Made by a program: the position numbers and the translations under genes. A DNA stretch of 64,000 nt, taken from NCBI GenBank assembly GCA_900544965.1, contig UQXE01000003.1, positions 15,120-79,119 on the forward strand, in the 5' to 3' direction. The notes under the pieces are model-generated. The model saw nothing but the letters and a program-made list of their open reading frames with translations, was not told the origin of the DNA and made no database searches. How positions within the stretch are numbered: the first letter of the stretch is position 1; the number at the start of each line of letters is the position of its first letter. Origin of the DNA: an uncultured Eubacteriales bacterium. GTDB taxonomy: Bacteria; Bacillota; Clostridia; Christensenellales; CAG-138. Of this stretch, positions 1 through 64,000 are shown piece by piece.

Positions 1-97
1 CTTTTACTCAAAATTGCTTGAGTTTTCTTACTATTTTTAATGATGATTTTACACAGACGGGCATAAATGCTATAATTGTGGCTGGAGGTGGTACTCA

Positions 98-547
98 ATG
101 TGGACTAAATGGGACTCACGGTTTATGGAAATGGCGAGAACCATTGCGGGGTGGTCAAGCTGCTATAGGGAGGGGCGCAAAATAGGCGCTGTAATAGTAA
201 AAAATAAGAGAATACTAACAACAGGATACAATGGCGCTCCTTCAGGCGTAGCCAGTTGCGTTGAACGCTGTGAATGCATGCGCGACAGGTTGGGAATACC
301 CTCCGGCACCCAGCATGAATTATGCTATGGAATACACGCTGAACAAAACGCCATAATCCAGGCGGCAAAGCTCGGAGTAAGCATCGAAGCGGCTACCCTG
401 TACTGTACTCACCAGCCGTGCGTGATCTGCGCCAAAATGATAGTGAACGCGGGAATAGCGCAGGTTATATATGGAGAGGGCTATCCCGACGAGTTTTCCT
501 TAGAAATATTCAGGTTGGCCGGAATTCCCATAAGAAAGTATGAATAA
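98..547 (+). CDS. comEB: dCMP deaminase (zinc-dependent cytidine/deoxycytidylate deaminase family)
   Basis: 149-aa ORF with the deaminase zinc signature HAEQNAI ... THQPCVICAKMI (H-A-E and P-C-x-x-C). Confidence 0.85.
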   Translation: MWTKWDSRFMEMARTIAGWSSCYREGRKIGAVIVKNKRILTTGYNGAPSGVASCVERCECMRDRLGIPSGTQHELCYGIHAEQNAIIQAAKLGVSIEAATLYCTHQPCVICAKMIVNAGIAQVIYGEGYPDEFSLEIFRLAGIPIRKYE

Positions 548-644
548 AATTAAAGAATGCCCGTGGTCTTGACCATTCGCGCATGTTATCCCAGCCGGTG
601 TTTTTTACCGCATAAAATAAAGTTGGAGAGTCTAAAACGAATCT

Positions 645-1733
645 ATGGCCGATAAACTGCCTGATTATGATATAGCCATCATGGGTTTGGGGCCTGCCGG
701 AGCAACGCTGGCCAGGCTTTTAAGCCAAAACTTTAGGGTTATAGCGCTTGATAAAAAGCGTGCGGACGCCGGAAGCGGTTTTAAAAAGCCGTGCGGGGGT
801 CTTTTATCCAGGGACGCGCAAAAGGCGCTGGCGCGCTTCGATCTTACGCTGCCAAAGGACGTGCTGGTTGATCCGCAAATATTCGCCGTAAAGACCATAG
901 ACCTGCGTTCAAGGCTGGTTCGGCACTATCAGCGCTTTTACATAAATCTGGATAGGGATAAGTTTGACAGGTGGCTTACCGGCATGATTCCCGACAGGGT
1001 TAAAATACTGGCGGATTGCCGCTGTACATCGGTAAAGCGAACCGGCCGCGGCTTTTTGATCCGATATGATGAAGCCGGTATGGAGGGCTGCCTGACGGCG
1101 AAATATGTCGTTGGCGCTGATGGGGCCAATTCGCTGCTAAGAAGGTCTCTTTATCCTAATTCGAGAATACGCCACTATATTTCGATCCAGCAATGGTTTA
1201 AAGAAACGCACAGCAGCCCGTTCTATTCCTGTATATTCGATCCCGATACAAGCGACTGCTGTTCATGGTCCATTTCCAAGGACAATGTATTTATATTCGG
1301 CGGGGCATTTCCTCCGGACGACCCCCGGGGCCGCTTTGAGGCCCAAAAGAGCAAGCTGAAACGGGAGTTTGGTTTCCGCTTTGGGGAGCCGATAAGGACG
1401 GAGGCGTGCGTTGTGCTCAGGCCCTCGCTTACGGACAGGTTCTGCTGCGGGGGCGGAGGAGCGTTTTTAATCGGAGAGGCGGCGGGCTTTATCAGCCCGA
1501 GTTCCCTGGAGGGCGTCAGCTTCGCCATAAACAGCGCCCACCTGCTGGCGGATGTTTTAAACTCGGGGCATAGATCGCCAAACCTCGCGTATAGGTCAAA
1601 GACACTGCCAATTCGGATGAAGCTAAGGCTCAAGGCGCTGAAGCTGCCGTTTATGTATTGGCCCGCGGTGCGCAAGCTCATCATGGAGAGCGGGCTCAAG
1701 GCTATAAGGGTAACCGGAAGCGGCGGGCAATAG
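645..1733 (+). CDS. FAD-dependent oxidoreductase (geranylgeranyl-reductase/CbrA-like)
   Basis: 362-aa ORF. It has an N-terminal dinucleotide-binding fingerprint DIAIMGLGPAGATLARLL, an internal VVGADGANSLLRR, and a C-terminal GEAAGFISPSSLEG, as in FAD-dependent reductases. Confidence 0.7.
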   Translation: MADKLPDYDIAIMGLGPAGATLARLLSQNFRVIALDKKRADAGSGFKKPCGGLLSRDAQKALARFDLTLPKDVLVDPQIFAVKTIDLRSRLVRHYQRFYINLDRDKFDRWLTGMIPDRVKILADCRCTSVKRTGRGFLIRYDEAGMEGCLTAKYVVGADGANSLLRRSLYPNSRIRHYISIQQWFKETHSSPFYSCIFDPDTSDCCSWSISKDNVFIFGGAFPPDDPRGRFEAQKSKLKREFGFRFGEPIRTEACVVLRPSLTDRFCCGGGGAFLIGEAAGFISPSSLEGVSFAINSAHLLADVLNSGHRSPNLAYRSKTLPIRMKLRLKALKLPFMYWPAVRKLIMESGLKAIRVTGSGGQ

Positions 1734-1784
1734 AATAGACTTTATTTAAAATAAGTATATTGATAGAGAGGTTGGGGATAGATC

Positions 1785-2087
1785 ATGGTAGATATTACAA
1801 AGCTTCAAAACAGCGTATTTCAAAACAAGCTCAGCAAAGGCTTTAACACTACAGATATCAACACTGAATTCTGCCTGCTGTACGGCGAGGTGGCGGAAGC
1901 CTTTGAAGCATATAAAAATGGTGAGGACGGCATAGGCGAAGAGCTTGCGGACATAGCTATCTATCTTATGGGTTTATCCCAAATGCTCGGCATAAATCTT
2001 GAGGAAGAGATACTAAAAAAGATAGCTAAAAATGAAAACCGGCGCTATGAGGTTATAAACGGGGTGCTTAAACGGATCTGTGATTGA
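1785..2087 (+). CDS. MazG-like nucleotide pyrophosphohydrolase (small all-alpha type)
   Basis: 100-aa ORF. The acidic helix pair EVAEAFEA ... EELADIAIYLMGL is typical of MazG/YpjD-type domains. A purine-rich RBS lies upstream. Confidence 0.6.
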   Translation: MVDITKLQNSVFQNKLSKGFNTTDINTEFCLLYGEVAEAFEAYKNGEDGIGEELADIAIYLMGLSQMLGINLEEEILKKIAKNENRRYEVINGVLKRICD

Positions 2088-2188
2088 TAGGGCCGTTATG
2101 TGTTTTCATGAGTGATCCTGGCCCCATCCCAGCGTTCAGCAATAGCCGCCCGCTTTGGTTGGACCCTTGGGCGCGTTAACCCACCCTG

Positions 2189-2233
2189 AAAGACTTATCA
2201 AAGGGCGCCTGCCGCGCCCTTTGATAAGTCTTT
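2189..2233. terminator. Bidirectional hairpin between convergent genes
   Basis: Perfect 20-bp inverted repeat AAAGACTTATCAAAGGGCGC / GCGCCCTTTGATAAGTCTTT with a 5-nt loop. A/T runs form part of both arms. Confidence 0.6.
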
Positions 2234-2337
2234 GGATATCCCCGAAGGATGCCTATGGGGATTTATTATGTGCGACCCTAAAGCGCCGGTAAAAGCTTAA
2301 TAAACCGATATGGCTTTAATCACGCTTATCTATCGAC

Positions 2338-2820
2338 TTACTCAAAGTCCTCGGGGTCAGGATCGTAAAACGGATTTTCAGCGCTGCCGTCGTCCACGCC
2401 CGATTCTGTCCGCGGCTTTGCAGGGGTTTTCGCCGCCCTTTGTTCTTCGTCGCCGTCATGGCCTGGATTTGCCTTTTCTTTGTTCCTGGCTTCGTCGCTG
2501 TAGCGCGACGGCACGGGCTGGAACCGCTTTTCCGGGTCGGTGTGCTTGTAAGTAAGCGCCGGTATGGCTATCAATGGAGCGATAATAACAGCGCCCAGCA
2601 CAAATCTGAGCCACACCATATCCTCAAATATCCCCAAAAGCTCCAATGCGCTTACTCCCAGAAGCATCGCAGCGTCAATAAACAGCAAAATCCGCACCTG
2701 CTTTACATGCAGCTTAACCTTATCCTCATAAATCCGCTCCAGCGAGTATATTTTCCCCTTGCCCTTTATAGCCAGATACAGCAGATAAACGGCAACCAAG
2801 ATAAATAGCACAACGCCCAT
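2338..2820 (-). CDS. Hypothetical small membrane protein with acidic C-terminal tail
   Basis: I set the start at MGVVLFILV (ATG at 2820), preceded by GGAGGCGTAAAA. The protein has hydrophobic segments followed by a charged tail. The longer ORF to 2892 would overlap the cysS stop. Confidence 0.5.
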   Translation of the reverse strand: MGVVLFILVAVYLLYLAIKGKGKIYSLERIYEDKVKLHVKQVRILLFIDAAMLLGVSALELLGIFEDMVWLRFVLGAVIIAPLIAIPALTYKHTDPEKRFQPVPSRYSDEARNKEKANPGHDGDEEQRAAKTPAKPRTESGVDDGSAENPFYDPDPEDFE

Positions 2821-2884
2821 TTTTACGCCTCCTTCTTCTGTAAAACTAGTGAAAACCCTTAATCGCCGACTTGACGTCTTAAGT

Positions 2885-4279
2885 TCACGCAAGCGGCTTT
2901 AACTTTGCACCCTGCGGCGAGTCCTCAACAGCAAAGCCCATGGCTTTAAGCTCGTCGCGTATCGCGTCCGCCCTAGCCCAATCCCTTGCGCGCCTCGCGG
3001 CGGCGCGCTCGTTGAGCAGGTTGAGCGCGGCCTCCGGAAACTCGGCCCGCGTTTTTGTCTCTATCCCCAATACGCCCGCAAGCTCATCAAACAGCTCTTG
3101 CGCCCTTTTAACGGCCCCTGCGCTCCTAGGCTCGGTTACAAAGGTGTTGCAGGCCCGTATCAGCTCAAACAGCGTTCCGATCGCGTCGGCTGTATTGAGA
3201 TCGTCGTCCATGGCCCTGATAAACGCCTCGCTAAAGACATTCAGCGAATCAATAAAGGCGCCTTCGGCTTTCGTGTCCGGCGCATCCGAAACGCGCGCCT
3301 CGGCCAGCCGCTCCCTTGCCGTGCGTATTCTCGCGCAAGCGGTCTCGGCCTGTTCCATAAGCTCGCGTGAGAAGTTAATCGGGCTTCTGTAATGAGCCGA
3401 AAGCATAAACAGCCTCAATGCGTCCGGTTCGAATTCGGATACTATGTCGCGAACAGTCCTGAAGTTGCCAAGGCTCTTCGACATCTTTTGATTATTGACG
3501 TTTATATAGCCGTTATGCATCCAGTAACGCGCAAACGGCCTTCCGGTAGCGGCTTCGCTTTGGGCTATTTCGTTTTCGTGATGCGGAAACATAAGGTCCT
3601 GTCCGCCCGCGTGTATGTCAAAGGTCTCCCCTAAAAGCCGCATGCTCATCGCCGAGCATTCTATGTGCCAGCCAGGCCGCCCTTCGCCCCACGGCGCCTC
3701 CCAATACGGCTCCCCAGGCTTGCGCCCCTTCCACAGGGCAAAGTCCAGCGGGTCGCGCTTTTGCTCGGAGGGGTCTATGCGCGCGCCGCTCTCAAGCGAC
3801 TCTATCGACTGGCCGGTCAGCCTCCCATATGAGGGATAGCTGCGGACAGAAAAGTATACGTCGCCGTTATCAGCCGCATAGGCATAGCCCATATCGATTA
3901 AGCGCTGTATCAGGCCGATGATATCGCCTATATGCTCCGTGGCATGCGGGCTGAATGTGGCGTCGCTCACGTGAAGGGCCCTCGCGTCCGTATAATATTC
4001 CGCTATATATCTGTCCGCCACAGCTTGAACCGAGCAGCCCTCCTCGGCGGCCCTGCGTATCAGTTTATCGTCTATATCCGTAAAGTTCTGAACGAAGGTC
4101 ACCTTATATCCCCTGTACTCAAGATACCTCCTCAAAGTATCAAATACAATCAGCGGTCTGGCGTTTCCAACGTGTATGAAATTGTAAACCGTCGGCCCGC
4201 ATACATACATGCTGATCTCACCCTGCTTTATGGGGGTCAGTTCCTCTTTTCTGCGCGTCATGGTGTTGTATATAAGCAC
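2885..4279 (-). CDS. cysS: Cysteine--tRNA ligase
   Basis: 464-aa ORF with class I motifs HVGNARP (HIGH-type) and KMSKS. GTG start preceded by GGAGGAATATT. N-terminus [13 protein letters not shown] is typical of CysS. Confidence 0.95.
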
Positions 4280-4564
4280 AATATTCCTCCCTTAAGCATA
4301 TGATCTTGCATTTAGCCTTGCATTATAATATCATAGTTCCATCAAACTTGATAACGTTTTATTTTAAGGGAAAACGGCGGCTTAACAAATAATTTTTTAT
4401 TCGTGGTATTCGACATTGTTTTCAATGATGATCTGTTAAAATTAAGGTCCATTGTATTGATTAAAGTTATATATTATGATATTGTTTATATATACTTTAT
4501 AGTAATAGGAGGTAATAACTATGCAAGTTCAAATGCGACGATTGTTTCTAATGGTACTGTGATA

Positions 4565-5173
4565 ATGTTTCTATTCACAATGCCATATGTTCTTGCCGAA
4601 GATGGAAACGCCGCGCGTTCGGTTTATCTGAACTGCTGGTGGAGCGACGTAAACGAAGTCTTTTATCACCAAAGTCAACCGGTAATGTGCTACAAATCCG
4701 CGGTAAGCGACAGCCTTCTCACAGCCGAAAGGATCAAGAACTATTGCAGGGCCGGTTTTATCCAATGGGGCAGCGCCACAGGATTTAGTATTGCTGAAAC
4801 CACAAGTCCGACCTCGGCCGATATACTGATTGACGGGGTATCCAGGGCAACGGCTATCGGACGTGGCGTTTCTCTTTACGCATATGCCGCGGTTCTTCCC
4901 GCCAATACAACATACGTAGATATAGGCGTATATAACGGAAAAAACTATACCATAAGAAAGTTCGCGGCCAGGGTTAATGTGCTTTTTATTGAAAACTCCA
5001 TGAACAGCGAATCGGAATGGCGGAAGGTGGCCGTACACGAAATAGGGCATGCTTTGGGCTATACAGGCCACTTTAACGGCGGATACGTGATGACGCAATA
5101 TTTTGAAGATATCCAATCCCGGCCCAGCACAAAGGAATTCAACCATCTCGGCCAGATCTATGACAGATTTTAG
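4565..5173 (+). CDS. Metzincin-type zinc metalloprotease (secreted; signal peptide apparently disrupted)
   Basis: Contains HEIGHALGYTGH (HExxHxxGxxH). The ORF is open from 4403, but the only good RBS (AGGAGG) serves an ATG at 4521 in another frame, which stops after 13 codons. See findings. Confidence 0.6.
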   Translation: MFLFTMPYVLAEDGNAARSVYLNCWWSDVNEVFYHQSQPVMCYKSAVSDSLLTAERIKNYCRAGFIQWGSATGFSIAETTSPTSADILIDGVSRATAIGRGVSLYAYAAVLPANTTYVDIGVYNGKNYTIRKFAARVNVLFIENSMNSESEWRKVAVHEIGHALGYTGHFNGGYVMTQYFEDIQSRPSTKEFNHLGQIYDRF

Positions 5174-5214
5174 TGAAATTGAATATTAATATAATAAGTT
5201 AGGAGGCAACCATA

Positions 5215-5814
5215 ATGAACTCAAAGGTTATTTTCAAAACATGTTGCATGCTTATCGCCATTCTCTTATTGGCTATGAGCATATTTGGATGCACGGCCAG
5301 TCCTTCGAATTCCCCTGAAGAGGACGGCGGACAGACGAGCCAGGGTTCCGCAGTATACGGGGATAAGCAGAAAAGCCTTGACGACCTTGTCAAAAACGCG
5401 GATCTTATCGTTTATGGCGTAGCGGGAAAGGTAATATTGGAACAGGAAGCTGGAGATACGATTGAGTTTCGTGTTGAAAAATGTATAAAAGGCTTGGACG
5501 GGGACACGATCAGGACGGCTAACCCCAAAACCAATATAATTAACATAATGCAGATGTATTCAGTTCCGACCAGGTTTGAGGAAGGTCAACGTTACGTTCT
5601 AGCCTTAGCCACTATTGACAGCGTCCTTGACGAGGAAGCAGCAAAATTGGGCATAGTAAGGAACTGCGTCCTTGGCGCGGAAAGACAGGGTTTGTTTCAG
5701 GTAGACGATTCGGGCAGGGTAACATGGGACGAGAGTTTTGATTCAGAACTCAAAACCAAAAACCCAACCGTTGACGAGCTGCTATCCCAGTTTGAGGGTA
5801 TGCTTGCGAAATAA
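5215..5814 (+). CDS. Hypothetical lipoprotein
   Basis: 199-aa ORF. AGGAGG RBS. Signal peptide ends in the lipobox-like LAMSIFGC. Confidence 0.55.
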   Translation: MNSKVIFKTCCMLIAILLLAMSIFGCTASPSNSPEEDGGQTSQGSAVYGDKQKSLDDLVKNADLIVYGVAGKVILEQEAGDTIEFRVEKCIKGLDGDTIRTANPKTNIINIMQMYSVPTRFEEGQRYVLALATIDSVLDEEAAKLGIVRNCVLGAERQGLFQVDDSGRVTWDESFDSELKTKNPTVDELLSQFEGMLAK

Positions 5815-6284
5815 TCCCTTTTTAATCTTGCCGCGCTTCAGTCTTTGATTATCCGAACACAATTCCCATTTTAAATCCCAGCCGCCGAAGCTCGGTATGG
5901 CGCAGGGCAAACGCCTAACCTGCCGCGCAGAGCTGCGCTTTTTATTAAAGAGCCGGTCTTTGCGGACTTCTACTAATCGTTATAAGGACATTAAGGCATG
6001 ATTTTACCGCAAAATCCATATGTTAACAAAAACTTTACACTTTGCCTTTTGTCTATTGCTAATGACATCGACAAGGTAAAAATGTAATTTTTGATAAAAA
6101 TCGTGTCTTTTAACCGTCAGCTTCAAATTCCGGCTTTATTATCAGTATGATGCTGAAGCCTTGACCCGCATGGTTTTCTGGCTTTGGATCGCGATGTTTA
6201 TTTCGTTTTAAATACTGTTTTAGCAAATATTAGATTATTTTATATATTGTTGTAGAAAGTGCCTAATTATAGTTGTTATTTATC

Positions 6285-6313
6285 TTGCAATAACCGGATC
6301 TATCCGCTATAAT
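6285..6313 (+). promoter_or_regulatory. Sigma-A type promoter
   Basis: TTGCAA (6285-6290), a 17-nt spacer, then TATAAT (6308-6313). It lies about 200 nt upstream of the 6511 ORF. Confidence 0.5.
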
Positions 6314-6510
6314 GATGCATGCGGTGGCGGATGCCGTAAAATACCAAATTGTACGGAGGTGGTTCTATAAGACCCGCGTAAAGATATAGAGTTCGTATAT
6401 TCCAAAATCAGCAATAGCCAACCTGCACTTACGGAAGTAAGAATACTTTAAGTCAAATATAAAAACAATATTGATATCAAAAAATATCATTAACTACTTG
6501 GAGGTAAACA

Positions 6511-6810
6511 ATGAAACTCAATCGTAAAACCAGAATAATCAGTCTTGTATTAGCTATGGCAGTACTGGTAGCTCTTTGCATCACCGGCTGCGCATGCGAC
6601 GACGGCCCCAGCGCAAGCCCGTCGGCAAAGCCGGCTACGCCTACTCCGATTGCTACGCCTAAGGCCACCACGCCGGCGGCAACCCCGACGAAGGCTCCTG
6701 TAACGTCAGCAACGCCTGCAACATCAGCTACACCCGACGCTGATGCTTCGGCCACACCTGACACATCGGCCACTCCCGATGCTTCACCCACAGGCGGAGC
6801 TAACGACTAA
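6511..6810 (+). CDS. Small Pro/Thr/Ala-rich lipoprotein
   Basis: 99-aa ORF. GGAGG RBS. Lipobox LCITGC. The rest is low-complexity (A/T/P)n, for example ATPTPIATPKATTPAATPTKAP. Confidence 0.5.
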   Translation: MKLNRKTRIISLVLAMAVLVALCITGCACDDGPSASPSAKPATPTPIATPKATTPAATPTKAPVTSATPATSATPDADASATPDTSATPDASPTGGAND

Positions 6811-7169
6811 TAACACCCAACTGAGCATATAGGAGCCAGATATACGGCGATAATTATGACAGTTTGGCTGAGCTGATATTGATACATGGATCTTTCCATG
6901 TTTGGAATTTGTCTGTTGATCTTAACTTAATTCGGACGATTGCGGCGTTCTGCGCGTGAGGACGATATGGTTTCAAAGCCAGTATGCCGTTAACACCGCT
7001 TGATGGTATGCTCAACGGATAATATTGAAGTAAACCCGCCCATGGGATGAGGTTTAATCGGTCCTGATGGACTCTGCTAAGCTTTTTACATCCCAAAGGA
7101 CGGACTATTCTCTAGTTTGGTACATTCCTATATGGTATAAATCAAATTTTGGTTTAGCTTCAATATCCA

Positions 7170-7197
7170 TCCCCCGGACGCTCCGGGGGTTTTTATT
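7170..7197 (+). terminator. Rho-independent terminator
   Basis: CCCCCGGA cgc TCCGGGGG followed by TTTTTATTTT. Confidence 0.75.
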
Positions 7198-7623
7198 TTA
7201 TGGGTAAAAACCTTATAGAGCCTAAAAGGTATACAAGCGGCGTTTGATCTGATTTAATTTATTATGCTACCCTCAGTTGACGAGGGTAATGTTTTCTTAT
7301 ATCCCTTAAGTTACGAATTAACCAGATAATCCATATCATGAAATCATGGCGCCTTCTGTTCGTTGCGTACGCATCCGCCTTCAAGCCGAATCTGGCCTTG
7401 CTGGGTATGCTGAAAAGGCGCCCGCCTAACCCGTATTGGAGTCGAAACAGCCTAAATCATGAAGGAAAGTTATTCAATCGTGCGTTTACAGGCAAATTTT
7501 TCATTACTGTTTTATCATAAGCTCCGTCCATATTAAAAGGCGCGCATGACCAAAGCTATAATGCTCACCCCAAAACTGCGCTATGGCTTTCTTCATGATA
7601 GCTCATTTGCCTGCAGGATCATA

Positions 7624-7651
7624 GTAAAAAGGGGCGCAAGCGTGCGGCCCC
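7624..7651 (-). terminator. Rho-independent terminator of the ABC exporter operon
   Basis: The minus strand reads GGGGCCGCA cgct TGCGCCCC followed by TTTTT. It lies about 60 nt downstream of the stop at 7712. Confidence 0.6.
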
Positions 7652-7711
7652 TCATAAATATTTTCGTATCAAAATAATAATGCGTCCTTGCTCCTGTTCG
7701 GCCGCCCAGTA

Positions 7712-9511
7712 TCAGGCGCACCTCTCAGATCCGCTGCCATTGAGCCACTCGGACTGAGCGTCCCACATCTCGCGGTAAAGGCCGTTATTCTGCATAAGCT
7801 CATCATGCGTCCCCAGCTCCGCCAGCTCCCCTGAATCCATTACGGCAATCCTGTCGGCTATGCGGCACGATCCCAGTCTGTGGGTAACTATTATGGCGGT
7901 ATTCTCTTTGGCTATCTCAGCAAACTTTTTATACACCCTGGTCTCCTCCAGCGGATCGATCGCCGCGGTAGGCTCATCCAGCACGATAAGGTCATGGTTT
8001 CTGAACAGGCCCCGCGCAATCGCAATCCTCTGCCATTGGCCTCCCGATACATCCACGCCGTCAAATTCCTTTGAAAGCATCGTATCAAGGCCTTTTGGAT
8101 AGCTTTCCCCCTGTATGTCAACGTCGCCCTGCTCCGCCGCTTTCTCAATCCCTTCCGCCTTTCTCAGGTCCGCTATATGTATATTTCGCTCAAGCGTCAT
8201 CTTATATCTTCCAAAGTCCTGGAATACCGCGGAAGTATTTTTAAACATAGCGTTGGGGTCCGCTTCCCTGGAATCCACCCCGCCGATGCTTACAGCTCCT
8301 GACGTCGGCGTGTAAAGGCCCATCAGCAGCTTTACAAGCGTGGATTTCCCCGCTCCGTTTGTGCCTACGACCGCAAGCGTCTCTCCTGGGCGTATTGTCA
8401 GGCTGACGCCTCTTATGCTCTCCTTCTCACTGCCTGGATATGTAAACCTCACATCCTTCAGCTCAATCCCACGATCAACCTCGACCTTCTTATCGCCCTC
8501 CCTCTCCTGCATCTCCAGCAGCCTGATAAGGTTTACCGCGGCGCCCTTTTCCTGGAGGGCGGAACCCACGTTCTGCACGATCATCTCCTCCATCATGCCG
8601 AAAAGCCATCCTATGCTGGCAAATACCGCGGCGAACTGGCCGGCCGCAATGTCTCCTGATAGCAGCGCAGTGACCAGCAGGTAGAGCAGAAAGCCGTAGG
8701 CGATAAGGGTGAGCGCCTTCATCAACAGCTCAATTATGCCCGATTTGCGCTCGGCGCGCCATTTCTCCTTATTCAGCAGCCCTATGCTTTCCCTGTATAG
8801 CTTTCTATAAAAGGTGAATGCTCCTAACAGCCGTGTTTCCTTGAAAAATTGCCTGTCCCCAACACATTTTTCATAGTGCTCGACGCGCCTGCGCGAAGGG
8901 GCGGATTTTTCCTCCAGCTCGGAAAACGCTTTAACCTTGACTATCTGGCCAAGGAGCACGGGAATGAATACTATTATTGGCGCAATCCCCAGTATTGGCT
9001 TAAGCGTATACAGGTATGCGCCCATCAATATAAAATAGGGCAGATAGCCGAATACCACCAACAGCAACAGTACAACAAGGACCGAACCGTTCGTCGCGCC
9101 GACTTCAGCCTTATTTATCGCGTCCAGCATGGACGGATCCTCAAAGGCGGTCACCGGCAGCTTTTTCACCTTTTTATGGATGTGGGGCAGTATGGAGCTT
9201 TCACACCTTCTCCACAGGTCCGGCAGCCACAGGTTAACAGCCCCATTTAGTAACGGCGTTGCGAGAACAATGGCAAGCACGCCAAGGAACCACAGGATTG
9301 GCTCTGTGTAGCTGCCGCTTCCTACAGCCATTTCAACGGATGTAAACAAATTCGCCGTTAGAATTGTCTGTCCAACCATCAAAGCCATCATCAGCAGCGT
9401 TACAAGCATTATAGAAAACGTAACCTTCTTGTTTTCCTTAAAAAGGTATGGGGTAAAGCTTTTTATAACCTTGTATACCGATACGTTTTTTTGATCCGCG
9501 GCAGTTTTCAT
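7712..9511 (-). CDS. ABC exporter, fused permease/ATPase subunit (heterodimer partner 2)
   Basis: 599 aa. N-terminal TM domain. Walker A GTNGAGKST, signature VSGGQWQRIAIAR, Walker B LIVLDEPTAAID. Confidence 0.9.
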   Translation of the reverse strand: MKTAADQKNVSVYKVIKSFTPYLFKENKKVTFSIMLVTLLMMALMVGQTILTANLFTSVEMAVGSGSYTEPILWFLGVLAIVLATPLLNGAVNLWLPDLWRRCESSILPHIHKKVKKLPVTAFEDPSMLDAINKAEVGATNGSVLVVLLLLVVFGYLPYFILMGAYLYTLKPILGIAPIIVFIPVLLGQIVKVKAFSELEEKSAPSRRRVEHYEKCVGDRQFFKETRLLGAFTFYRKLYRESIGLLNKEKWRAERKSGIIELLMKALTLIAYGFLLYLLVTALLSGDIAAGQFAAVFASIGWLFGMMEEMIVQNVGSALQEKGAAVNLIRLLEMQEREGDKKVEVDRGIELKDVRFTYPGSEKESIRGVSLTIRPGETLAVVGTNGAGKSTLVKLLMGLYTPTSGAVSIGGVDSREADPNAMFKNTSAVFQDFGRYKMTLERNIHIADLRKAEGIEKAAEQGDVDIQGESYPKGLDTMLSKEFDGVDVSGGQWQRIAIARGLFRNHDLIVLDEPTAAIDPLEETRVYKKFAEIAKENTAIIVTHRLGSCRIADRIAVMDSGELAELGTHDELMQNNGLYREMWDAQSEWLNGSGSERCA

Positions 9512-9556
9512 ATATTACCTCCACAAACATTCATATGGATTGTTAAGTACGAAGAA

Positions 9557-11368
9557 TCAGGCGCTTTCCGCATACCAGCTTCGCTGGCTTTCAAACATCT
9601 CTGCATAGAGACCGTCCTCCTCCATCAGCTTTTCATGGTCCCCGCTTTCGATAACGCGGCCGCCGTCAAGCACGTAAATGATGTCGGCAAGCTTGGTTGA
9701 GCCTAACCTGTGGCTTATAAACACCGTTGTGTTTCCGCGGCTTATATCCCTGAAGTTCTCATATACGTCGCGTTCCGCTATCGGATCAAGCGCGGCGGTA
9801 GGCTCGTCAAGGATTTTGATCTCGGATTGGCTTATAATGGCCCTTGCCATAGCGATTCGCTGCCACTCTCCGCCGGACACGTCTACCCCGTCCTCGTCAA
9901 GCTTTCCTATGTGAGCGTCAAAGCCTATCCGTTCCTTTAATTTTGAAAGTCCGGACAGCTCGACTGCCCGCTCTATATTCCCATTGTTCGTTCCGCCTAT
10001 ATTGCCAAGTTCAATGTTTTCACGCATGGTAAGCTGATATCTTGAAAAGTCCTGAAATACGCAGATAAACAGCGCTTTGAGCTGCGCAATGCTGTAGGTG
10101 CGCAGTTCTTTGCCGTTTATCAGTATCTCCCCTTCGTAATTTTGGTACATGCCTAAGAGCAGCTTTGTAATGGTGGTTTTCCCAGCCCCGTTCGCACCTA
10201 CAAATGAATAATGTCTTCCCTTTTCCAGGGTAAACGACAGTCCGTTGAGCACGTTGGCGCCGCTTCCAGGATAGGCGAACGAGACGTTTTTGAACTCAAG
10301 GCGTTCAAACGCGGGAACGCTGCGGTCCGGCATAAGTTCAGCGCCCTCCTGCTCGGGCATGGCCATGAATTCCGTGAGATCCTTTGCGTACTTTGAGTTG
10401 AGGACCACGTCTGTCGTATTCTGGGCCAGCAGCCACCGCATGTCCCCCACCATATCGCTCATAGCTGTAAAAAGGCCCATGAACATACCAACGGTTATAA
10501 GCCCCTGAATGGTTGGAATGAGCAGCACCAGCGCGCAAACCGCCGATACCGCGGCCACTATTATCCCGCTAAGGTTCATACGGAAAAACCACTTCCGCTG
10601 CTCGTCAAACTCTATTTTGCGGGCCCGCTCGTACTCATCCCTACATTCCTTGCTTACCTCGCCGGTAAAGTCGAACACCGCGCGCTCCGCGGCATTATCG
10701 CGTTTTGCCAGCACGTCGTTAAGATATTTGTAGCGCCTCTGCTCCTTTGATACCAGCTTCTGGGCTTCATAGGTTTTGTTGCCGCCCTTCATGCTTGTGA
10801 TGACAACGGGAACTATGGCGGCGATTATCAGCAGGCCGGCCCACCATACCTGAGCTATGATTAGGCTGATGACGCTTATAAAGCTCACGATCATGCACAT
10901 GAATCTCAGGGTGTCCGCAAAGCCCATAAACACCCTGTCCTCAGGCGTCCTCTGGTTCTTGGGGGCTGTTACCCGCTCTACAAGGTCCCACTTCTCAGGA
11001 TCCTCAATACAGGCATATTCAAGCCTTGCCCGCTTTTCAAGCATATCCGGGCGAAGCTTTGAACGCAAACCGTTTATTATGCGAACCTTGCAAAAATCAG
11101 TGAGCCGCTTGCCAAGAACGTTAAACGAGGTTATAAAAACTATCATTGCTATGGGCAAGACAATCTTATCCATGCCCGCCGAGCCGCCGGCTATGGATAT
11201 GGCCGTATTTACGAATTGGGCTGTTACAAGCGCTGTGACGGCTGGTATGAAGGACTGAATTATAACCTTGATGATATAAAGCAGCGTTGGAACCGGCGTT
11301 GCCCTAAGCGGCAGCCATATGTAATCCAACAGCGTATACCTCCGGTGTTTAAGCATAAGGGCCTCCAA
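9557..11368 (-). CDS. ABC exporter, fused permease/ATPase subunit (heterodimer partner 1)
   Basis: 603 aa. N-terminal TM domain. Walker A GANGAGKTT, signature VSGGEWQRIAMAR, Walker B IKILDEPTAALD. Confidence 0.9.
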   Translation of the reverse strand: MEALMLKHRRYTLLDYIWLPLRATPVPTLLYIIKVIIQSFIPAVTALVTAQFVNTAISIAGGSAGMDKIVLPIAMIVFITSFNVLGKRLTDFCKVRIINGLRSKLRPDMLEKRARLEYACIEDPEKWDLVERVTAPKNQRTPEDRVFMGFADTLRFMCMIVSFISVISLIIAQVWWAGLLIIAAIVPVVITSMKGGNKTYEAQKLVSKEQRRYKYLNDVLAKRDNAAERAVFDFTGEVSKECRDEYERARKIEFDEQRKWFFRMNLSGIIVAAVSAVCALVLLIPTIQGLITVGMFMGLFTAMSDMVGDMRWLLAQNTTDVVLNSKYAKDLTEFMAMPEQEGAELMPDRSVPAFERLEFKNVSFAYPGSGANVLNGLSFTLEKGRHYSFVGANGAGKTTITKLLLGMYQNYEGEILINGKELRTYSIAQLKALFICVFQDFSRYQLTMRENIELGNIGGTNNGNIERAVELSGLSKLKERIGFDAHIGKLDEDGVDVSGGEWQRIAMARAIISQSEIKILDEPTAALDPIAERDVYENFRDISRGNTTVFISHRLGSTKLADIIYVLDGGRVIESGDHEKLMEEDGLYAEMFESQRSWYAESA

Positions 11369-11385
11369 GGTTTTATTTTAGCGTT

Positions 11386-11414
11386 ATTATACGTCACATA
11401 ATATAGGCTGTCAA
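11386..11414 (-). promoter_or_regulatory. Consensus sigma-A promoter for the ABC exporter operon
   Basis: The minus strand reads TTGACA (11414-11409), a 17-nt spacer, then TATAAT (11391-11386). The GGAGG RBS and the ATG at 11368 follow. Confidence 0.65.
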
Positions 11415-11750
11415 CAAATATTTTAAATAGTCTTCCATATATCGAAAATTGTTTAAATAAGCTTTTATATGTCTAAAAACTGATATCGGTTCATATAAAT
11501 CCCGTATGAAACCAAAGTTTAACCCGTATAATACTTTTATATCCTTTTCATGTAATGTTTTGCCGTATATCCTCCCTGAATGAGGAACTATACGTTAGCC
11601 AGATAGAGTCCTGCTAAAAAATCATGTGAACATACTTCAGCGTATTTATCGCCATCAAGGACAGAAACCTGTCATCCATCATTTTATAGCCTTGAAGACG
11701 TTAAATACCGCTTGGTTATGGTCTTTCGCAGCTGCGCAATGTCCTCCTGG

Positions 11751-14700
11751 TCACCTATCGCCCTCGTTCCCTCCTATCCCGTGAAAAAACCCTGTTTTGT
11801 CCATCTTTACTATTTTCCGCATGGAACAGCCGCGGAATTTTGCGTCGAACATGCAGACGCCGGCATAGTCGCACCAGTCGCAGGCGCTTTTGTTGTTGCC
11901 ATAGCTGTAGGGAGCCGCATCCGCGTGGCCGTCCATGATATCCCGCAGCGTCTCTACGGCGCGGCGCTTTGAAAAATCGACTACAGCGCGCATGCCGCTT
12001 GAAGGAACCAATCCCCTGCCGGTGAGGACGCCGTCCTTATTCCGTCTCGCTTCAATGATTGAGGAAGCGCCTTCAAAATTATCGGTAAGCCCTATCACGT
12101 CAAGCTCGTTCACCGTTATGCCGCTGAGTCGAAACGCCTTTAGCAGCAGCTCCTCCAGTTTTTCCTCCGACTGTGCGTCCTCAAGCTTGGGTTCGGTTAC
12201 AGGCATATAATACATTCCGGCGATATCAGCCGCGCAGCCTGCCGCCATTATGGCAGCCACATACAGCGGGAGCTGCAGCTTTAACCCTAAAAAGAGTTCC
12301 CCGTAGTCAAATGCCATGCCGCCGGTCTTATAATCAATCACGCGAATATACCGCCCGCCGTCCCTTGAGACGTCCATGCGGTCTATCTTGCCCGTTACCA
12401 GAAAAACCGTGCCGTCGTCAAGCCTTAGTTCCAAAGGCGGGTACGTCCCTCCCAATCCAAAGGTCACCTCGCTTTTCTCCGGTATGAACCCGCCGCGTTT
12501 CATCTGTTGTACAGCCGCCCAGGCGGTCGCTTTGACCGTGCGCATCATTACCGCGCATTCCGCCTCCGCCCTTGGCGACGAAACGAGCACGCCCCTGTTG
12601 TGAGAGGGTATCAGGACGTCAAATACCTCCGCGAGCAGGCTTTCAACATCCTCATACGTTAGAGCACTAGGATCAATGCCGCGGTCGATGACAAGCCGCA
12701 TGAAACCATCAAGCGCTTCATGGTAGAAAACGCCCTTATCCGCCGAACGCTCCTTAAATTCCTCGCGCACATAGGCCCGCATTCCAAAGCGCATGAAGTG
12801 CCTGAAGGGGCATGAGTTGAACGTTTCAAACCTTGTGGCGCTTCCCTGCATTCCCGAGCCGTACAAAAGCCTTGCCATATCCCTGCCAAACGGCTCGACA
12901 TGGGGTGAAAAGAAAAGCGCCTTTTCCATGCTGTCTACAGCGCTCCGGTATTCTGGGCTTGCCTTAAACCAGGCGTAAAGGCCTCCGCGGCTCTTTGAGC
13001 TTGAACCCGTATCCGCCAGGCGGCGCATTTCCTTGGCCAGCATAGCCAGGCCGGCCTGCGGATGGCTTGGGACCATCCCTCCGCCTACGTCCGTCTGCTC
13101 GTCAACAGTAAACAGTTCCCTAAGCCTGTCAATCGCCGAAGACGGTATGCCGCCGTTTACTCCGGCCGACGCGGTATAGGACAGCCACAGCCGGTTCTTC
13201 GCCTTGCTCAAGGCGCTATATATTCCAAATACGTTGCCCGACGCGCGTTCCGTGCTTGTTTCCCATGTAGGAAGGCCTGCCGAGCGCAGAAATACAAGCT
13301 CGGAGTCGTTTATAACGCCGTCTTCAGAGGGTTTTTTAGGGAACAGGCCCTCGCAACAGCCAACTACAAACAGCCTGCTGACCGCCGTGGCGCAGGTCCT
13401 GTCGACATCGCCCACGAGCACTTGGTCGGCGGTGGTGGGGATTACGCCCACCTTGTATGCTGAAAGCCCCTCTTCAAGCACCGCCATATAGCGCCTCGTG
13501 CTGACCCTTACGTCGCCCATGATAGCGTAGAGCTGGTCCAGCAGCTCTATTACCGCGTCCCAGGCCTGCGCGGTTTCCTCGGCAAGCTCAAGCTCCCCGT
13601 CCTCCCTCAGCGACCCGACTGCTGCGTTTAGCGATCCGTATACGTCCATTTCGCACATATACGAGTACAGCGCCCTCGTTTTCTCCATAGCACTGGCGGC
13701 GTCGGATAACGACCGGCGCAGCCTCAGCAGCGGGTCGATCAGCGATGAGCGCACACGCTCTATACCGGCCTTTACATCCGCGGCCTCAATGGGTTCAAAC
13801 AGCCTCGTCCCCTTTAAACCGAATTTTAGAATATGGTTCTCAAACAGTTCGGCCGAATCCCTGTCGATGTTTAGAAGGCCGCACTTGAGCAGTTCCAAAA
13901 CGTCGGGCTGTGAAAACCCGTTAACTATGCATTTTAAAGCGCTTAAAAGCAAAACTGAAATCGGATGCCTGTCAAGCGGCCTTTTCAGATCCATGAAAAA
14001 CGGTATCCTATACCTGCGCATAGTCCTATTCAACAGCGGAGCGTATGTTTCCATATCGGAAACTATTACAGCCATGTCCCTGTAACGCGTACCCTCCTGC
14101 GCAGCCCGGACTATCGCGTTGCATACAGCCTCCGCTTCAGCGCGGAGTCCGGACGCGGTAAACACCGAAACGCAGCCTCCGCTACCCGAATACGGCGCGG
14201 GCGGCTGCGCGAAAAGCTCCCTCTCCATATGCGAAAGCTCGGCCGAATATCCCTCGGAACCGTTCCTTTCCATATTTACCATGCTGATTCTGCAGCCCTG
14301 CTCCTCTCCAATCTCACGAAGCCGCTGATACGAGGTCAACCCTGGTATAAAAAGGCCCCTATCCCTGCAGCTCCCGTTAAAATCAACGCAAACGGTTACC
14401 GTCATAGACGCCGCAACCTCCATAAGCCGCGCCAGCACGCGGTATTTTTGCTCGGTAAGGAACTCAAAGCCGTCCACAAACACATGGGCCCCGCAAAGAC
14501 TGGACCGCCCCATCCTGTCTATGAGCGAGTTTACAATGTCCTCGCCATCCATATAGCGGGCCGCGAGATGGTCCTCCACGCACTCGTATAAAAGCGCTAA
14601 ATCGCGGAGCTTGGCGCTTAGAGCGTCTGGCGCGCCGCTGTATTCCGCCGCAGACCTCAGCGCGTCCGGCGTGATAAGGAACCGCTTGAGCCTGGTAAAC

Positions 14701-15068
14701 AACCTGTCGCATTCGGCGGTAAACCCCGGCTTTCCAGCAATGCGGCCATATACCTTAAGATCCGGTTTGCGCTCCTCCAGAGCCTTGCGGATCATCATCA
14801 GCTTTCCCTGGTGCGACAAGAACACGCGGTTGTCCCCGGTTTCTCGCAGCACCTTTGACGCCAGGGTTGTAAACGAAAAGACAACAGCGTCAAGCAAGCC
14901 GCTTTCAAGCGACTCGGCAAGACGCCGCTCGCTTTCAAATGTAAACTGCTCGGGTACAATCAGCACCGCGCGTTCACCTTTATCCAGCAGCCCGCGGATT
15001 CGGCTAAACAGCAGCGCCGTCTTGCGCGAACCAGCCCTGCCCGCGATAAATTCAAGGGAAATGGACAT
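11751..15068 (-). CDS. addB: ATP-dependent helicase/nuclease subunit B (AddB/RexB)
   Basis: 1105 aa. N-terminal P-loop-like GRAGSRKT. C-terminal RecB-type nuclease (VIDYKTG) flanked by the AddB Fe-S cysteines (NSCPFRHF ... CDWCDYAGVC). Confidence 0.85.
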   Translation of the reverse strand: MSISLEFIAGRAGSRKTALLFSRIRGLLDKGERAVLIVPEQFTFESERRLAESLESGLLDAVVFSFTTLASKVLRETGDNRVFLSHQGKLMMIRKALEERKPDLKVYGRIAGKPGFTAECDRLFTRLKRFLITPDALRSAAEYSGAPDALSAKLRDLALLYECVEDHLAARYMDGEDIVNSLIDRMGRSSLCGAHVFVDGFEFLTEQKYRVLARLMEVAASMTVTVCVDFNGSCRDRGLFIPGLTSYQRLREIGEEQGCRISMVNMERNGSEGYSAELSHMERELFAQPPAPYSGSGGCVSVFTASGLRAEAEAVCNAIVRAAQEGTRYRDMAVIVSDMETYAPLLNRTMRRYRIPFFMDLKRPLDRHPISVLLLSALKCIVNGFSQPDVLELLKCGLLNIDRDSAELFENHILKFGLKGTRLFEPIEAADVKAGIERVRSSLIDPLLRLRRSLSDAASAMEKTRALYSYMCEMDVYGSLNAAVGSLREDGELELAEETAQAWDAVIELLDQLYAIMGDVRVSTRRYMAVLEEGLSAYKVGVIPTTADQVLVGDVDRTCATAVSRLFVVGCCEGLFPKKPSEDGVINDSELVFLRSAGLPTWETSTERASGNVFGIYSALSKAKNRLWLSYTASAGVNGGIPSSAIDRLRELFTVDEQTDVGGGMVPSHPQAGLAMLAKEMRRLADTGSSSKSRGGLYAWFKASPEYRSAVDSMEKALFFSPHVEPFGRDMARLLYGSGMQGSATRFETFNSCPFRHFMRFGMRAYVREEFKERSADKGVFYHEALDGFMRLVIDRGIDPSALTYEDVESLLAEVFDVLIPSHNRGVLVSSPRAEAECAVMMRTVKATAWAAVQQMKRGGFIPEKSEVTFGLGGTYPPLELRLDDGTVFLVTGKIDRMDVSRDGGRYIRVIDYKTGGMAFDYGELFLGLKLQLPLYVAAIMAAGCAADIAGMYYMPVTEPKLEDAQSEEKLEELLLKAFRLSGITVNELDVIGLTDNFEGASSIIEARRNKDGVLTGRGLVPSSGMRAVVDFSKRRAVETLRDIMDGHADAAPYSYGNNKSACDWCDYAGVCMFDAKFRGCSMRKIVKMDKTGFFHGIGGNEGDR

Positions 15069-15127
15069 TTAAAAACCCTCCGTAAGAAGCTAATAAACGA
15101 TTATACAGCTAGTAAGATCAAATCGTA

Positions 15128-15664
15128 TTATAAAAATTTCTCCCTGTGAAGAACCGAGTATACCATCTCCCCGTTCAAACGCGCGCTTTCAAACAGTGTA
15201 ATCGAATTCACCCGCATCGACGCGTTAAGCGGTTCATCCCTAAGCTCCGCTTCAACAAGATCGTCATGCGAAACGTTTCGCCCGAGAGTAATATGCGGAA
15301 CATAACCCTTGCGCTCCCTGGGAAAACCATTGTCCGACATTGCGTACTGGAGGGATTCGTACAGGGCGTTGAGTTCGCTGAGGCCGCCCTTTACCTCAAC
15401 AATCGAGGTCCTGGAACCGCCTCTTTGAAAGCAGTTATATCTCCCTAGATGCAGTTCAAAGGGACGTATGCCCCGCACGCTTTTCTGCACGGCGCTCACG
15501 GCCCCGTGCAGGTCCGATGTTTCACCTATAAAATGCAGCGTAAGGTGCATGTTCCGCGCCGGTACAAACCTGCCGCCGCAGCTTAGCTGCTTAAGCGCGC
15601 TCTGAATCCTCGCAAGCTCGGCGCGCATCTGACCAGGCAGTTCTATGGCAACAAACAATCGCAT
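15128..15664 (-). CDS. thpR: RNA 2',3'-cyclic phosphodiesterase (2H phosphoesterase, ThpR/LigT)
   Basis: Two H-x-T-x motifs (HLTLHF and HITLGR). Start set at MRLFVAIELP (ATG at 15664), preceded by AGGAGG. Confidence 0.8.
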   Translation of the reverse strand: MRLFVAIELPGQMRAELARIQSALKQLSCGGRFVPARNMHLTLHFIGETSDLHGAVSAVQKSVRGIRPFELHLGRYNCFQRGGSRTSIVEVKGGLSELNALYESLQYAMSDNGFPRERKGYVPHITLGRNVSHDDLVEAELRDEPLNASMRVNSITLFESARLNGEMVYSVLHREKFL

Positions 15665-15890
15665 GTTAACCTCCTGTTTTTTGTACATTATAACATAGAA
15701 AGGGCTGTAAATACCTATAAAAGGCGCCGTGCCGTAATGTTGATATGGCTTTGTAAAGGTCCGCTTCTCAATTATGCATATTGGGTTTTCAGCATTTATA
15801 TATTGGATTCCATATAAATTTTATCTTTGCATATGATTCATTTTGTGCTATCATCCTTGTGATAAGAACTATACATAGGGAGATACGCCC

Positions 15891-16196
15891 GTGAGGATTG
15901 AAAATCATCCGATTCTGGATTTTAACAGGGGTAAACGCGTTACATTTACTTATAACGGCAAGCCGATAAGCGCCTATGAGGGCGAGTCGATAGCCGCCGC
16001 CCTGCACGCGGCCGGAGTTAAGGTTTTGGGCTACAGCCAGAACCTGCGCCGCCCCCGCGGCTTTTACTGCGCTATAGGCAACTGCTCTTCGTGCATGATG
16101 GTTGTGGACGGTGTCCCCAATGTCAAGACGTGCGTTACCGAGGTCAGGGACGGCATGAGGGTTGAGCTTCAGGAAGGTAAGGGAGTAATCGTATGA
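15891..16196 (+). CDS. (2Fe-2S)-binding subunit of an amino-acid/opine-type dehydrogenase complex
   Basis: 101 aa with a GTG start. The cysteine cluster YCAIGNCSSCMMVVDGVPNVKTC resembles HcnA / sarcosine oxidase alpha N-terminal / OoxA-type small subunits. Confidence 0.7.
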   Translation: MRIENHPILDFNRGKRVTFTYNGKPISAYEGESIAAALHAAGVKVLGYSQNLRRPRGFYCAIGNCSSCMMVVDGVPNVKTCVTEVRDGMRVELQEGKGVIV

Positions 16197-17275
16197 AGGA
16201 ATGTGAACTTCTCATCGTCGGAGGAGGCCCCGCCGGCCTGTGCGCTGCTATTAACGCCGCGAGGGCAGGCGCTAGCGTGACGCTTTTAGAGCGCAGTCCC
16301 CGCCTTGGCGGGCAGCTGGTAAAGCAGACGCATATGTTTTTTGGCGCAAAGGAGCAGTACGCGTCCACGCGGGGCGTGGATATCGCCCCGATACTCGTCG
16401 ATGCGCTTAACGCATATAAAGACCGTGTCGAGGTGTTGACTGACACCGTATGTACCGGCATCTATGAGGACGGCGTGGTTACAGCTCTATATAAAGAGGA
16501 GCGTTACATCAAGCTGAAACCAAAGGCGGTAATAATAGCAGCCGGCGCGTCTGAAAAAAACCTGGCCTTTATAAACAACGATCTCCCCGGAATATATGGC
16601 GCGGGAGCGGTGCAGACGCTTATGAACGTATACGGGGTGGTTCCTGGCAAGAGCGTGGTTATGCTTGGCGCGGGCAACATTGGACTTATCGTAAGCTATC
16701 AGCTTATGCAGGCGGGCATAGAGGTAAAATGCATACTCGACGCCGCACAGAAAATAGGCGGCTACCTTGTACATGCTTCAAAGGTTGCGCGAATGGGCGT
16801 ACCCATACTCATCGGGCATACGGTTAAGCGCGCCATAGGAAACGATTGCCTTGAAGCGGTTGAGGTGGTAAAGCTGGACGAACGCTTTAATGAAATCCCA
16901 GGCTCCGAGTTCGTAATCAATGCCGACACCCTGTGCGTTTCCATAGGGCTTACGCCGCTGTGCGAGCTGATTTCGATGGCTGGCGCCAAAATGAGGTACG
17001 TTCCCACCCTTGGGGGTCTAGTGCCGTTAAGGAACGCCGAGTATGAAACCACCGTTGAAAACCTGTTCGTGGCGGGCGATTCGTCGGGGGTTGAGGAGGC
17101 CTCGGCCGCCATGGTCGAGGGCTATATAGCGGGCCTGTGCGCCGCATCCAAGCTTGGGTACCGAATCAGCGGACATGATGAAGCCATTGACGAATACAGG
17201 CGCCAGATGGATTCGCTGCGCTCAGGCCCTGCGGGCGAGCATATAAAAAGAGGAATAGAACAGGCCGCTCTGTAA
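16193..17275 (+). CDS. FAD/NAD(P)-binding pyridine-nucleotide-disulfide-type oxidoreductase subunit
   Basis: 360 aa with two Rossmann fingerprints, IVGGGPAGLCAA and VMLGAGNIGLIVSYQL. Its start overlaps the upstream stop by 4 nt. Confidence 0.75.
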   Translation: MKECELLIVGGGPAGLCAAINAARAGASVTLLERSPRLGGQLVKQTHMFFGAKEQYASTRGVDIAPILVDALNAYKDRVEVLTDTVCTGIYEDGVVTALYKEERYIKLKPKAVIIAAGASEKNLAFINNDLPGIYGAGAVQTLMNVYGVVPGKSVVMLGAGNIGLIVSYQLMQAGIEVKCILDAAQKIGGYLVHASKVARMGVPILIGHTVKRAIGNDCLEAVEVVKLDERFNEIPGSEFVINADTLCVSIGLTPLCELISMAGAKMRYVPTLGGLVPLRNAEYETTVENLFVAGDSSGVEEASAAMVEGYIAGLCAASKLGYRISGHDEAIDEYRRQMDSLRSGPAGEHIKRGIEQAAL

Positions 17276-17349
17276 AATGGCCGCAACCGTCTTAGATTTA
17301 AATAATTAAACTATATGCGGCGTTTTGCCGCTGCGCATAGGAGACCGAT

Positions 17350-17838
17350 ATGTTTGAACAAACTGGCGTGCCCAGCGCCGAAATGATAATGCGAAAGTTT
17401 CCAACGGTCGAACGCATAAACCGGGGTAAGGTTGCCGTAGTGGAGTGTTATAAACGCATCCCGTGCAACCCCTGTCAAACCGCGTGCAGGTTCGGCGCCA
17501 TAGAGGTTGGAAGCGATATAAACAATATCCCAGAGCTGAACGCTGAGGCCTGCACAGGCTGCGGGCTGTGCGTAAGCCGCTGTCCAGGCCTGGCTATCAT
17601 GATAGTTGACGGCAGCGCTGACCCGCAAAGCGTTGATATACAAATACCATACGAGTTTCTGCCCCTTCCGGAAAAGGGTGAAACGGTTCGCGCCCTTGAC
17701 CGTGCCGGAGCTTTTGTGTGCATGGCTACGGTGGTGGACGTTAAAAATCCGGCTGCTTTTGACAGAACGCCGGTTATATGTATAAGAGTTCCGCGCGGGC
17801 ATATGTACAGCGTGCGCAATATAGCATTGGAGGCGTGA
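17350..17838 (+). CDS. 4Fe-4S ferredoxin-domain subunit
   Basis: 162 aa. Contains CTGCGLCVSRCP (CxxCxxCxxxCP) plus CNPCQTAC. Confidence 0.65.
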   Translation: MFEQTGVPSAEMIMRKFPTVERINRGKVAVVECYKRIPCNPCQTACRFGAIEVGSDINNIPELNAEACTGCGLCVSRCPGLAIMIVDGSADPQSVDIQIPYEFLPLPEKGETVRALDRAGAFVCMATVVDVKNPAAFDRTPVICIRVPRGHMYSVRNIALEA

Positions 17839-17843
17839 GGGAT

Positions 17844-18119
17844 ATGGATGAAACCATCATTTGCAGATGCTCCGACGTTACGCTGGGGCGCGTGAGGGAG
17901 CTGATTTCCCAGGGTTATACGTCCATGGACGAGATAAAGCGGATAACGCGGCTGGGTATGGGGCCCTGTCAAGGGAAAACCTGCTCCCTGCTCGTTATGC
18001 GCGAGATAGCGGCAATGACAGGCGTTGGAATCGACGGGCAGGCTTCCCAGACGGTGAGGCCTCCCGCTTCCGGTATACGATTGGAGCTTATAGCAAGGGA
18101 GGCTGAGGGGCATGCGTAA
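17844..18119 (+). CDS. BFD-like (2Fe-2S)-binding small subunit
   Basis: Start at MDETIICRCSDV (ATG at 17844). The pattern CRC ... GMGPCQGKTC is typical of BFD-like [2Fe-2S] domains. Confidence 0.65.
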   Translation: MDETIICRCSDVTLGRVRELISQGYTSMDEIKRITRLGMGPCQGKTCSLLVMREIAAMTGVGIDGQASQTVRPPASGIRLELIAREAEGHA

Positions 18120-19260
18120 GAGCGCTGAGGTGATTATCGTCGGCGGCGGAATCTCCGGCTGTTCCATCGCCTACAACCTTGCCAAAAAAGGCGTGAAGGA
18201 TATTGTCGTTTTGGAAAAGCGGTTCATATGCGGCGGTTCCACCGGAGCGTGCGGCGCAGGGGTGCGCATGCAGTGGGGCACCGAGATGAACTGCCGCTTT
18301 TCAAAGTTCAGTATAGAATTATATCAAAAGGCGAATGAAACGCTCGAATACGACGGGGATATCGAATTCAGGCAGTCAGGCTATCTGCTTATATCAGACG
18401 ATGAGCGCGAGCTGGCCCAATTTGAAAAGAACATTGAGGTACAGCATGAGTGCGGCATACCTTCGCGCATGGTCACGCTGAAGGAGGCTAAGGAACTCGT
18501 ACCCCATCTCAACACCGATATTTTAAAGGGCGCCGCGTTCTGTGAAAAGGACGGCTTTTTAAACCCGTTTTTAACCACCGACGCGTTTTACAGGGCCGCG
18601 CGGCGCATGGGTGTTGAATTCCATACCAATACGACCGTAACGGATATAGCGGTTGAAAACGGCCGCGTAACAGGGGTGCTTACCGATAAAGGGTTTATAG
18701 CGTCAAACCGCGTAGTAAACGCGGCGGGCGGTTTTTCAAAGGAAATCGCGGCTATGGCCGGAGTAACCCTGCCGGTATACAAGGAGCGGCATCAGATACT
18801 GGTAACGGAGCCCGTAGAGTCTATTCAGGGGCCGATGGTAATGTCTTTTGGCATGAACCTATACGTGCAGCAGTCGCCGCACGGTTCTTTCATAATGGGG
18901 CGCGGAGACGATGGCGAGCCAAGGGACGGCCGCGTAACTTCGTCATGGCATTTCCTTGACGGGATGGCGGCTACCGTCTGCCGGGTGCTTCCTCCTATAG
19001 GCAAACTAAGGCTGGTGCGCCAGTGGGCGGGGCTTTATAACATAACGCCCGACAGGCAGCCTATCTATGAAAGCTCTGAGGAGGTCAGCGGATTTTATAT
19101 GGCGGTAGGATTCTCAGGACACGGCTTCATGTTCGGACCCATGACGGGAGTTGTGATGAGCGAGCTTATCCTTGGCGAGGAGCCTACCGTTGACATAAGC
19201 AAGCTGTCGCTCAAGCGTTTTGAGCGCGGCGAAATGATGTTTGAGCCTTCGGTCGTTTAG
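18112..19260 (+). CDS. FAD-dependent oxidoreductase, sarcosine-oxidase-beta / DAO family (catalytic subunit)
   Basis: 382 aa. N-terminal VIIVGGGISGCSIAYNLAKKG. Its start overlaps the upstream gene by 8 nt. Confidence 0.8.
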   Translation: MRKSAEVIIVGGGISGCSIAYNLAKKGVKDIVVLEKRFICGGSTGACGAGVRMQWGTEMNCRFSKFSIELYQKANETLEYDGDIEFRQSGYLLISDDERELAQFEKNIEVQHECGIPSRMVTLKEAKELVPHLNTDILKGAAFCEKDGFLNPFLTTDAFYRAARRMGVEFHTNTTVTDIAVENGRVTGVLTDKGFIASNRVVNAAGGFSKEIAAMAGVTLPVYKERHQILVTEPVESIQGPMVMSFGMNLYVQQSPHGSFIMGRGDDGEPRDGRVTSSWHFLDGMAATVCRVLPPIGKLRLVRQWAGLYNITPDRQPIYESSEEVSGFYMAVGFSGHGFMFGPMTGVVMSELILGEEPTVDISKLSLKRFERGEMMFEPSVV

Positions 19261-19522
19261 AAGCCCTAGGGATTAAGCGGCGAAAAAAGTACCGCGCTTT
19301 GAGCTGTCCTGGATCATTTTTACGTTACTTAAAAGGTATGGCCGAATGCTTAGTGTATTTACGGACGCCTGGAGTCCGCTTGCCTGATACTGTTTAGAAT
19401 ATTTCCTCTGGAATTTTTTCGTCATTTTGGTTGTAAGTAATGCAGGCAAAAGACGGGACCTATCCTAATTTACTTTAACGGAACTCATCAAAGCCGCATT
19501 AAAAATTATGGAAGTTATGGAA

Positions 19523-19549
19523 GGGCGTAAGCATACGGCGCTTACGCCC
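19523..19549. terminator. Hairpin between convergent genes (FAD oxidoreductase and glmS)
   Basis: Perfect 10-bp stem GGGCGTAAGC / GCTTACGCCC with a 7-nt loop. The T tracts are weak. Confidence 0.45.
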
Positions 19550-19636
19550 TGTTTCCAATGAGTTGCACACAACTGCCTATTATGCAGTTCTATCATTATA
19601 GCTTAGGTGCAGTGCCTTTTGTCGAATTAATATAGC

Positions 19637-21463
19637 TCACTCCACCGTTACCGATTTTGCGAGATTTCTCGGCTTATCAATATCGCAGCCTTTTAAGGAC
19701 GCTACATAGTAGGCGAAAAGCTGAAGCGGTATTATCGTGAGCGACGGCAGCGTCATCTGGCCCCAGTCGGGCAGGAATACCGTGTGGTCCGCCGCCTCTG
19801 CCACGGATTTGTCGCATTCTCTGCAAAGGGCTATCACCACCGCGCCCCTTGCCCTGACCTCCCTTATGTTCGACAGCATCTTTTCCACAAGCGGCGCATA
19901 GGTACACAGCGCTACCACAAGCGTGCCGTCCTCAATGAGTGAAATGGTGCCGTGCTTGAGTTCGCCGGCCGCGTACGCCTCGGAGTGTATATAGGATATC
20001 TCCTTTAATTTTAGCGATCCCTCCAGGGCAAGGGCATAATCTATATTTCTGCCGATAAAGAAGATATCCTTGCTGTTGAAATACAGCGACGCAAGGTACT
20101 GAATCTGCTCACGGTTGCTCAGCAAAGCCTGCACGGCGTCAGGCAGCGCGTTGAACTGCATTATTGCGCCGTTGAGAACATCCTGGTCAAGCGTGCCTTT
20201 GCACTTAGAAATATGCAGCGCAAGAAAATACAATACGAGTATCTGCGCGGAGTACGCCTTTGTCGTCGCCACGGCGATTTCAGGACCGGCGCGGGTGTAG
20301 AGAACGTCTTCGCTCTCCATGGCAATCGTGCTCCCTACGACATTAACTATTGAGATTACGCGCGCCCCGTGCGAACGCGCCTCTCTCAAGGCGTAAAGCG
20401 TATCAAGGGTTTCGCCGGACTGGCTTATCACTATGGCAAGCGTTTTTCCGGTGATAAAATGTTTGCTGTAACGAAACTCGCTCGCCAGCTCTACCGATAC
20501 CGGCACGCCCGCAAGCCGCTCAATCAGCGGACGGCCTACAGCGCCCGCATGATAGGCCGAGCCGCACGCTACAATATATACGCGGTCGATATCCCTCAGG
20601 TCGTCGTCCGTTATATTTTCCAGGGGCAGCGCTATGTCGCCCTCTCGTATGCATGACGACGAGGTGCTTTTGATAACATCGGGCTGCTCAAGTATTTCCT
20701 TCATCATGAAGTGCTCATGACCGCCCTTCTCGGCCGCCTTGACGTCCCAGGTAACGTGCTGGATTTCCTTTTCAATCAGCTCCTCATATTCATTATATAC
20801 CTCTATATGGTCAGCCTCTATAACCGCAATCTCGCCTTCGCTCATTCTGAATATGCGGCGTGTATATTTGAGCATGGCGGTTACATCTGAAGCAATCAGG
20901 TTTTCTCCCTCCCCAATGCCTACTATCAGCGGGCTATCCTTGGTAAGCGCAATCATCCGGTCAGGAAAATCGCTGAACAGTATGCCCAGGGCGTATGAGC
21001 CCTCAAGATGCCTTACCGCCTTATGAACCGCTGATAACGGATCGCCCGCGTAAAAGAAGTCCACCAGCTGTGAGATTATCTCGGTATCGGTATCTGACGC
21101 AAACGTATAGCCATGCTGCTCAAGAAATTGCTTAAGCTCAATATAGTTCTCTATAATCCCGTTGTGCACCACGGCCACCCTGCCGCTGCCCGAAAGATGC
21201 GGATGCGAGTTTATATCCGAAGGCTCCCCATGCGTTGCCCATCTTGTATGGCCTATCCCGGCCGTCCCCTTCATCAACGCGCCGTTTTGGGTTAACTCGC
21301 GCAGCGCGTTCAGCCGTCCTCTTGATTTTGCGACGTCAAGGCCGTCCTCCGTAACAAGCGCAAGGCCGGCTGAGTCATAGCCCCGGTATTCAAGCTTTTC
21401 AAGCGCGTCAATGAGTATTGGCGCGGCGGCGCTTCCGCCAACGTATCCAACAATTCCGCACAT
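19637..21463 (-). CDS. glmS: Glutamine--fructose-6-phosphate aminotransferase
   Basis: 608 aa. N-terminal MCGIVGYVG (Cys nucleophile), two SIS domains, C-terminal KSVTVE. Confidence 0.95.
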   Translation of the reverse strand: MCGIVGYVGGSAAAPILIDALEKLEYRGYDSAGLALVTEDGLDVAKSRGRLNALRELTQNGALMKGTAGIGHTRWATHGEPSDINSHPHLSGSGRVAVVHNGIIENYIELKQFLEQHGYTFASDTDTEIISQLVDFFYAGDPLSAVHKAVRHLEGSYALGILFSDFPDRMIALTKDSPLIVGIGEGENLIASDVTAMLKYTRRIFRMSEGEIAVIEADHIEVYNEYEELIEKEIQHVTWDVKAAEKGGHEHFMMKEILEQPDVIKSTSSSCIREGDIALPLENITDDDLRDIDRVYIVACGSAYHAGAVGRPLIERLAGVPVSVELASEFRYSKHFITGKTLAIVISQSGETLDTLYALREARSHGARVISIVNVVGSTIAMESEDVLYTRAGPEIAVATTKAYSAQILVLYFLALHISKCKGTLDQDVLNGAIMQFNALPDAVQALLSNREQIQYLASLYFNSKDIFFIGRNIDYALALEGSLKLKEISYIHSEAYAAGELKHGTISLIEDGTLVVALCTYAPLVEKMLSNIREVRARGAVVIALCRECDKSVAEAADHTVFLPDWGQMTLPSLTIIPLQLFAYYVASLKGCDIDKPRNLAKSVTVE

Positions 21464-21794
21464 AGCAACTCCTTTCGGTCAATGGACGGCGGACATAATC
21501 CACCGATTTTATTTCTAAGAACTGATTATACTATTTATATGCGAAAGTATAAAGTGAAATGTTTATGAACCTTGGCTTTCACAACTTCATCGACCTGGCA
21601 TGCGCATATATATAACGCCCGTATGCTTAGCCTATGCTGAACGGCCATAGGATCGACATTTGGCCCGCTCTTATTTGACAAAGCGTTGCATAGCCGAGTC
21701 GTTTTTGAGGGGAGCCGGTCGGTTAGTTCTTGCTGATTATTATGGGTTAGCGTACAATATAGCTATCAGTTTTGAGTAAAGGGGGATTTGAGGG

Positions 21795-22589
21795 ATGAAG
21801 GACGCGTTATTATGGGCAGCCGCAGGCACCGGCTTTACATTTTTGATGACCTCGCTTGGGGCGTCGGTGGTGTTTTTATTCCGTAAGAGGATCAATGAAA
21901 ATATACAGCGCATCTTTCTGGGATTTGCCGCCGGGGTGATGATCGCCGCGTCGGTATGGAGCCTTCTTATACCCGCTATAGAGGAAGCGGAGGCCTCTGG
22001 TATACCCGGCTTTCTTCCGGCTGCAGGCGGATTTATTTTGGGCGTAGGATTTTTGATGCTTATGGATTCGCTTTTGCCCCACCTCCACCTTACGGCAAAT
22101 AGGACCGAGGGCCTGCCGGCCTCATGGAAGCGCACAACGCTGCTTGTAACCGCCGTTACCCTGCATAACATTCCTGAGGGCATGGCCGTAGGCTTATCGT
22201 TCGCGCTGGCAGCCCAGGGCGGCTCGGAGCCGGCGCTCTTCGCTTCGGCACTGGCGCTGGCATTGGGAATTGGAATACAAAATTTCCCCGAGGGCGCCGC
22301 CATATCGCTGCCGCTCAGGCAGGAGGGCATGCCTGCGGGAAGGGCGTTTGCCTGCGGAAGCCTGTCCGGAGCAGTGGAGCCCATATTCGGCGTTATAGTA
22401 GTGCTGCTCGCCTCAAGCGTAAGGCCCCTGATGCCCTGGCTGCTCTCCTTTGCAGCGGGCGCGATGATGTATGTGGTGGTTGAGGAACTAATACCGGAAG
22501 CCCGCCTTGGCAATCACTCCAATACTGGAACGCTGGGCGTTATGGCTGGATTTTTGATAATGATGATACTGGATGTAGCCTTGGGCTGA
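21795..22589 (+). CDS. ZIP-family divalent metal (zinc) transporter
   Basis: 264-aa polytopic protein with the paired motifs HNIPEGMAVG and QNFPEGAAIS. Confidence 0.85.
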   Translation: MKDALLWAAAGTGFTFLMTSLGASVVFLFRKRINENIQRIFLGFAAGVMIAASVWSLLIPAIEEAEASGIPGFLPAAGGFILGVGFLMLMDSLLPHLHLTANRTEGLPASWKRTTLLVTAVTLHNIPEGMAVGLSFALAAQGGSEPALFASALALALGIGIQNFPEGAAISLPLRQEGMPAGRAFACGSLSGAVEPIFGVIVVLLASSVRPLMPWLLSFAAGAMMYVVVEELIPEARLGNHSNTGTLGVMAGFLIMMILDVALG

Positions 22590-22612
22590 TAAATCACTTT
22601 TATAAAGCGTTT

Positions 22613-22648
22613 AAAGGCGCGGCGTTATTGTGATTGACCCGCGCCTTT
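22613..22648. terminator. Bidirectional hairpin terminator
   Basis: AAAGGCGCGG / CCGCGCCTTT 10-bp stem with a 16-nt loop, between convergent genes. Confidence 0.55.
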
Positions 22649-22695
22649 AAGCAGTATCCGCCCCGCCGCGGCCGGCGCGTTTGGCTTGACCGCCT

Positions 22696-23949
22696 TCAGC
22701 TCAGCGCGGCCTGCGCGTTTGCCAGCATCAGCTTTATACGGTTCTCCTGATTTATTGCCGACGCGCCCGCGTCATAGTCTATCGCCACTATGTTCGCGTC
22801 GGGATGCCTTTCCTTTATCGGCTTCATCATCCCCTTCCCCACTATATGATTCGGCAGACATCCAAACGGCTGCGTGCATATGATATTATTAACCCCCTGC
22901 TTGATAAGCTCCAGCATTTCGGCCGTAAGCAGCCAGCCCTCCCCCATCTTTGCCCCAAGTCCAATATACTCCTCCGCCAGCTTGGGCGCGTTTTGAAATG
23001 ATGAGGGCGGGTCAAACGTCCCCTCCCGCGTTATCATGTCAATGATATCGTTTTGCTTCTTTACCAGGAAATTGTGCGCGAACCTTGAAAAAAACGCCTT
23101 TATCTTCTTTATTCCATACAGCTTGTTCTCAATTATGCTCCCGTCGACGCAGTACAGGCAAAAGTCCAAAAGCCCTGGAACCACTACTTCGGCGCCCTCA
23201 GAAACCAGGAAATCCTCTAGGTTATTGTTGCCAAGCGGCGAATATTTCACAAAAATCTCGCCTACCACGCCTACCTTTGCCCTTCGTTCGTTTCTTCTCG
23301 GGATTGAAGCAAAACCGCGGATTATATCCATATAGTTTTGCTTTATCCGGCGGTAGCTTAACACCCTTACCTCCCTCATGCCGTCGGTGAGTCTCCTAGT
23401 CCATTCCTCCGTAAGCCTGTCGCTGTCGCCGGGGTTTAGCTCATATGGCCTGCACTGGTTTTTAAGCGCCATGATAAGGTCGCCGTAGGTGACCGCATAG
23501 AGCATCCTGTGCAGCATAGACAGGGTAAGCTTGAAGCCTGGATTTCTTTCCATGCCAAGAACGTTAAAGGATATAACCGGCACAAAGCCGTATCCAGCCC
23601 TTTCCAGCGCCTTTCTCAATAGAAAAATATAGTTTGAAGCCCTGCACCCCCCGCCGGTCTGCGAAATCAGCAGGGCCGTTTTACGCGGGTCGTACGCGCC
23701 GCTTTCAAGCGCGTCTATCATCTGCCCTATAACGAGCAGGGCGGGATAGCACGAATCATTATGAACATATTTAAGGCCCTTATCGGTCACTCCCCTGCCG
23801 CTGTTTTCTAGAAGATCCGCCTTATAGCCATAGGCGTTTAGAATGTTTATGACCATCCTAAAATGAAACGGAAGCATCGTGGGCACGAGGATCGTGTACT
23901 CCTTCTTCATGGCTCTTGTAAATATAACGCGTTCGCTCCTGTTTTTCAT
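22696..23949 (-). CDS. Acyl-CoA dehydratase activase-related protein (2-hydroxyacyl-CoA dehydratase-like domain)
   Basis: 417 aa. It lies immediately downstream of the activase gene and overlaps it. The sequence type (FTRAMKKEYTILVPTMLP ...) is the one found fused to the C-terminus of long activase proteins. Confidence 0.75.
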   Translation of the reverse strand: MKNRSERVIFTRAMKKEYTILVPTMLPFHFRMVINILNAYGYKADLLENSGRGVTDKGLKYVHNDSCYPALLVIGQMIDALESGAYDPRKTALLISQTGGGCRASNYIFLLRKALERAGYGFVPVISFNVLGMERNPGFKLTLSMLHRMLYAVTYGDLIMALKNQCRPYELNPGDSDRLTEEWTRRLTDGMREVRVLSYRRIKQNYMDIIRGFASIPRRNERRAKVGVVGEIFVKYSPLGNNNLEDFLVSEGAEVVVPGLLDFCLYCVDGSIIENKLYGIKKIKAFFSRFAHNFLVKKQNDIIDMITREGTFDPPSSFQNAPKLAEEYIGLGAKMGEGWLLTAEMLELIKQGVNNIICTQPFGCLPNHIVGKGMMKPIKERHPDANIVAIDYDAGASAINQENRIKLMLANAQAALS

Positions 23950-26929
23950 TTGCGCTTTCCCTTTCTTCCAGCGCGCCTATAAGGCTGCGCAGCCGGATTT
24001 TTACCGCTCCCAGGTTTGTTATCTCATCGATCTTGATCTGAGTATACAGCTTGCCGCTACCTTCAAGGATGGACCTTACCTCATCGGTCGTAACCGCGTC
24101 TATACCGCACCCAAACGACACCAGCTGCACCAGCTCGCAGTCGCTCCTGCCCGCCGCAAACCTGGCCGCGCGGTACAGCCGCGAATGATAGGTCCACTGG
24201 TTGAGGACGTCCACCCTGGCCGGCTTGGCAAGGCGGCGCACGCTGTCCTCGCTGACAACCACAAACCCAAGCGACGCGGCAAGCCTGTCGATCCCATGGC
24301 ATATTTCGGGATCCGCGTGATACGGCCTGCCTGCGAGGATCATTATACGCTTTTTATGGGATTGGGCAAACCTGACAGCCCTCTCTCCCTCGGCGCATAT
24401 ATCATCCATCCATGCTTTATAGGCCCAAAAGCCCGCGCTTACCGCTCTTGCCGCCTGCTGTCTGGTTATATTTATGCCAAGCTGATCTCTAAATAGGAGG
24501 CGCAGCTCCTTTGAAAGTTCCCTCCGGTTGTTAATATTTAAATATGGGAACAGGAACCTGACGTTTTTCAGCGATTCCATATTCGCGTTTAGAAGCTCCG
24601 GATAGTATGCTACCACCGGACAGTTGTAATGGTTGGTTCCGGTCCTTTCATTCACATTATAGGTGAGGCAGGGATAGAATATTGCGTCCACGCCGCGCTC
24701 AATCAGGGTTTCTATATGACCGTGCATGAGTTTTGCGGGATAACAGGCCGTATCCGATGGTATGCTGAACTGGCCCTTTGAATATATTTCCCTGCTGGAC
24801 ATTCCCGAAAATACGACGCTGAAACCAAGCTCTTCAAATATCCCGTGCCAAAGCGGGGCAAGCTCATACATGCCCAGGGCAAGCGGTATGCCGATAACCC
24901 CTCTTTCTCCGTCCCCTGGCTTGAGCGAGCCAAGCTTATCACGCTTGAATTGGTACAGGTTCGGCATGGGGCCTAAGTCGCCTTCATCCGCGGTTTCACC
25001 CGCGCCTTTTGCGCATTGGTTACCGGAAATATACCGCTCTAAACCGTTGAATATGTTTACCGTAAGCTTGCAGCGGTTTGTGCATCCTGCGCATACCCCC
25101 GCCTTTGCGGCGTGGGTAAAGTTCCGCAGTTTATCCCTGTCAAGCAGCGACGTTTTTCCAAGCCCCAGCGACCGAGCGTGAAGCGCCGCGCCGTAAGCGC
25201 CCATCAGCCCCGCGATTTCGGGACGTACCACATTCCGCCCAAGCTCAAGCTCAAAGCACCTCAGCACAGCGTCGCTTAGGAAAGTCCCGCCCTGAACAAC
25301 GATGTTTTCCCCAAGCTCATCAGCCGAATTAGCCCTTATAACCTTATATATCGCGTTTTTAACCACGCTTCTTGACAATCCCGCCGATATGTCCCCGACG
25401 CCAGCGCCATCCTTTTGGGCCTGCTTTACCGACGAATTCATAAATACCGTACATCTGGAACCAAGATCCACAGGCGCCCGCGCCATAAGGCCCAGCCGCG
25501 AAAATTCGCCTATTTCATAGCCCATGGACCGCGCGAACGTTTCAATAAAGGAGCCGCAGCCCGACGAACAGGCTTCGTTGAGCATTATGCTGTCAATCGA
25601 ATTGTTCCTTACCTTAAAGCATTTTATATCCTGCCCACCTATATCAAGGATGAAATCCACATCGGGGCTGAAATGACGCGCCGCCGTATAGTGCGCCATA
25701 GTCTCCACGACGCCTTCATCAATGTGGAACGCGCGCTTTATAAGCTCCTCGCCATAGCCCGTAACCGCGCTTCCCGCTATTTGAATATCATCCCCGCACA
25801 GCTCATAAACGCGTTCAAGCTGGGACTTTACAATGTCAACCGGCGTCCCCCTGTTTGAACCATAATAGGAATGTATCATGCGCCCATCCTCTGAGACCAG
25901 CGCCAGTTTTGTAGTTGTGCTTCCGCAGTCGACGCCCAGATATGCTCTTCCCCTGTATTTTTCCGGCGGCACCGCCGCTACCGTGGACATCGAATGCCGG
26001 CGTTTGAAATCCATATACTCACTTTCACTTCTGAACAAAGGCGCGATGCACCCTTTTCGCCGACTGGTCGCCGCAGCCGTCTCCAGGCCAGCCATAAGCG
26101 CGCCGAACGTATAAGGCTTATCCTGCTTCGAAGCATACAGGGCGGCTCCTATCGCAACGGCGTATAACCCGTAACCAGGGAAAACCGCATCCTTGGTTTT
26201 AAGCTTCAGCGTGTCTACAAAGCGTTCCCTGAGTCCCCTGCTGTAATATAGGGGGCCGCCAAGGAACATTACCTTGCCGTGTATGCTCCTGCCCTGCGCC
26301 AGGCCGGCTATCGTTTGATCAACCACCGCCTGATAGATGCTTGCCGCGACATCCTCCTTGCGCGCGCCCTGATTGAGCAACGGCTGTATATCCGTCTTAG
26401 CGAACACCCCGCAACGCGACGCAATTGGATAGATCCGCTCGTGGCCCATGCTCAGCTCATCAAGCTCCTGGGGGGTTACATCCATAAGCGTAGCCATCTG
26501 ATCTATAAACGCCCCTGTCCCTCCAGCGCAGCTTCCGTTCATCCGTTCGTCAATGGCGCCCTGAAAAAATATGGCCTTCGCATCCTCTCCGCCAAGCTCG
26601 ATTACAACGCTTGTGTCGGGCTCAAGTTCCCTTACGGTTCCCGCTGTGGCGTATACCTCCTGCACAAAGGGTATGCCCGCCGCCCTGGCGACTCCAAGTC
26701 CGGCGGAACCCGAACACGCAACATAGACAGGAACATCTCCAATATATTTCTCGGCGCGCCTCAATAGCTCGGCAGCTTTTTCCCTCACATGCGAGAAGTG
26801 CCGTTCATATAGCTCAAAGGTTATTATACCATCCTGAACAAGAACGATTTTAGCGGTAGTAGAGCCAATATCTATTCCGACAACCGATTTCTTTCCCGTA
26901 TTCAACTTAGAAATCATCATATTTTCCAT
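23858..26929 (-). CDS. Acyl-CoA dehydratase activase-type protein (two BcrAD/BadFG ATPase domains plus a dehydratase-like domain)
   Basis: 1023 aa with two actin-fold ATPase repeats, VGIDIGSTTAKIVL and LGVDCGSTTTKLAL, each followed by GGQD/GGED motifs. Confidence 0.85.
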   Translation of the reverse strand: MENMMISKLNTGKKSVVGIDIGSTTAKIVLVQDGIITFELYERHFSHVREKAAELLRRAEKYIGDVPVYVACSGSAGLGVARAAGIPFVQEVYATAGTVRELEPDTSVVIELGGEDAKAIFFQGAIDERMNGSCAGGTGAFIDQMATLMDVTPQELDELSMGHERIYPIASRCGVFAKTDIQPLLNQGARKEDVAASIYQAVVDQTIAGLAQGRSIHGKVMFLGGPLYYSRGLRERFVDTLKLKTKDAVFPGYGLYAVAIGAALYASKQDKPYTFGALMAGLETAAATSRRKGCIAPLFRSESEYMDFKRRHSMSTVAAVPPEKYRGRAYLGVDCGSTTTKLALVSEDGRMIHSYYGSNRGTPVDIVKSQLERVYELCGDDIQIAGSAVTGYGEELIKRAFHIDEGVVETMAHYTAARHFSPDVDFILDIGGQDIKCFKVRNNSIDSIMLNEACSSGCGSFIETFARSMGYEIGEFSRLGLMARAPVDLGSRCTVFMNSSVKQAQKDGAGVGDISAGLSRSVVKNAIYKVIRANSADELGENIVVQGGTFLSDAVLRCFELELGRNVVRPEIAGLMGAYGAALHARSLGLGKTSLLDRDKLRNFTHAAKAGVCAGCTNRCKLTVNIFNGLERYISGNQCAKGAGETADEGDLGPMPNLYQFKRDKLGSLKPGDGERGVIGIPLALGMYELAPLWHGIFEELGFSVVFSGMSSREIYSKGQFSIPSDTACYPAKLMHGHIETLIERGVDAIFYPCLTYNVNERTGTNHYNCPVVAYYPELLNANMESLKNVRFLFPYLNINNRRELSKELRLLFRDQLGINITRQQAARAVSAGFWAYKAWMDDICAEGERAVRFAQSHKKRIMILAGRPYHADPEICHGIDRLAASLGFVVVSEDSVRRLAKPARVDVLNQWTYHSRLYRAARFAAGRSDCELVQLVSFGCGIDAVTTDEVRSILEGSGKLYTQIKIDEITNLGAVKIRLRSLIGALEERESANEKQERTRYIYKSHEEGVHDPRAHDASVSF

Positions 26930-27175
26930 TTGCTCTCCATTGTACGTTCGCCCGCGCAGCCTGTCAAAACCTTTTTTATTTTATAGGGGCTTTTGGATAT
27001 TAAGACCTAGCACAGACGCGTCGCGGACAATGCCCTTATATTGCAAAAAGCCCTAAATTGCGAACATATTAAGGATAACAATCATCATTTTTTTAATCAA
27101 GCAATAAATTAAGGCAAATGTGAACATTGGGGCCCCATGTTAAGCAAGGATAACTTTCGCGGTCCCAAAATAAAT

Positions 27176-27208
27176 AAGGCCGCGGAGAGCAGTCCGCAGC
27201 CTTATTTT
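27176..27208. terminator. Hairpin terminator downstream of the dockerin gene array
   Basis: AAGGCCGCGGA gagcag TCCGCAGCCTT (one mismatch) flanked by A/T runs, about 60 nt below the stop at 27267. Confidence 0.55.
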
Positions 27209-27266
27209 CCGTTTTAGCGACCGGTTTTTAGCCCGATGAACCCGCTTGGGAGAGATTCAGGCCGCT

Positions 27267-27764
27267 TTATGATATATAATCCAGTATGGCCAATACGTCG
27301 TTTGTATCCACCACTCCGTCCCAGTTGCAGTCGGCAAGTATCAGCGCCAGCTCAGTATCGCTCGCAAGGCCGTTGCAATAGCGCAGGAGCAGGTTTGCGT
27401 CGCTTGCGCTTATCACCCCGTCAAGGTTCACGTCGCCTATATAAACCGGAACTGCTAATATAGCATGCGGTGGTAGAGACGGAGCTTCCAGAAGCTCGAT
27501 TGCGTCACTGATATCGATTACGCCGTCACCGTTAGCATCGGCAATGTTCTTATGCAGATCAGAGATAAGATCAAAGTCTCCGCGAACATATTTTAGGATA
27601 TACAGCGCGTCGCCGCTGTTTACTCTTCCGTCCAGATTCGCGTCTCCCTGCGAAATATAATCTCTGCCAAAGGAATAGGGTTCGGCAGCGTTCGATACCG
27701 GGATAATTGATATAAACAATGCGATAGCAAGGGCTAAGGTTAATAAAACCCTGGCTTTTTTCAT
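27267..27764 (-). CDS. Secreted double-dockerin protein, paralog 1
   Basis: 165 aa. AGGAGG RBS. Signal peptide MKKARVLLTLALAIALFISIIPVSNA. Four D-x-N-x-D-G loops: GDANLDGRVNSGD, ADANGDGVIDISD, GDVNLDGVISASD, ADCNWDGVVDTND. Confidence 0.85.
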   Translation of the reverse strand: MKKARVLLTLALAIALFISIIPVSNAAEPYSFGRDYISQGDANLDGRVNSGDALYILKYVRGDFDLISDLHKNIADANGDGVIDISDAIELLEAPSLPPHAILAVPVYIGDVNLDGVISASDANLLLRYCNGLASDTELALILADCNWDGVVDTNDVLAILDYIS

Positions 27765-27806
27765 GTTAAACGTCCTCCTTGCTCAAAATTTAGCTCGTTA
27801 GCTTAA

Positions 27807-28289
27807 TTATGACAGAAAATCCAGTATGACCAATACGTCGTCTGTATCCACCGCTCCGTCCCCGTTGCAGTCGGCAAGTATAAGCGCCAGCCCTGCGTCA
27901 CCGACAAGACCGTTGCAATAGCGCAGGAGCAGGTTTGCGTCCTCCACCGTTATGCTGTTGTCCAGGTTTACGTCGCCTATGGCCAAGGTTACTCTATATG
28001 TCCTGAACGTTTTATCACCAAGGATCAGGATGGCGTCGTCGATATTTACACTTCCATCCAGATTTGCGTCAGCAAACGCCATGTGACCTTGCGATATCAT
28101 ATCAAAGTCGCCCCTTAGATACTTGAGAATAAACAGTGCGTCATCGGAATTTATCTTTCCATCCAGATTGGCGTCGCCAGTATACAAATACGTTGAGCCA
28201 AAGGGATAGATTGTAATAGCGTTTGATATTACAGGTACCGATAACGCTATGCACAGCAAAATCGCTAAAATTATTCTTACTCTTTTCAT
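27807..28289 (-). CDS. Secreted double-dockerin protein, paralog 2
   Basis: Start chosen at MKRVRIIL (GGGAG lies 9 nt upstream; ATGs at 28295 and 28307 are alternatives). Same architecture: GDANLDGKINSDD, ADANLDGSVNIDD, GDVNLDNSITVED, ADCNGDGAVDTDD. Confidence 0.8.
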   Translation of the reverse strand: MKRVRIILAILLCIALSVPVISNAITIYPFGSTYLYTGDANLDGKINSDDALFILKYLRGDFDMISQGHMAFADANLDGSVNIDDAILILGDKTFRTYRVTLAIGDVNLDNSITVEDANLLLRYCNGLVGDAGLALILADCNGDGAVDTDDVLVILDFLS

Positions 28290-28322
28290 CTTCATGTTCT
28301 CCCGCAAATTATCTTGCTGTTT

Positions 28323-28817
28323 TTATGACAGATAATCCAGTATGGCCAATACGTCGTTAGTATCAACCGCTCCATCCCTATTGCAATCGGCCAGACAAAG
28401 CGCAAGCGCTGTTCCCGCGACAGAGCCGTTGCAATATCTCAAAAGCAGGTTAGCGTCGCTTGCGTTTATCACCCCGTCAAGGTTTACGTCGCCTATAAGA
28501 TAGGCTCTAAGGAATGGATTCGTTACTCCATTCTCAAGTATCAGTATAGCGTCGTCAATATCCACCGTTCCATCGCCGGTTACGTCGGCTATTTGGGCAT
28601 GAGCGCTTGAGATGAACTGCAAATCCCCCCTGATATACTTGAGAATATATAGGGCGTCGTCACCGTTTACGTATCCGTCAAAGTTAACGTCACCTCTGTA
28701 TATTACCATCAAGCCAAACGGGCTTGATGAGCTGTTTGCGCTTGAAATGGGCGCAAACGCCAGCACCATGAGACACGCCATCATCAATGCTAATATAAAT
28801 CTAAGCTTTCTAAACAT
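28323..28817 (-). CDS. Secreted double-dockerin protein, paralog 3
   Basis: Start at MFRKLRF (GGAGG lies 8 nt upstream). Loops: GDVNFDGYVNGDD, ADVTGDGTVDIDD, GDVNLDGVINASD, ADCNRDGAVDTND. Confidence 0.8.
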   Translation of the reverse strand: MFRKLRFILALMMACLMVLAFAPISSANSSSSPFGLMVIYRGDVNFDGYVNGDDALYILKYIRGDLQFISSAHAQIADVTGDGTVDIDDAILILENGVTNPFLRAYLIGDVNLDGVINASDANLLLRYCNGSVAGTALALCLADCNRDGAVDTNDVLAILDYLS

Positions 28818-28921
28818 ATTTGTTACCTCCATTATTAATTATACCTGGTATGCATCTTTAACTGTTCGGCCAGCTGCGCACGCACCGGCACTTTTTAAGG
28901 TTGGTTCATCGTACGGCTTGG

Positions 28922-29428
28922 TTAAGACGACAGGTAGTCCAGTATGGCCAGAACGTCGTTTATGTCTATAACGCCGTCCGCATTGCAGTCGGCAAGCGTT
29001 ATGGCAAAGTTCCCCCGCCAGCTTGCTTGTCCGTTTAAATTCGACAAAAGTAGATTCGCATCCTTTGCGTCAATTATTCCGTCAAGGTTTACATCCCCGA
29101 TACGGTAAGCTGTGCGGTATCTTTGAATTACTCCCTCTTCAAGAATGAGAACGGCGTCGTCGATATCGATTACGCCATCCCAGTTTGCGTCAGCGATGGA
29201 GCGGTGCGTATCCGAAATGAACCTTCCGCTCCCGCTTAGATAATTGAGAATAAAAAGCGCGTCGTCATCGTCTATCACTCCGTCAAGGTTAGCGTCGCCC
29301 TTGTATATCATCTTTGTGCCAAACGGGGCCGTTACGCCCTGGGCGGCTGCTCCGGAATAGGGTATGATGTACAGCACCGCCAGCAAGCACATTGCCAAAG
29401 CTATTATAATTCGTGGTTTTCTAATCAT
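28922..29428 (-). CDS. Secreted double-dockerin protein, paralog 4
   Basis: 168 aa with a signal peptide. Loops: GDANLDGVIDDDD, ADANWDGVIDIDD, GDVNLDGIIDAKD, ADCNADGVIDIND. Confidence 0.8.
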   Translation of the reverse strand: MIRKPRIIIALAMCLLAVLYIIPYSGAAAQGVTAPFGTKMIYKGDANLDGVIDDDDALFILNYLSGSGRFISDTHRSIADANWDGVIDIDDAVLILEEGVIQRYRTAYRIGDVNLDGIIDAKDANLLLSNLNGQASWRGNFAITLADCNADGVIDINDVLAILDYLSS

Positions 29429-29442
29429 CTTCTCCCCCTGTT

Positions 29443-29940
29443 TTAATTAAGACGCGACGCCGCCAGATAATCCAGCAGCGCGTATACATCGTTCACGTTT
29501 ATTACGCCGTCGTTGTTAAAATCAGCCGGCGGGAGCGCGATTTCGCCTATCCCGACACTGCCGTTGCAATACTGCAATAGCAGGCTGGCGTCTGCCGCGG
29601 TGACCAAACCGTCAAGGTTCACATCTCCAACCTTGATTGGCTTAAGCAATGTTGCAGCTATATTGCCCTCCAGAATCGCGATAGCATCGCTTATCGTGAT
29701 AATCCTGTCATTATTTGCATCAGCACGGGTCTTATGAATATCGGACAACAGGGCAGCCTCGCCCTTCAAATATTTTAATATGAACAGAGCGTCGTCCGAG
29801 TTAACCGTACCGTCGAGATTTGCGTCGCCTACGGCTATCAATACTTGCGAGATTGGCGTAACAGCGCCAGCGCCAGGCGTAATGGATATAATGATTGCTA
29901 TGCAGAGTGCAAATATAAGGATATTTCTCTTCCTAAACAT
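29443..29940 (-). CDS. Secreted double-dockerin protein, paralog 5
   Basis: Start at MFRKRNILIF (GGAGG lies 8 nt upstream). Loops: GDANLDGTVNSDD, ADANNDRIITISD, GDVNLDGLVTAAD, ADFNNDGVINVND. Confidence 0.8.
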   Translation of the reverse strand: MFRKRNILIFALCIAIIISITPGAGAVTPISQVLIAVGDANLDGTVNSDDALFILKYLKGEAALLSDIHKTRADANNDRIITISDAIAILEGNIAATLLKPIKVGDVNLDGLVTAADASLLLQYCNGSVGIGEIALPPADFNNDGVINVNDVYALLDYLAASRLN

Positions 29941-29966
29941 GTTATCTACCTCCTTTAAATACAAAA

Positions 29967-30455
29967 TCACGCCGCCAGATAATCCAGCAGCGCATATACA
30001 TCGCTCATGTTTATTATGTCGTCGTTGTTAAAATCCGCAAGCGGAAGCGCGATTCCCCCGACTTCCACACTGCCGTTGCAATATTGCAGAAGCAGGCTTG
30101 CGTCTGCGGCCGTTATCAAGCCGTCAATGTTTACATCGCCGAGCCAGATTCCCTCACGCAGTCTTCGAACTACATTACCCTCTAGAATCGCGATAGCATC
30201 GTCTATCGTGATACATCTATCATTATTAGCATCTGCATAGCTCTTGTGAATATCGGACAATAGGGTAGTTTCGCCCTTCAAATACTTTAATATGAATAAC
30301 GCGTCATCCGAATTAAGCGTGCCGTCGAGGTTCGCGTCGCCCTCAATCATGAAACGTAAACGACCGCCATAATGATTAGCCATGGCCGCCGGGGCCATAG
30401 AAACCAGCATGGCAAGGCATAATAATACAGCCAACAGCTTCCTTTTCTTTAACAT
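29967..30455 (-). CDS. Secreted double-dockerin protein, paralog 6
   Basis: 162 aa. GGGAGG RBS. Signal peptide MLKKRKLLAVLLCLAMLVSMAPAAMA. Loops: GDANLDGTLNSDD, ADANNDRCITIDD, GDVNIDGLITAAD, ADFNNDDIINMSD. Confidence 0.8.
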   Translation of the reverse strand: MLKKRKLLAVLLCLAMLVSMAPAAMANHYGGRLRFMIEGDANLDGTLNSDDALFILKYLKGETTLLSDIHKSYADANNDRCITIDDAIAILEGNVVRRLREGIWLGDVNIDGLITAADASLLLQYCNGSVEVGGIALPLADFNNDDIINMSDVYALLDYLAA

Positions 30456-31040
30456 TTCTTATTTCACCTCCCTCTGTTTTTTGGGGAACGCTTACAGGAT
30501 AAACCTAAGTGCGGTTAAAATCTTGATGCAGAGATATTGCCCTTACAATAAAACAGTTATTGTCACTGCCAAAACCCGCATTACAGCAACCGGGTCCATT
30601 GGAATCCAAATTGATACTTTTTTCTATTCAGTCAAACTAACACTATATAATTGCCAATAGGTTTGGCATTAAAACCTGCTTTCTATCACCCCCCCTATTT
30701 GCTGTCCTTAACGAGATCGACGTGAGCATTGCGAAAATATGCAATGCTTCTCAAATCCTGTTGCATACCCCCGAGTATATTCAAAGATTAACATACATGC
30801 CAGTAAATGTAAATACGTTATGTATTACATATAATCATAATGTTCTCGCAAAATTTGTCGAATAAGGGAGCGTTTAGTTTAAGCGGTCTTTATTTGATAT
30901 TCAGCGCCTGCAATCATGGATTACGGGTAATGGTTCCGTTGGCCGTTTGCAGTGTTCTCGCGGCACTGAAGCGGCACTGAATATTTGACAGGCGTAATAA
31001 CTTAGTCAATGGACATTATGTAAAATTTAAACAGCATGTT

Positions 31041-31073
31041 TAAACAAAGACGGCATGGCTCTGCCGCCATGCC
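31041..31073 (-). terminator. Rho-independent terminator after jag
   Basis: The minus strand reads GGCATGGC ggcaga GCCATGCC followed by GTCTTTGTTT. It lies about 35 nt below the jag stop. Confidence 0.55.
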
Positions 31074-31105
31074 TTTGCTGCAAAAAAATTGGTTCAATCA
31101 CGCAA

Positions 31106-32236
31106 TTATATTTGTTCCTTGCTCCTCGTTCCCGTTGCGCGCCTTCTGGGCGTTACCACAACGCGCCTGTTGGGCTCCTCGCCCTCGCTGTGCGTGCTTA
31201 CATGAGGGTTGTTTTGCAGGGCTGAATGCAATATCCTTCGCTCATACGGATTCATAGGTTCCAGTGCTTTTGCCCTTCCTGACGACCTCACCTGCGAGGC
31301 TACTTTTCTGGCAAGCCCGGTTAGCGTTGCCTCCCGCTTTTTTCTATACCCCTCCGTATCAACCGTTACCCTGCGGTAACCCGATTCACGGCGGTTCTTG
31401 TTTGTCACAAGCGACGTGATATATTGAAGCGCGTCCAGCGTTTCGCCCCTGTAACCGATTAAAACTCCCTTGGAGCCGCTGTTTATGCGAATCATTAGGG
31501 CTTCCTCGTCCGCATAAGCGCTCAGTTCGCCCTCTATACCCATTAACCTTACCGTTTCAGCCAAAAACACCGCTCCCGGCTCATCCTGCGCGGCTTTTAC
31601 GCTGTATTCACGCTCTTCAGGATTGATATTAGCGGCATTGCCGAAGCTGCTTTCAGGCTTCCTGTTAGCCGGCCTGCTTCTTTCATTTTTGCGGTCTTGA
31701 CCGGACGGCCTGACGCTTTTAACGGCCCCATCACCGCTGTTTTGAAGCTCAGCGCCCTTATCAGCGCACTGGGTATTGCCTTGGGCAACGCTTTCCCTTG
31801 GCTGTTTGCGTTCCTCGGGCCTTACGTTCTGTTCGCCCGCAGGATTCGGCGCGTTCTCCAAAGTCCGCTCGGCAGCCTTTGGATGAGATTGTCGGGGCGG
31901 TATAGCCGTGTCGGCGCCCGTGCCGCCCTTATTCTGCTTTGGCCTCTCAGGTTCCTTCCTTCTTGGCTCATCCCTGCGCTCAGAAGGCCTGCTATCGCGC
32001 CTGCCGCGCTCGTCCCTGCGGGACAACACGGAAAAGTCCGGAACCTCCACTTCCTCGGCCGCCTTCTGGATAAGCCTTACAATGGCGGGTTTGGCTCCAA
32101 AGCCCAATATGCCCTTTGTCTCCTGCTTTATTATCTGTATCTCGACCTCGTCGATGGATATCTCAAGCTGCTGCAACCCCTTGAAGATTGCCTCGTCAAC
32201 GGTTTTGCCGCTGACCTCTATGGATTTCATATCCAT
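31106..32236 (-). CDS. jag: RNA-binding protein Jag/KhpB (Jag_N + KH + R3H) with a long low-complexity insert
   Basis: N-terminus MKSIEVSGKTVDEAIFKGLQQL (Jag_N). C-terminal R3H domain LEPMNPYERRILHSAL. Its start overlaps the yidC stop by 1 nt. Confidence 0.85.
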   Translation of the reverse strand: MDMKSIEVSGKTVDEAIFKGLQQLEISIDEVEIQIIKQETKGILGFGAKPAIVRLIQKAAEEVEVPDFSVLSRRDERGRRDSRPSERRDEPRRKEPERPKQNKGGTGADTAIPPRQSHPKAAERTLENAPNPAGEQNVRPEERKQPRESVAQGNTQCADKGAELQNSGDGAVKSVRPSGQDRKNERSRPANRKPESSFGNAANINPEEREYSVKAAQDEPGAVFLAETVRLMGIEGELSAYADEEALMIRINSGSKGVLIGYRGETLDALQYITSLVTNKNRRESGYRRVTVDTEGYRKKREATLTGLARKVASQVRSSGRAKALEPMNPYERRILHSALQNNPHVSTHSEGEEPNRRVVVTPRRRATGTRSKEQI

Positions 32237-33234
32237 TATTTGCCCCCTTTAACATCCGCTATGGCAACGCGCGGATATTTCTTATTGAGTATCAAATTAA
32301 TCGCTATCATTATTACATTGCTCAAAAGCCAATAGATGGCAAACGCCGCGTTATTGCTGAGACACGCTATAAAGCTTATCACTGGGAATATATACATCAT
32401 CATCTTTCCGGATTGCTGCTGCTGGGACGCCGGCTGGCCCGCCGCCTTCTGATTAGGCTGTGTCAGTTTTGAGGCCAGGAACATCGAACCTCCCGCAAGC
32501 AGCGGCAGCAGAAACCACCCGTTATTATACCCTGCGTAGAGTTCGGAAAGCGGGGCAGTAAGCTCGTTATACTTAGCTATCGCGCCCTGGCTTGCAATGA
32601 AATTCCACACCGTCTGAACTTCCCCGTCAACCACCAGGCTGCTTCTAACCGCCATACCCAGGTTTTCAAACACCGTAAGCATTTCGGGATTTGATTTAAA
32701 TAACAGCAGCCTCGGCAGGTCGGCGGTCTGCAGGAACGACTGCGCGCCCATGATGACGGGGGACATCCCGTTGTCAGCCTGCCAGATGTTATTAACCCAG
32801 AGGAACTTGAAGCTTAGGAACATCTCCTTCGCCGCGTCCATATCCGAGTTGGCCGTAAGCAGCAGCTCTACCATTTGCTCATGTCCCCAATAGCGAAACG
32901 CGTTAAAGAAGCATATGAACAATGGAAGCGTGATAAGCATCGGAAGGCAGCTGCTCCACATGCTGACCCCCGCCGTTTTCATGAGCTTACGCTGCTCTAT
33001 CTGAAGCTTTTGGGGATTATCCCTGTATTTTGAGTTGATTTTATCGAGTTCCGGCTGCAGCGCCGACATTTTCGCCGTTGATTTGCGCGTCTTTATGTCC
33101 GAAAACAGGGTCACGCCTTTAAGCACCAGCGTGCAGATAATTATGGTAAGAACGGTATGTTGAAAGGCAACATTTTGAAATATCCATTTCATACCTTCCA
33201 GAAACCAGTTTGTAAGAAAAAATGCGCCCTCCAA
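32236..33234 (-). CDS. yidC: Membrane protein insertase YidC/SpoIIIJ
   Basis: 332-aa polytopic protein. The motif region KMSALQPELDKINSKYRDNPQKLQIEQRKLMKTAGVS is typical of YidC. The start is uncertain (TTG at 33234 or ATG at 33192). Confidence 0.9.
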   Translation of the reverse strand: MEGAFFLTNWFLEGMKWIFQNVAFQHTVLTIIICTLVLKGVTLFSDIKTRKSTAKMSALQPELDKINSKYRDNPQKLQIEQRKLMKTAGVSMWSSCLPMLITLPLFICFFNAFRYWGHEQMVELLLTANSDMDAAKEMFLSFKFLWVNNIWQADNGMSPVIMGAQSFLQTADLPRLLLFKSNPEMLTVFENLGMAVRSSLVVDGEVQTVWNFIASQGAIAKYNELTAPLSELYAGYNNGWFLLPLLAGGSMFLASKLTQPNQKAAGQPASQQQQSGKMMMYIFPVISFIACLSNNAAFAIYWLLSNVIMIAINLILNKKYPRVAIADVKGGK

Positions 33235-33284
33235 GGATGCGTCCTCGCTTTCGTTTTATTCGTCTTGAGCCGGCCCCAGCCGCT

Positions 33285-33536
33285 TCAATCGCTTTTTTTA
33301 TTGTTCTTCTTTTTATACGGCCATTCGTCCGGCACTGGGTCATATCCTCCCGACATAAAGGGATTGCATCTGAGTATTCGCCTAGCGCCAAGCAAAAGCC
33401 CTCTCCATGCGCCATATCGCCGTATCGCCTCCATGGCGTACTGCGAACATGTGGGGATATACCGGCATGACGACGGCAATAGCGGCGATATAAACCGCCT
33501 GTAGCCCTCAATCAGGCCTAAAAGGATTCCTCTCAA
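33285..33536 (-). CDS. yidD: Membrane protein insertion efficiency factor YidD
   Basis: 83 aa. [31 protein letters not shown] is the hallmark YidD sequence. Confidence 0.85.
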
Positions 33537-33886
33537 GCCCCGCCTCCGCCGTCTTTAATCAACGACGCGCCCTCCAGCAGATATCTTACCGAAGCCCTGA
33601 CGTCCTCAAACGCCATGTCCTTAACCGCGTCGCGCGCAATGAAGATAAGGCTATAGCCGGGCTTTAGCTCGTCCAGCATGGGAGCAAAGGCTTCCCTGAG
33701 CCGGCGTTTAACCCGGTTTCTTGTTACGCTGTTTCCAATTTTCTTGCTTACTGAGAACCCAACGCGGATTGATCCGTGACGGGCACGTTGCCATACCAGT
33801 ACCATTGCGCGGCATTTCTGTGACCTGCCCGCACGGTAAACATAACGGAATTCCTTATTTCGCTTAAGAGAAAAACAGCGTTTCAC
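33533..33886 (-). CDS. rnpA: Ribonuclease P protein component
   Basis: 117-aa basic protein. [22 protein letters not shown] (RNR motif). It sits between rpmH and yidD. Confidence 0.9.
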
Positions 33887-34143
33887 TTTATCCTTTCAAA
33901 AATGTTCCTTTGTTAATAGCCTGAAGCTCAGCCTAAAACCCGGCAATTTCACCCGCAAACGACTGACCCCCAGTTTGCGGCAGCATAAGCATAAGAATTA
34001 TATGCAAAATACAGGCCGGTTGTTTCGGAAAAGCGTTCTGAAAGGCTGCAGTCCTCCGTATGCCGCCGGCTATTGAATATCCCGTTCACCGGCGGCCCTC
34101 CCCATACAATGCGGCCTCGCGCCGTAAGCCTTGTACGCTTATT

Positions 34144-34278
34144 CTAGGCGGACAGCCTTTTCCTGCCCTTTAACCTTCTGCGGGCAAGCACGTTCCTTCC
34201 GTTTTTCGTCTTCATGCGCTGACGGAATCCGTGAACCTTTTTTCTCTGCCTTTTTTTAGGCTGATAGGTATTAATCAT
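34144..34278 (-). CDS. rpmH: 50S ribosomal protein L34
   Basis: 44 aa starting at the internal Met: [44 protein letters not shown]. Confidence 0.95.
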
Positions 34279-34631
34279 TGTGACACACCTCGTTTTCAAA
34301 TTATGTTGATCTATGAAAAGGGCGTGTTCCAAAAGAACCCGGCCCCATTCCATGCTAAGCTGCGCGTGGGCACAAACCGACGCTTATTGATTATATCGGG
34401 TTCCTGGCAGCTAGTCAATAAAATTTAGCATTTTGTTGGCGCAATTAACGCTGAATTCTTGTTGCCGCCCCCTAATCCGTCTGGACACGTAAACGGCTGC
34501 TAAGGACCTGCACGCGTACGCAGGGGCTATGATTTACAGCGCCCAAATGTTAAACTTTATTGAATACATGTACTAGTCCTAAAAATCATGTATAATACTT
34601 GATAGATTATTGGCTTTAATTGGAGAATAAT

Positions 34632-35498
34632 ATGACTTTCCTTGTGAATTTTTTAAAGGGCGCTGTCGTAGGCGTGGCTAATATCATACCCGGCGTGAGC
34701 GGCGGAACCATGGCCGTTATAACCGGAATATATGAAAGAATAATCGGCATAATAAGCGGCCTGTTCAAGAATATAAGAAAATGGAGCGTTCTCAAAAAGG
34801 ACCTGCTTTTTCTGCTGCCCGTGATTTTGGGTGCGCTTACGGGTATCCTTCTTCTTAGCAATCTTATTAAATACCTCCTGGAATCCCACTATATGCCAAC
34901 GCTGTTCTGTTTTTTGGGATTGATTGCCGGCAGCTTGCCGCTGATATTTAAAAAAGCCAATCACAAGGGGTTTAACGGCAAATATTTAATCGGCTTTCTG
35001 GTTACGCTGGCATTAATGCTTACGCTTGCCTATTTGAGCGCCCAATCAAAGTCGATTACATCGGTGGAGTCCTTTGGCACGTCTTTGCTGGATTTCCTGC
35101 TGATCGCAATATATGGAATGATAGCCGCTACGGCCATGGTGGTGCCTGGTATAAGCGGATCCATGATAATGATGATGCTTGGAGTATATAACGCTGTGAT
35201 CGACGCGGTTTCTTCTTTGAACATTACGGTGCTGATACCCTTTATCATAGGCGCCGTATTAGGTATAGTGCTCATCTCAAAGCTGATAAAGTTTCTGCTC
35301 GACAGGTTCTATGGATATACGTATTATGTTATACTGGGATTCGTAGCCGGTTCGATAGTGTTTATCTTCCCCGGGTTTGCGTTTAATATGGACGGCCTCA
35401 TCAGCCTTGCCGCCTTTGCCGCCGGAGCGGCCATATCGTATAAAGTAAGCGCGCTGAAGCCTGCGAAGCATAACCAGACCGGCATAACCGAAAACTAG
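34632..35498 (+). CDS. DUF368-family membrane protein (putative polyprenyl-phosphate transporter, PopT-like)
   Basis: ATG at 34632 follows GGAG. Polytopic protein with a duplicated IPGVSGGTMA / VPGISGSMIM motif. Confidence 0.8.
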   Translation: MTFLVNFLKGAVVGVANIIPGVSGGTMAVITGIYERIIGIISGLFKNIRKWSVLKKDLLFLLPVILGALTGILLLSNLIKYLLESHYMPTLFCFLGLIAGSLPLIFKKANHKGFNGKYLIGFLVTLALMLTLAYLSAQSKSITSVESFGTSLLDFLLIAIYGMIAATAMVVPGISGSMIMMMLGVYNAVIDAVSSLNITVLIPFIIGAVLGIVLISKLIKFLLDRFYGYTYYVILGFVAGSIVFIFPGFAFNMDGLISLAAFAAGAAISYKVSALKPAKHNQTGITEN

Positions 35499-35852
35499 GC
35501 TTTAAGACCCCCCTTTCGTTCCATTTACCATATACACGCATACATCCGCTGCAGTCGTGTTTTACTCTGGCACGGTTTAAAAACAAAAAACTACTGGCTG
35601 AATGCGGCCGCTTCAGCTTAAACTGGCCTGAGCGAGCCGGATTTCAGGGCGCGGGCTGATCTTTTACAGTCCGATTATAATCAAGTATAATGATATGATT
35701 AAGCTGAAACCCCGCGAACTGGTAAAAAAGTATTGACGCCAAGGCGCAGCGCAGAGGCGGTTGAGAATAATATATCGTTTTGTTGTTAGCTTGAAGGGCT
35801 TTTTAAGCTTATCCATGAAAATCAGCATGTGCAGTATTGGTTTTAAAAACCG

Positions 35853-37238
35853 TCAAAACTCCCTGTCCTCCACGGCCTTGTTGTCAAACCTGGTGTACTC
35901 GCCCCTCCATATCAGTTCCACCGTTCCGGTCGGACCATTCCTGTGCTTGGCTAAGATTATTTCCGCAGTATTGTCGTCCGTTTCCTCATATACGGCGGCC
36001 CTGTATATAAGCATTACGATATCGGCGTCCTGTTCAATTGAGCCGCTCTCCCTCAGGTGCGCCATAGTGGGCTTTACCTTGTGCGCCGCCCTTGACAGCT
36101 GGGAAAGCAGCAGTATCGGAACATCCAGCTCGCGCGCAAGTATCTTGAGCGACCTGGTAAGCTCGGATATCTCCTGAACGCGGTTGTCCCCTCCTTTTTT
36201 AGTTTTCATAAGCTGGAGGTAGTCTATAACAACCATGTCAAGGCCGCTGCGCGCCTTTAGCCTTCTGCATTTTGAACGGATCTCGGCAACGGATATGTTG
36301 GCCGTATCGTCAATAAAGATCTTGGCGTCGGAAAGCGGCAGAAGCGTTTCCGCCAGTCTGATGAGCTCATCCTCGCCCGTTTCCCCCCTTCTCAGGGCCT
36401 GCATGTCTACCAGCGCCTCCGAGCTCATCAATCGTATGACAAGCTGCTCACGCGACATTTCAAGGCTGAAGATAACCACGGTTTTGTTACCTCGAAGCGC
36501 CGCGTTTGAAGCTATATTCAGCGCTAAGGCGGTTTTTCCCATCGAAGGCCTGCCCGCAACGATAACAAGGTCGCTCTTCTGCATTCCGGACGTGAGCTTG
36601 TCCAAATCGACAAATCCGGTTGGGACGCCGGTTATGCTGCCCTTAAGACGCATCATCTCGCCTATGCGGCTGTAGCTTTCATGTACGGTAGCCTGTATCG
36701 GCAGAAGCGTGTCGGCGTTCTTTCTCATGGATATGTTGAAAATGCGCCGCTCCGCGTCGTCCAGCATCGCTTCAATTTCCTTCTTGCCTTCTGACGCGTC
36801 CTTTGTTATCTCGCTTCCGGCAAACATCAGGCGCCTCATAATGCTGCGCTCTTCAACAATTTTTATATAATATTGCACGTTTGCGGACGCGGGGGTAAAC
36901 AGCGACAACTCGGTTATGTATTCTATCCCCCCCACGTTCTCGGTCTGGCCAAGACGGTCCAGCTCCTCCATAAGGGTTACAACGTCCACGACCCCGTTTT
37001 TTTTCTGTATAGCAGCCATAGCTGAAAAGATCCGGCGGTGCTGGGCCAGATAAAAATCATCCTCGCCCAGCGTCTCCGCCGCCAGATCCACCGCCTCGCG
37101 CGAAAGCATCATGCTGCCCAGCACGGATTTTTCCGCCTCTATGCTGAATGGTATCGCCTGTCTGCCGTCCTGCTGCTCCAATGCTTCATTCCTCCGTAAA
37201 ATGCGCCGGCCTAACCGCCCGCGTCCCAATTCATGCAA
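35853..37238 (-). CDS. dnaB: Replicative DNA helicase (DnaB; DnaC in Bacillus nomenclature)
   Basis: N-terminal PFSIEAEKSVLGSMML. Walker A GRPSMGKTALALN. The true start may be the in-frame TTG at 37181, which follows GGAGG. Confidence 0.95.
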   Translation of the reverse strand: MHELGRGRLGRRILRRNEALEQQDGRQAIPFSIEAEKSVLGSMMLSREAVDLAAETLGEDDFYLAQHRRIFSAMAAIQKKNGVVDVVTLMEELDRLGQTENVGGIEYITELSLFTPASANVQYYIKIVEERSIMRRLMFAGSEITKDASEGKKEIEAMLDDAERRIFNISMRKNADTLLPIQATVHESYSRIGEMMRLKGSITGVPTGFVDLDKLTSGMQKSDLVIVAGRPSMGKTALALNIASNAALRGNKTVVIFSLEMSREQLVIRLMSSEALVDMQALRRGETGEDELIRLAETLLPLSDAKIFIDDTANISVAEIRSKCRRLKARSGLDMVVIDYLQLMKTKKGGDNRVQEISELTRSLKILARELDVPILLLSQLSRAAHKVKPTMAHLRESGSIEQDADIVMLIYRAAVYEETDDNTAEIILAKHRNGPTGTVELIWRGEYTRFDNKAVEDREF

Positions 37239-37406
37239 TCGGTATGGGATATCGTAACCGCGTCCGCCGCGCCGTCCAAAGGGCAGAAAAGGCGCCGGCG
37301 GCGCCTTTTGGTATCCCTGACAGGATAGCCCTTAAAGTAAAGCCCCTTGCATTATAATAAGTTAACCGCTCAATCAGCAGCCCTTTAGCAAAGCGCTTGC
37401 ATCCCT

Positions 37407-37862
37407 CTACTCCGGCTTGGATGGAAGCACCTCTACCTTGAATTTCGCGGCCGCGTCCTCATACATGTGCGCCCTAACGTTTACAATGCCAAGGCTGCGT
37501 ATGGGTTCGTCAAGATAAATCTTCTTCTTGTCGATTTCAATGTCAAACTGTTCCTTTAATGCCTCTGAAATCTCCTTGTTGGTTACGGAGCCAAACAGGC
37601 GTCCATTTTCACCGGCCTTGGAATATACCCTCACGGTCAGGCCGCTCATGTCGTCCGCAAGTTCGCGCGCGCGCTTGCGCTGCATATCCTTTCTATGCTG
37701 GGCCGCACGCTTGCTGATGTTGGCCGCGTTTATCGACTGCGCGTCGGCGGGGATGGCTAAGCCCTTTGGAATGAGGAAATTGCGGGCGTAACCATCGCTT
37801 ACGTTTACAATGTCGCCCGCCTTGCCGCTGCCTTTGACGTCCTGCTGCAATAGAACTTTCAT
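37407..37862 (-). CDS. rplI: 50S ribosomal protein L9
   Basis: 151 aa. MKVLLQQDVKGSGKAGDIVNVSDGYARNFLIPKGLA. Confidence 0.95.
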   Translation of the reverse strand: MKVLLQQDVKGSGKAGDIVNVSDGYARNFLIPKGLAIPADAQSINAANISKRAAQHRKDMQRKRARELADDMSGLTVRVYSKAGENGRLFGSVTNKEISEALKEQFDIEIDKKKIYLDEPIRSLGIVNVRAHMYEDAAAKFKVEVLPSKPE

Positions 37863-37952
37863 TGTGCGTATCCTCCTTTAATATAGTAATCGTAGTTTAA
37901 CATATGAGTCAAGCCCCTGACCGCTCCCTTGAGTTTTGAGCTGACCTGTATA

Positions 37953-39911
37953 TCATTTATCTATTGGGTTTTCGTTAAAATATTCGTTAATGCTTGACTT
38001 TAGCTCCTTAATAGCGTCGGTCATTGAAGCGCCCTTGAGCTGCGCGCCGGCAACCGTAAGATGCCCGCCGCCGCCCAGCTTTTCAAGGATGAGCTGCACG
38101 TTTATATTGCCAATGCTCCTGCCGCTTATTATTATGGCGTCCTTCCCGTATGAAAGGACAAATGACGCCCGGATTCCCTTTATTGAAATCAGCTCGTCGG
38201 ACGCCTGCGCAGCTATAAGGCCCGCATTCTTCACATCCTCGGGGCATACTGATATTGCCACGCCGTCCTTTTGAAGCTCGGCGCTCTGAACTACCCTGGC
38301 GCGGTCTTTATAGGTGCTCATATCGTCCTGGAACATCAGCTTCACAGCCCTTATATCCGCTCCATTGCGCCTGAGGTAGCTCGCCGCGTCAAAGGTCCTC
38401 GAGCCGGTGTTGAACGCGAACCTCTTGGTGTCCACAGTGATCCCCGCAAGCAGAGTGCCGCATTCAAAGGCGGTTGGGCGCAGGTTTTCGTCGAAATACT
38501 GCATTATTTCCGTAACCATTTCGCACGCGGACGACGCTCCGGCCTCAAGATAGTTGAGCGTGGCGTCGGCAATCGAGTCCACGGCGCGCCTGTGATGGTC
38601 GATAACCACGGTTTTCCCCGCGCGCTTTAAGAGCTCGGAGGACATAACGGATCCCTCCCGCTGGGTGTCGACCACTATAAGCACCGAGCCTTCCCTGAGC
38701 ATCTCCATCGCCCTGTCAGGCGTTTTTACAAGATCGTTATACGCCGGCGTTGAGCGCATGGTGACGAGCGCGGTCTCTATCATTGAGTTTGATTCGTCCA
38801 GCACAAAGTATGCGCGCTTGTCTATATGCCTGGCGCAGCGCATGAGTCCAAGCGTCGCACCCATGCAGTCCATGTCCGGATTGCGGTGTCCCATTATATA
38901 AATATCAGTGGCGTTCTCCATCATCTGGCGGAGCGCTTTAGCGAACAGCCTGGTCTTAACCTTTGAACTCTTTGTAGTAACCTGCCGCTTGCCTCCGTAA
39001 AACGCATACGTCGCCCCGCGCTTTACCACAGCCTGGTCTCCGCCGCGGCCAAGGGCAAGCTCCATCGCCAGCCTGGCCGATTCGTCGGAGGCCAGTATCC
39101 TATCCGCTTCGCCCACCGCTATCGAAAGGGTTACCGGCAGCGGCGTGCCTGTGTTGATATCGCGGATTGATTCAAGGATAGGAAAACGGTTTTTCTCTAC
39201 TTCCCTTAGAAAGCTGGATTCAAACACCATCATGAACTTGGTGTTGTCATAACGGCGGTATATGCCCTCGACGCTTTGTGTAAACTCAGCTATCTTCTGC
39301 TCAACCTCCACCATTACGGCTGACCTGCGGAACTGCTTGTCAGCGATAAGATCGTCGTAATTATCGACATATATAAGCGCTACTATCGGCACGCGCTCTT
39401 CGAAGATCCTTGAATAGTGCAGCGCCTCGGTCCTGTCTATCCAATACTGAAAGGTAAGCCTGCGCGGGCCTGAGTTGCGCCGTTCAACGGGTATGTTGAA
39501 CAGCTGGAAGCTGCGGCCGCCATACTCGCATACCTGCGCCTGGTTGGGCGTCTGCGGATTGAGGTCTGAAACTATGTCCGTTATACGGGAACCGCTGTAG
39601 AGTCTCTTGAACGAGCTGTTGCTCCATATGATACGCCCGTCGTTACCGAAAATCAGGCATGGTACGTTAAGGTCGTTTATTATCCTGGCGGACGCTATGG
39701 AGTTTTGGTTGAAGATATCGTCATACTCGTCGGCGATTGACCGCCTGTAAAGCTTTATGCCAAAGAGCGCCGCCAGCGCGGCAGCCGCTCCCAGCGCCAC
39801 AAATGCCAGCGCGATTATGTAGTGACCGTAGGCTGCCAAAAGCGCCGCTCCAGCGGCTATCAGCGCAAACATAGGTATTAAGGACGGTACAATCAGTTTT
39901 TTCATAGACAA
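37953..39911 (-). CDS. gdpP: DHH/DHHA1 phosphoesterase, GdpP (YybT)-type cyclic-di-AMP phosphodiesterase
   Basis: 652 aa. Two N-terminal TM helices, DHH motif GHRNPDMDCMGA, and C-terminal GGGH. The order gdpP-rplI-dnaB is conserved. Confidence 0.85.
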   Translation of the reverse strand: MSMKKLIVPSLIPMFALIAAGAALLAAYGHYIIALAFVALGAAAALAALFGIKLYRRSIADEYDDIFNQNSIASARIINDLNVPCLIFGNDGRIIWSNSSFKRLYSGSRITDIVSDLNPQTPNQAQVCEYGGRSFQLFNIPVERRNSGPRRLTFQYWIDRTEALHYSRIFEERVPIVALIYVDNYDDLIADKQFRRSAVMVEVEQKIAEFTQSVEGIYRRYDNTKFMMVFESSFLREVEKNRFPILESIRDINTGTPLPVTLSIAVGEADRILASDESARLAMELALGRGGDQAVVKRGATYAFYGGKRQVTTKSSKVKTRLFAKALRQMMENATDIYIMGHRNPDMDCMGATLGLMRCARHIDKRAYFVLDESNSMIETALVTMRSTPAYNDLVKTPDRAMEMLREGSVLIVVDTQREGSVMSSELLKRAGKTVVIDHHRRAVDSIADATLNYLEAGASSACEMVTEIMQYFDENLRPTAFECGTLLAGITVDTKRFAFNTGSRTFDAASYLRRNGADIRAVKLMFQDDMSTYKDRARVVQSAELQKDGVAISVCPEDVKNAGLIAAQASDELISIKGIRASFVLSYGKDAIIISGRSIGNINVQLILEKLGGGGHLTVAGAQLKGASMTDAIKELKSSINEYFNENPIDK

Positions 39912-40140
39912 ACGGCCGCTTTCATAAATAAACGATCTAAAAATCGCCTTCTTTCCATTTTAAGGCTTAAAGGTTTAAATATCAAGTATAAATAGGGCTG
40001 AGCAGAGACGAAACTGCAGGATTACAGTATATGAAGAAAAGAGAAGAAGGATTTGCGCCAATCGGTATTGCAGGTTTATGGAGCTAAGCAATGGCCCAAA
40101 GGAGGTGTAAACCCTCATGGCCGCTGCTGTAGCATAGGAC

Positions 40141-41040
40141 ATGAAGTACCGGCAATCCCCCGTTTGCTACGCTCTGAAATATGGCATAACCAAAGCATCC
40201 AGGAAGTATAGCCGCGCGAGTTCAACCATTTGCTTGTGGCTGTCAAGATACGGTGGAATGATCGGATCCCTGGCTTGCCGGTCCAAGCGCCCACATTTCC
40301 ATCCAAATGGGCACGCCGGGGCTGAGTTGAAACGCATAGGATACGCGGCCGAGGAATTCAGGGCTGGACCTGGCCGATTGTGATTTAAACTGCGCAGCAG
40401 AGGCTATACCAGCTTTCCCGAAAGCCCGTATTGAGTGCTCAAACGAATGGGCCGAGGAGCAGGAGTGCTTTGCCCCCGTAAGCGTCCAGATGCCAAAGCC
40501 TTGTGAGCCCGTCAATAGCGGTGTATTGATACAGCTTCTTACCGTTTTGAAAGCAGGCCTGGGCAACTTAACATCTATCCGGACACGCTGTACTGGACAG
40601 GTCGTCTGTTCGTAGGGGTTTAGCTTATAAGTCAGCCTTGGAGGCATTTAAGCCATCCCCACTTTGAAAAGCCATGCGCCTTCTTAAAAAACAGGATTTC
40701 ACGGAGGACTGTGTGCAGACGGATAATGGTTTTGAATTCATCAACCATTTCGACCATTACACTTGAGAACTGGTTACTCCATTTAAACGAGCCGCTGCCC
40801 AACTGGAAATCCGCCGCCACCTCATCCGGCCATATGCGCCCCGCGGCAACGGCAAGGCGGAACGCGGCCGCCGCGATGACCAGCGCCGCTTGTGCAATTC
40901 TTTCACGTTCCACCCGTTTGCCGGCTTCGACGCGCAAGCCCGCTTGTGTATTTAACCGCCTCCAATAACCGTGACGCGCGTCCTTTACAGGATAGCTCAC
41001 GCTATGCTTTTCTTCGTGCCTATACTGTCCAACATGTTTG
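40141..41040 (+). pseudogene. Degenerate IS481-like (rve/DDE integrase-type) transposase gene
   Basis: The first ORF gives an HTH-type N-terminus (YALKYGITKASRKYSRASSTICLWLSRYGG ... RSKRPHFHPN). Downstream, other frames give VQTDNGFEF and LIRPYAPRGNGKAER (DDE core). Several frameshifts and stops are present. Confidence 0.6.
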
Positions 41041-41150
41041 ACAATCCTACAGAAACCAGCGTTTTTCTACACATGCACGCATTTGTTATCCCGCAAGCAT
41101 TAACCTGAAACAGAGTAAAGACCCGAAGCCAACAGGCCTTTAGCGTACGC

Positions 41151-41849
41151 CTACTTGTGCTGTCGGGAATTGGCCCGCTTTACCTTCTTATATATAGACT
41201 GCATTTCCAGATCGAGTTCGGCACTCTTTTCCGCGCATTCCCTAAGCTGTTCACGCAGCTTTTCGGATACGTCCGAGTCCGACTTATAGCGCAGCTGGTG
41301 CTCCAGGCTTGCCCAAAAATCCATGGCTATCGTGCGTATCTGTATCTCAACCGGCACATGCTCCGTCCTGTCGGACATGAAAACCGGAACATCCATAACC
41401 AGATGGAGGCTTCTGTACCCGTTTGGCTTAGGTTCGCGGATATAGTCGCTCATGCGCAGCAGCTTGATATCGGACTGGTTTGTAAGCATCCGCGCAATTT
41501 CATATATATCCTCAATGTAGTTGCACACTACCCTGACGCCCGCAATATCCGTGAGGTTTTCCCTGACAGACCGTATGGTCACCGGAAGCTGCCGGCGTTT
41601 GAGCTTTTCTATGGTGCTGGGCAGGGATTTAAGCCTGCTTTCTATCCTATGTATCGGATTATGCGAATACCTTACGTTAAATTCCTCATCCAAAATTTCA
41701 AGCTTTGTTGTAATCTCGCGTATGCCGGCCTTATATATCTGCTGCATCTCAATATAGCCCTGAAGTTCGCCTATGCGCTCACTGACGGCCTTAGCGTCCG
41801 TGTTTTCGGGAAGTAACATGCTTTTCAGCTTTGGAATGCTCATTTGCAA
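41151..41849 (-). CDS. Small alarmone synthetase (RelQ/RelP-type GTP pyrophosphokinase)
   Basis: 232 aa. RelA/SpoT synthetase core DIAGVRVVCNY ... NGYRSLHLVMDVPV ... VPVEIQIRTIAMDFWASLEH. Confidence 0.85.
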   Translation of the reverse strand: MQMSIPKLKSMLLPENTDAKAVSERIGELQGYIEMQQIYKAGIREITTKLEILDEEFNVRYSHNPIHRIESRLKSLPSTIEKLKRRQLPVTIRSVRENLTDIAGVRVVCNYIEDIYEIARMLTNQSDIKLLRMSDYIREPKPNGYRSLHLVMDVPVFMSDRTEHVPVEIQIRTIAMDFWASLEHQLRYKSDSDVSEKLREQLRECAEKSAELDLEMQSIYKKVKRANSRQHK

Positions 41850-42121
41850 TGCCCCTATCTTTATAGTTTAGGTTTGTAATTCATTGTATAACGATTATAG
41901 TTAAGCTTAAACCGCGTTTCTGGGTACATTGTGACATTCGGGTGAAAAAGAGTAGCACGCATGTAAAATGCCGCCAAACAAAAAGCGCGGCGCGCATGCA
42001 GATATCTCAAACCTCTTCGGCGCGGCGCTGGCGCTATCGTTGACCGATATTAGTAAATAGCCGAAATAAGAACAACTAAATTATCAGGAATAGGATAATA
42101 CTAATTTCGCGAGGTGATATT

Positions 42122-43117
42122 TTGCAGTTTACAGAAGTATATTTTGAACCACACAGCCTTGATTACGATTTGGGGAAAAAGCTTAGGAAGGATTTTGCGC
42201 ACCTCCCGTGGATTCCTGTGGAAAGCCATAACCGTATCCCCGAGCTGACGCAAAGGAGCAACAGGGATTTTCCCGCTATGAAAAGGTATTTAATCATAGG
42301 CACGAGAAAAACCCATAAATACATTGAGAACCATAAGATATCCGATTATCTGGTGCCCTTTACATCCTCAGGCTGCACGGCAATGTGCCTGTACTGCTAT
42401 CTGGTATGCAATTACAATAAATGCTCATATTTAAGGCTGTTCGTAAACCGTGAACAGATGCTGGAGCGGCTTATACGCACGTCCAAAAAAGCGAATGTGC
42501 CGCCGACATTCGAGGTAGGTTCCAACAGCGATCTCATATTGGAAAACACAATAACAAACAACCTGGAATGGCTCATACCGGAGTTTGCCAAAAACGGCGC
42601 GGGCAGCATTACGTTTCCTACAAAGTTTGATATGGTTGACCCTCTGCTCACTCTTGACCACCGGCAAAAAACGGTATTTCGAATGAGCGTAAATCCGGAT
42701 TGGATAATAGGCCATGTTGAGCTTGGCACCTCTTCGCTTAACCAGCGCATCGAGGCGGTAAATAAGATGTGCGACGCGGGCTATCCGTGCGGAATACTGA
42801 TAGCCCCCGTAATACTGTGCGACGACTGGGTTGGCAAGTACGGCCAGCTTATAGACGTACTCAGCACGGGTTTAAGCGAAAAGGTAAAGCGGCAGCTCTT
42901 TATTGAGATAATCTTTATGACCTATAGCTATGTTCACAGGGCGATAAACAGCGAAGCCTTCCCAAACGCGGCCAGCCTGTACGATGGGGAGCTTATGACG
43001 GGCAAGGGCAGGGGCAAGTATAGTTATAAAAAGGATGCCCGTCTGCCGGCCGAGGCCTTTTTAAAGGAAAGGATAGCCGAAAGGCTTCCTGAGGCGAGGA
43101 TAGCCTATATATGCTGA
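42122..43117 (+). CDS. splB: Spore photoproduct lyase (radical SAM)
   Basis: 331 aa with a TTG start. Radical-SAM triad SSGCTAMCLYCYL. Length and layout are typical of SplB. Confidence 0.8.
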   Translation: MQFTEVYFEPHSLDYDLGKKLRKDFAHLPWIPVESHNRIPELTQRSNRDFPAMKRYLIIGTRKTHKYIENHKISDYLVPFTSSGCTAMCLYCYLVCNYNKCSYLRLFVNREQMLERLIRTSKKANVPPTFEVGSNSDLILENTITNNLEWLIPEFAKNGAGSITFPTKFDMVDPLLTLDHRQKTVFRMSVNPDWIIGHVELGTSSLNQRIEAVNKMCDAGYPCGILIAPVILCDDWVGKYGQLIDVLSTGLSEKVKRQLFIEIIFMTYSYVHRAINSEAFPNAASLYDGELMTGKGRGKYSYKKDARLPAEAFLKERIAERLPEARIAYIC

Positions 43118-43282
43118 CGAGGATTTGGTAATATCCATGCCGCCTATCTGCTATCAATTCTTTACAGCACGCGGATTAATGCTAAATCACTGTAATACAG
43201 CGCCGGCGGCATAGCGGGATAGGCGCGTGGAAAAGCTATAAACAGGTTTAACCCTGTCCAGAAAACTTAAGGAGGCGATTTT

Positions 43283-45349
43283 ATGGATAATAATGACACA
43301 CCCAACAGCCTGATAGATGAAAAATCCCCATACCTGCTTCAGCATGCGTATAACCCTGTCAAGTGGTATCCATGGGGCGTTGAAGCCTTTGAAAGGGCAA
43401 GGCAGTTTGACAGGCCCGTGTTTGTGTCAATCGGGTACAGCACCTGTCATTGGTGTCATGTAATGGCCCATGAATCCTTTGAGGACGTTGAAGTTGCGAA
43501 GCTGCTCAACGAATACTTTATATGCGTGAAGGTTGACCGTGAGGAGCGGCCCGACGTGGATTCCGTATACATGAGCGTATGCCAGGCGGTGACAGGATCC
43601 GGCGGGTGGCCGCTTACGATAATAATGGACGCTGATCAAAGGCCGTTTTTCGCCGGCACTTATATACCCAAAAGGAGCAAATTCGGAGTCGTGGGCCTGA
43701 TGGAGCTTTTGCCGGCCATTTGGGAGCGCTGGACGCATAACAGGGACGGCCTTACCTCAATCGGGGATCAGATATGCGCCTATCTAAACCAAGAGCGGAC
43801 CAAAACGGGCGGAAATGGGAACGAAGATCCCATAATGTTTGTTAAATCGGCATACAGGCAGCTTAACTCGATGTTTGATGAAAAAAACGGCGGTTTCGGC
43901 GTGGCGCCGAAGTTCCCAACGCCCCATCAGCTGTTATTCCTCATAAAATATTATCAGCTTGAAAATGACAGCCGCGCGCTTGAGATGGCCGTTAAAACGC
44001 TTGAGCAGATGTACCGCGGAGGCATATTTGACCATATAGGCGGCGGATTTTCACGCTACTCAACCGATGCGCGCTGGCTTGTGCCGCACTTTGAAAAAAT
44101 GCTTTACGACAACGCGCTGTTAGGTCTTGCCTATTCTGAAACCTATGCCGTAACCAACGACGGGTTTTATAGGGACGTCGCCTGCCGTACCTTTGACTAT
44201 GTTTTAAGGGAATTGACCGACAGCGAGGGCGGCTTTTACTGTGCCCAGGACGCGGACAGCGAGGGAAGCGAGGGTAAATACTACCTCTTTACTCCAGGCG
44301 AAGTCAAGGAAGCGCTTGGAAATGAGGGTGGAAAAAGCTTCTGCAGCTTATACGGAATAACCAACAGGGGCAATTTTGAGGGAAAGTCTATACCAAATCT
44401 GCTGGACAGGCAGGATTACCGCGTGGGTAATGGCGATATGGACGCGCTTATAAAGGCGCTGTATGATTACCGGCTTAATCGGACCAGCCTTCATAAGGAC
44501 GACAAGGAGCTGGCCTCCTGGAACGCGCTTATGATAGCGTCGCTTGCGCGTTCATCCGTGACGCTTGACAGGGAAAGCTATCTTGATGCGTCAAAATCGG
44601 CTCAGACCATGTTTGAAAAGCGTTTTGTCACGGATGCAGGGAGGCTGCGCCTGAGGTGGAGGGACGGCGAAGCGGCATATGACGGCCATTTGGACGACTA
44701 CGCGTTTTACGCATGGGCGCTTTTGGAGCTGTACCGGGCGACCTATGATGTGAAATACCTGGCAAGGGCCGTAAGCATTTCCAAAGGTATGGTTTCAGAG
44801 TTTTATGACGCAAACGACGGAGGCTTTTATCTATACGCCAAGGGCGCCGAACAGCTCATCAGCAGGCCCAAGGAGACGTATGACGGGGCGATGCCCTCGG
44901 GAAACTCCGTAGCTGCGCTGGTGTTAAACAGGCTGTGGAGGCTCACGGGGGACAGCGCATGGCTTGATATATCGCAGGCGCATATGAACTATATATATGG
45001 GGCTATGGGCGATTATCCGGCTGGGAATACCTTTGCGCTGCTCGCGGCAATGGAGGTTTCATATCCATCATGGGACCTGCTATGCGCCTGTGCGGAGGGG
45101 AACGTCGATGATGATTTAAGGGATTTGCTAAAGACAGTTACTCCAAATATAAACATAACCGTAAAGAACCCGCTCAATGAAAGGGAGATTGCAGCTGTCG
45201 CGCCATATACCGCAAACTATCCCCTGCCCGAAAAGGGGGGCCGTAATACATACTACCTGTGCAGGGATGGGGCATGTAAGCCGCCCTGCGGCATTGAAGC
45301 GCTTGCGGACATATTGAAGGATAGAAAGAGGGCCGAAACAATGGCGTAG
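43283..45349 (+). CDS. Thioredoxin-domain protein of the YyaL/DUF255 family (thioredoxin-like N-terminus plus alpha/alpha-toroid)
   Basis: 688 aa. [17 protein letters not shown] ... [20 protein letters not shown] is the DUF255 signature. Confidence 0.85.
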
Positions 45350-45563
45350 CGCCGTCAACCGCATTCGGCAGGCCGGGGCGGCTGGGAGGAAAGCGGCATA
45401 GCCGGCTTAACGGCGGCCGCTTTTATTGGCTGCAAATCCGCCCGTGAAAAGCGGCTCTACCATCCGTAGAGCAATTCTACCGGGCATACTTTGATTTTTA
45501 GCTCCATTGAATGTAGAATCAGCACAGGGGCAGGTTATTGCCGCATGGAAGGTAGGATGAGAT

Positions 45564-46316
45564 ATGGATGCTACAAAAATCGGAATGTTTATCGCAGCTT
45601 TAAGAAGGAGCAGGGGAATGACCCAGCAGGAGGTTGCGCAAAGCCTTGGAATCACGGATAAGACCGTAAGCAAATGGGAAACCGGAAACGGCTATCCGGA
45701 TATCACCATGATTCCTGCGCTTGCCGAACTATTTGGGGTGACGACCGATGAAATACTTCGGGGAGAGCGCATAATAAAGGATAAGGACGTCAGGGCAGGC
45801 GTGGAACACGAAAAGCAAAAGGCTTACCTGCTCAATTCAGCCGGGTACAGGGTGAATAACCAGATCTTATGCAGTATAGGGGCCAGCATTGGAGCGGCCG
45901 TAACGCTGTTTTTGCTTGGCAGCAGCACGTTTTATGCACCCGTATGCTGCGGGGTATCCATACTCCTGTGCATCGTGAGCGTTGTAATAGCCCTGACGGC
46001 GCTTTCGAAAGCCAGATTTATAAGCAGGGACAGGGAGATATGCAGGGCTGCGCCATCGGCAATGAAGGCTTTTCGTGAAACCGTGCTCAAGCGTATGCGC
46101 CTTGCATTTGCGGGTATCGCGTATTCCCTGGCGCTAAGCCTGATAATATGGTTCGTTTCAGGAACATCCGGCGGGTTGATCACCGCGTTTGAGCTGTACA
46201 ATCCATTGTTTGGGCTTATTGCGGCCGCGGCCGCAATACTGGCGTTTTGCTTAAGCAAGGGCATCCTCAAGAGGGCGTTAGACCATGAAGAGCATATAAC
46301 GATTCAAAAGCCTTGA
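45564..46316 (+). CDS. XRE-family HTH transcriptional regulator with a membrane-spanning C-terminal half
   Basis: N-terminus IAALRRSRGMTQQEVAQSLGITDKTVSKWETG (Cro/C1 HTH), followed by about four hydrophobic helices. Confidence 0.75.
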   Translation: MDATKIGMFIAALRRSRGMTQQEVAQSLGITDKTVSKWETGNGYPDITMIPALAELFGVTTDEILRGERIIKDKDVRAGVEHEKQKAYLLNSAGYRVNNQILCSIGASIGAAVTLFLLGSSTFYAPVCCGVSILLCIVSVVIALTALSKARFISRDREICRAAPSAMKAFRETVLKRMRLAFAGIAYSLALSLIIWFVSGTSGGLITAFELYNPLFGLIAAAAAILAFCLSKGILKRALDHEEHITIQKP

Positions 46317-46354
46317 AAATATAAGACGCTTTATACCATTGCCAATAAAAAAGC

Positions 46355-46398
46355 GGGCTGCGCATAGGTGTGATGTCACCTTTGCGCAGCCCTTTTAT
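46355..46398. terminator. Bidirectional rho-independent terminator
   Basis: GGGCTGCGCA / TGCGCAGCCC stem, preceded by AAAAAA and followed by TTTTATTA, between convergent genes. Confidence 0.6.
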
Positions 46399-46467
46399 TA
46401 GGGCGGCTTCCATTGGTTTTGATATAAATAATGAACTGAAAACCCGCCCGCCGTTAAAGCTCGCAAA

Positions 46468-47961
46468 TCAGTTGGGCCGCATCGTGGGGAAAAGCAGGAC
46501 GTCCCTTATTGTTGAAGCGCCCGTCAGAAGCATCACAAGGCGATCCATGCCAATGCCTATCCCGCCGGTGGGCGGCATTCCGTATTCAAGCGAGAGGCAG
46601 AAATCCTCGTCGATCATCATCGCCTCATCATCGCCCTTGGCGCGCTCCATTGCCTGATGCATAAACCGCTGGCGCTGGTCAATGGGATCGTTAAGCTCTG
46701 AAAACGCGTTTGCGTATTCGCTGCCGCATATGAACAGCTCAAATCGCTCCGTGATTCCGGATGTCCCTGGCTTGCGTTTGGCAAGCGGCGATATCTCAAC
46801 GGGGTAGTCTATTATAAATGTTGGGGATATAAGCTTATCCTCGACAAACTGGTCGAACGCCGCGGCAAGAAGCCTGCCCTTGACGGGGGATACGCCCTCC
46901 ATGTTTAACCTTATGCTCTTTGCAAGCCCAACTGCTTCGCTATCGTCCCCGCAGGCGCAAAAGTCAGCTCCAGTGTATCGCTTTACCGCATCGTTCATGC
47001 TAAGCCTTTCAAACGCCGGCTCCAGATCGATTTCATGTCCGCAGTAATTCAGCCTGCAGGAGCCTAGAACCTTTTTCGCCAGGTGCCTGATAAGCCCCTC
47101 GGCCAGCTCCATCATGCCGTTATAGTCGGTATACGCCTGGTACAGCTCAAGCATGGTGAATTCGGGATTATGTGTGGCGTCCATTCCTTCGTTGCGGAAG
47201 TTTCGCCCTATCTCGTATACCCGCTCCATACCACCGACTATAAGCATCTTAAGCCGCAGCTCCAGGGCGATCCTGAGATACATGTCTATATCCAGGGAGT
47301 TATGATGCGTAATGAACGGCCTGGCCGACGCGCCGCTCGCCGTGGTGTTCAACACGGGGGTCTCGACCTCCAAAAAACCCCTTTCATCAAGATAACGCCG
47401 TGTTTCACTAAGGATCATGCTCCGCTTTACAAACGTATCGCGCACCTCGGGGTTAACTATAAGATCCAGATACCTCTGGCGCGACCTCAGCTCAGGATCC
47501 TTGAGGCCGTGAAACTTCTCCGGAAGCGGGCGCAGCGATTTGCACATAAGCGTAACCGATTCGGCGTTTATCGAAACCTCGCCTGTGCGGGTTTTAAACA
47601 CCGTACCCTCAACTCCGGCTATATCGCCTATATCATATGTCTTAAACCGGGCGTACTCGTCCTCGCCTACGGCGTCGCGGCGAACATACGCCTGAATGGT
47701 TCCGCTCTTATCGAGTATATGGATAAAGGCCGCCTTTCCCATAATCCGTTTTGACATTATGCGTCCCGCCACGCTTACTACGGAGTTCTCAAGCGCGTCG
47801 AAACCATCAATTATGTCGCGGCTGTGGTGGCTTATTCCATAGCTCATAATTTCAAAGGGATCCCTTCCCTCGGCCCGCAGCGTTTGGAGCTTATCGCGCC
47901 TTACTTTAAGCAGCTCGGAAAGCTCCTCATTGGTTATGCCGTTGCTTCTGTTATCCTCCAT
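46468..47961 (-). CDS. lysS: Lysine--tRNA ligase (class II)
   Basis: 497 aa. Class II motifs FRNEGMDATHNPEFTMLE and GGIGIGMDRLVMLL. Confidence 0.95.
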   Translation of the reverse strand: MEDNRSNGITNEELSELLKVRRDKLQTLRAEGRDPFEIMSYGISHHSRDIIDGFDALENSVVSVAGRIMSKRIMGKAAFIHILDKSGTIQAYVRRDAVGEDEYARFKTYDIGDIAGVEGTVFKTRTGEVSINAESVTLMCKSLRPLPEKFHGLKDPELRSRQRYLDLIVNPEVRDTFVKRSMILSETRRYLDERGFLEVETPVLNTTASGASARPFITHHNSLDIDMYLRIALELRLKMLIVGGMERVYEIGRNFRNEGMDATHNPEFTMLELYQAYTDYNGMMELAEGLIRHLAKKVLGSCRLNYCGHEIDLEPAFERLSMNDAVKRYTGADFCACGDDSEAVGLAKSIRLNMEGVSPVKGRLLAAAFDQFVEDKLISPTFIIDYPVEISPLAKRKPGTSGITERFELFICGSEYANAFSELNDPIDQRQRFMHQAMERAKGDDEAMMIDEDFCLSLEYGMPPTGGIGIGMDRLVMLLTGASTIRDVLLFPTMRPN

Positions 47962-47990
47962 AATTCTCCTGCTTTCGTTGCTTTTGAAGT

Positions 47991-48476
47991 CTATCTTCTC
48001 TTTTCAGTTTTGCCTATGCTCAATATGCTCAGTGAAATAATACCGCCTGGGGTCTCTACTTCCACGGTTTCTCCAACCGTGTGCCCAAGGAGGCTCTTTC
48101 CTATGGGTGACGCGTCGGATATAAAGCCATTTATAGGGTCCGATTCCATGGTGCCAACGATATGGTACTCAAAATCACGTGAGAGCTTTTCGTTATGAAC
48201 GCTTACCGTGGTGCCCACGCTGACGACGTCGGTGGTGACGCTTGCCTCGTCAATTATAACAACGTTCCTTAGTTTGGATTCAAGCTCAGCTATCTCTATC
48301 TCGTTTCTTTCCTGGGCTTCCTTCGCGGCGTCGTATTCGGCGTTTTCGCTCAGGTCGCCATGGGAACGCGCCTCCTGCAGCTCCTGCGCAATCTCCCTGC
48401 GGCGCATGTTTTTAAGAAACTCGAGCCTGGATTCAAGTTGTTTCAGTCCGTCTGGCGTGAGCCTGATCTCTTCCAT
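47991..48476 (-). CDS. greA: Transcription elongation factor GreA
   Basis: 161 aa. N-terminal coiled coil with GDLSENAEYDAAKEAQ, followed by the C-terminal FKBP-like domain. Confidence 0.95.
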   Translation of the reverse strand: MEEIRLTPDGLKQLESRLEFLKNMRRREIAQELQEARSHGDLSENAEYDAAKEAQERNEIEIAELESKLRNVVIIDEASVTTDVVSVGTTVSVHNEKLSRDFEYHIVGTMESDPINGFISDASPIGKSLLGHTVGETVEVETPGGIISLSILSIGKTEKRR

Positions 48477-48663
48477 CTATGTAATCCTCCTTATGGATGT
48501 TATGCTCTGGATAGAATAAATACCGGGGCGCCCAGCGGCATGCCGCCGTGCGTCCTCCGGATGCTTTTTCAAGTAAAGCCATTATATGTAACAGCGGCGC
48601 CCGTGTCAAGGAAAACGGCGAACATAACGCTGAACGTTTGCGTCCGGATCAGGAATCCGGCAA

Positions 48664-49623
48664 TTACGTCATGGTAACGGTATGGCTTAATAGCACCCGT
48701 TCAAGCTCCTCAACGCTTGAGCAGGCGTTTACCATCCTCCTCAGCTCGGGCGCGCCGCGCATTCCCCTGATATACCATACCATATGCTTTCGCAGCTGTA
48801 TTATGCTGCGCTCTCCCTTAATGCCCACATGCCGTTTCGCATGCTCTATCGCTACATGTATTCTCTCCTCAGGCGTGGGTGGAGTATACGGCCTTTTTAA
48901 AAGCCCTGACTTTATTTCTTCAAATATAAAGGGGTTGCCCAGAGCGCCGCGCGCTACCATGACGCCGTCGCAACCCGTAGTTTCGCGCAGCATCAAGGCG
49001 TCTTTTGCGCAAAACACATCCCCATTCCCGATTACCGGTATATTTACGGCCTTTTTTACTGAAGCCACTATATCCCAATCAGCCCTGCCCGAGTATAACT
49101 GTTCCCGCGTCCTGCCGTGTATGGTAAGCGCGTAGGCGCCGCTTTGCTCAGCCATTTTGGCAAACTCCACAGCGTTTACAGAGCCGCTGTCCCATCCTTT
49201 TCTAAACTTCACGGTTATTGGCACATCAGCCGCGCGCCTAACGCTATCGATGATTTTGGCAGCCAGCAGGGGCTTGCGCATCAGCGCGCAGCCCTCGCCG
49301 TTTTTAACTATTTTGAGCGCTGGGCAGCCCATATTCAAGTCTATCAGAGCGATCCGCCCGCGGTATTCGCCGCACACGGCTTTAGCCATGCCTGCCATTA
49401 TCTCCGGATCGCTTCCAAAAAGCTGAATGCCGCACGGCGCTTCAAGATCACAAAGCGCCAAAAGGTCGCGGGTGTTTTTACTATTGTAAAACAGTCCCTT
49501 TGCGCTTATCATCTCGGTATAAGTAAAATCTGCCCCAAACTCGGCGCAGAGTTTACGAAAAGGCAGGTCTGTAATGCCTGCCATCGGAGCCAGCAATATG
49601 GGGAAACGGTTGAAATCTAGCAT
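48664..49623 (-). CDS. dusB: tRNA-dihydrouridine synthase
   Basis: 319 aa. LAPMAGITDLPFRKLC ... LNMGCPALKIV ... TIHGRTREQ are TIM-barrel Dus motifs. Confidence 0.9.
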   Translation of the reverse strand: MLDFNRFPILLAPMAGITDLPFRKLCAEFGADFTYTEMISAKGLFYNSKNTRDLLALCDLEAPCGIQLFGSDPEIMAGMAKAVCGEYRGRIALIDLNMGCPALKIVKNGEGCALMRKPLLAAKIIDSVRRAADVPITVKFRKGWDSGSVNAVEFAKMAEQSGAYALTIHGRTREQLYSGRADWDIVASVKKAVNIPVIGNGDVFCAKDALMLRETTGCDGVMVARGALGNPFIFEEIKSGLLKRPYTPPTPEERIHVAIEHAKRHVGIKGERSIIQLRKHMVWYIRGMRGAPELRRMVNACSSVEELERVLLSHTVTMT

Positions 49624-49696
49624 TGTATATATTGTGTGTCGTCGTTTTTTGTTAACTCCATTTTGCCAAACGCCTTATAACGGCTTATATAGAGCG

Positions 49697-50305
49697 TCAA
49701 TCGTCAGTTGCGCCGCCTTCGTACTCTTCCCCAAGCATGCTCATATCCGGGGTTGGCTTTTCCTCAACCGGAGGGTTTTCCTCAATGGTCTTAATTGAGG
49801 TGATCAGCCAGCGGTCGTCAATGTACTCAAGCGTGAATTCATATCGGGCGTCAATCCATTTGGGCGGGCCTTCCTTGCTGTCCGCGCTCTCATTGCTGGT
49901 TCCCGATATAGAAGGGATTCTTTCCAGTACGGTCATAGACCCCTTATTCGACCATGGCAACACGAAGACGCTTTCAACCGATAGACGATAGTCGTAATTT
50001 GTAATTGTCCAGGGCTCATATGGATTTCCTCCAAGCGGCTCCTCCTGGGTATTATAGTTCAACAGCGCATCCTGCTTTAAATAATCTTCGGTAAAAAATT
50101 TTGTGAGCTCCAGCTTGGGCCCGTTTTGCAGTATGCATTCGGCGCGAAGCTCCATGCCCTCCGTTACGACTATGTACATGTTGCTTATATAAAGCGCGGT
50201 AATCGTAATTCCGACGGCAAGCGTAGCGACAAATACAAGCATCAGCGCGCACTTGAGGAAGTACCATACACTGCGCCTGGCTAAAACATATTTGTTTCTG
50301 GGCAT
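49697..50305 (-). CDS. Hypothetical membrane-anchored protein
   Basis: Start set at MPRNKYVLARR (ATG at 50305), preceded by GGAGGCGTAT. It has one N-terminal TM helix and no recognisable motif. Confidence 0.5.
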   Translation of the reverse strand: MPRNKYVLARRSVWYFLKCALMLVFVATLAVGITITALYISNMYIVVTEGMELRAECILQNGPKLELTKFFTEDYLKQDALLNYNTQEEPLGGNPYEPWTITNYDYRLSVESVFVLPWSNKGSMTVLERIPSISGTSNESADSKEGPPKWIDARYEFTLEYIDDRWLITSIKTIEENPPVEEKPTPDMSMLGEEYEGGATDD

Positions 50306-50440
50306 ATACGCCTCCTTAAGTTCATCGGATGGAACGCGGCTGCACAGCTCAGGCAAAAATGCCGCAAATCCTTGCGTTATAATAACATATTGAGATGTGT
50401 GTTGCAACAAGGCGGGGTTTTACGGGCGCCTCAATATGGC

Positions 50441-51136
50441 TTATTCCCATTCCCAGTCAAAATAATCGCATATTCCATCAGCAATCGCGGTTGCCAGCGT
50501 CTTATGGTAGTCGCTGCTTTGCAGCAGGAGTTCTTCGTCAGGGTTTGTTATGAACCCGCATTCTACTAGCACGGCAGGCATTGGGGCGGCGCTTAGGACA
50601 TACAGACTGTCGCTGCTGATCTGGCGCGTGCCGCTCGTAATCTCGTTCATTTGCTCCTGAATCCGCGAAGCAAACGCCTTTGACACCCGGGAACCCTCCT
50701 GATAGAACACCTGGGGCCCCCATACCGAGCTGTCGTCAGGGAACGCGTTCATATGTATGCTTACAAGGGCCGCGCAGCCGCTGCCGTTAATCAGCGTTCG
50801 CCGCTGGGCCATATCCTCTTCCTTTGTGTCCCCTATCGCCCCGTATCCGGCGCGCGTCATCTTTGTGGGGATGCCGCGCGCGTTTAATTCATCGACAAGC
50901 GCCTGAGCCATTCTCAAGTTCATATCCGATTCAAGCGCGCCTGTATTTGGCGCTATGGCGCCTGGATCCGCTCCGCCGTGGCCAGGGTCGATTACAACCC
51001 CGTCGGCCAGATCGAACTCGCCGCCCGAGCCTGAGGTTTCGTTTATTATGAGAACCGCCGCCATTACTAGCGCGGCTGCAAGCAGGATTATCCCTACGAT
51101 CAATAGTGATTGAGCGTAGTATGCCTTTTTGTTCAA
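50441..51136 (-). CDS. cwlD: N-acetylmuramoyl-L-alanine amidase, CwlD-like (Amidase_3)
   Basis: 231 aa. TM anchor, then VIDPGHGGADPGA ... SIHMNAF ... AVLVECGFITNPDE. Confidence 0.8.
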   Translation of the reverse strand: MNKKAYYAQSLLIVGIILLAAALVMAAVLIINETSGSGGEFDLADGVVIDPGHGGADPGAIAPNTGALESDMNLRMAQALVDELNARGIPTKMTRAGYGAIGDTKEEDMAQRRTLINGSGCAALVSIHMNAFPDDSSVWGPQVFYQEGSRVSKAFASRIQEQMNEITSGTRQISSDSLYVLSAAPMPAVLVECGFITNPDEELLLQSSDYHKTLATAIADGICDYFDWEWE

Positions 51137-51342
51137 TTCGGCTCCTTTCCTGGAGTCAGGCAGTAGTTTGACGCTGCTCTAATAGCCCATGATAGCGCAA
51201 TCCTTCCCCAATACGTAACATGATTATTATAACATGGATTTATCCTATTCGTTTTAGAAAATTCGCTCCAAATCTATAAAATTTTAGAATAGGCTTTTCC
51301 AGCATGCTATAAAGGCAATACTTAAGCGCGTCTGGCCGGGAT

Positions 51343-51882
51343 TTAAACACTGCGGCCAAACTCATAAGCCGCCTGCGGATATCTGGAGTTCTCCATATCG
51401 GCGCGCACCGACATGCCCGACGCCAAAATATGCCCGCGGTCCTCCCACTTTAGATATCTCAGCATAGTGCTGTAATGGAGCTTAAGGCTGTCCATCGCCC
51501 ACTCATCCGTGTCCGCGCAGGTTGCTAACAGTACGGCTTTTTTCGGGGTGCTCCTGAGCAGGGCGTTAACCGAGTAAAACCTGTCTATTACAGCCTTTAG
51601 CTGGGCTGACATGCCAAAATAATATAATGGGGTGACGAACGCTACCATATCCGCGCTCACGAGGGCGTCCGCAATCTCCCGCATGTCATCCTTATGTACA
51701 CAGCCGCAGCCCTCCGCCCTTGGGCAGCTTTCGCAGCCAAGGCATGGCTTTATATTCATAAATGCAGCGTCAAACCGGCGAACGCTGTGGCCCCCGTCCC
51801 GCGCCCCCAGCGCAAACCTATCCGCCAGCATAGAAGACGTACCCCTTCTATGCGGGCTTCCAGTAATAAGAAGAATATTCAT
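51343..51882 (-). CDS. Flavodoxin-like NAD(P)H-dependent FMN reductase / iron-sulfur flavoprotein
   Basis: Start at MNILLITGSPHRRGTS (GGAGG upstream). Cysteine cluster CLGCESCPRAEGCGC. Confidence 0.7.
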   Translation of the reverse strand: MNILLITGSPHRRGTSSMLADRFALGARDGGHSVRRFDAAFMNIKPCLGCESCPRAEGCGCVHKDDMREIADALVSADMVAFVTPLYYFGMSAQLKAVIDRFYSVNALLRSTPKKAVLLATCADTDEWAMDSLKLHYSTMLRYLKWEDRGHILASGMSVRADMENSRYPQAAYEFGRSV

Positions 51883-52365
51883 AGTTACCTCCAATCGGCC
51901 TGGCGAAATGTGCCTTATGATGATTTTATCATATTTGTCAACAAAATCGTATTTTAACCGTTCTTGAGCTGCGGATGCATTCTTTTAGGCTTTTAGATGC
52001 GTTTCGTCTTTGCTCAGCTCCATTTTACAGGTTGGACATTATGGGCACGGAGTAAAGCATAGGGTGAGTTATATTGAAGGACGCACGGGACGGTTATTGA
52101 AGGCGCTTAAATGCACAAGCAGGCCTTTGCGTCGAAGCCGGCAATCGAATGGAATTGATTATACAATATTTCAGAGTGTAGCAACCGGGGAATTGCCGGT
52201 ACTTCATGTCTTGTTTTACAGCGGCTGCCATTTAGGGATTTGCACTTTCTTTGGGCCATTGTTTTGCCTTCATAAACCTTTAATAGCCGATTTGCGCAAA
52301 TTCATCTTCTCTTTTCGTCATATATGTAATCCCACAGCATGTGTAGAAAAACGCCGGTTTCAGTA

Positions 52366-52394
52366 TTGACACGGTGATTTCGCTTTGCTATAAT
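52366..52394 (+). promoter_or_regulatory. Consensus sigma-A promoter of the tRNA-Ser operon
   Basis: TTGACA (52366-52371), a 17-nt spacer, then TATAAT (52389-52394), about 25 nt before the first tRNA. Confidence 0.65.
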
Positions 52395-52418
52395 GCAAAT
52401 GTTGCAGTCAAACCGCGT

Positions 52419-52507
52419 GGAGAGATGTCCGAGTGGTTTATGGAGCTGGTCTTGAAAACCAGTGATGTCGCAAGGCACCGGGGGTTCGAATCCCTCTCTC
52501 TCCGCCA
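52419..52507 (+). tRNA. tRNA-Ser (anticodon UGA), CCA encoded
   Basis: Acceptor GGAGAGA/TCTCTCC. Anticodon stem CTGGT/ACCAG with loop CTTGAAA. Long variable arm. TTCGAAT T-loop. Confidence 0.9.
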
Positions 52508-52555
52508 TTTCTGCCACGACGCGCAATTAAAAACATTGAATCGATGGTTTACCGT

Positions 52556-52647
52556 GGAGAAGTACCCAAGTGGCTGAAGGGGCTCCCCTGCTAAGGGAGT
52601 AGGCTGGGGTGACTGGCGCGAGGGTTCAAATCCCTCCTTCTCCGCCA
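52556..52647 (+). tRNA. tRNA-Ser (anticodon GCU), CCA encoded
   Basis: Acceptor GGAGAAG/CTTCTCC. Anticodon stem CTCCC/GGGAG with loop CTGCTAA. Long variable arm. TTCAAAT T-loop. Confidence 0.9.
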
Positions 52648-52648
52648 A

Positions 52649-52679
52649 CCCGCAGAGTTTAAGGCTTTGCGGGTTTTTT
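52649..52679 (+). terminator. Rho-independent terminator after the tRNA operon
   Basis: CCCGCA ... TGCGGG stem followed by TTTTTT. Confidence 0.7.
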
Positions 52680-52926
52680 GTTATACTTTGGCGGGTAATA
52701 AAAATGGCGTGAGAATTTGTAAAACTGCGTGCTATTGCCAACAGCTTGTTAAACCCTCATGACCGCACTTCGATACGCCAACATCATGAAGCCGTTCGCA
52801 TGGTTGTCTCGCTTAAAAAGCATGAAAGCGCTCAGGCTAAAAGCAACCGGCACGGCCTTATCAATGACACGATATACACGCTAACAGTGACTCCTGCATA
52901 TTATACCGTACCATAGAAATGAAAGG

Positions 52927-54790
52927 ATGGTATATATAATGGAATCACCAAAAAACGATGTCAAATCGGTACTGACGGTACTGCCGATAGGCCAGGGCGC
53001 CTGCAACCTGGTTGAGGTGTATGATAACTCAAATAAATTAGTCTTTTTGGGCATGGTGGATTGCGGGAATAAAACTAACGAACAGGCGTTTAGTGTTGCT
53101 GGCTACAGCGTAGGGTTAAAATCAAATGTTGAGGCTTCGTTTGATTATATAGCACAAAAAATGCTGGGAGCACTCAAGAAATAAAATACAACCTGCTTTT
53201 GGATTTATTTATTCTGACTCATCAGGATGGAGACCACTGGATCCTGCTGGAAAAAATGTTTGAGCACGTTAAGGGATACGTGTGTTATAAAAACCCCACA
53301 ACTGAAAATACCGACAAAAGTTTGTATTGCGAGGAAGAAAAAAATATAGAAAAATCACTGGTTAAATATAAAATTCTATATAAATTGGAATATGATAAAA
53401 AAAGCGGTCAATCATATTCATATTTTGTGTTTATTGACAATTATATAATGAAAGTATTTTTTCAAAAAACTGGCACTAAAACCGAATTAATTTATGAAAA
53501 TGGAAGTGTAAAACTTACAAGAAGTTGTAATAAAGATGGTGAAGTCATTAAGTTGAACGGAAAAATTATTGATAATGTACCAAATGAATATGCGCAAATT
53601 ATATGTTATTTTGACATGTTGCAAAATAACATCAATTATACAAAAGAACATGTTGAATCTGAACTGAATAAGGGTTCTAAAGTTGAACCTTTTATTACAA
53701 ACTTTTTGAAAGGCGGGGACGAATACACAAAAAAAGCGGCAGATTTTTCTAAAGAATTTTCATGGCATTTATCTAAAACGACAAATTGGATTGCTCCAAC
53801 CAATAAATACAAAGAGAACATATTTGAAAATGGTTATGTAAGTATAGATCTGTTATGCGGTACTGTTAGAGGGAAATCTAATAGTAAAAGTCTAGAAAAA
53901 CTGCCAGTTGACAGAGCAAGAGACTACAATAAAAAAAATGCAACTTCCGCCGTTACACTGTGGACCATCGGGAACACAAAGTACCTCTTCCCAGGCGACG
54001 CCACTGTGCATACGATGATGCATTTGAATAATTTGGACAATATAAACAATCACACTAACGCCATAATGACAGCGCCGCACCATGGCTCTGATAATTCATC
54101 AGATCAGCATCGCCGGAGACCAAGTATCAAGGCGACTGGGGAATCTACAGGGAATTTCTGGATAACTATAAACCCAGCGCCGTAACCATAAGCGCGGGAC
54201 GGAACTACGGGTTTGGCCATCCAGGGCCGGAGTTTGTAAAGGCGACGGATTGTTATTTTAATAATACAGGCGCAAACGAGCACATAATATACACGTGTAT
54301 TGGCGAATACGACAAAACAAAATACTATGGCCTATATCAGACTAGCTCGCCGATTTACAGTACACTGCAATATGACAAGAACGAGAAAAAGGTTTACTTT
54401 CAGCGCTTGCATTTCACTAATGACATAATTTCGGATTATACAATAGTAAACGATACGAAAATTGCATGCCGGTGCAATCCAAATCTTTCGAACTATCTCA
54501 AGCTAGATGTGGGAAGCTGCACAGGATGTTCGCCCAAGTTTATTGATGAATCAAGCAGCTCTTTGAATTGGTTCTGCAAATATATATGCGAAAGCACAAT
54601 GGCTAAAGATGAAAATACAGAGGACGACAAGAGCGCCTCTTCAACAGAAACTAGGGGTTGTTTTCCCGATGAGTGCATTGAAGAAGAGGAAGAGGAAGAG
54701 GTAGAAATGAAGGGAGCTGCCAAAGAGCGGTCAAATCATAAACCCATGAGCGAAATGCCCAGGCCGGTCAAGAGGCGAAGAACCGAATAG
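52927..54790 (+). pseudogene. MBL-fold (ComEC/Rec2-like metallo-beta-lactamase domain) protein, split over three reading frames
   Basis: Fragment 1 has VLPIGQGACNLVEV ... MVDCGN. Fragment 2 has LFILTHQDGDHW ... FPGDAT ... TAPHHGSDNS. Fragment 3 (open from 54095) has PSAVTISAGRNYGFGHPGPEFV and runs to a poly-Glu and KRRR tail. The frame changes near 53155-53185 and near 54095-54112. Confidence 0.6.
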
Positions 54791-54870
54791 ATACAAAATT
54801 TAAGGGGGGGGGATCGCTCCCCCTCTTTTTTATTTATTGTCAGAATTTTGCCGGTCTATACACAGATAAT

Positions 54871-55059
54871 GTGTATAATAAAAATAAAAGGAGGGCGCAA
54901 ACCATAAAGCTGCTTGAAAATAACGGATGGTGGCACAAGCGGGAGTGCGGCAGCCATGACATCTATACCAACGGGACAGATTGTAAACCAATATCAAGGC
55001 ATAGAGAGATTAAGGAGGCGGTTGCAAAAACAATAATTAAAAGGCGGGGCTTGAAATAG
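54871..55059 (+). CDS. hicA: HicA-family mRNA interferase toxin
   Basis: IKLLENNGWWHKRECGSHDIYTNG ... ISRHREIKEAVAKTIIKRRGL fits the HicA pattern (GW...GSH...H.EI). The start is ambiguous. The only in-frame start is GTG at 54871, which lies inside a TATAAT-like box. The AGGAGG RBS is followed by ATA at 54904. Confidence 0.7.
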   Translation: MYNKNKRRAQTIKLLENNGWWHKRECGSHDIYTNGTDCKPISRHREIKEAVAKTIIKRRGLK

Positions 55060-55111
55060 TCCCGTCCCAAAACAATATGAATATAGGAAACAGCAAGGAG
55101 GCAATGAGTAA

Positions 55112-55423
55112 ATGAAGTTAGTTTATCCGGTAGTATTTACTGGACTTGATGACGGCTATATGGCATATGTGCCGGACTTGGAAATAAATACGCAAGGTAA
55201 CGGCCTTGCGGAAGCGATCGAAATGGCGCGCGATGCCATTGGTATTATGGGCATTGATATGGAGGATGATAATAAGCCCATTCCGGAACCGTCTGACTTA
55301 TCACAGATTTTTTATGGAATGAATGAAATAGTATCTATTATAGATATTGATTTAACAGCGTATAGGCGTGCAAACGAGCAGCGAACAGTACGGCGAAATG
55401 TATCCCTCTGCCCTCCTGGCTAA
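55112..55423 (+). CDS. hicB: HicB-family antitoxin, N-terminal domain only (C-terminal RHH part is in another frame up to 55503)
   Basis: MKLVYPVVFTGLDDGYMAYVPDLEINTQGNGLAEAIEMARDAI is the HicB N-terminal fold. The shifted frame continues as LPSWLNVEAEKAGINVSAVLQTALKKEL, a ribbon-helix-helix-type tail. Confidence 0.7.
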   Translation: MKLVYPVVFTGLDDGYMAYVPDLEINTQGNGLAEAIEMARDAIGIMGIDMEDDNKPIPEPSDLSQIFYGMNEIVSIIDIDLTAYRRANEQRTVRRNVSLCPPG

Positions 55424-55505
55424 ATGTCGAGGCTGAAAAAGCGGGAATTAATGTTTCAGCAGTGCTTCAGACGGCATTAAAAAAGGAGCTTCATATGGAA
55501 TAAGG

Positions 55506-55528
55506 AAAGGGCGGCATACTCGCCCTTT
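55506..55528 (+). terminator. Hairpin after hicB
   Basis: AAAGGGCG gcatact CGCCCTTT followed by ATAAAAT. The T tract is weak. Confidence 0.4.
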
Positions 55529-55617
55529 ATAAAATAACTTTAGCTTGCGCAGCTATTACTACTCTATTACCACTTGCAAGATCAAAAGCCTTTAATTATA
55601 AATGTTTGATTCACCCT

Positions 55618-55668
55618 TGCTAAGGGAGTAGGCTAGGGGGACTGGCGCGAGGGTTCAAATCCCTCCTT
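55618..55668 (+). repeat. Partial tRNA-Ser(GCU) copy (anticodon loop to 3' side of the T-arm); putative att remnant
   Basis: TGCTAAGGGAGTAGGCTaGGGgGACTGGCGCGAGGGTTCAAATCCCTCCTT matches 52589-52639 at 49 of 51 positions. It is flanked on both sides by CCTTGCTAAG (55615-55624 and 55665-55674). Confidence 0.8.
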
Positions 55669-55694
55669 GCTAAGATTGTTTTATCTGGATTTAT

Positions 55695-58600
55695 ATTTCA
55701 ATCCACGCACCCCACACGGGGTGCGACCACTCGTCACTGTCGTTTTACCGCTGCTGCCAATATTTCAATCCACGCACCCACACGGGGTGCGACTTGAGCC
55801 GTCCTATTCAATCCACGCACCTGACTGATTTCAATCCACGCACCCACACGGGGTGCGACCATCAATGCGGGCGTACGCATGTCAAGTCGCAGTATTTCAA
55901 TCCACGCACCCCACACGGGGTGCGACGTTGTACCCATAGTTGTGTCATAATATACCCATAATTATTTCAATCCACGCACCCCACACGGGGTGCGACTCCG
56001 CAAAGATATAACGATTGATTCATCTTTAGCTATTTCAATCCACGCACCCCACACGGGGTGCGACTGCGCGACATAATCCAAAAGACATGCATAGTACCCG
56101 AATTTCAATCCACGCACCCCACACGGGGTGCGACCGGCATGCCGCGTGGGAGGCCGTAATGGACAAATGCATTTCAATCCACGCACCCCACACGAGGTGC
56201 GACAGGATATCGGCTTAAATTGGATTTTACAGAGGTAATTTCAATCCACGCACCCCACACGGGGTGCGACGGCACTCAGCCTTACCATTGCGGCCAGGCT
56301 GAGATATTTCAATCCACGCACCCACACGGGGTGCGACCCAACAACCCCGACTTAGCCATAAAAACATTTACATTTCAATCCACGCACCCACATGGGGTGC
56401 GACCTTGCGTACAATATCGTGCATAGCTGGTCAGATGCTATTTCAATCCACGCACCCACATGGGGTGCGACCCATCCCCGTGGAGCAGGCGCGGGAGTTG
56501 GTACAAGGCATTTCAATCTATGCACCCACACGGGGTGCGACGGTGATTATATCACATGCCTCTAGAGATTGCAAATCATTTCAATCCACGCACCCACACG
56601 GGGTGCGACCTTCTGGACCGCTTGAATAATAGATATAGGGTCCCATTTCAATCCACGCACCCCACACGGGGTGCGACAGAACAACACATACAGGCTTAAT
56701 GCAATCGACAAAAAATTTCAATCCACGCACCCACATGGGGTGCGACGCGCATCCCCACGTATGGGGGCAAGCTCGTCGAATTTCAATCCACGCACCCACA
56801 TGGGGTGCGACAATTTAAGTGATATGCGCAAAGCTGATGCGATGGATTTCAATCCACGCACCCACATGGGGTGCGACACGCACTGTATTGCGGCTACCCC
56901 GCGTCACTCGACATTTCAATCCACGCACCCACATGGGGTGCGACCCCTTTCATCGTGGACAGCCACTCTAATGCTTTGAATTTCAATCCACGCACCCACA
57001 TGGGGTGCGACGGGGCGTTTTTCGCCCCTCTGGTGCATATTTTGCCAATTTCAATCCACGCACCCACATGGGGTGCGACAATTTAAGTGATATGCGCAAA
57101 GCTGATGCGATGGATTTCAATCCACGCACCCACATGGGGTGCGACAGCGGGCGCGTAGTTGATATCTACGCGCCTGTCAATTTCAATCCACGCACCCACA
57201 TGGGGTGCGACGAGGCCAACACGGGGGATAAGGTGTTTTTGGCGGATTTCAATCCACGCACCCACATGGGGTGCGACGCTTTAGCGTTAATAAGGTCTTA
57301 GTGATCGCACCGAATTTCAATCCACGCACCCACATGGGGTGCGACACCTAATGGCCGACGCAAGTTTAATGATAAGCGCCATTTCAATCCACGCACCCAC
57401 ATGGGGTGCGACGGTTTTACCGCTCCGCTAAATCGCCAGCGCAGGCAATTTCAATCCACGCACCCACATGGGGTGCGACTTACATAGCTAACGAGGGATT
57501 GAGTATCCTTGAATTTCAATCCACGCACCCACATGGGGTGCGACAGACAGGAGGCCGCAAAATCCAGCCTTGCCAAATATATTTCAATCCACGCACCCAC
57601 ATGGGGTGCGACGCTTTGTGACTGTCACAATCTGTCACAACTGTCACATTTCAATCCACGCACCCACATGGGGTGCGACATAAGTTCTCCTGGTCGCAAT
57701 CCCGTTGCGACCAATTTCAATCCACGCACCCACATGGGGTGCGACCGGTAAAACTTGTATGTTCTGCCTTCAGCGTTAACATTTCAATCCACGCACCCCA
57801 CACGGGGTGCGACCAACGCTATATTGCTCTGTGACCTCGGGCAGCATATTTCAATCCACGCACCCCACACGGGGTGCGACCGCCTAATCCCTGCGCCTTC
57901 AAGGCGGTAACAGAATTTCAATCCACGCACCCCACACGGGGTGCGACGGGATTTGCCAGCCATTCGGCTCGCTCTCATCTCCTATTTCAATCCACGCACC
58001 CCACACGGGGTGCGACATGTATAGATGATTTGGTGAAAGAGGCTTAATATATTTCAATCCACGCACCCCACACGGGGTGCGACCACAATGGCCGCAAGTA
58101 CCAGGCGCAGCCAAGATAATTTCAATCCACGCACCCCACACGGGGTGCGACGTCCGGCAGAGCGTCGGAGGCTATTATCACAACAGATTTCAATCCACGC
58201 ACCCCACACGGGGTGCGACTCCGATATTCCAATCGGCCACAATCTTTTTAACATTTCAATCCACGCACCCCACACGGGGTGCGACGGAGGATAGATATGT
58301 TTATCAGGAGACTATATTAATTTCAATCCACGCACCCCACACGGGGTGCGACTCTGTGATACGGTTGGCTCCGGCATACTTATAAAATTTCAATCCACGC
58401 ACCCCACACGGGGTGCGACTCTGTTGCAACCAAATTTCAGCTATCTCCTTTTGAATTTCAATCCACGCACCCCACACGGGGTGCGACTTCAAAATAGCCT
58501 AGAACTCTAATGCACGAGCCGATTTCAATCCACGCACCCCACACGGGGTGCGACGAAAATGTAGCCTCTGACCTGATGGACAACTTCCCAATTTCAATCC

Positions 58601-61600
58601 ACGCACCCCACACGGGGTGCGACGAGACAGGCATATGCGATCAATATAAGATAACATGGAATTTCAATCCACGCACCCCACACGGGGTGCGACGAGTTCT
58701 TTCTCACCGTTAATCTCAGTGGACGGGAATTTCAATCCACGCACCCCACACGGGGTGCGACTCAGGCATTCGCCTTCTTTTTGCTTCAGCTCGCATTTCA
58801 ATCCACGCACCCCACACGGGGTGCGACTGGGCCGTGGACGATCCAAGGGCCTCCGCAATAATTTCAATCCACGCACCCCACACGGGGTGCGACGGGTACC
58901 ATCCACCGTCCTGGATGGTACCAAATAATTTCAATCCACGCACCCCACACGGGGTGCGACGTGGCGCTGATCGCGCTTACGGCGTGGTGCGGCGATTTCA
59001 ATCCACGCACCCCACACGGGGTGCGACAAGGAAATGCAAAAAGCCTATGGATATATAGGTATTTCAATCCACGCACCCCACACGGGGTGCGACTGTCACA
59101 CCATTAAAATTGGGGAGACAGGCCACAAGATTTCAATCCACGCACCCCACACGGGGTGCGACGGCGGAGCGGTAAAACCATCGGCCGTTAACATAGGCAT
59201 TTCAATCCACGCACCCCACACGGGGTGCGACTTTATATCGCCAACGAGGGACTGAGTATCCTCGAATTTCAATCCACGCACCCCACACGGGGTGCGACGG
59301 TTCTTACCCGAGGGCGCTGTGGTAGGTACAGTGCATTTCAATCCACGCACCCCACACGGGGTGCGACCGTTATATATCGACATTGTTGTCCGGAAGAAAC
59401 AAAATTTCAATCCACGCACCCCACACGGGGTGCGACTGAGTATAGCGCACTTAAAAGTACAGCGCTACAAATTTCAATCCACGCACCCCACACGGGGTGC
59501 GACACCGATAAAAAGGTTTTTACCTTAAGGATGCAAAATTTCAATCCACGCACCCCACACGGGGTGCGACTTTGGCATTGACAAGCTAATTATCATGTAG
59601 TATTAATTTCAATCCACGCACCCCACACGGGGTGCGACAACATAAAACAGCGTTAAAATATATTGAATGGCGCATTTCAATCCACGCACCCCACACGGGG
59701 TGCGACCCTCAATGACGGCACCTCCAACTGGGGCTACGCATTTCAATCCACGCACCCCACACGGGGTGCGACTGCTGTTTCACTGCTTCGGGCCGGATCG
59801 TGTCCGATTTCAATCCACGCACCCCACACGGGGTGCGACACGCAACCGTTACATCAGGATCATCAGACTACAAATTTCAATCCACGCACCCCACACGGGG
59901 TGCGACGCCTTTAAAGATAGGAGGCTTTCTGCTATTACTGCATTTCAATCCACGCACCCCACACGGGGTGCGACGTGCGCTGTATATGGTGTACATGGCG
60001 TACGCGGATAGGATTTCAATCCACGCACCCCACACGGGGTGCGACTAGCTTGATTCTCTTTGCTTTAGTGGTACTTATTATTTCAATCCACGCACCCCAC
60101 ACGGGGTGCGACTGGGTTGTCAATAAACAATTCAAAAGTCGAAAAGATTTCAATCCACGCACCCCACACGGGGTGCGACGCCGTAACGGCTGGACACGCG
60201 CCGAGTATAACCGCGATTTCAATCCACGCACCCCACACGGGGTGCGACGGCGATTTAGTTTTCCCTGTCTGGACAGATACAAGTATTTCAATCCACGCAC
60301 CCCACACGGGGTGCGACATCAGGTATTTGCATATGCCCCCAAAGAGGGGGCAATTTCAATCCACGCACCCCACACGGGGTGCGACGCGCGGATGACACCA
60401 TACCACGGCCAATGATATGCAATTTCAATCCACGCACCCCACACGGGGTGCGACGCGATAAAGACCTCATGGGCGCGCGTGATAAATATTCATTTCAATC
60501 CACGCACCCCACACGGGGTGCGACCTCTATCTGGCTTTTTTCAACGATGCGATCCGCTGATTTCAATCCACGCACCCCACACGGGGTGCGACCTGGTAAG
60601 GCGCTTGGCCTTCCGGTTGATAAACAAAATTTCAATCCACGCACCCCACACGGGGTGCGACTAGCTTCCCATGCATCCGCAAGTTTGACAAATGTATTTC
60701 AATCCACGCACCCCACACGGGGTGCGACTAGGATCCCCCCCACCCTGCGGTTCACGGGGCTCATTTCAATCCACGCACCCCACACGGGGTGCGACGGCTT
60801 TGACCGGTGTAACTGTCTATCGACCGCGCAAATTTCAATCCACGCACCCCACACGGGGTGCGACTTGTCAGCCTGTATCTCATACTCCCTCCTGATCATT
60901 TCAATCCACGCACCCCACACGGGGTGCGACCGAGCTTACGGTAAACGGGGACGGCAGCAGGCAAATTTCAATCCACGCACCCCACACGGGGTGCGACGCG
61001 CTATGTCAGACACTTATTACAACTTTGGGTATCATTTCAATCCACGCACCCCACACGGGGTGCGACCAGAAACCGACATCGAAGCTCTGATTAAGGAAGC
61101 AATTTCAATCCACGCACCCCACACGGGGTGCGACTCGTAATGCAAAAGAGATTGTAACCCACAATACGATTTCAATCCACGCACCCCACACGGGGTGCGA
61201 CGCGTTTTCAAGACAGGCGGTAATTTCCTGCCGCATATTTCAATCCACGCACCCCACACGGGGTGCGACGTCTTTCACATGGAGAGGGTGTAGTCGGCGG
61301 TAAATTTCAATCCACGCACCCCACACGGGGTGCGACGTTATAAAATACTCTGTCGTCATGAGTGTCGTAATATTTCAATCCACGCACCCCACACGGGGTG
61401 CGACACCACTCTCGGAGTCTTTTGAGTGTTTATCCTCAAGATTTCAATCCACGCACCCCACACGGGGTGCGACACCTATCCCCCGTTACATGGGACAAAA
61501 AATAACAAATTTCAATCCACGCACCCCACACGGGGTGCGACTTGTCAAGCGGTGTGGGTTGGCGTGGATTGCTTAAATTTCAATCCACGCACCCCACACG

Positions 61601-61880
61601 GGGTGCGACCCTTGGCAGTTGGTATCCGAGCCAGAGTAATAATATTTCAATCCACGCACCCCACACGGGGTGCGACGGTTATACCGCAACTCTACATCCG
61701 ACGCCCTTTGTATTTCAATCCACGCACCCCACACGGGGTGCGACTAAGGGACGGCAAAACCCTGCCCGCCGCCGCCCAATTTCAATCCACGCACCCCACA
61801 CGGGGTGCGACGACCACGCATCTCCCCGTACCCAACCGGAGGTTGGTATTTCAATCCACGCACCCCACACGGGGTGCGAC
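55695..61880 (-). CRISPR. CRISPR array, 92 repeats / 91 spacers, type I-C-like repeat
   Basis: The 33-nt consensus on the minus strand is GTCGCACCCCGTGTGGGGTGCGTGGATTGAAAT. On the plus strand the first repeat is at 55695-55727 and the last at 61848-61880. Spacers are about 33-37 nt. I assign the minus strand because of the GTCGC...ATTGAAAT polarity, the AT-rich 196-nt flank at the 61.9 kb end, and the degenerate repeats at the 55.7 kb end. Confidence 0.97.
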
Positions 61881-62076
61881 AGCAAAAACACGTAAATTGA
61901 TGCAAAAAACATCTTCACAATCAATTACTATGCATTTAATGTAATTATATCAGTTTGCTAACGCCGTTTCAACTGAGTATATATCTCAATTTACGTCTTT
62001 TCGGGTGCGAATGCAACTATAAAACCAGGATAACTATAGATTCGCGCTATTAAATTTTAAAGCATTCTATAATCAT

Positions 62077-62589
62077 TCATCGCGGATTACATGTCCCACA
62101 GGGAGAATAACCAGACGATTGGGCTGCGCTTGCCGAATTCCACCATATAGCGTTTCGTATAAGAATCCTCTGTGCATGTCTGCACTTAGAATAATGATAT
62201 TTATCCGATTCAGCGCTCCCTACATACTTGCCCTCATAGTCCCTTGAATCCATGTCGGCCAGTGTATCGTCCGAATTATATGTTCGGGGCGTAGGTTTGG
62301 CTGTGGCTGTCGGCTTAGGTGTTGCTCTGCCGGTGGGCTTAGCCGTGGGCCTGGGTTTTTCCGTATGGGCGCTTGATGACGTCTCTGTTGACGGACTTAT
62401 GCGCGGTGTAGAAGCGGGCCTTATGCTTGGACTATCGGTTGGATCCTCTGCTTCAGCACTCGGAGCGGGGGTTAGTTTCACATCAACTGTTGGGCCGAGC
62501 GTTGGAGCGGTATTTGGATTGCTGACCGTAGCCGAGCAGCCCGTCAAAAGGCAGACAATGAGCAAAAGAGCACACAATTTGCGTTTCAC
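62077..62589 (-). CDS. Pro/Thr-rich lipoprotein with a C-terminal Ada-like zinc-binding (Cys-rich) motif
   Basis: 170 aa. Lipobox LLTGC. Low-complexity PT linker. C-terminus YHYSKCRHAQRI ... SASAAQSSGYSPCGTCNP. Confidence 0.6.
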   Translation of the reverse strand: MKRKLCALLLIVCLLTGCSATVSNPNTAPTLGPTVDVKLTPAPSAEAEDPTDSPSIRPASTPRISPSTETSSSAHTEKPRPTAKPTGRATPKPTATAKPTPRTYNSDDTLADMDSRDYEGKYVGSAESDKYHYSKCRHAQRILIRNAIWWNSASAAQSSGYSPCGTCNPR

Positions 62590-63453
62590 TTATTATTTTC
62601 CCCTCTCCAGAATTGTCATATAAATTGTAACATAAATGTGAATGTATTCAATAGTTTTATTAAGAAAATAGTATGTATTACACTATTTGGCAACGCTGCT
62701 GTTTGTCGATTTTTAGGATATGTAGCTATAATCGATAAATCTGCGAGTAGTATTGACACGTTTGTTCGGCTTTGATAAAATGATTTAGAATAAACATTCC
62801 AAAGCTAGAGAAAGAAAATATATCATGTCGCATTGCAGACACCATCGTTACAAGCGTCTATTGTCCTTTGCCTTAGTTTTGTCTACCTAACCCTTTAATA
62901 TAAATAACGAACCATCCAAAACATACGGCCTTGGATGGTCTGTTAAGTGTAGCCTTTCGCACCTTGAAAACTAATATATTATTTATCTCATCCATGAAGC
63001 CAGCTGTAATAATACCTCTAGGAAGCGCAATCTCGGCAATACCAAAAAAGAAGGTTATGCAGAAAAACATACTTAACAAAGCCTATGCAACTCATCCTGA
63101 TATGAAGGATGACAATACAAATTTTGTGTCACAGTACCTGCAGGCCCAAGGCGTTCCTTGTACTGGCAAGTGGAATATATACAAAAAATCATATGGCCGC
63201 CCAAGTAACTTAAGATAATGCAAGCTTGTTTTTTGCAGCTATATCCATTATTCCTGATGTAATAGAATTTAGCGTTAGCATGGAGCCCATTCGGTATGGG
63301 GCCTATACTCATACTTAGGCTTTTTCGTATTGAACATAAATATTGAACTAGAATTAATGCCGTATTGGGCCTCAATTACTAGCTATACTCTTTCCTGTTT
63401 CAAATACAAAAAATCAGCCTTTTAATCAGGCTGATTTACATGCTTACATAACG

Positions 63454-63987
63454 CTATTTTATCTTAACACTGTCTATAATGTCTAAAAATGTTGCCCTTA
63501 AAGTCCCGTCGCTGGTTGAAGGCTCCCGTACATACAAAAGGTATAATCTCGATTCATCAGCTATATACAAATTAATACTTTCCTTATCATCATAGACACC
63601 TGTAAACAATACTGCCGGCCTATTAGAAACCATTATATCAAAATCAATAGTTTTGATTACAGGTTCATAAAAATCAATAAAATCCTGAAGCATTTCCTTA
63701 GCTTTCTCTTTATCAGCTATGTCAAGGGTAACATCATCACTGTATTCCATGATACTTATAACTATATAACCTTCTTCCGTTCCGTATGAACTATTACCCG
63801 AATCATCGGCGTTTCTTTCCAAGGATGAAGAGATTCTATATGTCAAGTCCTTCAGTGTGTAGGTTTTATCCAATACCATTGGCGTTGCATCCGGTATTTC
63901 GATTTTTGAAGTTATTGAGTTCTTTGTGCATGCTGCAAAAGAAACGAGCATACCAAAACATAACAGTAAAGCAGATAATTTTTTCAT
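63454..63987 (-). CDS. Hypothetical lipoprotein
   Basis: 177 aa. Signal peptide MKKLSALLLCFGMLVSFAAC (lipobox). AT-rich coding sequence. Confidence 0.55.
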   Translation of the reverse strand: MKKLSALLLCFGMLVSFAACTKNSITSKIEIPDATPMVLDKTYTLKDLTYRISSSLERNADDSGNSSYGTEEGYIVISIMEYSDDVTLDIADKEKAKEMLQDFIDFYEPVIKTIDFDIMVSNRPAVLFTGVYDDKESINLYIADESRLYLLYVREPSTSDGTLRATFLDIIDSVKIK

Positions 63988-64000
63988 GTAACATCCCTTC

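Follow-up and report, generated by a model that had tools for sequence, protein, structure and literature searches.

The 64,000-nucleotide stretch of DNA that was analysed (the window) carries six tandem genes that form a lineage-specific multigene family, and their two-dockerin products belong, as minimal members, to the rare stand-alone multi-dockerin proteins. All six ORFs are present and co-directional on the minus strand between 27267 and 30455. They were named D1 to D6 in the order of transcription, D1 being the nearest to jag. The gene ends given below correspond to RBS-supported ATG starts; three of the six mechanical ORFs begin a few codons further upstream.

29967-30455, minus strand: D1, 162 aa, first gene of the array, subfamily D1/D2, RBS GGGAGG, Dockerin_1 57.7 bits in 2 stretches
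29443-29940, minus strand: D2, 165 aa from the ATG at 29940 (mechanical ORF extending to a GTG at 29970), subfamily D1/D2, RBS AGGAGG, Dockerin_1 66.5 bits
28922-29428, minus strand: D3, 168 aa, with the ADCN cysteine only, Dockerin_1 42.6 bits
28323-28817, minus strand: D4, 164 aa from the ATG at 28817, with the YCNG/ADCN Cys pair and one extra Cys, Dockerin_1 68.3 bits
27807-28295, minus strand: D5, 162 aa from the ATG at 28295, with the Cys pair, Dockerin_1 50.2 bits
27267-27764, minus strand: D6, 165 aa, last gene of the array, with the Cys pair, Dockerin_1 60 bits
30456..30861, minus strand: array-specific upstream region, with a promoter-like site and a conserved leader of about 380 nt
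31052..31073, minus strand: intrinsic-terminator-like hairpin (8-bp stem with 6 GC pairs, T-run) that ends the rnpA-yidD-yidC-jag operon

From D1 to D6 the intergenic spacers measure 26, 14, 104, 27 and 42 nt, and a GGAGG-like RBS lies 6-10 nt before the start codon of each of the six genes. The ORFs, the RBSs and the measured spacers agree with the original prediction, which had described six co-directional minus-strand genes, each with a GGAGG-type RBS of its own, separated by gaps of 14-104 nt. It had also placed the array between activase genes and jag, and both flanks were located: a BcrAD_BadFG/DUF2229 activase gene occupies 23858-26929, and jag lies at 31106-32236. The stem of the terminator-like hairpin is kept in all three lineages compared, and it is at this hairpin that the array's own transcription unit is bounded upstream.

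Pfam Dockerin_1 (PF00404) recognised two stretches in each of the six proteins, with scores of 42.6-68.3 bits against a cut-off of 22.9, whereas EF-hand_1 and EF-hand_6 reached only 17.6-22.4 bits and stayed under their cut-offs (25-25.4). A calmodulin-like EF-hand identity was rejected on these sub-threshold scores, and calmodulin-type structures were matched only at E>1. The AlphaFold2 model of D6 (pLDDT 85.5, pTM 0.71) resembles solved dockerins from cohesin complexes (6KGF, 3UL4, 4UYQ and 1OHZ), with an rmsd of 1.2-1.7 A and a target-normalised TM of 0.72-0.85; the values for single dockerins centre on 1.2-1.3 A and a TM of about 0.8. By HMM and by predicted fold, the modules of D1-D6 are type-I-like dockerins, as had been proposed, and the Pfam search did not assign them to a different, EF-hand-like family. 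Each protein contains four EF-hand-like calcium loops of 12 residues, about 35 residues apart, and each loop together with the helix behind it makes up one copy of the roughly 22-residue segment that is duplicated in a dockerin. This spacing is the one originally given, whereas the linker between the modules, first put at 10-20 aa, measures 11-14 residues, and as a consequence the four loops are evenly spaced. The calcium-ligand positions 1, 3, 5 and 12 are conserved, with a few changes at position 6 (G to R, D or N).

Pfam and NCBIfam detected no domain besides the dockerin in D1-D6, which bears out the claim that the proteins lack any catalytic, CBM, cohesin, SLH or sortase-anchor region. 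Outside the dockerins there is only a signal peptide, 8-15 N-terminal residues and the linker; each product thus consists of at least two tandem dockerins without a catalytic, CBM, cohesin or anchor module, which is the stand-alone multi-dockerin architecture. In a six-frame scan of the whole window, the loop D-x-[ND]-x-[DN]-G-x5-D was confined to the six genes, and this loop-motif scan found no dockerin-bearing enzyme (CAZyme or peptidase) in the window. As for secretion, the call relies on sequence heuristics (charge, hydrophobic core and A-x-A site). Each protein starts with a K/R-rich N-terminus (3-4 K/R in the first 8 residues) and has a hydrophobic core, scored at 3.0-3.6 over 12 residues, as well as a cleavage site of the A-x-A type at about residue 26-29, in keeping with the Sec-type signal peptide that had been assigned to every product. 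Lipoprotein anchoring was discarded, as no canonical lipobox could be read ahead of the signal-peptide cysteines. The predicted mature proteins, of about 14 kDa, are acidic (18-23 D+E versus 6-9 K+R).

The paralogs have diverged strongly. D1 and D2 share 68% identity, the comparison of either with D3-D6 gives 44-52%, and the members of D3-D6 share 50-57% among themselves; the two subfamilies anticipated earlier do separate by identity, as D1/D2 and D3-D6. The motifs YCNG and ADCN occur together in D6, D5 and D4 only, the very three paralogs (numbered 1-3 at the time) to which the Cys pair had been attributed. Four repeat types can be distinguished, each 57-72% conserved among paralogs and 24-62% identical to the other types. 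The helix positions are almost invariant among paralogs, more than calcium binding alone would demand, and the variation is mostly limited to repeat positions 7 and 9-11. Near-identical repeats that allow a dual binding mode are typical of enzyme-borne type I dockerins, without being obligatory. This hallmark is lacking in D1-D6: inside a module, repeats 1 and 2 are 24-62% identical and differ at contact positions 10, 11, 17 and 18. Such an internal asymmetry suggests that each module probably has a single binding mode. Moreover, the same differences set module 1 (M1) apart from module 2 (M2) in all paralogs and orthologs.

The identical six-gene array recurs in a single uncultured Christensenellales species, in hundreds of assemblies made independently from gut metagenomes; the D3 sequence, for instance, is exactly that of P0004, for which the assembly collection lists 516 blocks (258 contigs). 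The array evolves under purifying selection. Indeed, across lineages ortholog dN/dS is 0.13-0.23 at an ortholog dS of 0.4-1.2, while paralog dS is saturated. D1 orthologs in lineages B and C give a dN/dS of 0.21-0.23, those of D2 (79-81% identity) 0.16 and those of D6 (75-82% identity) 0.21-0.23. In lineage B, D3 and D4 each have an ortholog of 85% identity (dN/dS 0.13 and 0.19, respectively) and D5 is reduced to a 46-aa remnant; in lineage C, D3 is a pseudogene in three fragments, and D4 and D5 are missing. Truncated or frameshifted copies of 94, 46, 38, 32 and 79 aa are found in related lineages. Such copy loss in the sister lineages implies that no single paralog is essential, and the tolerated loss of D3, D4 or D5 suggests partial redundancy. 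Among the matches listed for Jag-homologue loci (n=80, Jag identity <=64%), none carries at least two dockerin-loop motifs, and the array is therefore regarded as lineage-specific. According to the original prediction, six diverged copies would give a panel of specificities. This idea is weakly supported by the sequences: the helix faces are near-invariant, the variation is mostly limited to positions 7 and 9-11, and sister lineages have lost copies.

A new aspect of the locus is that the approximately 400 nt upstream of the array are unusually conserved. This region shows about 78% column identity across the three lineages, although the dS of the genes is 0.4-1.2. A promoter scan placed a promoter-like site, TCGACA-16-TATGAT, at 30861-30834. 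RNAalifold predicts an 18-bp long-range helix that joins the two most conserved islands of the leader, and the approximately 380-nt leader is thus possibly structured. No riboswitch or other RNA family was matched in Rfam, at either gathering or permissive thresholds. When metagenomes were scanned with the 3' arm of the leader in search of covariation, only two of the 23 matches carried the leader (5' arm and downstream dockerin loops), the remainder being chance matches. We infer that the upstream region may have a regulatory role for the array.

We then asked where cohesins are found. None was detected in the window or in the 10 kb on either side (about 84 kb in total), and two cohesin domains used as local profile queries against all ORFs of the window and of the same-lineage loci returned nothing below E=1; domain scans and profile search thus confirm that the window has no cohesin gene. 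A Pfam cohesin was detected in at least one Christensenellales genome. Among UHGG gut genomes, 26,894 have dockerins and 4,333 of these also have a Pfam cohesin, which means that dockerins without a detectable cohesin are the rule. An exhaustive profile search gave 680 cluster representatives at E<=1e-10, the best 150 of which are mostly proteins with many tandem dockerin loops. The relatives scanned with Pfam contain 4-11 dockerin modules, and the large ones combine 9-11 dockerins with adhesin-type structural domains only, without enzymes. In another organism, a related gene encoding four dockerins and nothing else lies 1.6 kb from the gene of a cohesin-bearing membrane protein, which has a signal peptide, a Cohesin domain (25.6 bits, cut-off 24.1), three Cadherin-like domains and a TM anchor; this cohesin domain found a single relative in an index of 5.8 billion proteins. 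Two of the four sampled relatives adjoin cell-wall glycopolymer loci rather than cohesin genes: the poly-dockerin proteins P0077 and P0072 are encoded directly upstream of LCP/Wzz/CpsB-type and glycosyltransferase clusters. The sampled poly-dockerin relatives belong to low-GC (25-29%) Clostridia. The possibility that poly-dockerins are built of alternating M1/M2 pairs was dismissed, their modules being mostly M2-like and canonical, with no regular alternation, as was a link to the 'mucinolysome' genus Limousia, an unrelated member of the Oscillospiraceae.

What could such proteins do? The most likely answer, to which we give about an even chance, is that D1-D6 are secreted, calcium-dependent, two-headed adaptors linking two different cohesin-type partners at the cell surface. 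The proteins would first be exported and loaded with calcium, and the helix face of each module would then grip one cohesin-type beta-sandwich partner. The hetero-bifunctional Doc-Doc adaptor would in this way connect two distinct proteins with cohesins, such as one anchored to the cell and a second that is surface-bound or secreted, and it would be the inverse of the classical Coh-Doc adaptor scaffoldin. Hetero-bifunctionality is proposed because the M1-M2 difference is constant in all paralogs and orthologs, and a specific protein interface because helix-face residues without a calcium role are near-invariant. The bridging or capping of cohesins suggested by the original prediction is plausible, and the constant M1-M2 difference and the cohesin-bearing membrane protein encoded near the four-dockerin gene lend it indirect support. 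The six paralogs probably serve dosage and, through positions 7 and 9-11, a slight adjustment of binding rather than six unrelated specificities. In favour of the adaptor we counted the four-dockerin relative near a cohesin gene, the binding of dDoc_0689 to ScaD, the Christensenellales cohesin and the enzyme-free large relatives; counted against it were the lack of a cohesin in about 84 kb, the many UHGG dockerin genomes without cohesin, the two of four sampled relatives beside glycopolymer loci and the copy loss in sister lineages. A broader scenario is improbable in our opinion: non-cellulolytic, cohesin-poor Christensenellales would release free hetero-bifunctional Doc-Docs that cross-link their own and/or foreign cohesin-bearing surface proteins, leading to aggregation or to attachment to a foreign amylosome or cellulosome, with expression of the whole array controlled by its leader of about 380 nt, acting as a new structured RNA.

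Alternatively, the proteins might act independently of cohesins, as secreted calcium-binding or matrix proteins whose four EF-hand-like loops and acidic surface attach to a cell-wall glycopolymer, an S-layer or a host component. This role is rather doubtful, though it is the more probable of the alternatives. The lack of cohesins in about 84 kb around the array and in most dockerin-bearing gut genomes would be explained, the acidity of the mature proteins would fit, and P0077 and P0072 do adjoin glycopolymer clusters; furthermore, the literature describes species that are rich in dockerins and deficient in cohesins, R. albus among them, and proposes alternative anchoring for these. However, that adjacency concerns two sampled cases only and may be a coincidence, the Pfam EF-hand models remain sub-threshold, the near-invariance of non-ligating helix-face residues hints at a specific protein interface, and cohesins are the sole dockerin ligands documented experimentally in the literature.

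It is unlikely that the Doc-Docs are competitive caps or agents of inter-species interference, which would occupy cohesins of their own or foreign scaffoldins (for example Ruminococcus amylosomes or cellulosomes) and thereby regulate or sabotage assembly, or hitch the cell onto foreign complexes, without bridging proteins of their own. Small, anchorless proteins predicted to be freely secreted would suit this function, as would a species prevalent in human-gut metagenomes, where cohesin-bearing species live, and the tighter cross-species binding of a C. thermocellum double dockerin to a C. cellulolyticum cohesin, in the published work considered below. Birth-and-death turnover and variation at the canonical contact positions 10/11 also fit an arms-race-like interaction, but dN/dS is well below 1 and overall gives no hint of diversifying selection, conservation of the helix faces is high, and cohesin-dockerin binding is usually species-specific according to the literature. 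Finally, that the array is an artefact or a decaying remnant (a larger gene broken into pieces, repeats wrongly assembled, or pseudogenes that have lost their function) is scarcely credible. Truncated and frameshifted copies do exist in related lineages, but in the window no copy lacks an RBS, a start codon, a signal peptide or a stop codon of its own, the same structure is repeated in independent assemblies from many samples, and the orthologs are under constraint; these are six separate genes, as first described, and not pieces of one. Repeat collapse is implausible, since the paralogs are only 44-68% identical.

Dockerin research has dealt almost entirely with plant-fibre degraders. Here, a minimal two-dockerin form has been expanded into a conserved and selected six-gene family in a prevalent uncultured lineage of the human gut. 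If the modules of the adaptor bind two different partners, such proteins would be a simple natural "glue" for surface complexes outside classical cellulosomes, and would offer compact orthogonal connectors for synthetic biology. If the genome has no cohesin, the locus would lend itself well to studying what dockerins do in cohesin-less organisms, a puzzle of long standing.

Several known systems can be compared with the array. The CBM10-type 'double dockerins' of Neocallimastigomycota share the name and the tandem layout on secreted proteins, but are found as appendages of enzymes. The fold of fungal dockerins is an unrelated one and is not known to be EF-hand-like. Adaptor scaffoldins, such as ScaB of A. 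cellulolyticus and C. clariflavum (PMC4582956), have in common with D1-D6 the proposed principle of a non-catalytic connector in a cohesin-dockerin network. However, they combine cohesins with one dockerin, whereas D1-D6, which are not members of that family, have two dockerins and no cohesin, and could therefore join only two cohesin-bearing partners. Poly-dockerins, such as the seven-dockerin protein of R. flavefaciens 007c/17 (PMC4081043) and those of rumen catalogs, in which as many as 13 dockerins are counted (bioRxiv 10.1101/272690), also present tandem dockerins without a catalytic module. They differ in having many modules and often adhesin-type domains, while D1-D6 form a small family apart, in which the M1-M2 pair is fixed. 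Acetivibrio cellulolyticus has a DocDoc protein, ZP_09465996, called 'highly unusual' by its authors (PMC4217186); by its published description it shares the dockerin-dockerin layout of D1-D6, and it is encoded by a single gene in a host with an elaborate cohesin repertoire.

A further parallel comes from C. thermocellum. According to the review PMC12484212, which relates the work of Chen et al. (2019, 2024), the S8 protease Clo1313_0689 carries the double dockerin dDoc_0689 (PDB 8X39/8X3A), and another double dockerin of this species stands alone, with no partner domain. The review also states that double-dockerin proteins are expressed, that the first module of dDoc_0689 binds the ScaD cohesin, and that the C. 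thermocellum double dockerin binds across species, with a higher affinity for a C. cellulolyticum cohesin. Like D1-D6, these proteins have two tandem dockerins and a short linker on one secreted polypeptide, and 8X39/8X3A is the top full-length structural match to the D6 model. However, the module arrangement differs from that of D6 (TM 0.37-0.45, rmsd about 8 A), the sequence is distant from D1-D6 (a weak profile match, E 2.3e-4, over part of the chain), the gene is single and not part of an array, the solved example is attached to a protease, and C. thermocellum produces classical cellulosomes and has many cohesins. The common architecture may be convergent. Both the stand-alone double-dockerin and the poly-dockerin architecture have already been described, with no established function for the described examples, and the novelty of double-dockerin proteins implied by the original prediction does not survive these descriptions of double and poly-dockerins, one with a crystal structure. 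What is new here is the form of the family, a six-gene array, the conserved M1-M2 pair, whose modules are by their sequences different from each other and internally asymmetric, and the host lineage, an uncultured Christensenellales of the human gut.

Six co-directional open reading frames occupy positions 27267-30455 of the minus strand, as the original prediction had it; their lengths are 162-175 codons. We call them D1 to D6 in the order of transcription, D1 being nearest jag. Each begins with an ATG preceded by a GGAGG-like ribosome-binding site, and the spacers between them measure 26, 14, 104, 27 and 42 nt, in order.

29967-30455, minus strand: D1
29443-29940, minus strand: D2
28922-29428, minus strand: D3
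28323-28817, minus strand: D4
27807-28295, minus strand: D5
27267-27764, minus strand: D6

All six products carry the Sec signal peptide that had been proposed for them: three to four Lys/Arg among residues 1-8, a strong hydrophobic core typical of such signals, and A-x-A-type cleavage sites around residue 26-29. The Pfam Dockerin_1 model finds two stretches per protein at 42.6-68.3 bits (cut-off 22.9), which establishes their identity as dockerins; assignment to another EF-hand-like family, considered as an alternative, is disfavoured, the Pfam EF-hand models staying below their cut-offs. Neither Pfam nor NCBIfam detected a further domain, in agreement with the claim that the proteins consist of two modules and nothing else, and when all 64 kb were scanned in six frames, the calcium-loop motif was restricted to D1-D6. 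The linker between the modules, expected to span 10-20 residues, is indeed present but its length is narrower (11-14 residues), which puts the four calcium loops at regular intervals of about 35 residues. Two subfamilies are apparent, as predicted: D1 and D2 share 68% identity with each other, versus 44-52% with the remaining paralogs, and the values within D3-D6 are 50-57%. The Cys pair (YCNG/ADCN) is found in D4-D6 only, the three copies to which it had been ascribed.

The sequence of D3 is the same as that of a protein cluster recorded in 516 blocks (258 contigs) of the assembly collection. The members of this cluster bear the source name 'Christensenellales bacterium', apart from a single name that is evidently a binning error; one member (MFR9201071.1 / MEE0681298.1) is encoded on a 2,620,901-bp contig that is presumably a complete genome, and 'human gut metagenome' is stated in the name of one record. 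Independent assemblies of different samples share the gene order rplI, dnaB, rpmH, rnpA, yidD, yidC, jag, the six dockerin genes, the BcrAD_BadFG/DUF2229 activase and glmS. The array does sit among housekeeping genes, between activase and jag, and its recurrence rules out that the six frames are a mis-assembly or pieces of one larger multi-domain gene.

The array also occupies the same site in two diverged sister lineages, B and C, where orthology tracks gene order. In lineage B (locus L089), D1 and D2 are followed by a decayed extra copy, by D3 and D4, by a 46-aa remnant of D5 and by D6; in lineage C (locus L091), D1 and D2 are followed by a D3 in three pieces and then by D6.

L089:6372-6656 and 8267-8407: decayed dockerin copies of lineage B, fragments of 94 and 46 aa
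L091:9413-9912: split D3 ortholog of lineage C, pieces of 38, 32 and 79 aa

These decayed copies show that gene loss is ongoing inside the array. The dN/dS ratio between orthologs is 0.13-0.23 and synonymous divergence is saturated for most paralog pairs; this is thus an old, protein-coding family that evolves under purifying selection. An artefact or a set of pseudogenes, which the decayed copies might bring to mind, is refuted by these ratios together with the recurrence of the array in independent assemblies, and the sequence evidence indicates that D1-D6 are real and functional genes. Altogether, the array follows birth-and-death evolution, in which the family is selected and single copies are dispensable. 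Among the matches listed, none of 80 jag neighbourhoods from other Clostridia contained at least two dockerin-loop motifs, which makes the insertion lineage-specific. A second, unlinked locus, on contigs from the samples of lineage C, holds two tandem double-dockerin genes (L102:9438-10510, also in L103 and L104; 170 and 169 aa) between DUF1002 and DUF4130 genes; the two proteins share 55% identity with each other and 40-45% with D1-D6.

Upstream of D1, the following elements were located.

31073-31052, minus strand: conserved terminator closing the jag operon
30861-30834, minus strand: promoter-like site between the jag terminator and D1
30456-30861, minus strand: array leader region, about 380 nt between the promoter-like site and D1

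The leader retains about 80% identity across three lineages whose genes are heavily substituted at synonymous sites. RNAalifold predicts that its two most conserved islands pair as an 18-bp long-range helix (GGGGGUAUGCAACAGGAU / AUCCUGUAAGCGUUCCCC), and it also predicts a conserved hairpin; covariation is almost nil in this alignment of only three lineages. No Rfam family matched the leader, nor did scanning metagenomes add diverged copies of it. The leader may be a new cis-regulatory RNA, and we regard its conservation as a lead rather than a finding. A consensus scan also picked out a 12-bp terminator-like hairpin with a T-rich tail overlapping the 3' end of D1 (29968-29994, minus strand), which could damp read-through into D2-D6.

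Elsewhere in the window, a large CRISPR array (55694-61900, plus strand as read) contains about 90 copies of a 32-33 nt repeat, ATTTCAATCCACGCACCC(C)ACAYGGGGTGCGAC, with a period of about 67 nt and sub-arrays set by two repeat variants. The frames with FNPRTPHGVR or FQSTHPTRGAT motifs in this interval are spurious read-throughs of the repeats, and no cas gene was seen in the window. A low-GC segment (about 40%; 52400-55500) adjoining two tRNA genes at 52419-52504 and 52556-52644 carries a HicB-like antitoxin gene and frames without a Pfam match; since its gene content varies between strains (L095 versus L096), the segment probably represents a mobile or defence island that has integrated. The interval 4403-5814 encodes a secreted matrixin-like (Peptidase_M10) protein and, next to it, a 199-aa lipoprotein without a Pfam match, whose gene is duplicated in some strains (L098).

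The AlphaFold2 model of D6 is confident (pLDDT 85.5, pTM 0.71) and predicts two helical dockerin units with a short strand ahead of each. In the PDB, the model is best matched over its full length by the double-dockerin module of Clostridium thermocellum Clo1313_0689, solved by crystallography and by NMR, but the arrangement of the modules differs (TM 0.37-0.45); single dockerins from structures of cohesin complexes fit the model with an rmsd of 1.2-1.3 Å. Judged by sequence, the modules look like the ordinary dockerins that enzymes bear (E about 5e-7), and their relationship to the double dockerin of C. thermocellum is only a distant one. When the two calcium-loop repeats (R1, R2) of the first and second modules (M1, M2) were compared, each of M1R1, M1R2, M2R1 and M2R2 showed a mean identity of 57-72% across the six paralogs, versus only 24-62% with one another. 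Each module is therefore internally asymmetric, and the difference between M1 and M2 is constant in all paralogs and orthologs. Many type I dockerins have a symmetric dual binding mode, against which this asymmetry, as read from the sequences, would argue. Helix positions 12-17 of the repeats are nearly invariant, and most of the variation falls at positions 7 and 9-11 and, in M2R1, at position 18; positions 10, 11 and 18 belong to the classical cohesin contacts of type I dockerins. Thus, a limited tuning of specificity by the paralogs is possible, but the broad panel of specificities originally envisaged for the six copies is unsupported.

A profile of the double-dockerin alignment, searched exhaustively, matched 9438 cluster representatives at E<=1e-3, of which 680 reached E<=1e-10; the best matches are mostly proteins with many tandem dockerin loops. 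In those examined with Pfam, 4-11 dockerin modules occur, with at most adhesin-type structural partner domains (SpaA, Listeria-Bacteroides repeat, SdrD_B-like) and no enzyme domain. Their modules are mostly M2-like and do not alternate regularly; the fixed M1-M2 pair is therefore a trait of the small D1-D6 family. We sampled four genomic contexts of relatives, one being the second double-dockerin pair (L102). Two others have poly-dockerin genes immediately upstream of cell-envelope glycopolymer loci, and may thereby be linked to glycopolymers of the cell surface.

L099:1079-7015: P0077 (762 aa) together with the LytR-CpsA-Psr/Wzz/CpsD/CpsB cluster directly downstream
L100:10001-14857: P0072 (440 aa) together with the GT4/Alg14/GT28/GtrA/GT2 cluster directly downstream

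In the fourth, a low-GC Clostridia contig (L105:6189-7646 and L105:9309-10262), genes for a membrane-anchored cohesin protein and for a secreted protein of four dockerins lie 1.6 kb apart, among cell-wall and housekeeping genes. The cohesin protein combines a signal peptide with a Cohesin domain that passes the Pfam threshold, three Cadherin-like domains and, at its C-terminus, a transmembrane helix; the two genes may form a minimal cohesin/poly-dockerin pair.

The evidence best supports reading D1-D6 as two-headed adaptors that are secreted and depend on calcium. Once exported, each protein would bind one cohesin-type partner through M1 and another through the differing M2, and simultaneous binding would bridge the two. 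Domain identity, predicted fold, secretion signals and selection are established from the sequences; we infer both the partners and the bridging. The main weakness of this reading is that no cohesin was found in the roughly 84 kb inspected around the array, the window included, where its absence had been noted from the start. A calcium-binding or matrix role independent of cohesin is a rival that draws support from the relatives beside glycopolymer loci and from the general excess of dockerin genomes lacking cohesin: among UHGG genomes, dockerins occur in 26,894, cohesins in 6,562 and both in 4,333, so that dockerins are common where no cohesin is detectable (PMC12997984). D1-D6 might also act in capping or in interference between species, a further rival to the adaptor reading.

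Comparable distributions and proteins have been described. One class of rumen Clostridiales has 'few dockerins, no cohesins', and in cockroach-gut Christensenellales dockerins are frequent, with a Pfam cohesin in one. A double-dockerin protein of A. cellulolyticus was termed 'highly unusual' (PMC4217186). According to a review (PMC12484212), the double dockerins of C. thermocellum stand alone or are attached to an S8 protease, in which the modules pack together and the first binds the ScaD cohesin. Strains of R. flavefaciens have a seven-dockerin protein (PMC4081043), and a rumen gene catalog includes 'polydockerin' proteins with up to 13 modules (bioRxiv 10.1101/272690). The architecture is thus known but rare. 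In the searchable literature we found no report of a tandem multigene array of double-dockerin proteins or of this Christensenellales family. D1-D6 join a known, rare kind of protein; what is new is that six such genes form a conserved array, that their modules make up a fixed hetero-pair and that the host is a human-gut Christensenellales.

Follow-up and report, generated by a model that had tools for sequence, protein, structure and literature searches.

The window, by which we mean the whole 64-kb stretch of DNA analysed here, harbours a CRISPR array that two independent parses resolve into exactly 92 repeat units between positions 55695 and 61880, the number already counted in the preliminary description, and 91 spacers of 33–38 nt (mean 34.9 nt), 90 of them distinct in sequence. 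Direct repeats of constant length that enclose unique spacers of similar length are the generic hallmark of CRISPR, and a periodic array this large is far beyond chance. The repeat unit reads ATTTCAATCCACGCACCCCACACGGGGTGCGAC on the plus strand and GTCGCACCCCGTGTGGGGTGCGTGGATTGAAAT on the minus strand, and its length is 32–33 nt. Canonical 33-nt copies account for 68 of the 92 units, a 32-nt variant (containing CCCCATGTGGGTGCG) for 18 (repeats 11–12 and 16–31), a second 32-nt variant for four and singletons for the remaining two. Repeats 32–92, i.e., the 61 copies on the side of position 61880, are all identical, and the homogeneity ascribed to them earlier was thus borne out. The sequence shared by spacers 17 and 21 reflects either a duplication within the array or two acquisitions, and spacer 2 is a decayed unit.

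The leader has a G+C content of 30.6% as compared to 50% for the window and is 99.8–100% identical among strains. It contains a promoter-like site consisting of TTGAAA (61972–61967), a 17-nt spacer and TG-TATAAT (61949–61944), located 63 nt upstream of the leader-proximal repeat; identified by its match to the consensus alone, this site is the best one in the region 55400–62700 (11 of 12 positions, extended −10). Between the leader and the end of the window, two open reading frames, putative lipoprotein genes, start with lipobox-like signal peptides (LLTGC and SFAAC) when read from their translations. On the opposite side, the tRNA fragment that had been noted 26 nt away from the array is 52 nt long, corresponds to tRNA-Ser(GCT) from the anticodon to the T arm and is separated by exactly 26 nt from the first repeat on this side; neither ARAGORN nor Rfam called a complete tRNA at 55617–55668. 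The fragment probably marks the distal end of a variable islet of 3 kb, which starts at an intact tRNA (52556–52647) and differs in content between strains. The window also contains dockerin and spore-photoproduct-lyase genes, consistent with an origin from Clostridia.

Table 1. Features of the CRISPR locus and its flanks (positions refer to the window)
Feature	Position	Strand	Remarks
tRNA-Ser(GCT), partial copy, 3' part	55617..55668	+	26 nt from trailer end
CRISPR array, 92 repeats and 91 spacers	55695..61880	−	Parsed; polarity from strain comparison
Oldest and newest spacer	Oldest at 55728, newest at 61847	− (reading and presumed transcription)	Polarity from strain comparison
Spacer 2, holds repeat 3' half (GGTGCGTGGATTGAAT)	55794..55827	−	Common to several strains
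16 consecutive 32-nt variant repeats (repeats 16–31, GTCGCACCCCATGTGGGTGCGTGGATTGAAAT)	56715..57745	−	Older half of array
Spacer 17	56812..56845	−	Same sequence as spacer 21 (57080–57113)
Spacer 35	58017..58050	−	Prophage L001/L026, perfect match; protospacer 5' flank TTC
Spacer 42	58488..58521	−	Prophage L001/L026, 1 mismatch; 5' flank TTT
Spacer 44	58624..58660	−	Prophage L001/L026, perfect match; 5' flank TTT
Spacer 49	58961..58994	−	Prophage L001/L026, 2 mismatches; 5' flank TCC
Spacer 78, perfect self-target	60931..60964	−	Target: gene for 382-aa membrane protein
Leader-proximal (first) repeat, GTCGCACCCCGTGTGGGGTGCGTGGATTGAAAT	61848..61880	−	RNA fold
Leader-repeat junction motif, TTTTTGCT	61881..61888	−	Comparison with cas-linked leaders
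Leader, 196 nt	61881..62076	−	Begins right after stop codon of 170-aa ORF on same strand
Promoter-like site	61944..61972	−	Consensus match; points into array
Inverted repeat GCGAAT...ATTCGC	62007..62045	−	Cas-distal end of leader

Published criteria for type I-C repeats comprise a 2-nt 5' overhang, a stem of about 7 bp (7–8 bp) and an 11-nt 3' tail starting with UGG, the latter overhang being the site of Cas5c cleavage and recognition (PMC8524198). When folded as RNA, the leader-proximal repeat of the window yields precisely such a hairpin, with GU followed by an 8-bp stem, a 4-nt loop and the 11-nt tail UGGAUUGAAAU (−16.6 kcal/mol, z = −3.7), while the 32-nt variants fold into a 7-bp stem with a 5-nt loop. 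The same architecture was obtained for those repeats from cas-linked type I-C reference loci that were folded. Altogether, the window repeat matches seven cas-linked type I-C arrays, among them the annotated prototype from D. vulgaris (the pDVUL01 locus of strain DP4). The other references either encode Cas8c, Cas7, Cas4, Cas1c and Cas2 as verified by NCBIfam and tblastn (L019, L020) or full cas3-cas5d-csd1-cas7-cas4-cas1-cas2 operons (L054–L056, L057–L060). With the repeats at L019, L020, L054, L057 and the D. vulgaris locus (L061), 26–30 positions are shared, the 32-nt variant of the window having been used wherever the reference repeat is 32 nt long. Stem differences to the cas-linked repeats are compensatory, and in every cas-linked reference locus the repeat reads GTCGC onwards in the direction of the cas genes. 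A search of the whole array with Rfam at the gathering threshold gave no match to any curated covariance model, and the region 61600–62100 returned just two chance-level matches to unrelated sRNA families at E ≤ 1. The type I-C layout recognized earlier thus agrees with both the structural criteria (PMC8524198) and the cas-linked arrays: judged by sequence and predicted fold, the array is of the type I-C kind, which is already well known and works by an ordinary mechanism.

The resemblance to the systems of Nitratidesulfovibrio (Desulfovibrio) vulgaris pDVUL01 and Bacillus halodurans extends to the 32–33-nt repeat with its GU 5' overhang, the G+C-rich 7–8-bp stem, the 4–5-nt loop and the 11-nt tail UGGAUUGAAA(U/C) (PMC8524198), as well as to an AT-rich leader, addition of spacers at the leader end and a PAM of the 5'-TTC type (PMC8482600). 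Spacers are of similar length (33–38 nt in the window vs. 33–36 nt in D. vulgaris) and the array has 92 repeats, roughly double the 45 of D. vulgaris. Unlike these references, in which the array directly follows cas2, the window has a lipoprotein-like reading frame in the position of cas2. The closest counterparts in gut metagenomes (L040 and L057–L060, repeat GTCGCACCCCGCAAGGGGTGCGTGGATTGAAAT) have a stem and a 3' handle identical to those of the window repeat and differ only in the 4-nt loop. Their leaders share with that of the window an inverted repeat, theirs being located after cas2, and a TTTTGCT junction. This group stems from a different organism (60–61% G+C as opposed to 50% in the window), has a full cas operon adjacent to short arrays of 13–20 repeats and has no spacers in common with the window. 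More generally, GTGCGAA...TTCGCAC directly after cas2 of cas-linked type I-C loci is the counterpart of the inverted repeat in the window leader, and the window junction motif equals the (C/T)TTTTGCT of the cas-linked leaders at L020, L040, L054, L057, L059 and L060.

More than 25 strain versions of the locus were retrieved from gut metagenomes, and they have trailer-side spacers in common and differ at the leader end. This also holds for the 20 arrays that reach the leader and have flanks of 99.7–100% identity, where the middle spacers are common as well. In every pair of strains, shared spacers lie trailer-ward and private spacers leader-ward, such that all new spacers sit at the 61880 end. 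Within one clade, a nested series with no (L004, L016, L027), one (L006), two (L002, L028), three (L032) and five (L023, L025, L030, L031) additional spacers is present, which shows that acquisition is polarised and ongoing. Both the polarity proposed in the preliminary description, with the leader at 61881–62076, and the recent activity suggested there are therefore corroborated, and the promoter-like site and the leader motifs are concordant with this direction. The array is genuine and still growing in the population. The picture is difficult to reconcile with a true orphan relic, in which the cas operon would have been lost from the window strain, the array would neither grow nor protect and the spacers would merely record past activity of the lineage. 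Strains with nearly identical flanks (99.7–100%) differ not only by 1–5 but also by about 28–33 leader-end spacers, a finding that calls for adaptation genes in many contemporary lineages. In addition, the lineage of the window has 28 private spacers, as many as its sister clade has gained, and neither the 61 leader-side repeats nor the leader are decayed.

Seven spacers have counterparts, with 0–3 mismatches, in a prophage of the window species (L001/L026); four of these spacers belong to the window (Table 1) and three to other strains. Sequences directly 5' of the seven protospacers are TTC in three cases, TTT in two, and TCC and GTC in one case each. Accordingly, T is present at position −3 in six of seven, T at −2 in six of seven and C at −1 in five of seven protospacers, a small sample for which the naive joint probability of the T-T-C consensus is about 4e-8; the 3' side is without a motif. 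The canonical type I-C PAM is 5'-TTC on the strand that matches the crRNA spacer, and TTT and TTN variants have been catalogued (PMC8482600). The TTC motif predicted earlier is thus recovered as a consensus, on the 5' side and in the proposed orientation. The presence of exact TTC in only three of the seven protospacers counts against a functional array. The sole strain that contains the prophage has four repeats and no matching spacer. When compared with GenBank phages and PLSDB plasmids, the full array matched nothing but other arrays. Exact searches of IMG/VR with three spacer cores and one prophage protein found nothing, and a homology search with a prophage protein led to a very widespread methylase-like family and no usable contigs.

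Spacer 78 perfectly matches a chromosomal gene that lies on the same contig (L029), some 7 kb past the leader (at about 68103–68136 if the numbering of the window is continued). A perfect self-targeting spacer in the window strain would fit a relic that no longer interferes. However, the protospacer is preceded by AAT and has TTC on the opposite strand, and the same is true for both perfect chromosomal self-targets that were found: a 5' PAM is missing, and the opposite strand carries an exact TTC in each case (chance of both about 2e-4). The two spacers are inverted insertions of TTC-flanked protospacers. As such, they are unusable by a PAM-dependent effector, so that a loss of interference is not required to explain them, and their shared inversion is what one would expect if self-targeting spacers in the correct orientation are eliminated by PAM-dependent interference.

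Cas genes were detected neither by Pfam nor by tblastn with verified type I-C Cas proteins in the whole 64-kb window, which covers 55.7 kb on the trailer side, and both approaches were likewise negative for all loci of the same species. The preliminary description had called the array orphan over at least 2.1 kb on the leader side and had named a cas operon just past position 64000 as the finding that would overturn this. In the same strain (L029), the 8.6 kb beyond 64000 contain neither a cas gene nor a remnant, extending the cas-free leader side by at least this distance, and the same applies to other strains within about 10 kb of the leader. A tblastn search for degraded remnants of Cas8c, Cas7, Cas4, Cas1c and Cas2 in the window and all loci of the same species also found nothing. 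With the absence of cas genes within roughly 10 kb as a yardstick, the array is an orphan or isolated one. The exact repeat was never seen beside cas genes in 185,579 reference genomes and 241 million metagenome records, where it occurs only at the window locus and in a second small array. The scan of GTDB genomes returned one short contig and the metagenome scan 11 stretches, six representing the window locus and five lying in other contexts, either in the second small array or on pieces whose shortness precludes placement, none of these other stretches nor the contig containing cas genes. Homology searches with Cas1c and Cas2 (8000 candidates each) gave no hit attributable to the window species among the 120 listed. 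The prevalent Cas2 clusters P0394 (54% G+C) and P0301 (60–61% G+C) were considered and belong to other organisms. L040, where Cas1c, Cas2, a leader and one repeat with the same stem and handle are found, was rejected as an array-less cas locus of the window species on the basis of its G+C content and its identity with the organism of L057–L060.

Orphan arrays are a documented category (Shmakov et al. 2020, as cited in PMC8616872), and the window array resembles them, for example the type I-F CRISPR4 orphan arrays of E. coli, in having no neighbouring cas genes. An array far from cas genes is uncommon and already documented. Orphan arrays are often small, degraded or static; that of the window, by contrast, is large, its leader is intact and its leader-side half homogeneous, and the strain comparison demonstrates that it still takes up spacers in the population. 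That no cas genes were found in 55.7 kb of trailer-side and 8.6 kb of leader-side sequence of the same strain, and that neither of the public collections scanned has the exact repeat next to cas genes, is what a relic would predict, yet in view of the leader-end additions we consider a relic quite unlikely. The window strain itself could have shed its cas genes recently, with the array persisting.

We regard it as very probable that the locus is a functional type I-C array physically separated from its cas genes, and we infer that the cas operon resides elsewhere in the genome of the window species. Transcription would start at a promoter in the leader and proceed along the minus strand toward lower coordinates, and a Cas5c-type endoribonuclease would cut each repeat at the 3' base of the hairpin. 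The predicted crRNAs consist of an 11-nt 5' handle (UGGAUUGAAAU), a spacer of ~35 nt and the 3' hairpin and would guide a Cas5c-Cas8c-Cas7 complex and Cas3 to DNA flanked by 5'-TTC, the type of motif seen 5' of the prophage protospacers of the window species. New spacers, which in the strains compared enter only at the leader-repeat junction (61880), would be added by a Cas4-Cas1c-Cas2 complex encoded elsewhere, presumably at a distance exceeding 8.6 kb on the leader side and 55.7 kb on the trailer side.

Where these genes lie can be pictured in different ways. A type I-C operon acting in trans from a mobile element (plasmid, ICE or prophage) whose presence varies among strains, with array and cas genes inherited separately, would explain that the repeat is cas-linked in no recovered contig. 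The locus also adjoins a tRNA-associated variable islet and takes prophage and toxin-antitoxin insertions, near-identical type I-C operons occur in differing contexts in another gut organism (L057/L059 vs. L058/L060), and type I-C operons are also present on plasmids. No such element was found for the window species, however, viral-contig scans with the 3' half of the repeat retrieved nothing but arrays or single repeats with different loops, and a distant chromosomal operon accounts for the data equally well; we consider a mobile operon very improbable. A broader proposal, which we likewise deem unlikely, is that memory and machinery are genetically uncoupled in this prevalent gut species, that the array serves as a recombination platform in addition, and that the cas operon is array-less and either distant or on a mobile element present in some strains only. 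In this picture, a very active type I-C array of 50–90 spacers, together with the kind of leader that usually adjoins cas2, stands alone near a tRNA islet. Should the operon prove array-less or mobile, the locus would be a clear example from nature of CRISPR memory acting in trans; in any event, the mechanism is that of standard type I-C.

The main value of the array lies in its use as a worked example: comparing strains of a population is enough to show that an array flagged as 'orphan' on the basis of one window is alive. This comparison yielded the growing end, the PAM, the targeted phage and evidence of selection against self-targeting with no cas gene in sight. For an uncultured and widespread Christensenellales lineage of the human gut, the array documents exposure to phages strain by strain and connects at least one prophage with its host. 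Two further observations, on which the idea of a recombination platform draws, concern the repeats themselves: in one strain, a prophage is joined to a repeat, and a RelB/YafQ toxin-antitoxin cassette is flanked by repeats at two loci.

The repeats form a genuine CRISPR array of type I-C, large and intact, to which spacers are still being added in the population. Fuzzy scanning and parsing with an anchored regular expression both returned the 92 repeat units counted in the preliminary description, together with 91 spacers that range from 33 to 38 nt and average 34.9 nt, and Tandem Repeats Finder reported overlapping periodic rows over the array region. The most common minus-strand unit, GTCGCACCCCGTGTGGGGTGCGTGGATTGAAAT (33 nt), occurs 68 times, and repeats 32-92, the homogeneous leader-side run reported earlier, are identical (61 copies). 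Repeat variants of 32 nt sit in older portions of the array and comprise a form with a CATGT loop (18 copies, 16 of them consecutive as repeats 16-31) and a second form (n = 4); two further repeats are singletons. Spacers 17 and 21 have the same sequence, spacers 27 and 53 correspond to variants of a single target, and spacer 2 contains half a repeat. The AT-rich stretch proposed as the leader and the tRNA fragment close to the array, which is a partial copy of tRNA-Ser(GCT), were likewise found, and the original observation was confirmed in every detail. Coordinates are collected in the table.

Upon folding, the minus-strand repeat RNA forms an 8-bp G+C-rich stem that closes a 4-nt loop and is flanked by GU as a 2-nt 5' overhang and by an 11-nt 3' tail, UGGAUUGAAAU, with a predicted energy of -16.6 kcal/mol (z = -3.7); in the 32-nt variants, the folded stem is 7 bp long and the loop 5 nt, with unchanged overhangs. 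Characterized I-C repeats have in common a 7-nt stem with overhangs of 2 and 11 nt, as described in work on Cas5c (PMC8524198), and the window repeat has the features published for this type. Arrays adjoining verified I-C cas genes in other organisms (L019, L020, L040, L054-L056, L057-L060 and L061) served as the reference set. The reference repeats that were folded share the architecture of the window repeat, which bears out the layout initially described, and all are oriented GTCGC-> along the direction of the cas genes; differences in the stem are compensatory (e.g., A6-U19 in the window repeat vs. G6-C19 in L020). The spacers of D. vulgaris (33-36 nt) agree in length with those of the window array. 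An Rfam search returned no family matching the window repeat.

More than 25 versions of the locus were retrieved by exact look-ups of three small array-flanking proteins and six further ones by a repeat scan of metagenome contigs; judged from sample names, most are human-gut metagenome assemblies. Proteins identical or nearly identical to those of the window are present on hundreds of contigs, so the species is common. Among the strains, flank identity amounts to 99.7-100% on the leader side and to 97.6-99.9% on the trailer side. Over 7,177 bp, one contig, L029, matches the window with 100.000% identity; it contains spacers 18-91 in unchanged order and is the same strain. Other strains share trailer-side and middle spacers (e.g., 1-2, 6-15, 29-33, 40-47 and 54-63), and in every one of them all spacers leaderward of the shared ones are private, which places the leader on the side originally proposed. 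Private leader-end spacers number 28 in the window lineage and 27-33 in a sister clade, whose arrays are nested and differ at the leader end only, from no additional spacer (L004, L016, L027) through one (L006), two (L002, L028) and three (L032) to five (L023, L025, L030, L031). Such a series is the hallmark of a stepwise process, still under way, in which spacers are acquired at the 61880 end, and it substantiates the recent activity that had been suggested. Deletions and duplications of internal blocks likewise occur in the strain arrays.

The leader itself points in the same direction. It contains the best sigma-70-like match within 55400-62700, a promoter-like site, by consensus match only, that faces the array and is located 63 nt upstream of its first repeat. 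In cas-linked I-C loci from different gut organisms (L019, L020, L040, L054 and L057-L060), the cas2 stop codon is directly followed by GTGCGAA...TTCGCAC or a variant of this inverted repeat, and at the first repeat most of these leaders end with (C/T)TTTTGCT. The window leader is homologous to them in layout; with its inverted repeat and its junction motif TTTTTGCT, the leader is present as a whole, including the portion that normally abuts cas2. Whereas cas2 adjoins the leader in the cas-linked loci, its position in the window is occupied by a 170-aa ORF with a lipobox-like N-terminus.

No protospacers were found in GenBank phages, PLSDB plasmids or IMG/VR. One strain (L001/L026) carries a prophage beside its array, with genes for an integrase, HTH repressors, RecT and YqaJ. 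Seven distinct spacers out of ~240 pooled ones match it with 0-3 mismatches, four of them from the window (35 and 44 with none, 42 with one and 49 with two). In crRNA orientation, the 5' flanks of the seven protospacers read TTC (three), TTT (two), TCC and GTC, corresponding to T at -3 in 6/7, T at -2 in 6/7 and C at -1 in 5/7 (naive joint probability ~4e-8); the 3' side shows no motif. TTC, the PAM that had been expected, is canonical for type I-C, for which TTT and TTN variants are also catalogued (PMC8482600). Only four full repeats make up the array of the prophage-bearing strain, none of the matching spacers is among its spacers, and a truncated fifth repeat is joined to the prophage. As a separate observation, the newest spacer of this strain aligns with its prophage with three mismatches and a TTC flank.

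Two self-targets were also found. Window spacer 78 perfectly matches the gene for a 382-aa membrane protein located 7.1 kb away, beyond and near the leader side of the array, with spacer and target on one contig (L029), and mnmG is perfectly matched by a spacer from other strains. The 5' flanks of these targets (AAT and GCG) contain no PAM, and both 3' flanks read GAA, i.e., TTC on the opposite strand (chance of both ~2e-4); the prespacers were therefore chosen via a TTC PAM and inserted in inverted orientation. Inverted self-targeting spacers cannot be used by a PAM-dependent effector. While the surviving self-targets are all inverted, every prophage target has a 5' flank that agrees with TTC at two or more positions, a contrast that, across nine protospacers, would fit active interference in the species.

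A Pfam scan of 40 window ORFs, every long one included, revealed no cas gene; several small ORFs had no domain match, and the domains detected are housekeeping or non-CRISPR (CysS, AddB, ABC ATPases, GlmS, dockerin proteins, Jag/YidC/RnpA, DnaB, L9, GdpP, LysS, GreA, Dus and a HicB-like antitoxin). No cas remnant was detected in the window or any same-species locus when verified I-C Cas sequences were used as tblastn queries. A cas operon just beyond position 64000, named in the preliminary description as grounds for abandoning its reading, was not found in the adjoining 8.6 kb of L029, which encode a glyoxalase, the 382-aa protein and MacB-type permeases, so that this objection falls away; other strains lengthen the cas-free stretch to ~10 kb past the leader, where TspO and a beta-lactamase-family gene are encoded. 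Orphan status, claimed for at least 2.1 kb on the leader side, thus extends in the same strain to at least 8.6 kb beyond 64000, and the array is separated from cas genes by at least 8.6 kb on one side and at least 55.7 kb on the other.

In public scans, the exact repeat occurs only in the main locus, a second small array and a few unplaceable short fragments. The second array, on contig L013, lies between a methyltransferase gene and GNAT, BlaR1-like and mnmG genes and has neither cas genes nor an AT-rich leader. It belongs to the same genome as the main array: L013 and the main-locus contig L008 come from one sample, with coverages of 53.98x and 53.99x. A homology search of a large protein collection gave no Cas1c or Cas2 attributable to the species among the matches listed. 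From the population data, we infer a cas operon elsewhere in the genome. Isolated CRISPR arrays are a recognised category (PMC8616872). That remote arrays are served in trans is mechanistically unremarkable, and the value of this array lies mainly in the population-level detail and the question of cas operon location.

Coordinates of features in the window and, where a contig is named, in related or reference loci
Feature	Position	Remarks
CRISPR array	55695-61880	minus strand
Leader	61881-62076	196 nt; 30.6% G+C vs. 50% for the window
Promoter-like site	61972-61967 (TTGAAA); 61949-61944 (TG-TATAAT)	minus strand; 17-nt spacer
Leader inverted repeat	62045-62040 (GCGAAT); 62012-62007 (ATTCGC)	
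Leader-repeat junction	61888-61881	
Intact tRNA-Ser(GCT)	52556-52647	3 kb upstream of partial copy
Partial tRNA-Ser(GCT)	55617-55668	52 nt, anticodon-to-T-arm part; 26 nt from array
tRNA-bounded islet	52556-55668	3 kb
Self-target sites	60931-60964 (spacer 78); L029 4108-4141, 11280-11313; L013 6690-6725	
Second array	L013 1847-2904 (also L012, possibly L007, L011)	same repeat
RelB/YafQ cassette	L005 9790-10528; L013 1900-2637; L012	own upstream AT-rich region
Prophage and truncated repeat	L001 8560-10046 / L026 1-9400	
L019, leader	5107-5281	Cas8c/Csd1, Cas7/Csd2, Cas4, Cas1c, Cas2 (curated NCBIfam models)
L020, leader	2803-3014	Cas7, Cas4, Cas1c, Cas2 (tblastn)
L040, leader	2600-2772	C-terminal part of Cas1c, plus Cas2
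L054-L056 and L057-L060, leaders	L054 10292-10460; L057-L060 10292-10461	full cas3-cas5d-csd1-cas7-cas4-cas1-cas2 operons (precomputed Pfam)
L061, N. vulgaris DP4 plasmid pDVUL01		cas3-cas5c-cas8c-cas7c-cas4-cas1c-cas2 (RefSeq annotation)
L040, cas-phage junction	2300-2600	
Run of six small ORFs	27267-30455	minus strand; dockerin type I domains in the three scanned
AT-rich region	62600-63450	~850 bp

Several further observations concern the surroundings of the array and related loci. A 675-bp RelB/YafQ toxin-antitoxin cassette takes the place of an overlong spacer, with a CRISPR repeat on either side, both in one strain's main array and at the second-array locus; the copies are 97.6% identical, which suggests that the cassette may have been exchanged via recombination between repeats. 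Beyond the trailer, the intact tRNA-Ser(GCT) and the 52-nt 3'-part copy mark the two edges of an islet. Its content varies among strains (81 + 328 + 127 aa vs. a 629/635-aa protein, with HicA/HicB), and it resembles a scar left by tRNA-targeted integration events. Six related IMG/VR phage contigs of 14-41 kb (L042, L043, L045, L047, L049 and L050) each carry one solitary I-C-type repeat (GTCGCACCCCTCGCGGGGTGCGTGGATTGAAAT) in a shared intergenic context and have no match to spacers of the window species; these repeats are candidate solitary repeat units or RNA anti-CRISPRs directed against the I-C system of another host. In L040, a 'viral' contig, Cas1c, Cas2, the leader and one repeat are joined directly to phage lysis-type genes, probably as an assembly chimera via spacer/protospacer identity or as a prophage inserted in the array. 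The AT-rich region between two lipoprotein-like genes past the leader contains no convincing ORF and, by tblastn, no cas remnant. Finally, six small ORFs (162-175 aa) stand in a row downstream of rnpA-yidC-jag; all three of those scanned encode dockerin type I domains, an unusual finding beside a gene cluster of the replication-origin type.

Follow-up and report, generated by a model that had tools for sequence, protein, structure and literature searches.

The DNA analyzed here is a stretch of 64,000 nucleotides (hereafter referred to as the window) from an uncultured human-gut Christensenellales bacterium. It contains a long CRISPR array in which two well-separated spacers are closely similar in sequence, and the question that the locus raises is what these two spacers target and how one array came to hold both. 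The original prediction proposed that the host had sampled the same site of a protein-coding gene from two diverged relatives of one mobile element, at different times, and that the pair recorded re-immunization against an escape variant.

Array architecture and CRISPR type

Array parsing delimited a type I-C array of 92 repeats and 91 spacers of 33–38 nt at positions 55695..61880 (minus strand). The crRNAs are transcribed from the minus strand and the oldest spacers occupy the left end, while an AT-rich leader (61881..62050, minus strand) marks the right end as the spacer-addition end. The first 150 nt of the leader are identical, bar the first base, across six sister-strain loci with identical flanks. 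These loci have the left-hand, trailer-side spacers in common and differ at the right-hand end, where strain-specific spacers adjoin the leader, revealing polarized leader-end addition. The repeat orientation is that of the prototype I-C locus, N. vulgaris pDV, where cas2 and the leader stand on the right, as the leader does here, and the repeat core TTTCAATCCACGC...GCGAC is common to both arrays.

Type I-C repeats are expected to be 32–33 nt long and to form, on the transcribed strand, a GC-rich hairpin with a tail of ~11 nt ending in ..ATTGAAA(T/C), and the repeats of this array conform. Folding of the repeat reverse complement, GTCGCACCCCGTGTGGGGTGCGTGGATTGAAAT, yielded a hairpin of 8 bp and, behind it, a tail of 11 nt; the same stem and tail lengths were obtained for GUCGCACCCCGUGUGGGGUGCGUGGAUUGAAAU (-16.6 kcal/mol, z -3.7). 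Most of the array is built on a 33-nt canonical repeat, which also stands on either side of a block of 32-nt variant repeats (..CCCACATGGGG..; 56372..57745, unstranded) comprising repeats 11-12 and 16-31. The variant repeat retains a 7-bp stem on folding, and it is the sole repeat type of another array, L049, located in an unrelated genomic context. An Rfam search of the repeat returned no CRISPR-DR family above threshold, and a plasmid search with the array matched other I-C arrays alone.

No cas genes are present in the window or in the ~7 kb past its right end. An operon with the order cas3-cas5-cas8c-cas7-cas4-cas1-cas2 was found without an adjoining array (L092), and its Cas3, Cas8c and Cas1c clusters co-occur, in the same NCBI assemblies, with clusters of LysRS and array-flank proteins at ≥90% identity to the window's proteins. 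The presence of the cas3-cas5c-cas8c-cas7c-cas4-cas1-cas2 set in the genome that carries the array is hence established at the species level only. The window array is a cas-less type I-C array, with a single cas operon probably elsewhere in the genome, and Cas3-dependent interference by it is predicted.

Two spacers encode synonymous alleles of one site

Spacer 27 (allele A; 57480..57512, minus strand) is the 33-nt sequence TTACATAGCTAACGAGGGATTGAGTATCCTTGA, flanked by the 32-nt variant repeat within the variant block. Spacer 53 (allele B; 59232..59265, minus strand) is the 34-nt sequence TTTATATCGCCAACGAGGGACTGAGTATCCTCGA, flanked by the 33-nt canonical repeat, and 25 spacers stand between the two. 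With their right ends aligned, they are identical at 28 of 33 positions. Across 8190 pair-and-orientation comparisons the sole better pair is the identical duplicate formed by spacers 17 and 21, and the next best non-identical pair reaches only 20/35, so the similarity of spacers 27 and 53 is not due to chance.

The five differences fall at plus-strand offsets 3, 6, 9, 19 and 30. Recomputation over all six frames confirmed that plus frame 1, which is open, is the only one with zero amino-acid changes; in it both spacers encode YIANEGLSIL and the differences occupy codon positions 3, 3, 3, 1 and 3. Counted from the protospacer adjacent motif (PAM), the mismatches lie at positions 3, 14, 24, 27 and 30, the first of them in the seed.

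The relative age assigned to the two spacers, with spacer 27 in an older variant-repeat block and spacer 53 in a younger canonical one, is upheld by the sister-strain comparison and by the pDV orientation. Sister strains lack spacers 48-53 as a block (58894..59265, minus strand), with spacer 47 directly followed by spacer 54, and these strains later acquired a 35-nt spacer of their own at the same site (allele D).

The targeted site lies in a phage holin gene

The protospacer corresponds to nt 279-311 of a 393-nt phage gene matching the holin family PF05105 (Phage_holin_4_1) at 102–139 bits, against a gathering cut-off of 22.2, as well as phrog_199 'holin' (three ORFs tested; PF05105 matches were precomputed for all holins of the lineage). 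In all long loci a PG_binding_1 or NLPC_P60 protein is encoded directly upstream, forming a lysis cassette, and the predicted function of the target is lysis by membrane hole formation. The expectation of a protein-coding target was therefore correct.

YIANEGLSIL is the most conserved motif of the holin, and the Glu-Asn codons that follow it supply a GAA at the common spacer end. This GAA, directly 3' of the site on the coding strand, equals 5'-TTC on the crRNA-sense strand, where the PAM of a type I-C array is expected to adjoin the crRNA 5' end of the spacer, and is present at each of the six phage alleles recovered; the other matched protospacers are mostly flanked by GAA or AAA (TTC or TTT). 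Spacers of 33, 34 and 35 nt all have this PAM end in common, as anticipated under PAM-anchored measuring.

Allele A was found as an exact match (33/33, with the GAA PAM) to spacer 27 in phage contig L109, and five further contigs of the same phage lie one mismatch away. Allele C is an exact match to spacer M79 of array L049. No exact protospacer for spacer 53 was found in anything searched: the nearest in the lineage, in an L058-type phage with a GAA PAM, has three mismatches, as many as the unrelated IMG/VR phage L019. Almost all base states of spacer 53 are nevertheless present among the six lineage alleles, and spacer 53 probably derives from the same lineage as the phage matched by spacer 27.

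Of the 27 variable sites in the holin gene (393 bp), six fall inside the 35-bp protospacer (P=0.03, in a post hoc comparison with non-independent haplotypes), so that the protospacer is modestly enriched in polymorphism. One of these six lies in the seed, at position 3, and five are PAM-distal; the PAM itself is never mutated.

Repeated immunization against one temperate phage

The targeted phage is a ~39.5 kb temperate phage of an uncultured human-gut Christensenellales bacterium. The holin relatives P0001, P0002 and P0136-P0142 derive from one syntenic phage, with tail and baseplate genes, endolysin and holin. It is missing from IMG/VR and from GenBank phages, and was recovered solely through protein-identity look-ups in ENA/Logan assemblies. 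BLAST searches of GenBank phages, spacer by spacer and with the whole array, returned chance or repeat-driven matches only. The holin of L023 as query detected a single relative in IMG/VR (34% identical), and a narrow metagenome scan admitting any mixture of the two alleles yielded no protospacer and just one sister array. No spacer target was found within the 64-kb window itself.

At least 26 of the 91 spacers match this phage with five mismatches or fewer, 17 of them in its right arm and nine in its left arm. They span the array: spacer 7, an old one (56135..56170, minus strand), and spacer 91, the newest (61812..61847, minus strand), each match 36/36 in the same phage (L058/L059), and a run against it is made up of spacers 48, 50, 53 and 54. 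Spacer 87 (61542..61576, minus strand) targets the same holin gene at the LSSGVGWRGLLK motif (holin nt 148-182), which lies 129 bp upstream of the site shared by spacers 27 and 53. It is exact (35/35) in 20 phage loci; a degenerate pattern for it had no match in IMG/VR. Spacer–phage mismatches decrease towards the leader, with older spacers having more of them (Spearman -0.47, P=0.016). The host lineage has been immunized repeatedly against this phage over the array's whole life.

Across related arrays, the first holin site has been sampled independently at least four times, as spacers of 33, 34, 35 and 35 nt that store four alleles and are distinct in length, allele and neighboring spacers. 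A single same-site pair is expected by chance in 12–46% of arrays with this many spacers against one phage; for the four-fold coincidence, the expectation under uniform PAM sampling is ≤0.006. The site is therefore a preferred or preferentially retained one.

Origin of the spacer pair

The explanation that we regard as highly probable is that the pair represents two independent, PAM-anchored acquisitions of one protospacer from one temperate phage lineage. Cas1-Cas2(-Cas4) would have taken the two spacers from holin nt 279-311 on separate occasions, with a fixed cut on the PAM side and variable trimming of the far end producing the 33-, 34- and 35-nt versions. Spacers 27 and 53 would thus store two synonymous alleles of a site at which the protein is invariant and the wobble bases vary, and spacer 53 may have renewed protection from a variant that was no longer cleaved by way of spacer 27. 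The claim of two diverged relatives of one element stands insofar as the site is synonymously polymorphic within one temperate lineage that spacer 27 matches exactly, and is weakened by the want of an exact protospacer for spacer 53. As for re-immunization, the repeated sampling is observed directly. Escape and priming are unproven: one difference does lie in the seed, but the PAM is unchanged and the polymorphism mostly PAM-distal, which leaves escape a possible reading only.

The degree of conservation of the motif raises the alternative that the two spacers were drawn from two unrelated phages sharing an invariant holin motif with a built-in PAM. Among the 120 closest holin homologues, whose overall identity is only 59–100%, 110 have an identical FYIANEGLSILEN, and a degenerate back-translated pattern was matched in 20 contigs from IMG/VR and 28 from genomes, each time within an ORF of ~130–177 aa carrying the motif. 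These 48 viral or prophage contigs belong to diverse Clostridia and one Bacillaceae. L028 (two mismatches from spacer 27), L019 and L002 come within 2–5 mismatches of the spacers while having no other DNA in common with the targeted phage, and spacer 53 lacks an exact match in the sequences searched. Such convergent sampling is nonetheless unlikely given the exact match of spacer 27 in the lineage, the at least 26 spacers that match it, including 48, 50 and 54 next to spacer 53, and the occurrence in the lineage of nearly each base state of spacer 53. Duplication of one spacer within the array followed by mutational drift has a precedent in the exact copies at spacers 17 and 21, and would have to account for five substitutions and a length change within 33 nt between invariant flanking repeats, for changes that are all synonymous in a frame relevant to the phage alone, and for an allele A that occurs unaltered in phage DNA. 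For practical purposes it is ruled out by that exact allele and by the restriction of the changes to synonymous ones.

The remaining alternatives concern the routes by which the two spacers entered the array. A spacer 27 crRNA that bound a variant poorly and failed to clear it could have primed Cas3-dependent resampling of the site; Legionella offers a documented case of priming in type I-C (PMC5071653). Against a phage with allele B, spacer 27 would mismatch at all five positions listed above, including seed position 3, although its presence in the cell at that time depends on the history of the array, and the run of spacers 48, 50, 53 and 54 against one phage would also fit. Strand bias speaks otherwise: 21 of the 26 matching spacers lie on one strand, and PAM counts there (GAA 114 versus TTC 35) alone predict 63–77%, such that no bias beyond PAM availability is detected. 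Together with the number of spacers intervening between 27 and 53, and the capture of the site in arrays without spacer 27 (L067, L049), this makes priming rather doubtful. We hold in similarly low regard the import by recombination of the variant-repeat block with spacer 27, by which two hosts would have sampled the site and their memories merged. The variant repeat being the only type in L049, which has its own spacer at the site in another context, the canonical repeats flanking the block on both sides, and the mosaic block losses and replacements in sister strains are all compatible with such an import, and qualify the claim that a single host sampled both alleles. However, no collinear spacer run is common to L049, the protospacers shared with it differ by 1–2 nt in length and in order, and such blocks could also arise from a leader-end repeat mutation that was later reverted or replaced through gene conversion.

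Prophage insertions in cas3 and in a CRISPR repeat

The integration site of the phage that these spacers target lies within the cas3 gene (732 aa when intact) of the I-C operon of the host. The phage encodes a tyrosine integrase, and attL, attR and attB have in common a core of 15 bp, located in cas3 at codons VLEHH. Differing right-end junctions in L075, L080 and L087 had suggested Mu-like random insertion, an idea dropped in view of the 15-bp core next to the tyrosine integrase. A different prophage, found in a sister strain, lies within a CRISPR repeat and abuts half a repeat.

Lysogeny would split Cas3 and could shut off interference reversibly, letting lysogens carry arrays with exact self-matching spacers, and the second prophage of this species would do the equivalent through insertion in the CRISPR repeat. 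As a tentative reading, which we consider possible rather than likely, the holin site would be one of several fronts in a long conflict with more than one layer, in which the host resamples a fixed-PAM protospacer, the phage varies wobble bases, lysogeny splits Cas3 and a second prophage hits the repeat.

Relation to known systems

Repeated sampling has precedents. In Legionella pneumophila, I-C adaptation proceeds by leader-end addition of ~67 bp units with a 5'-GAA-3' (=TTC) PAM, and a single protospacer was the source of two of the 23 spacers acquired independently in that study (Rao et al., 2016; PMC5071653). The present case differs in being a natural record from an uncultured gut Christensenellales, with different alleles of the site and spacers of 33–35 nt, in an array that lies apart from the cas operon. 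Spacers directed at a conserved lysis gene, with viral variation that was silent or conservative and was interpreted as evasion under protein constraint, have been described by Heidelberg et al. (2009; PMC2612747). There the gene was a lysin and variation in virome reads was set against one spacer; here it is a holin, with two alleles in the host array and two more in related arrays.

Each of the two insertions has a single precedent among prophages whose integration disables CRISPR-Cas: one in S. agalactiae interrupts the cas3 gene of CRISPR2 (Croucher et al., 2016; PMC4774983), and PhiAP1.1 inserts itself in the repeats of a type II-A system (Varble et al., bioRxiv 10.1101/2020.10.09.333658). 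The prophages described above likewise insert into cas3 and, in the sister strain, beside a half repeat, but in another host clade and with both kinds of insertion in one species, and the array has many exact spacers against the phage that integrates into cas3. The insertions reported here are known from sequence only. Integration into cas3 has been noted once before, in S. agalactiae, and is not known to have been studied.

Biological significance

As a record of repeated immunization, the locus is clean but ordinary. The pair formed by spacers 27 and 53 is a natural example of CRISPR memory following silent-site variation in a protein-constrained phage gene, and it shows that I-C acquisition is anchored at the PAM while the far end stays loose, and that certain protospacers are retaken by separate lineages. 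It also provides a host-phage pairing for a common, uncultured human-gut Christensenellales bacterium, and I-C mismatch tolerance could be measured with its natural alleles, six of the target and four of the spacer. The wider interest lies in the integration of the phage into cas3 which, if functional, would constitute a reversible, integration-based shut-off of the immunity aimed at that phage.

Architecture and orientation of the CRISPR array

The CRISPR array of the window (55695-61880) comprises 92 repeats and 91 spacers of 33–38 nt. Its repeat reads ATTTCAATCCACGCACCCCACACGGGGTGCGAC on the plus strand, and a 32-nt variant (..CCCACATGGGG..) borders spacers 11 and 16–30 and the left side of spacer 31. 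The array of N. vulgaris pDV, the I-C (Dvulg) prototype, has the same repeat core; in pDV, with the repeat in the window's plus orientation, cas2-cas1c-cas4-cas7c-cas8c-cas5c-cas3 lie to the right of the array on the minus strand. Folding of the reverse complement of the repeat yields a GC hairpin of 8 bp followed by GUGGAUUGAAAU. Six sister-strain loci have flanks identical to those of the window and, save for its first base, an identical 150-nt leader-side sequence, and their arrays hold left spacers in common and strain-specific spacers at the right end. The side of the pDV cas genes, this distribution of spacers and the repeat fold together place the leader from 61881 onward, so that crRNAs are read from the minus strand and spacers further left are older.

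The trailer-side repeats (2, 3, 10, 13 and 14) form a mosaic of three repeat types and spacer 2 (55794-55827) includes a partial repeat, TATTCAATCCACGCACC, signs that the array has decayed and recombined at its old end. Spacers 17 (56812-56845) and 21 (57080-57113), four units apart in the variant-repeat block, are identical (34/34); either repeat recombination duplicated one spacer or one protospacer was acquired twice. A HicB-like antitoxin gene (55112-55423, plus strand) lies just past the trailer end; in sister strain L070 the array, of just 20 repeats, is separated from the HicB gene by RelB and YafQ/ParE toxin-antitoxin genes.

No cas genes were found in the window or in the ~7 kb past its right end. 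The single I-C operon of the species sits elsewhere, without an adjoining array (contig L092). Proteins clustering with its Cas3, Cas8c and Cas1c share NCBI assemblies named Christensenellales bacterium with clusters of the window's LysRS and array-flank protein (the latter two defined at a minimum of 90% identity), and all five proteins, by cluster, are each seen on a 2,620,901-bp contig.

Two spacers store synonymous alleles of a phage holin gene

Parsing of the array reproduced the sequences and coordinates in the original prediction for spacer 27 (57480-57512, 33 nt, allele A) and spacer 53 (59232-59265, 34 nt, allele B), and the orientation of the array bears out that spacer 27 is the older. 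With right ends aligned the two agree at 28 of 33 positions, a score that, over every pairing of spacers in either orientation, only the exact duplicate 17/21 surpasses (next best, 20/35). Of the six frames, plus frame 1 alone is open and free of amino-acid change between the spacers, both of which encode YIANEGLSIL; all five differences, at codon positions 3, 3, 3, 1 and 3, are thus synonymous, as had been proposed. Counted from the PAM they fall at positions 3, 14, 24, 27 and 30, position 3 being in the seed.

When the shared peptide was back-translated and used as a search pattern, 20 contigs in IMG/VR and 28 in GTDB genomes matched, each time within an ORF of ~130–177 aa carrying the motif; all three of the ORFs that were tested match Pfam PF05105 (Phage_holin_4_1) and phrog_199 'holin'. 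Of the 120 closest homologues, only 59–100% identical overall, 110 carry the motif FYIANEGLSILEN unchanged. In the IMG/VR and genome contigs, the bases 3' of the protospacer are GAA or AAA (Glu codon plus start of an Asn codon), giving 5'-TTC or TTT as PAM on the crRNA-sense strand. None of these matching contigs held an exact protospacer. A narrow metagenome scan likewise returned no protospacer, uncovering instead a sister array, L049, in an unrelated genomic context, whose 84 repeats are without exception 32-nt variants and which has a 35-nt spacer at the holin site. A match of spacer 87 led to the holin gene of contig L023, which then served as search query; this spacer is exact in 20 loci, in the same holin gene, 129 bp upstream of the site and over the LSSGVGWRGLLK motif.

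Looking up near-identical relatives of the L023 holin in ENA/Logan assemblies recovered one syntenic temperate phage, encoding tape measure, baseplate J, tail fibre, endolysin and holin, followed by ~4.5 kb of small genes. The 35-bp site occurs in this phage as six alleles, each followed by GAA, which supplies the flanking PAM sought for the pair; both spacers map to one site of a protein-coding gene. Spacer 27 is exact (33/33) to one allele (L109) and the L049 spacer (35/35) to another; spacer 53 lies three mismatches from the nearest (L058 type), almost all of its base states being present somewhere among the six. Unrelated prophages can match the spacers as closely as the true lineage does: L028 (two mismatches from spacer 27) and L019 (three from spacer 53) have no other DNA in common with the phage. 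Derivation of spacer 53 from this lineage is therefore probable, not proven.

Within the fetched parts of the phage, outside which ~14.6 kb lie, 26 of the 91 window spacers find a match with at most five mismatches (17 in the right arm, 9 in the left). They range from spacer 3 to spacer 91, eight are exact, and mismatches decrease leader-ward (Spearman -0.47, P=0.016). Many exact protospacers in the prophage (spacers 7, 32, 87, 91 and others; contigs L058, L072 and L073) are flanked by AAA (=TTT), not GAA (=TTC); either the system accepts TTT as a PAM or the phage variants seen here have escaped through PAM change.

The holin site was acquired repeatedly

Length, allele and neighbouring spacers distinguish four acquisitions of the site: spacers 27 and 53, spacer M79 of the L049 array (35 nt, allele C), and a spacer shared by sister strains L067, L069 and L071, added after spacer 63 (35 nt, allele D). 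All four have a common PAM end and a varying far end, as expected from the PAM-anchored measuring originally suggested, and every allele difference is synonymous. The sister strains lack spacers 48–53, with spacer 54 directly after 47, and L067, the sole sister locus covering that part of the array, lacks spacer 27; where checkable, the site was therefore taken anew in a lineage holding neither window spacer.

Independent arrays share other protospacers, at lengths differing by 1–2 nt. For example, the protospacer of spacer 30 lies in the phage integrase gene and recurs in L049-54 and L068-39 (taken as 33, 34 and 35 nt), that of spacer 16 recurs in L067-22 and L068-13, and those of spacers 5 and 59 recur in L049-11 and L049-37, respectively, so re-sampling of sites is a general property of the system. 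Under uniform sampling of PAM sites, 12–46% of arrays directed this often against one phage would be expected to contain a single same-site pair. The expectation for the four-fold coincidence is at most 0.006, so the holin site is preferred at acquisition or preferentially kept; this preference rests on comparison with related arrays, the pair by itself being insufficient.

Most phage-matching spacers (21/26) lie on the coding strand, a bias predicted by the PAM counts (GAA 114 vs TTC 35), so nothing here calls for priming. In type I Cascades every sixth position goes unread; with positions 24 and 30 discounted, spacers 27 and 53 would differ by about three effective mismatches. Nine close holin haplotypes vary at 27 sites, of which 6 lie within the 35-bp protospacer (P=0.03, in a post hoc test on related haplotypes); five of the six are PAM-distal and the PAM is invariant; CRISPR-driven diversifying pressure on the site is possible.

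Two spacers match chromosomal sequence. L049 spacer 65, from another host, is exact (34/34) to 62703-62736 of the window (minus strand), an intergenic position ~800 bp past the leader, with no TTC PAM in the usual orientation and TTT on the opposite side, as for a flipped spacer. Spacer 78 (60931-60964) is exact to a gene for a 382-aa protein adjoining a MacB-type transporter (L066:2356), ~4 kb past the window's right end in sister strains; its flank, ATT, is not a PAM, and it may be a tolerated self-targeting spacer.

In an experimental study of I-C adaptation, with a GAA PAM and ~67-bp units, one protospacer gave two independently acquired spacers (Rao et al., 2016; PMC5071653), and spacers have been described against a phage lysin that varies among its virome copies by silent or conservative changes only (Heidelberg et al., 2009; PMC2612747). 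The window provides a clear new example of both phenomena in a new host. The original interpretation is essentially right and now tied to a named gene, PAM, phage and host; the pair illustrates a known phenomenon well and is not something new.

Prophages at the CRISPR-Cas loci

In sister strain L066 (reverse complement 8100-8425), a different prophage, with an unrelated integrase and CI/Cro-like genes, adjoins a half repeat (..CCACCCACACGGGGTGCGAC). The position corresponds to the leader-proximal end of the array in the window, and leader-ward of it just four complete repeats are left. This prophage, matched by spacers 42 and 49 of the window and 15 and 16 of L049, looks like an integration into an I-C repeat, resembling PhiAP1.1 in the type II-A repeats of S. 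pyogenes, a study of which found no such insertion in I-C loci (bioRxiv 10.1101/2020.10.09.333658).

The phage against which at least 26 of the window's spacers are directed sits as a ~39.5 kb prophage inside cas3, in the one I-C operon of the species. Intact Cas3 has 732 aa (P0144, L092:10001-12199). In lysogens the prophage is flanked by an N-terminal Cas3 fragment of 314 aa (HD domain) and a C-terminal one of 470–486 aa, with a tyrosine integrase adjoining attL, and Cas3 is split at a 15-bp core, GTCTTAGAGCATCAT (codons VLEHH, 296–300), present at attL, attR and attB. Both cas3 halves are carried on one 132-kb contig, and the insertion, at L082:14925 with L094:10891-10945, lies on one contig, ENA ERZ27285961 k141_20141. 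It is seen in dozens of independent assemblies, and the sole precedent found is in S. agalactiae, where a prophage occupies cas3 of the CRISPR2 locus (PMC4774983). This phage, which integrates into cas3, is the lead that most deserves to be pursued.
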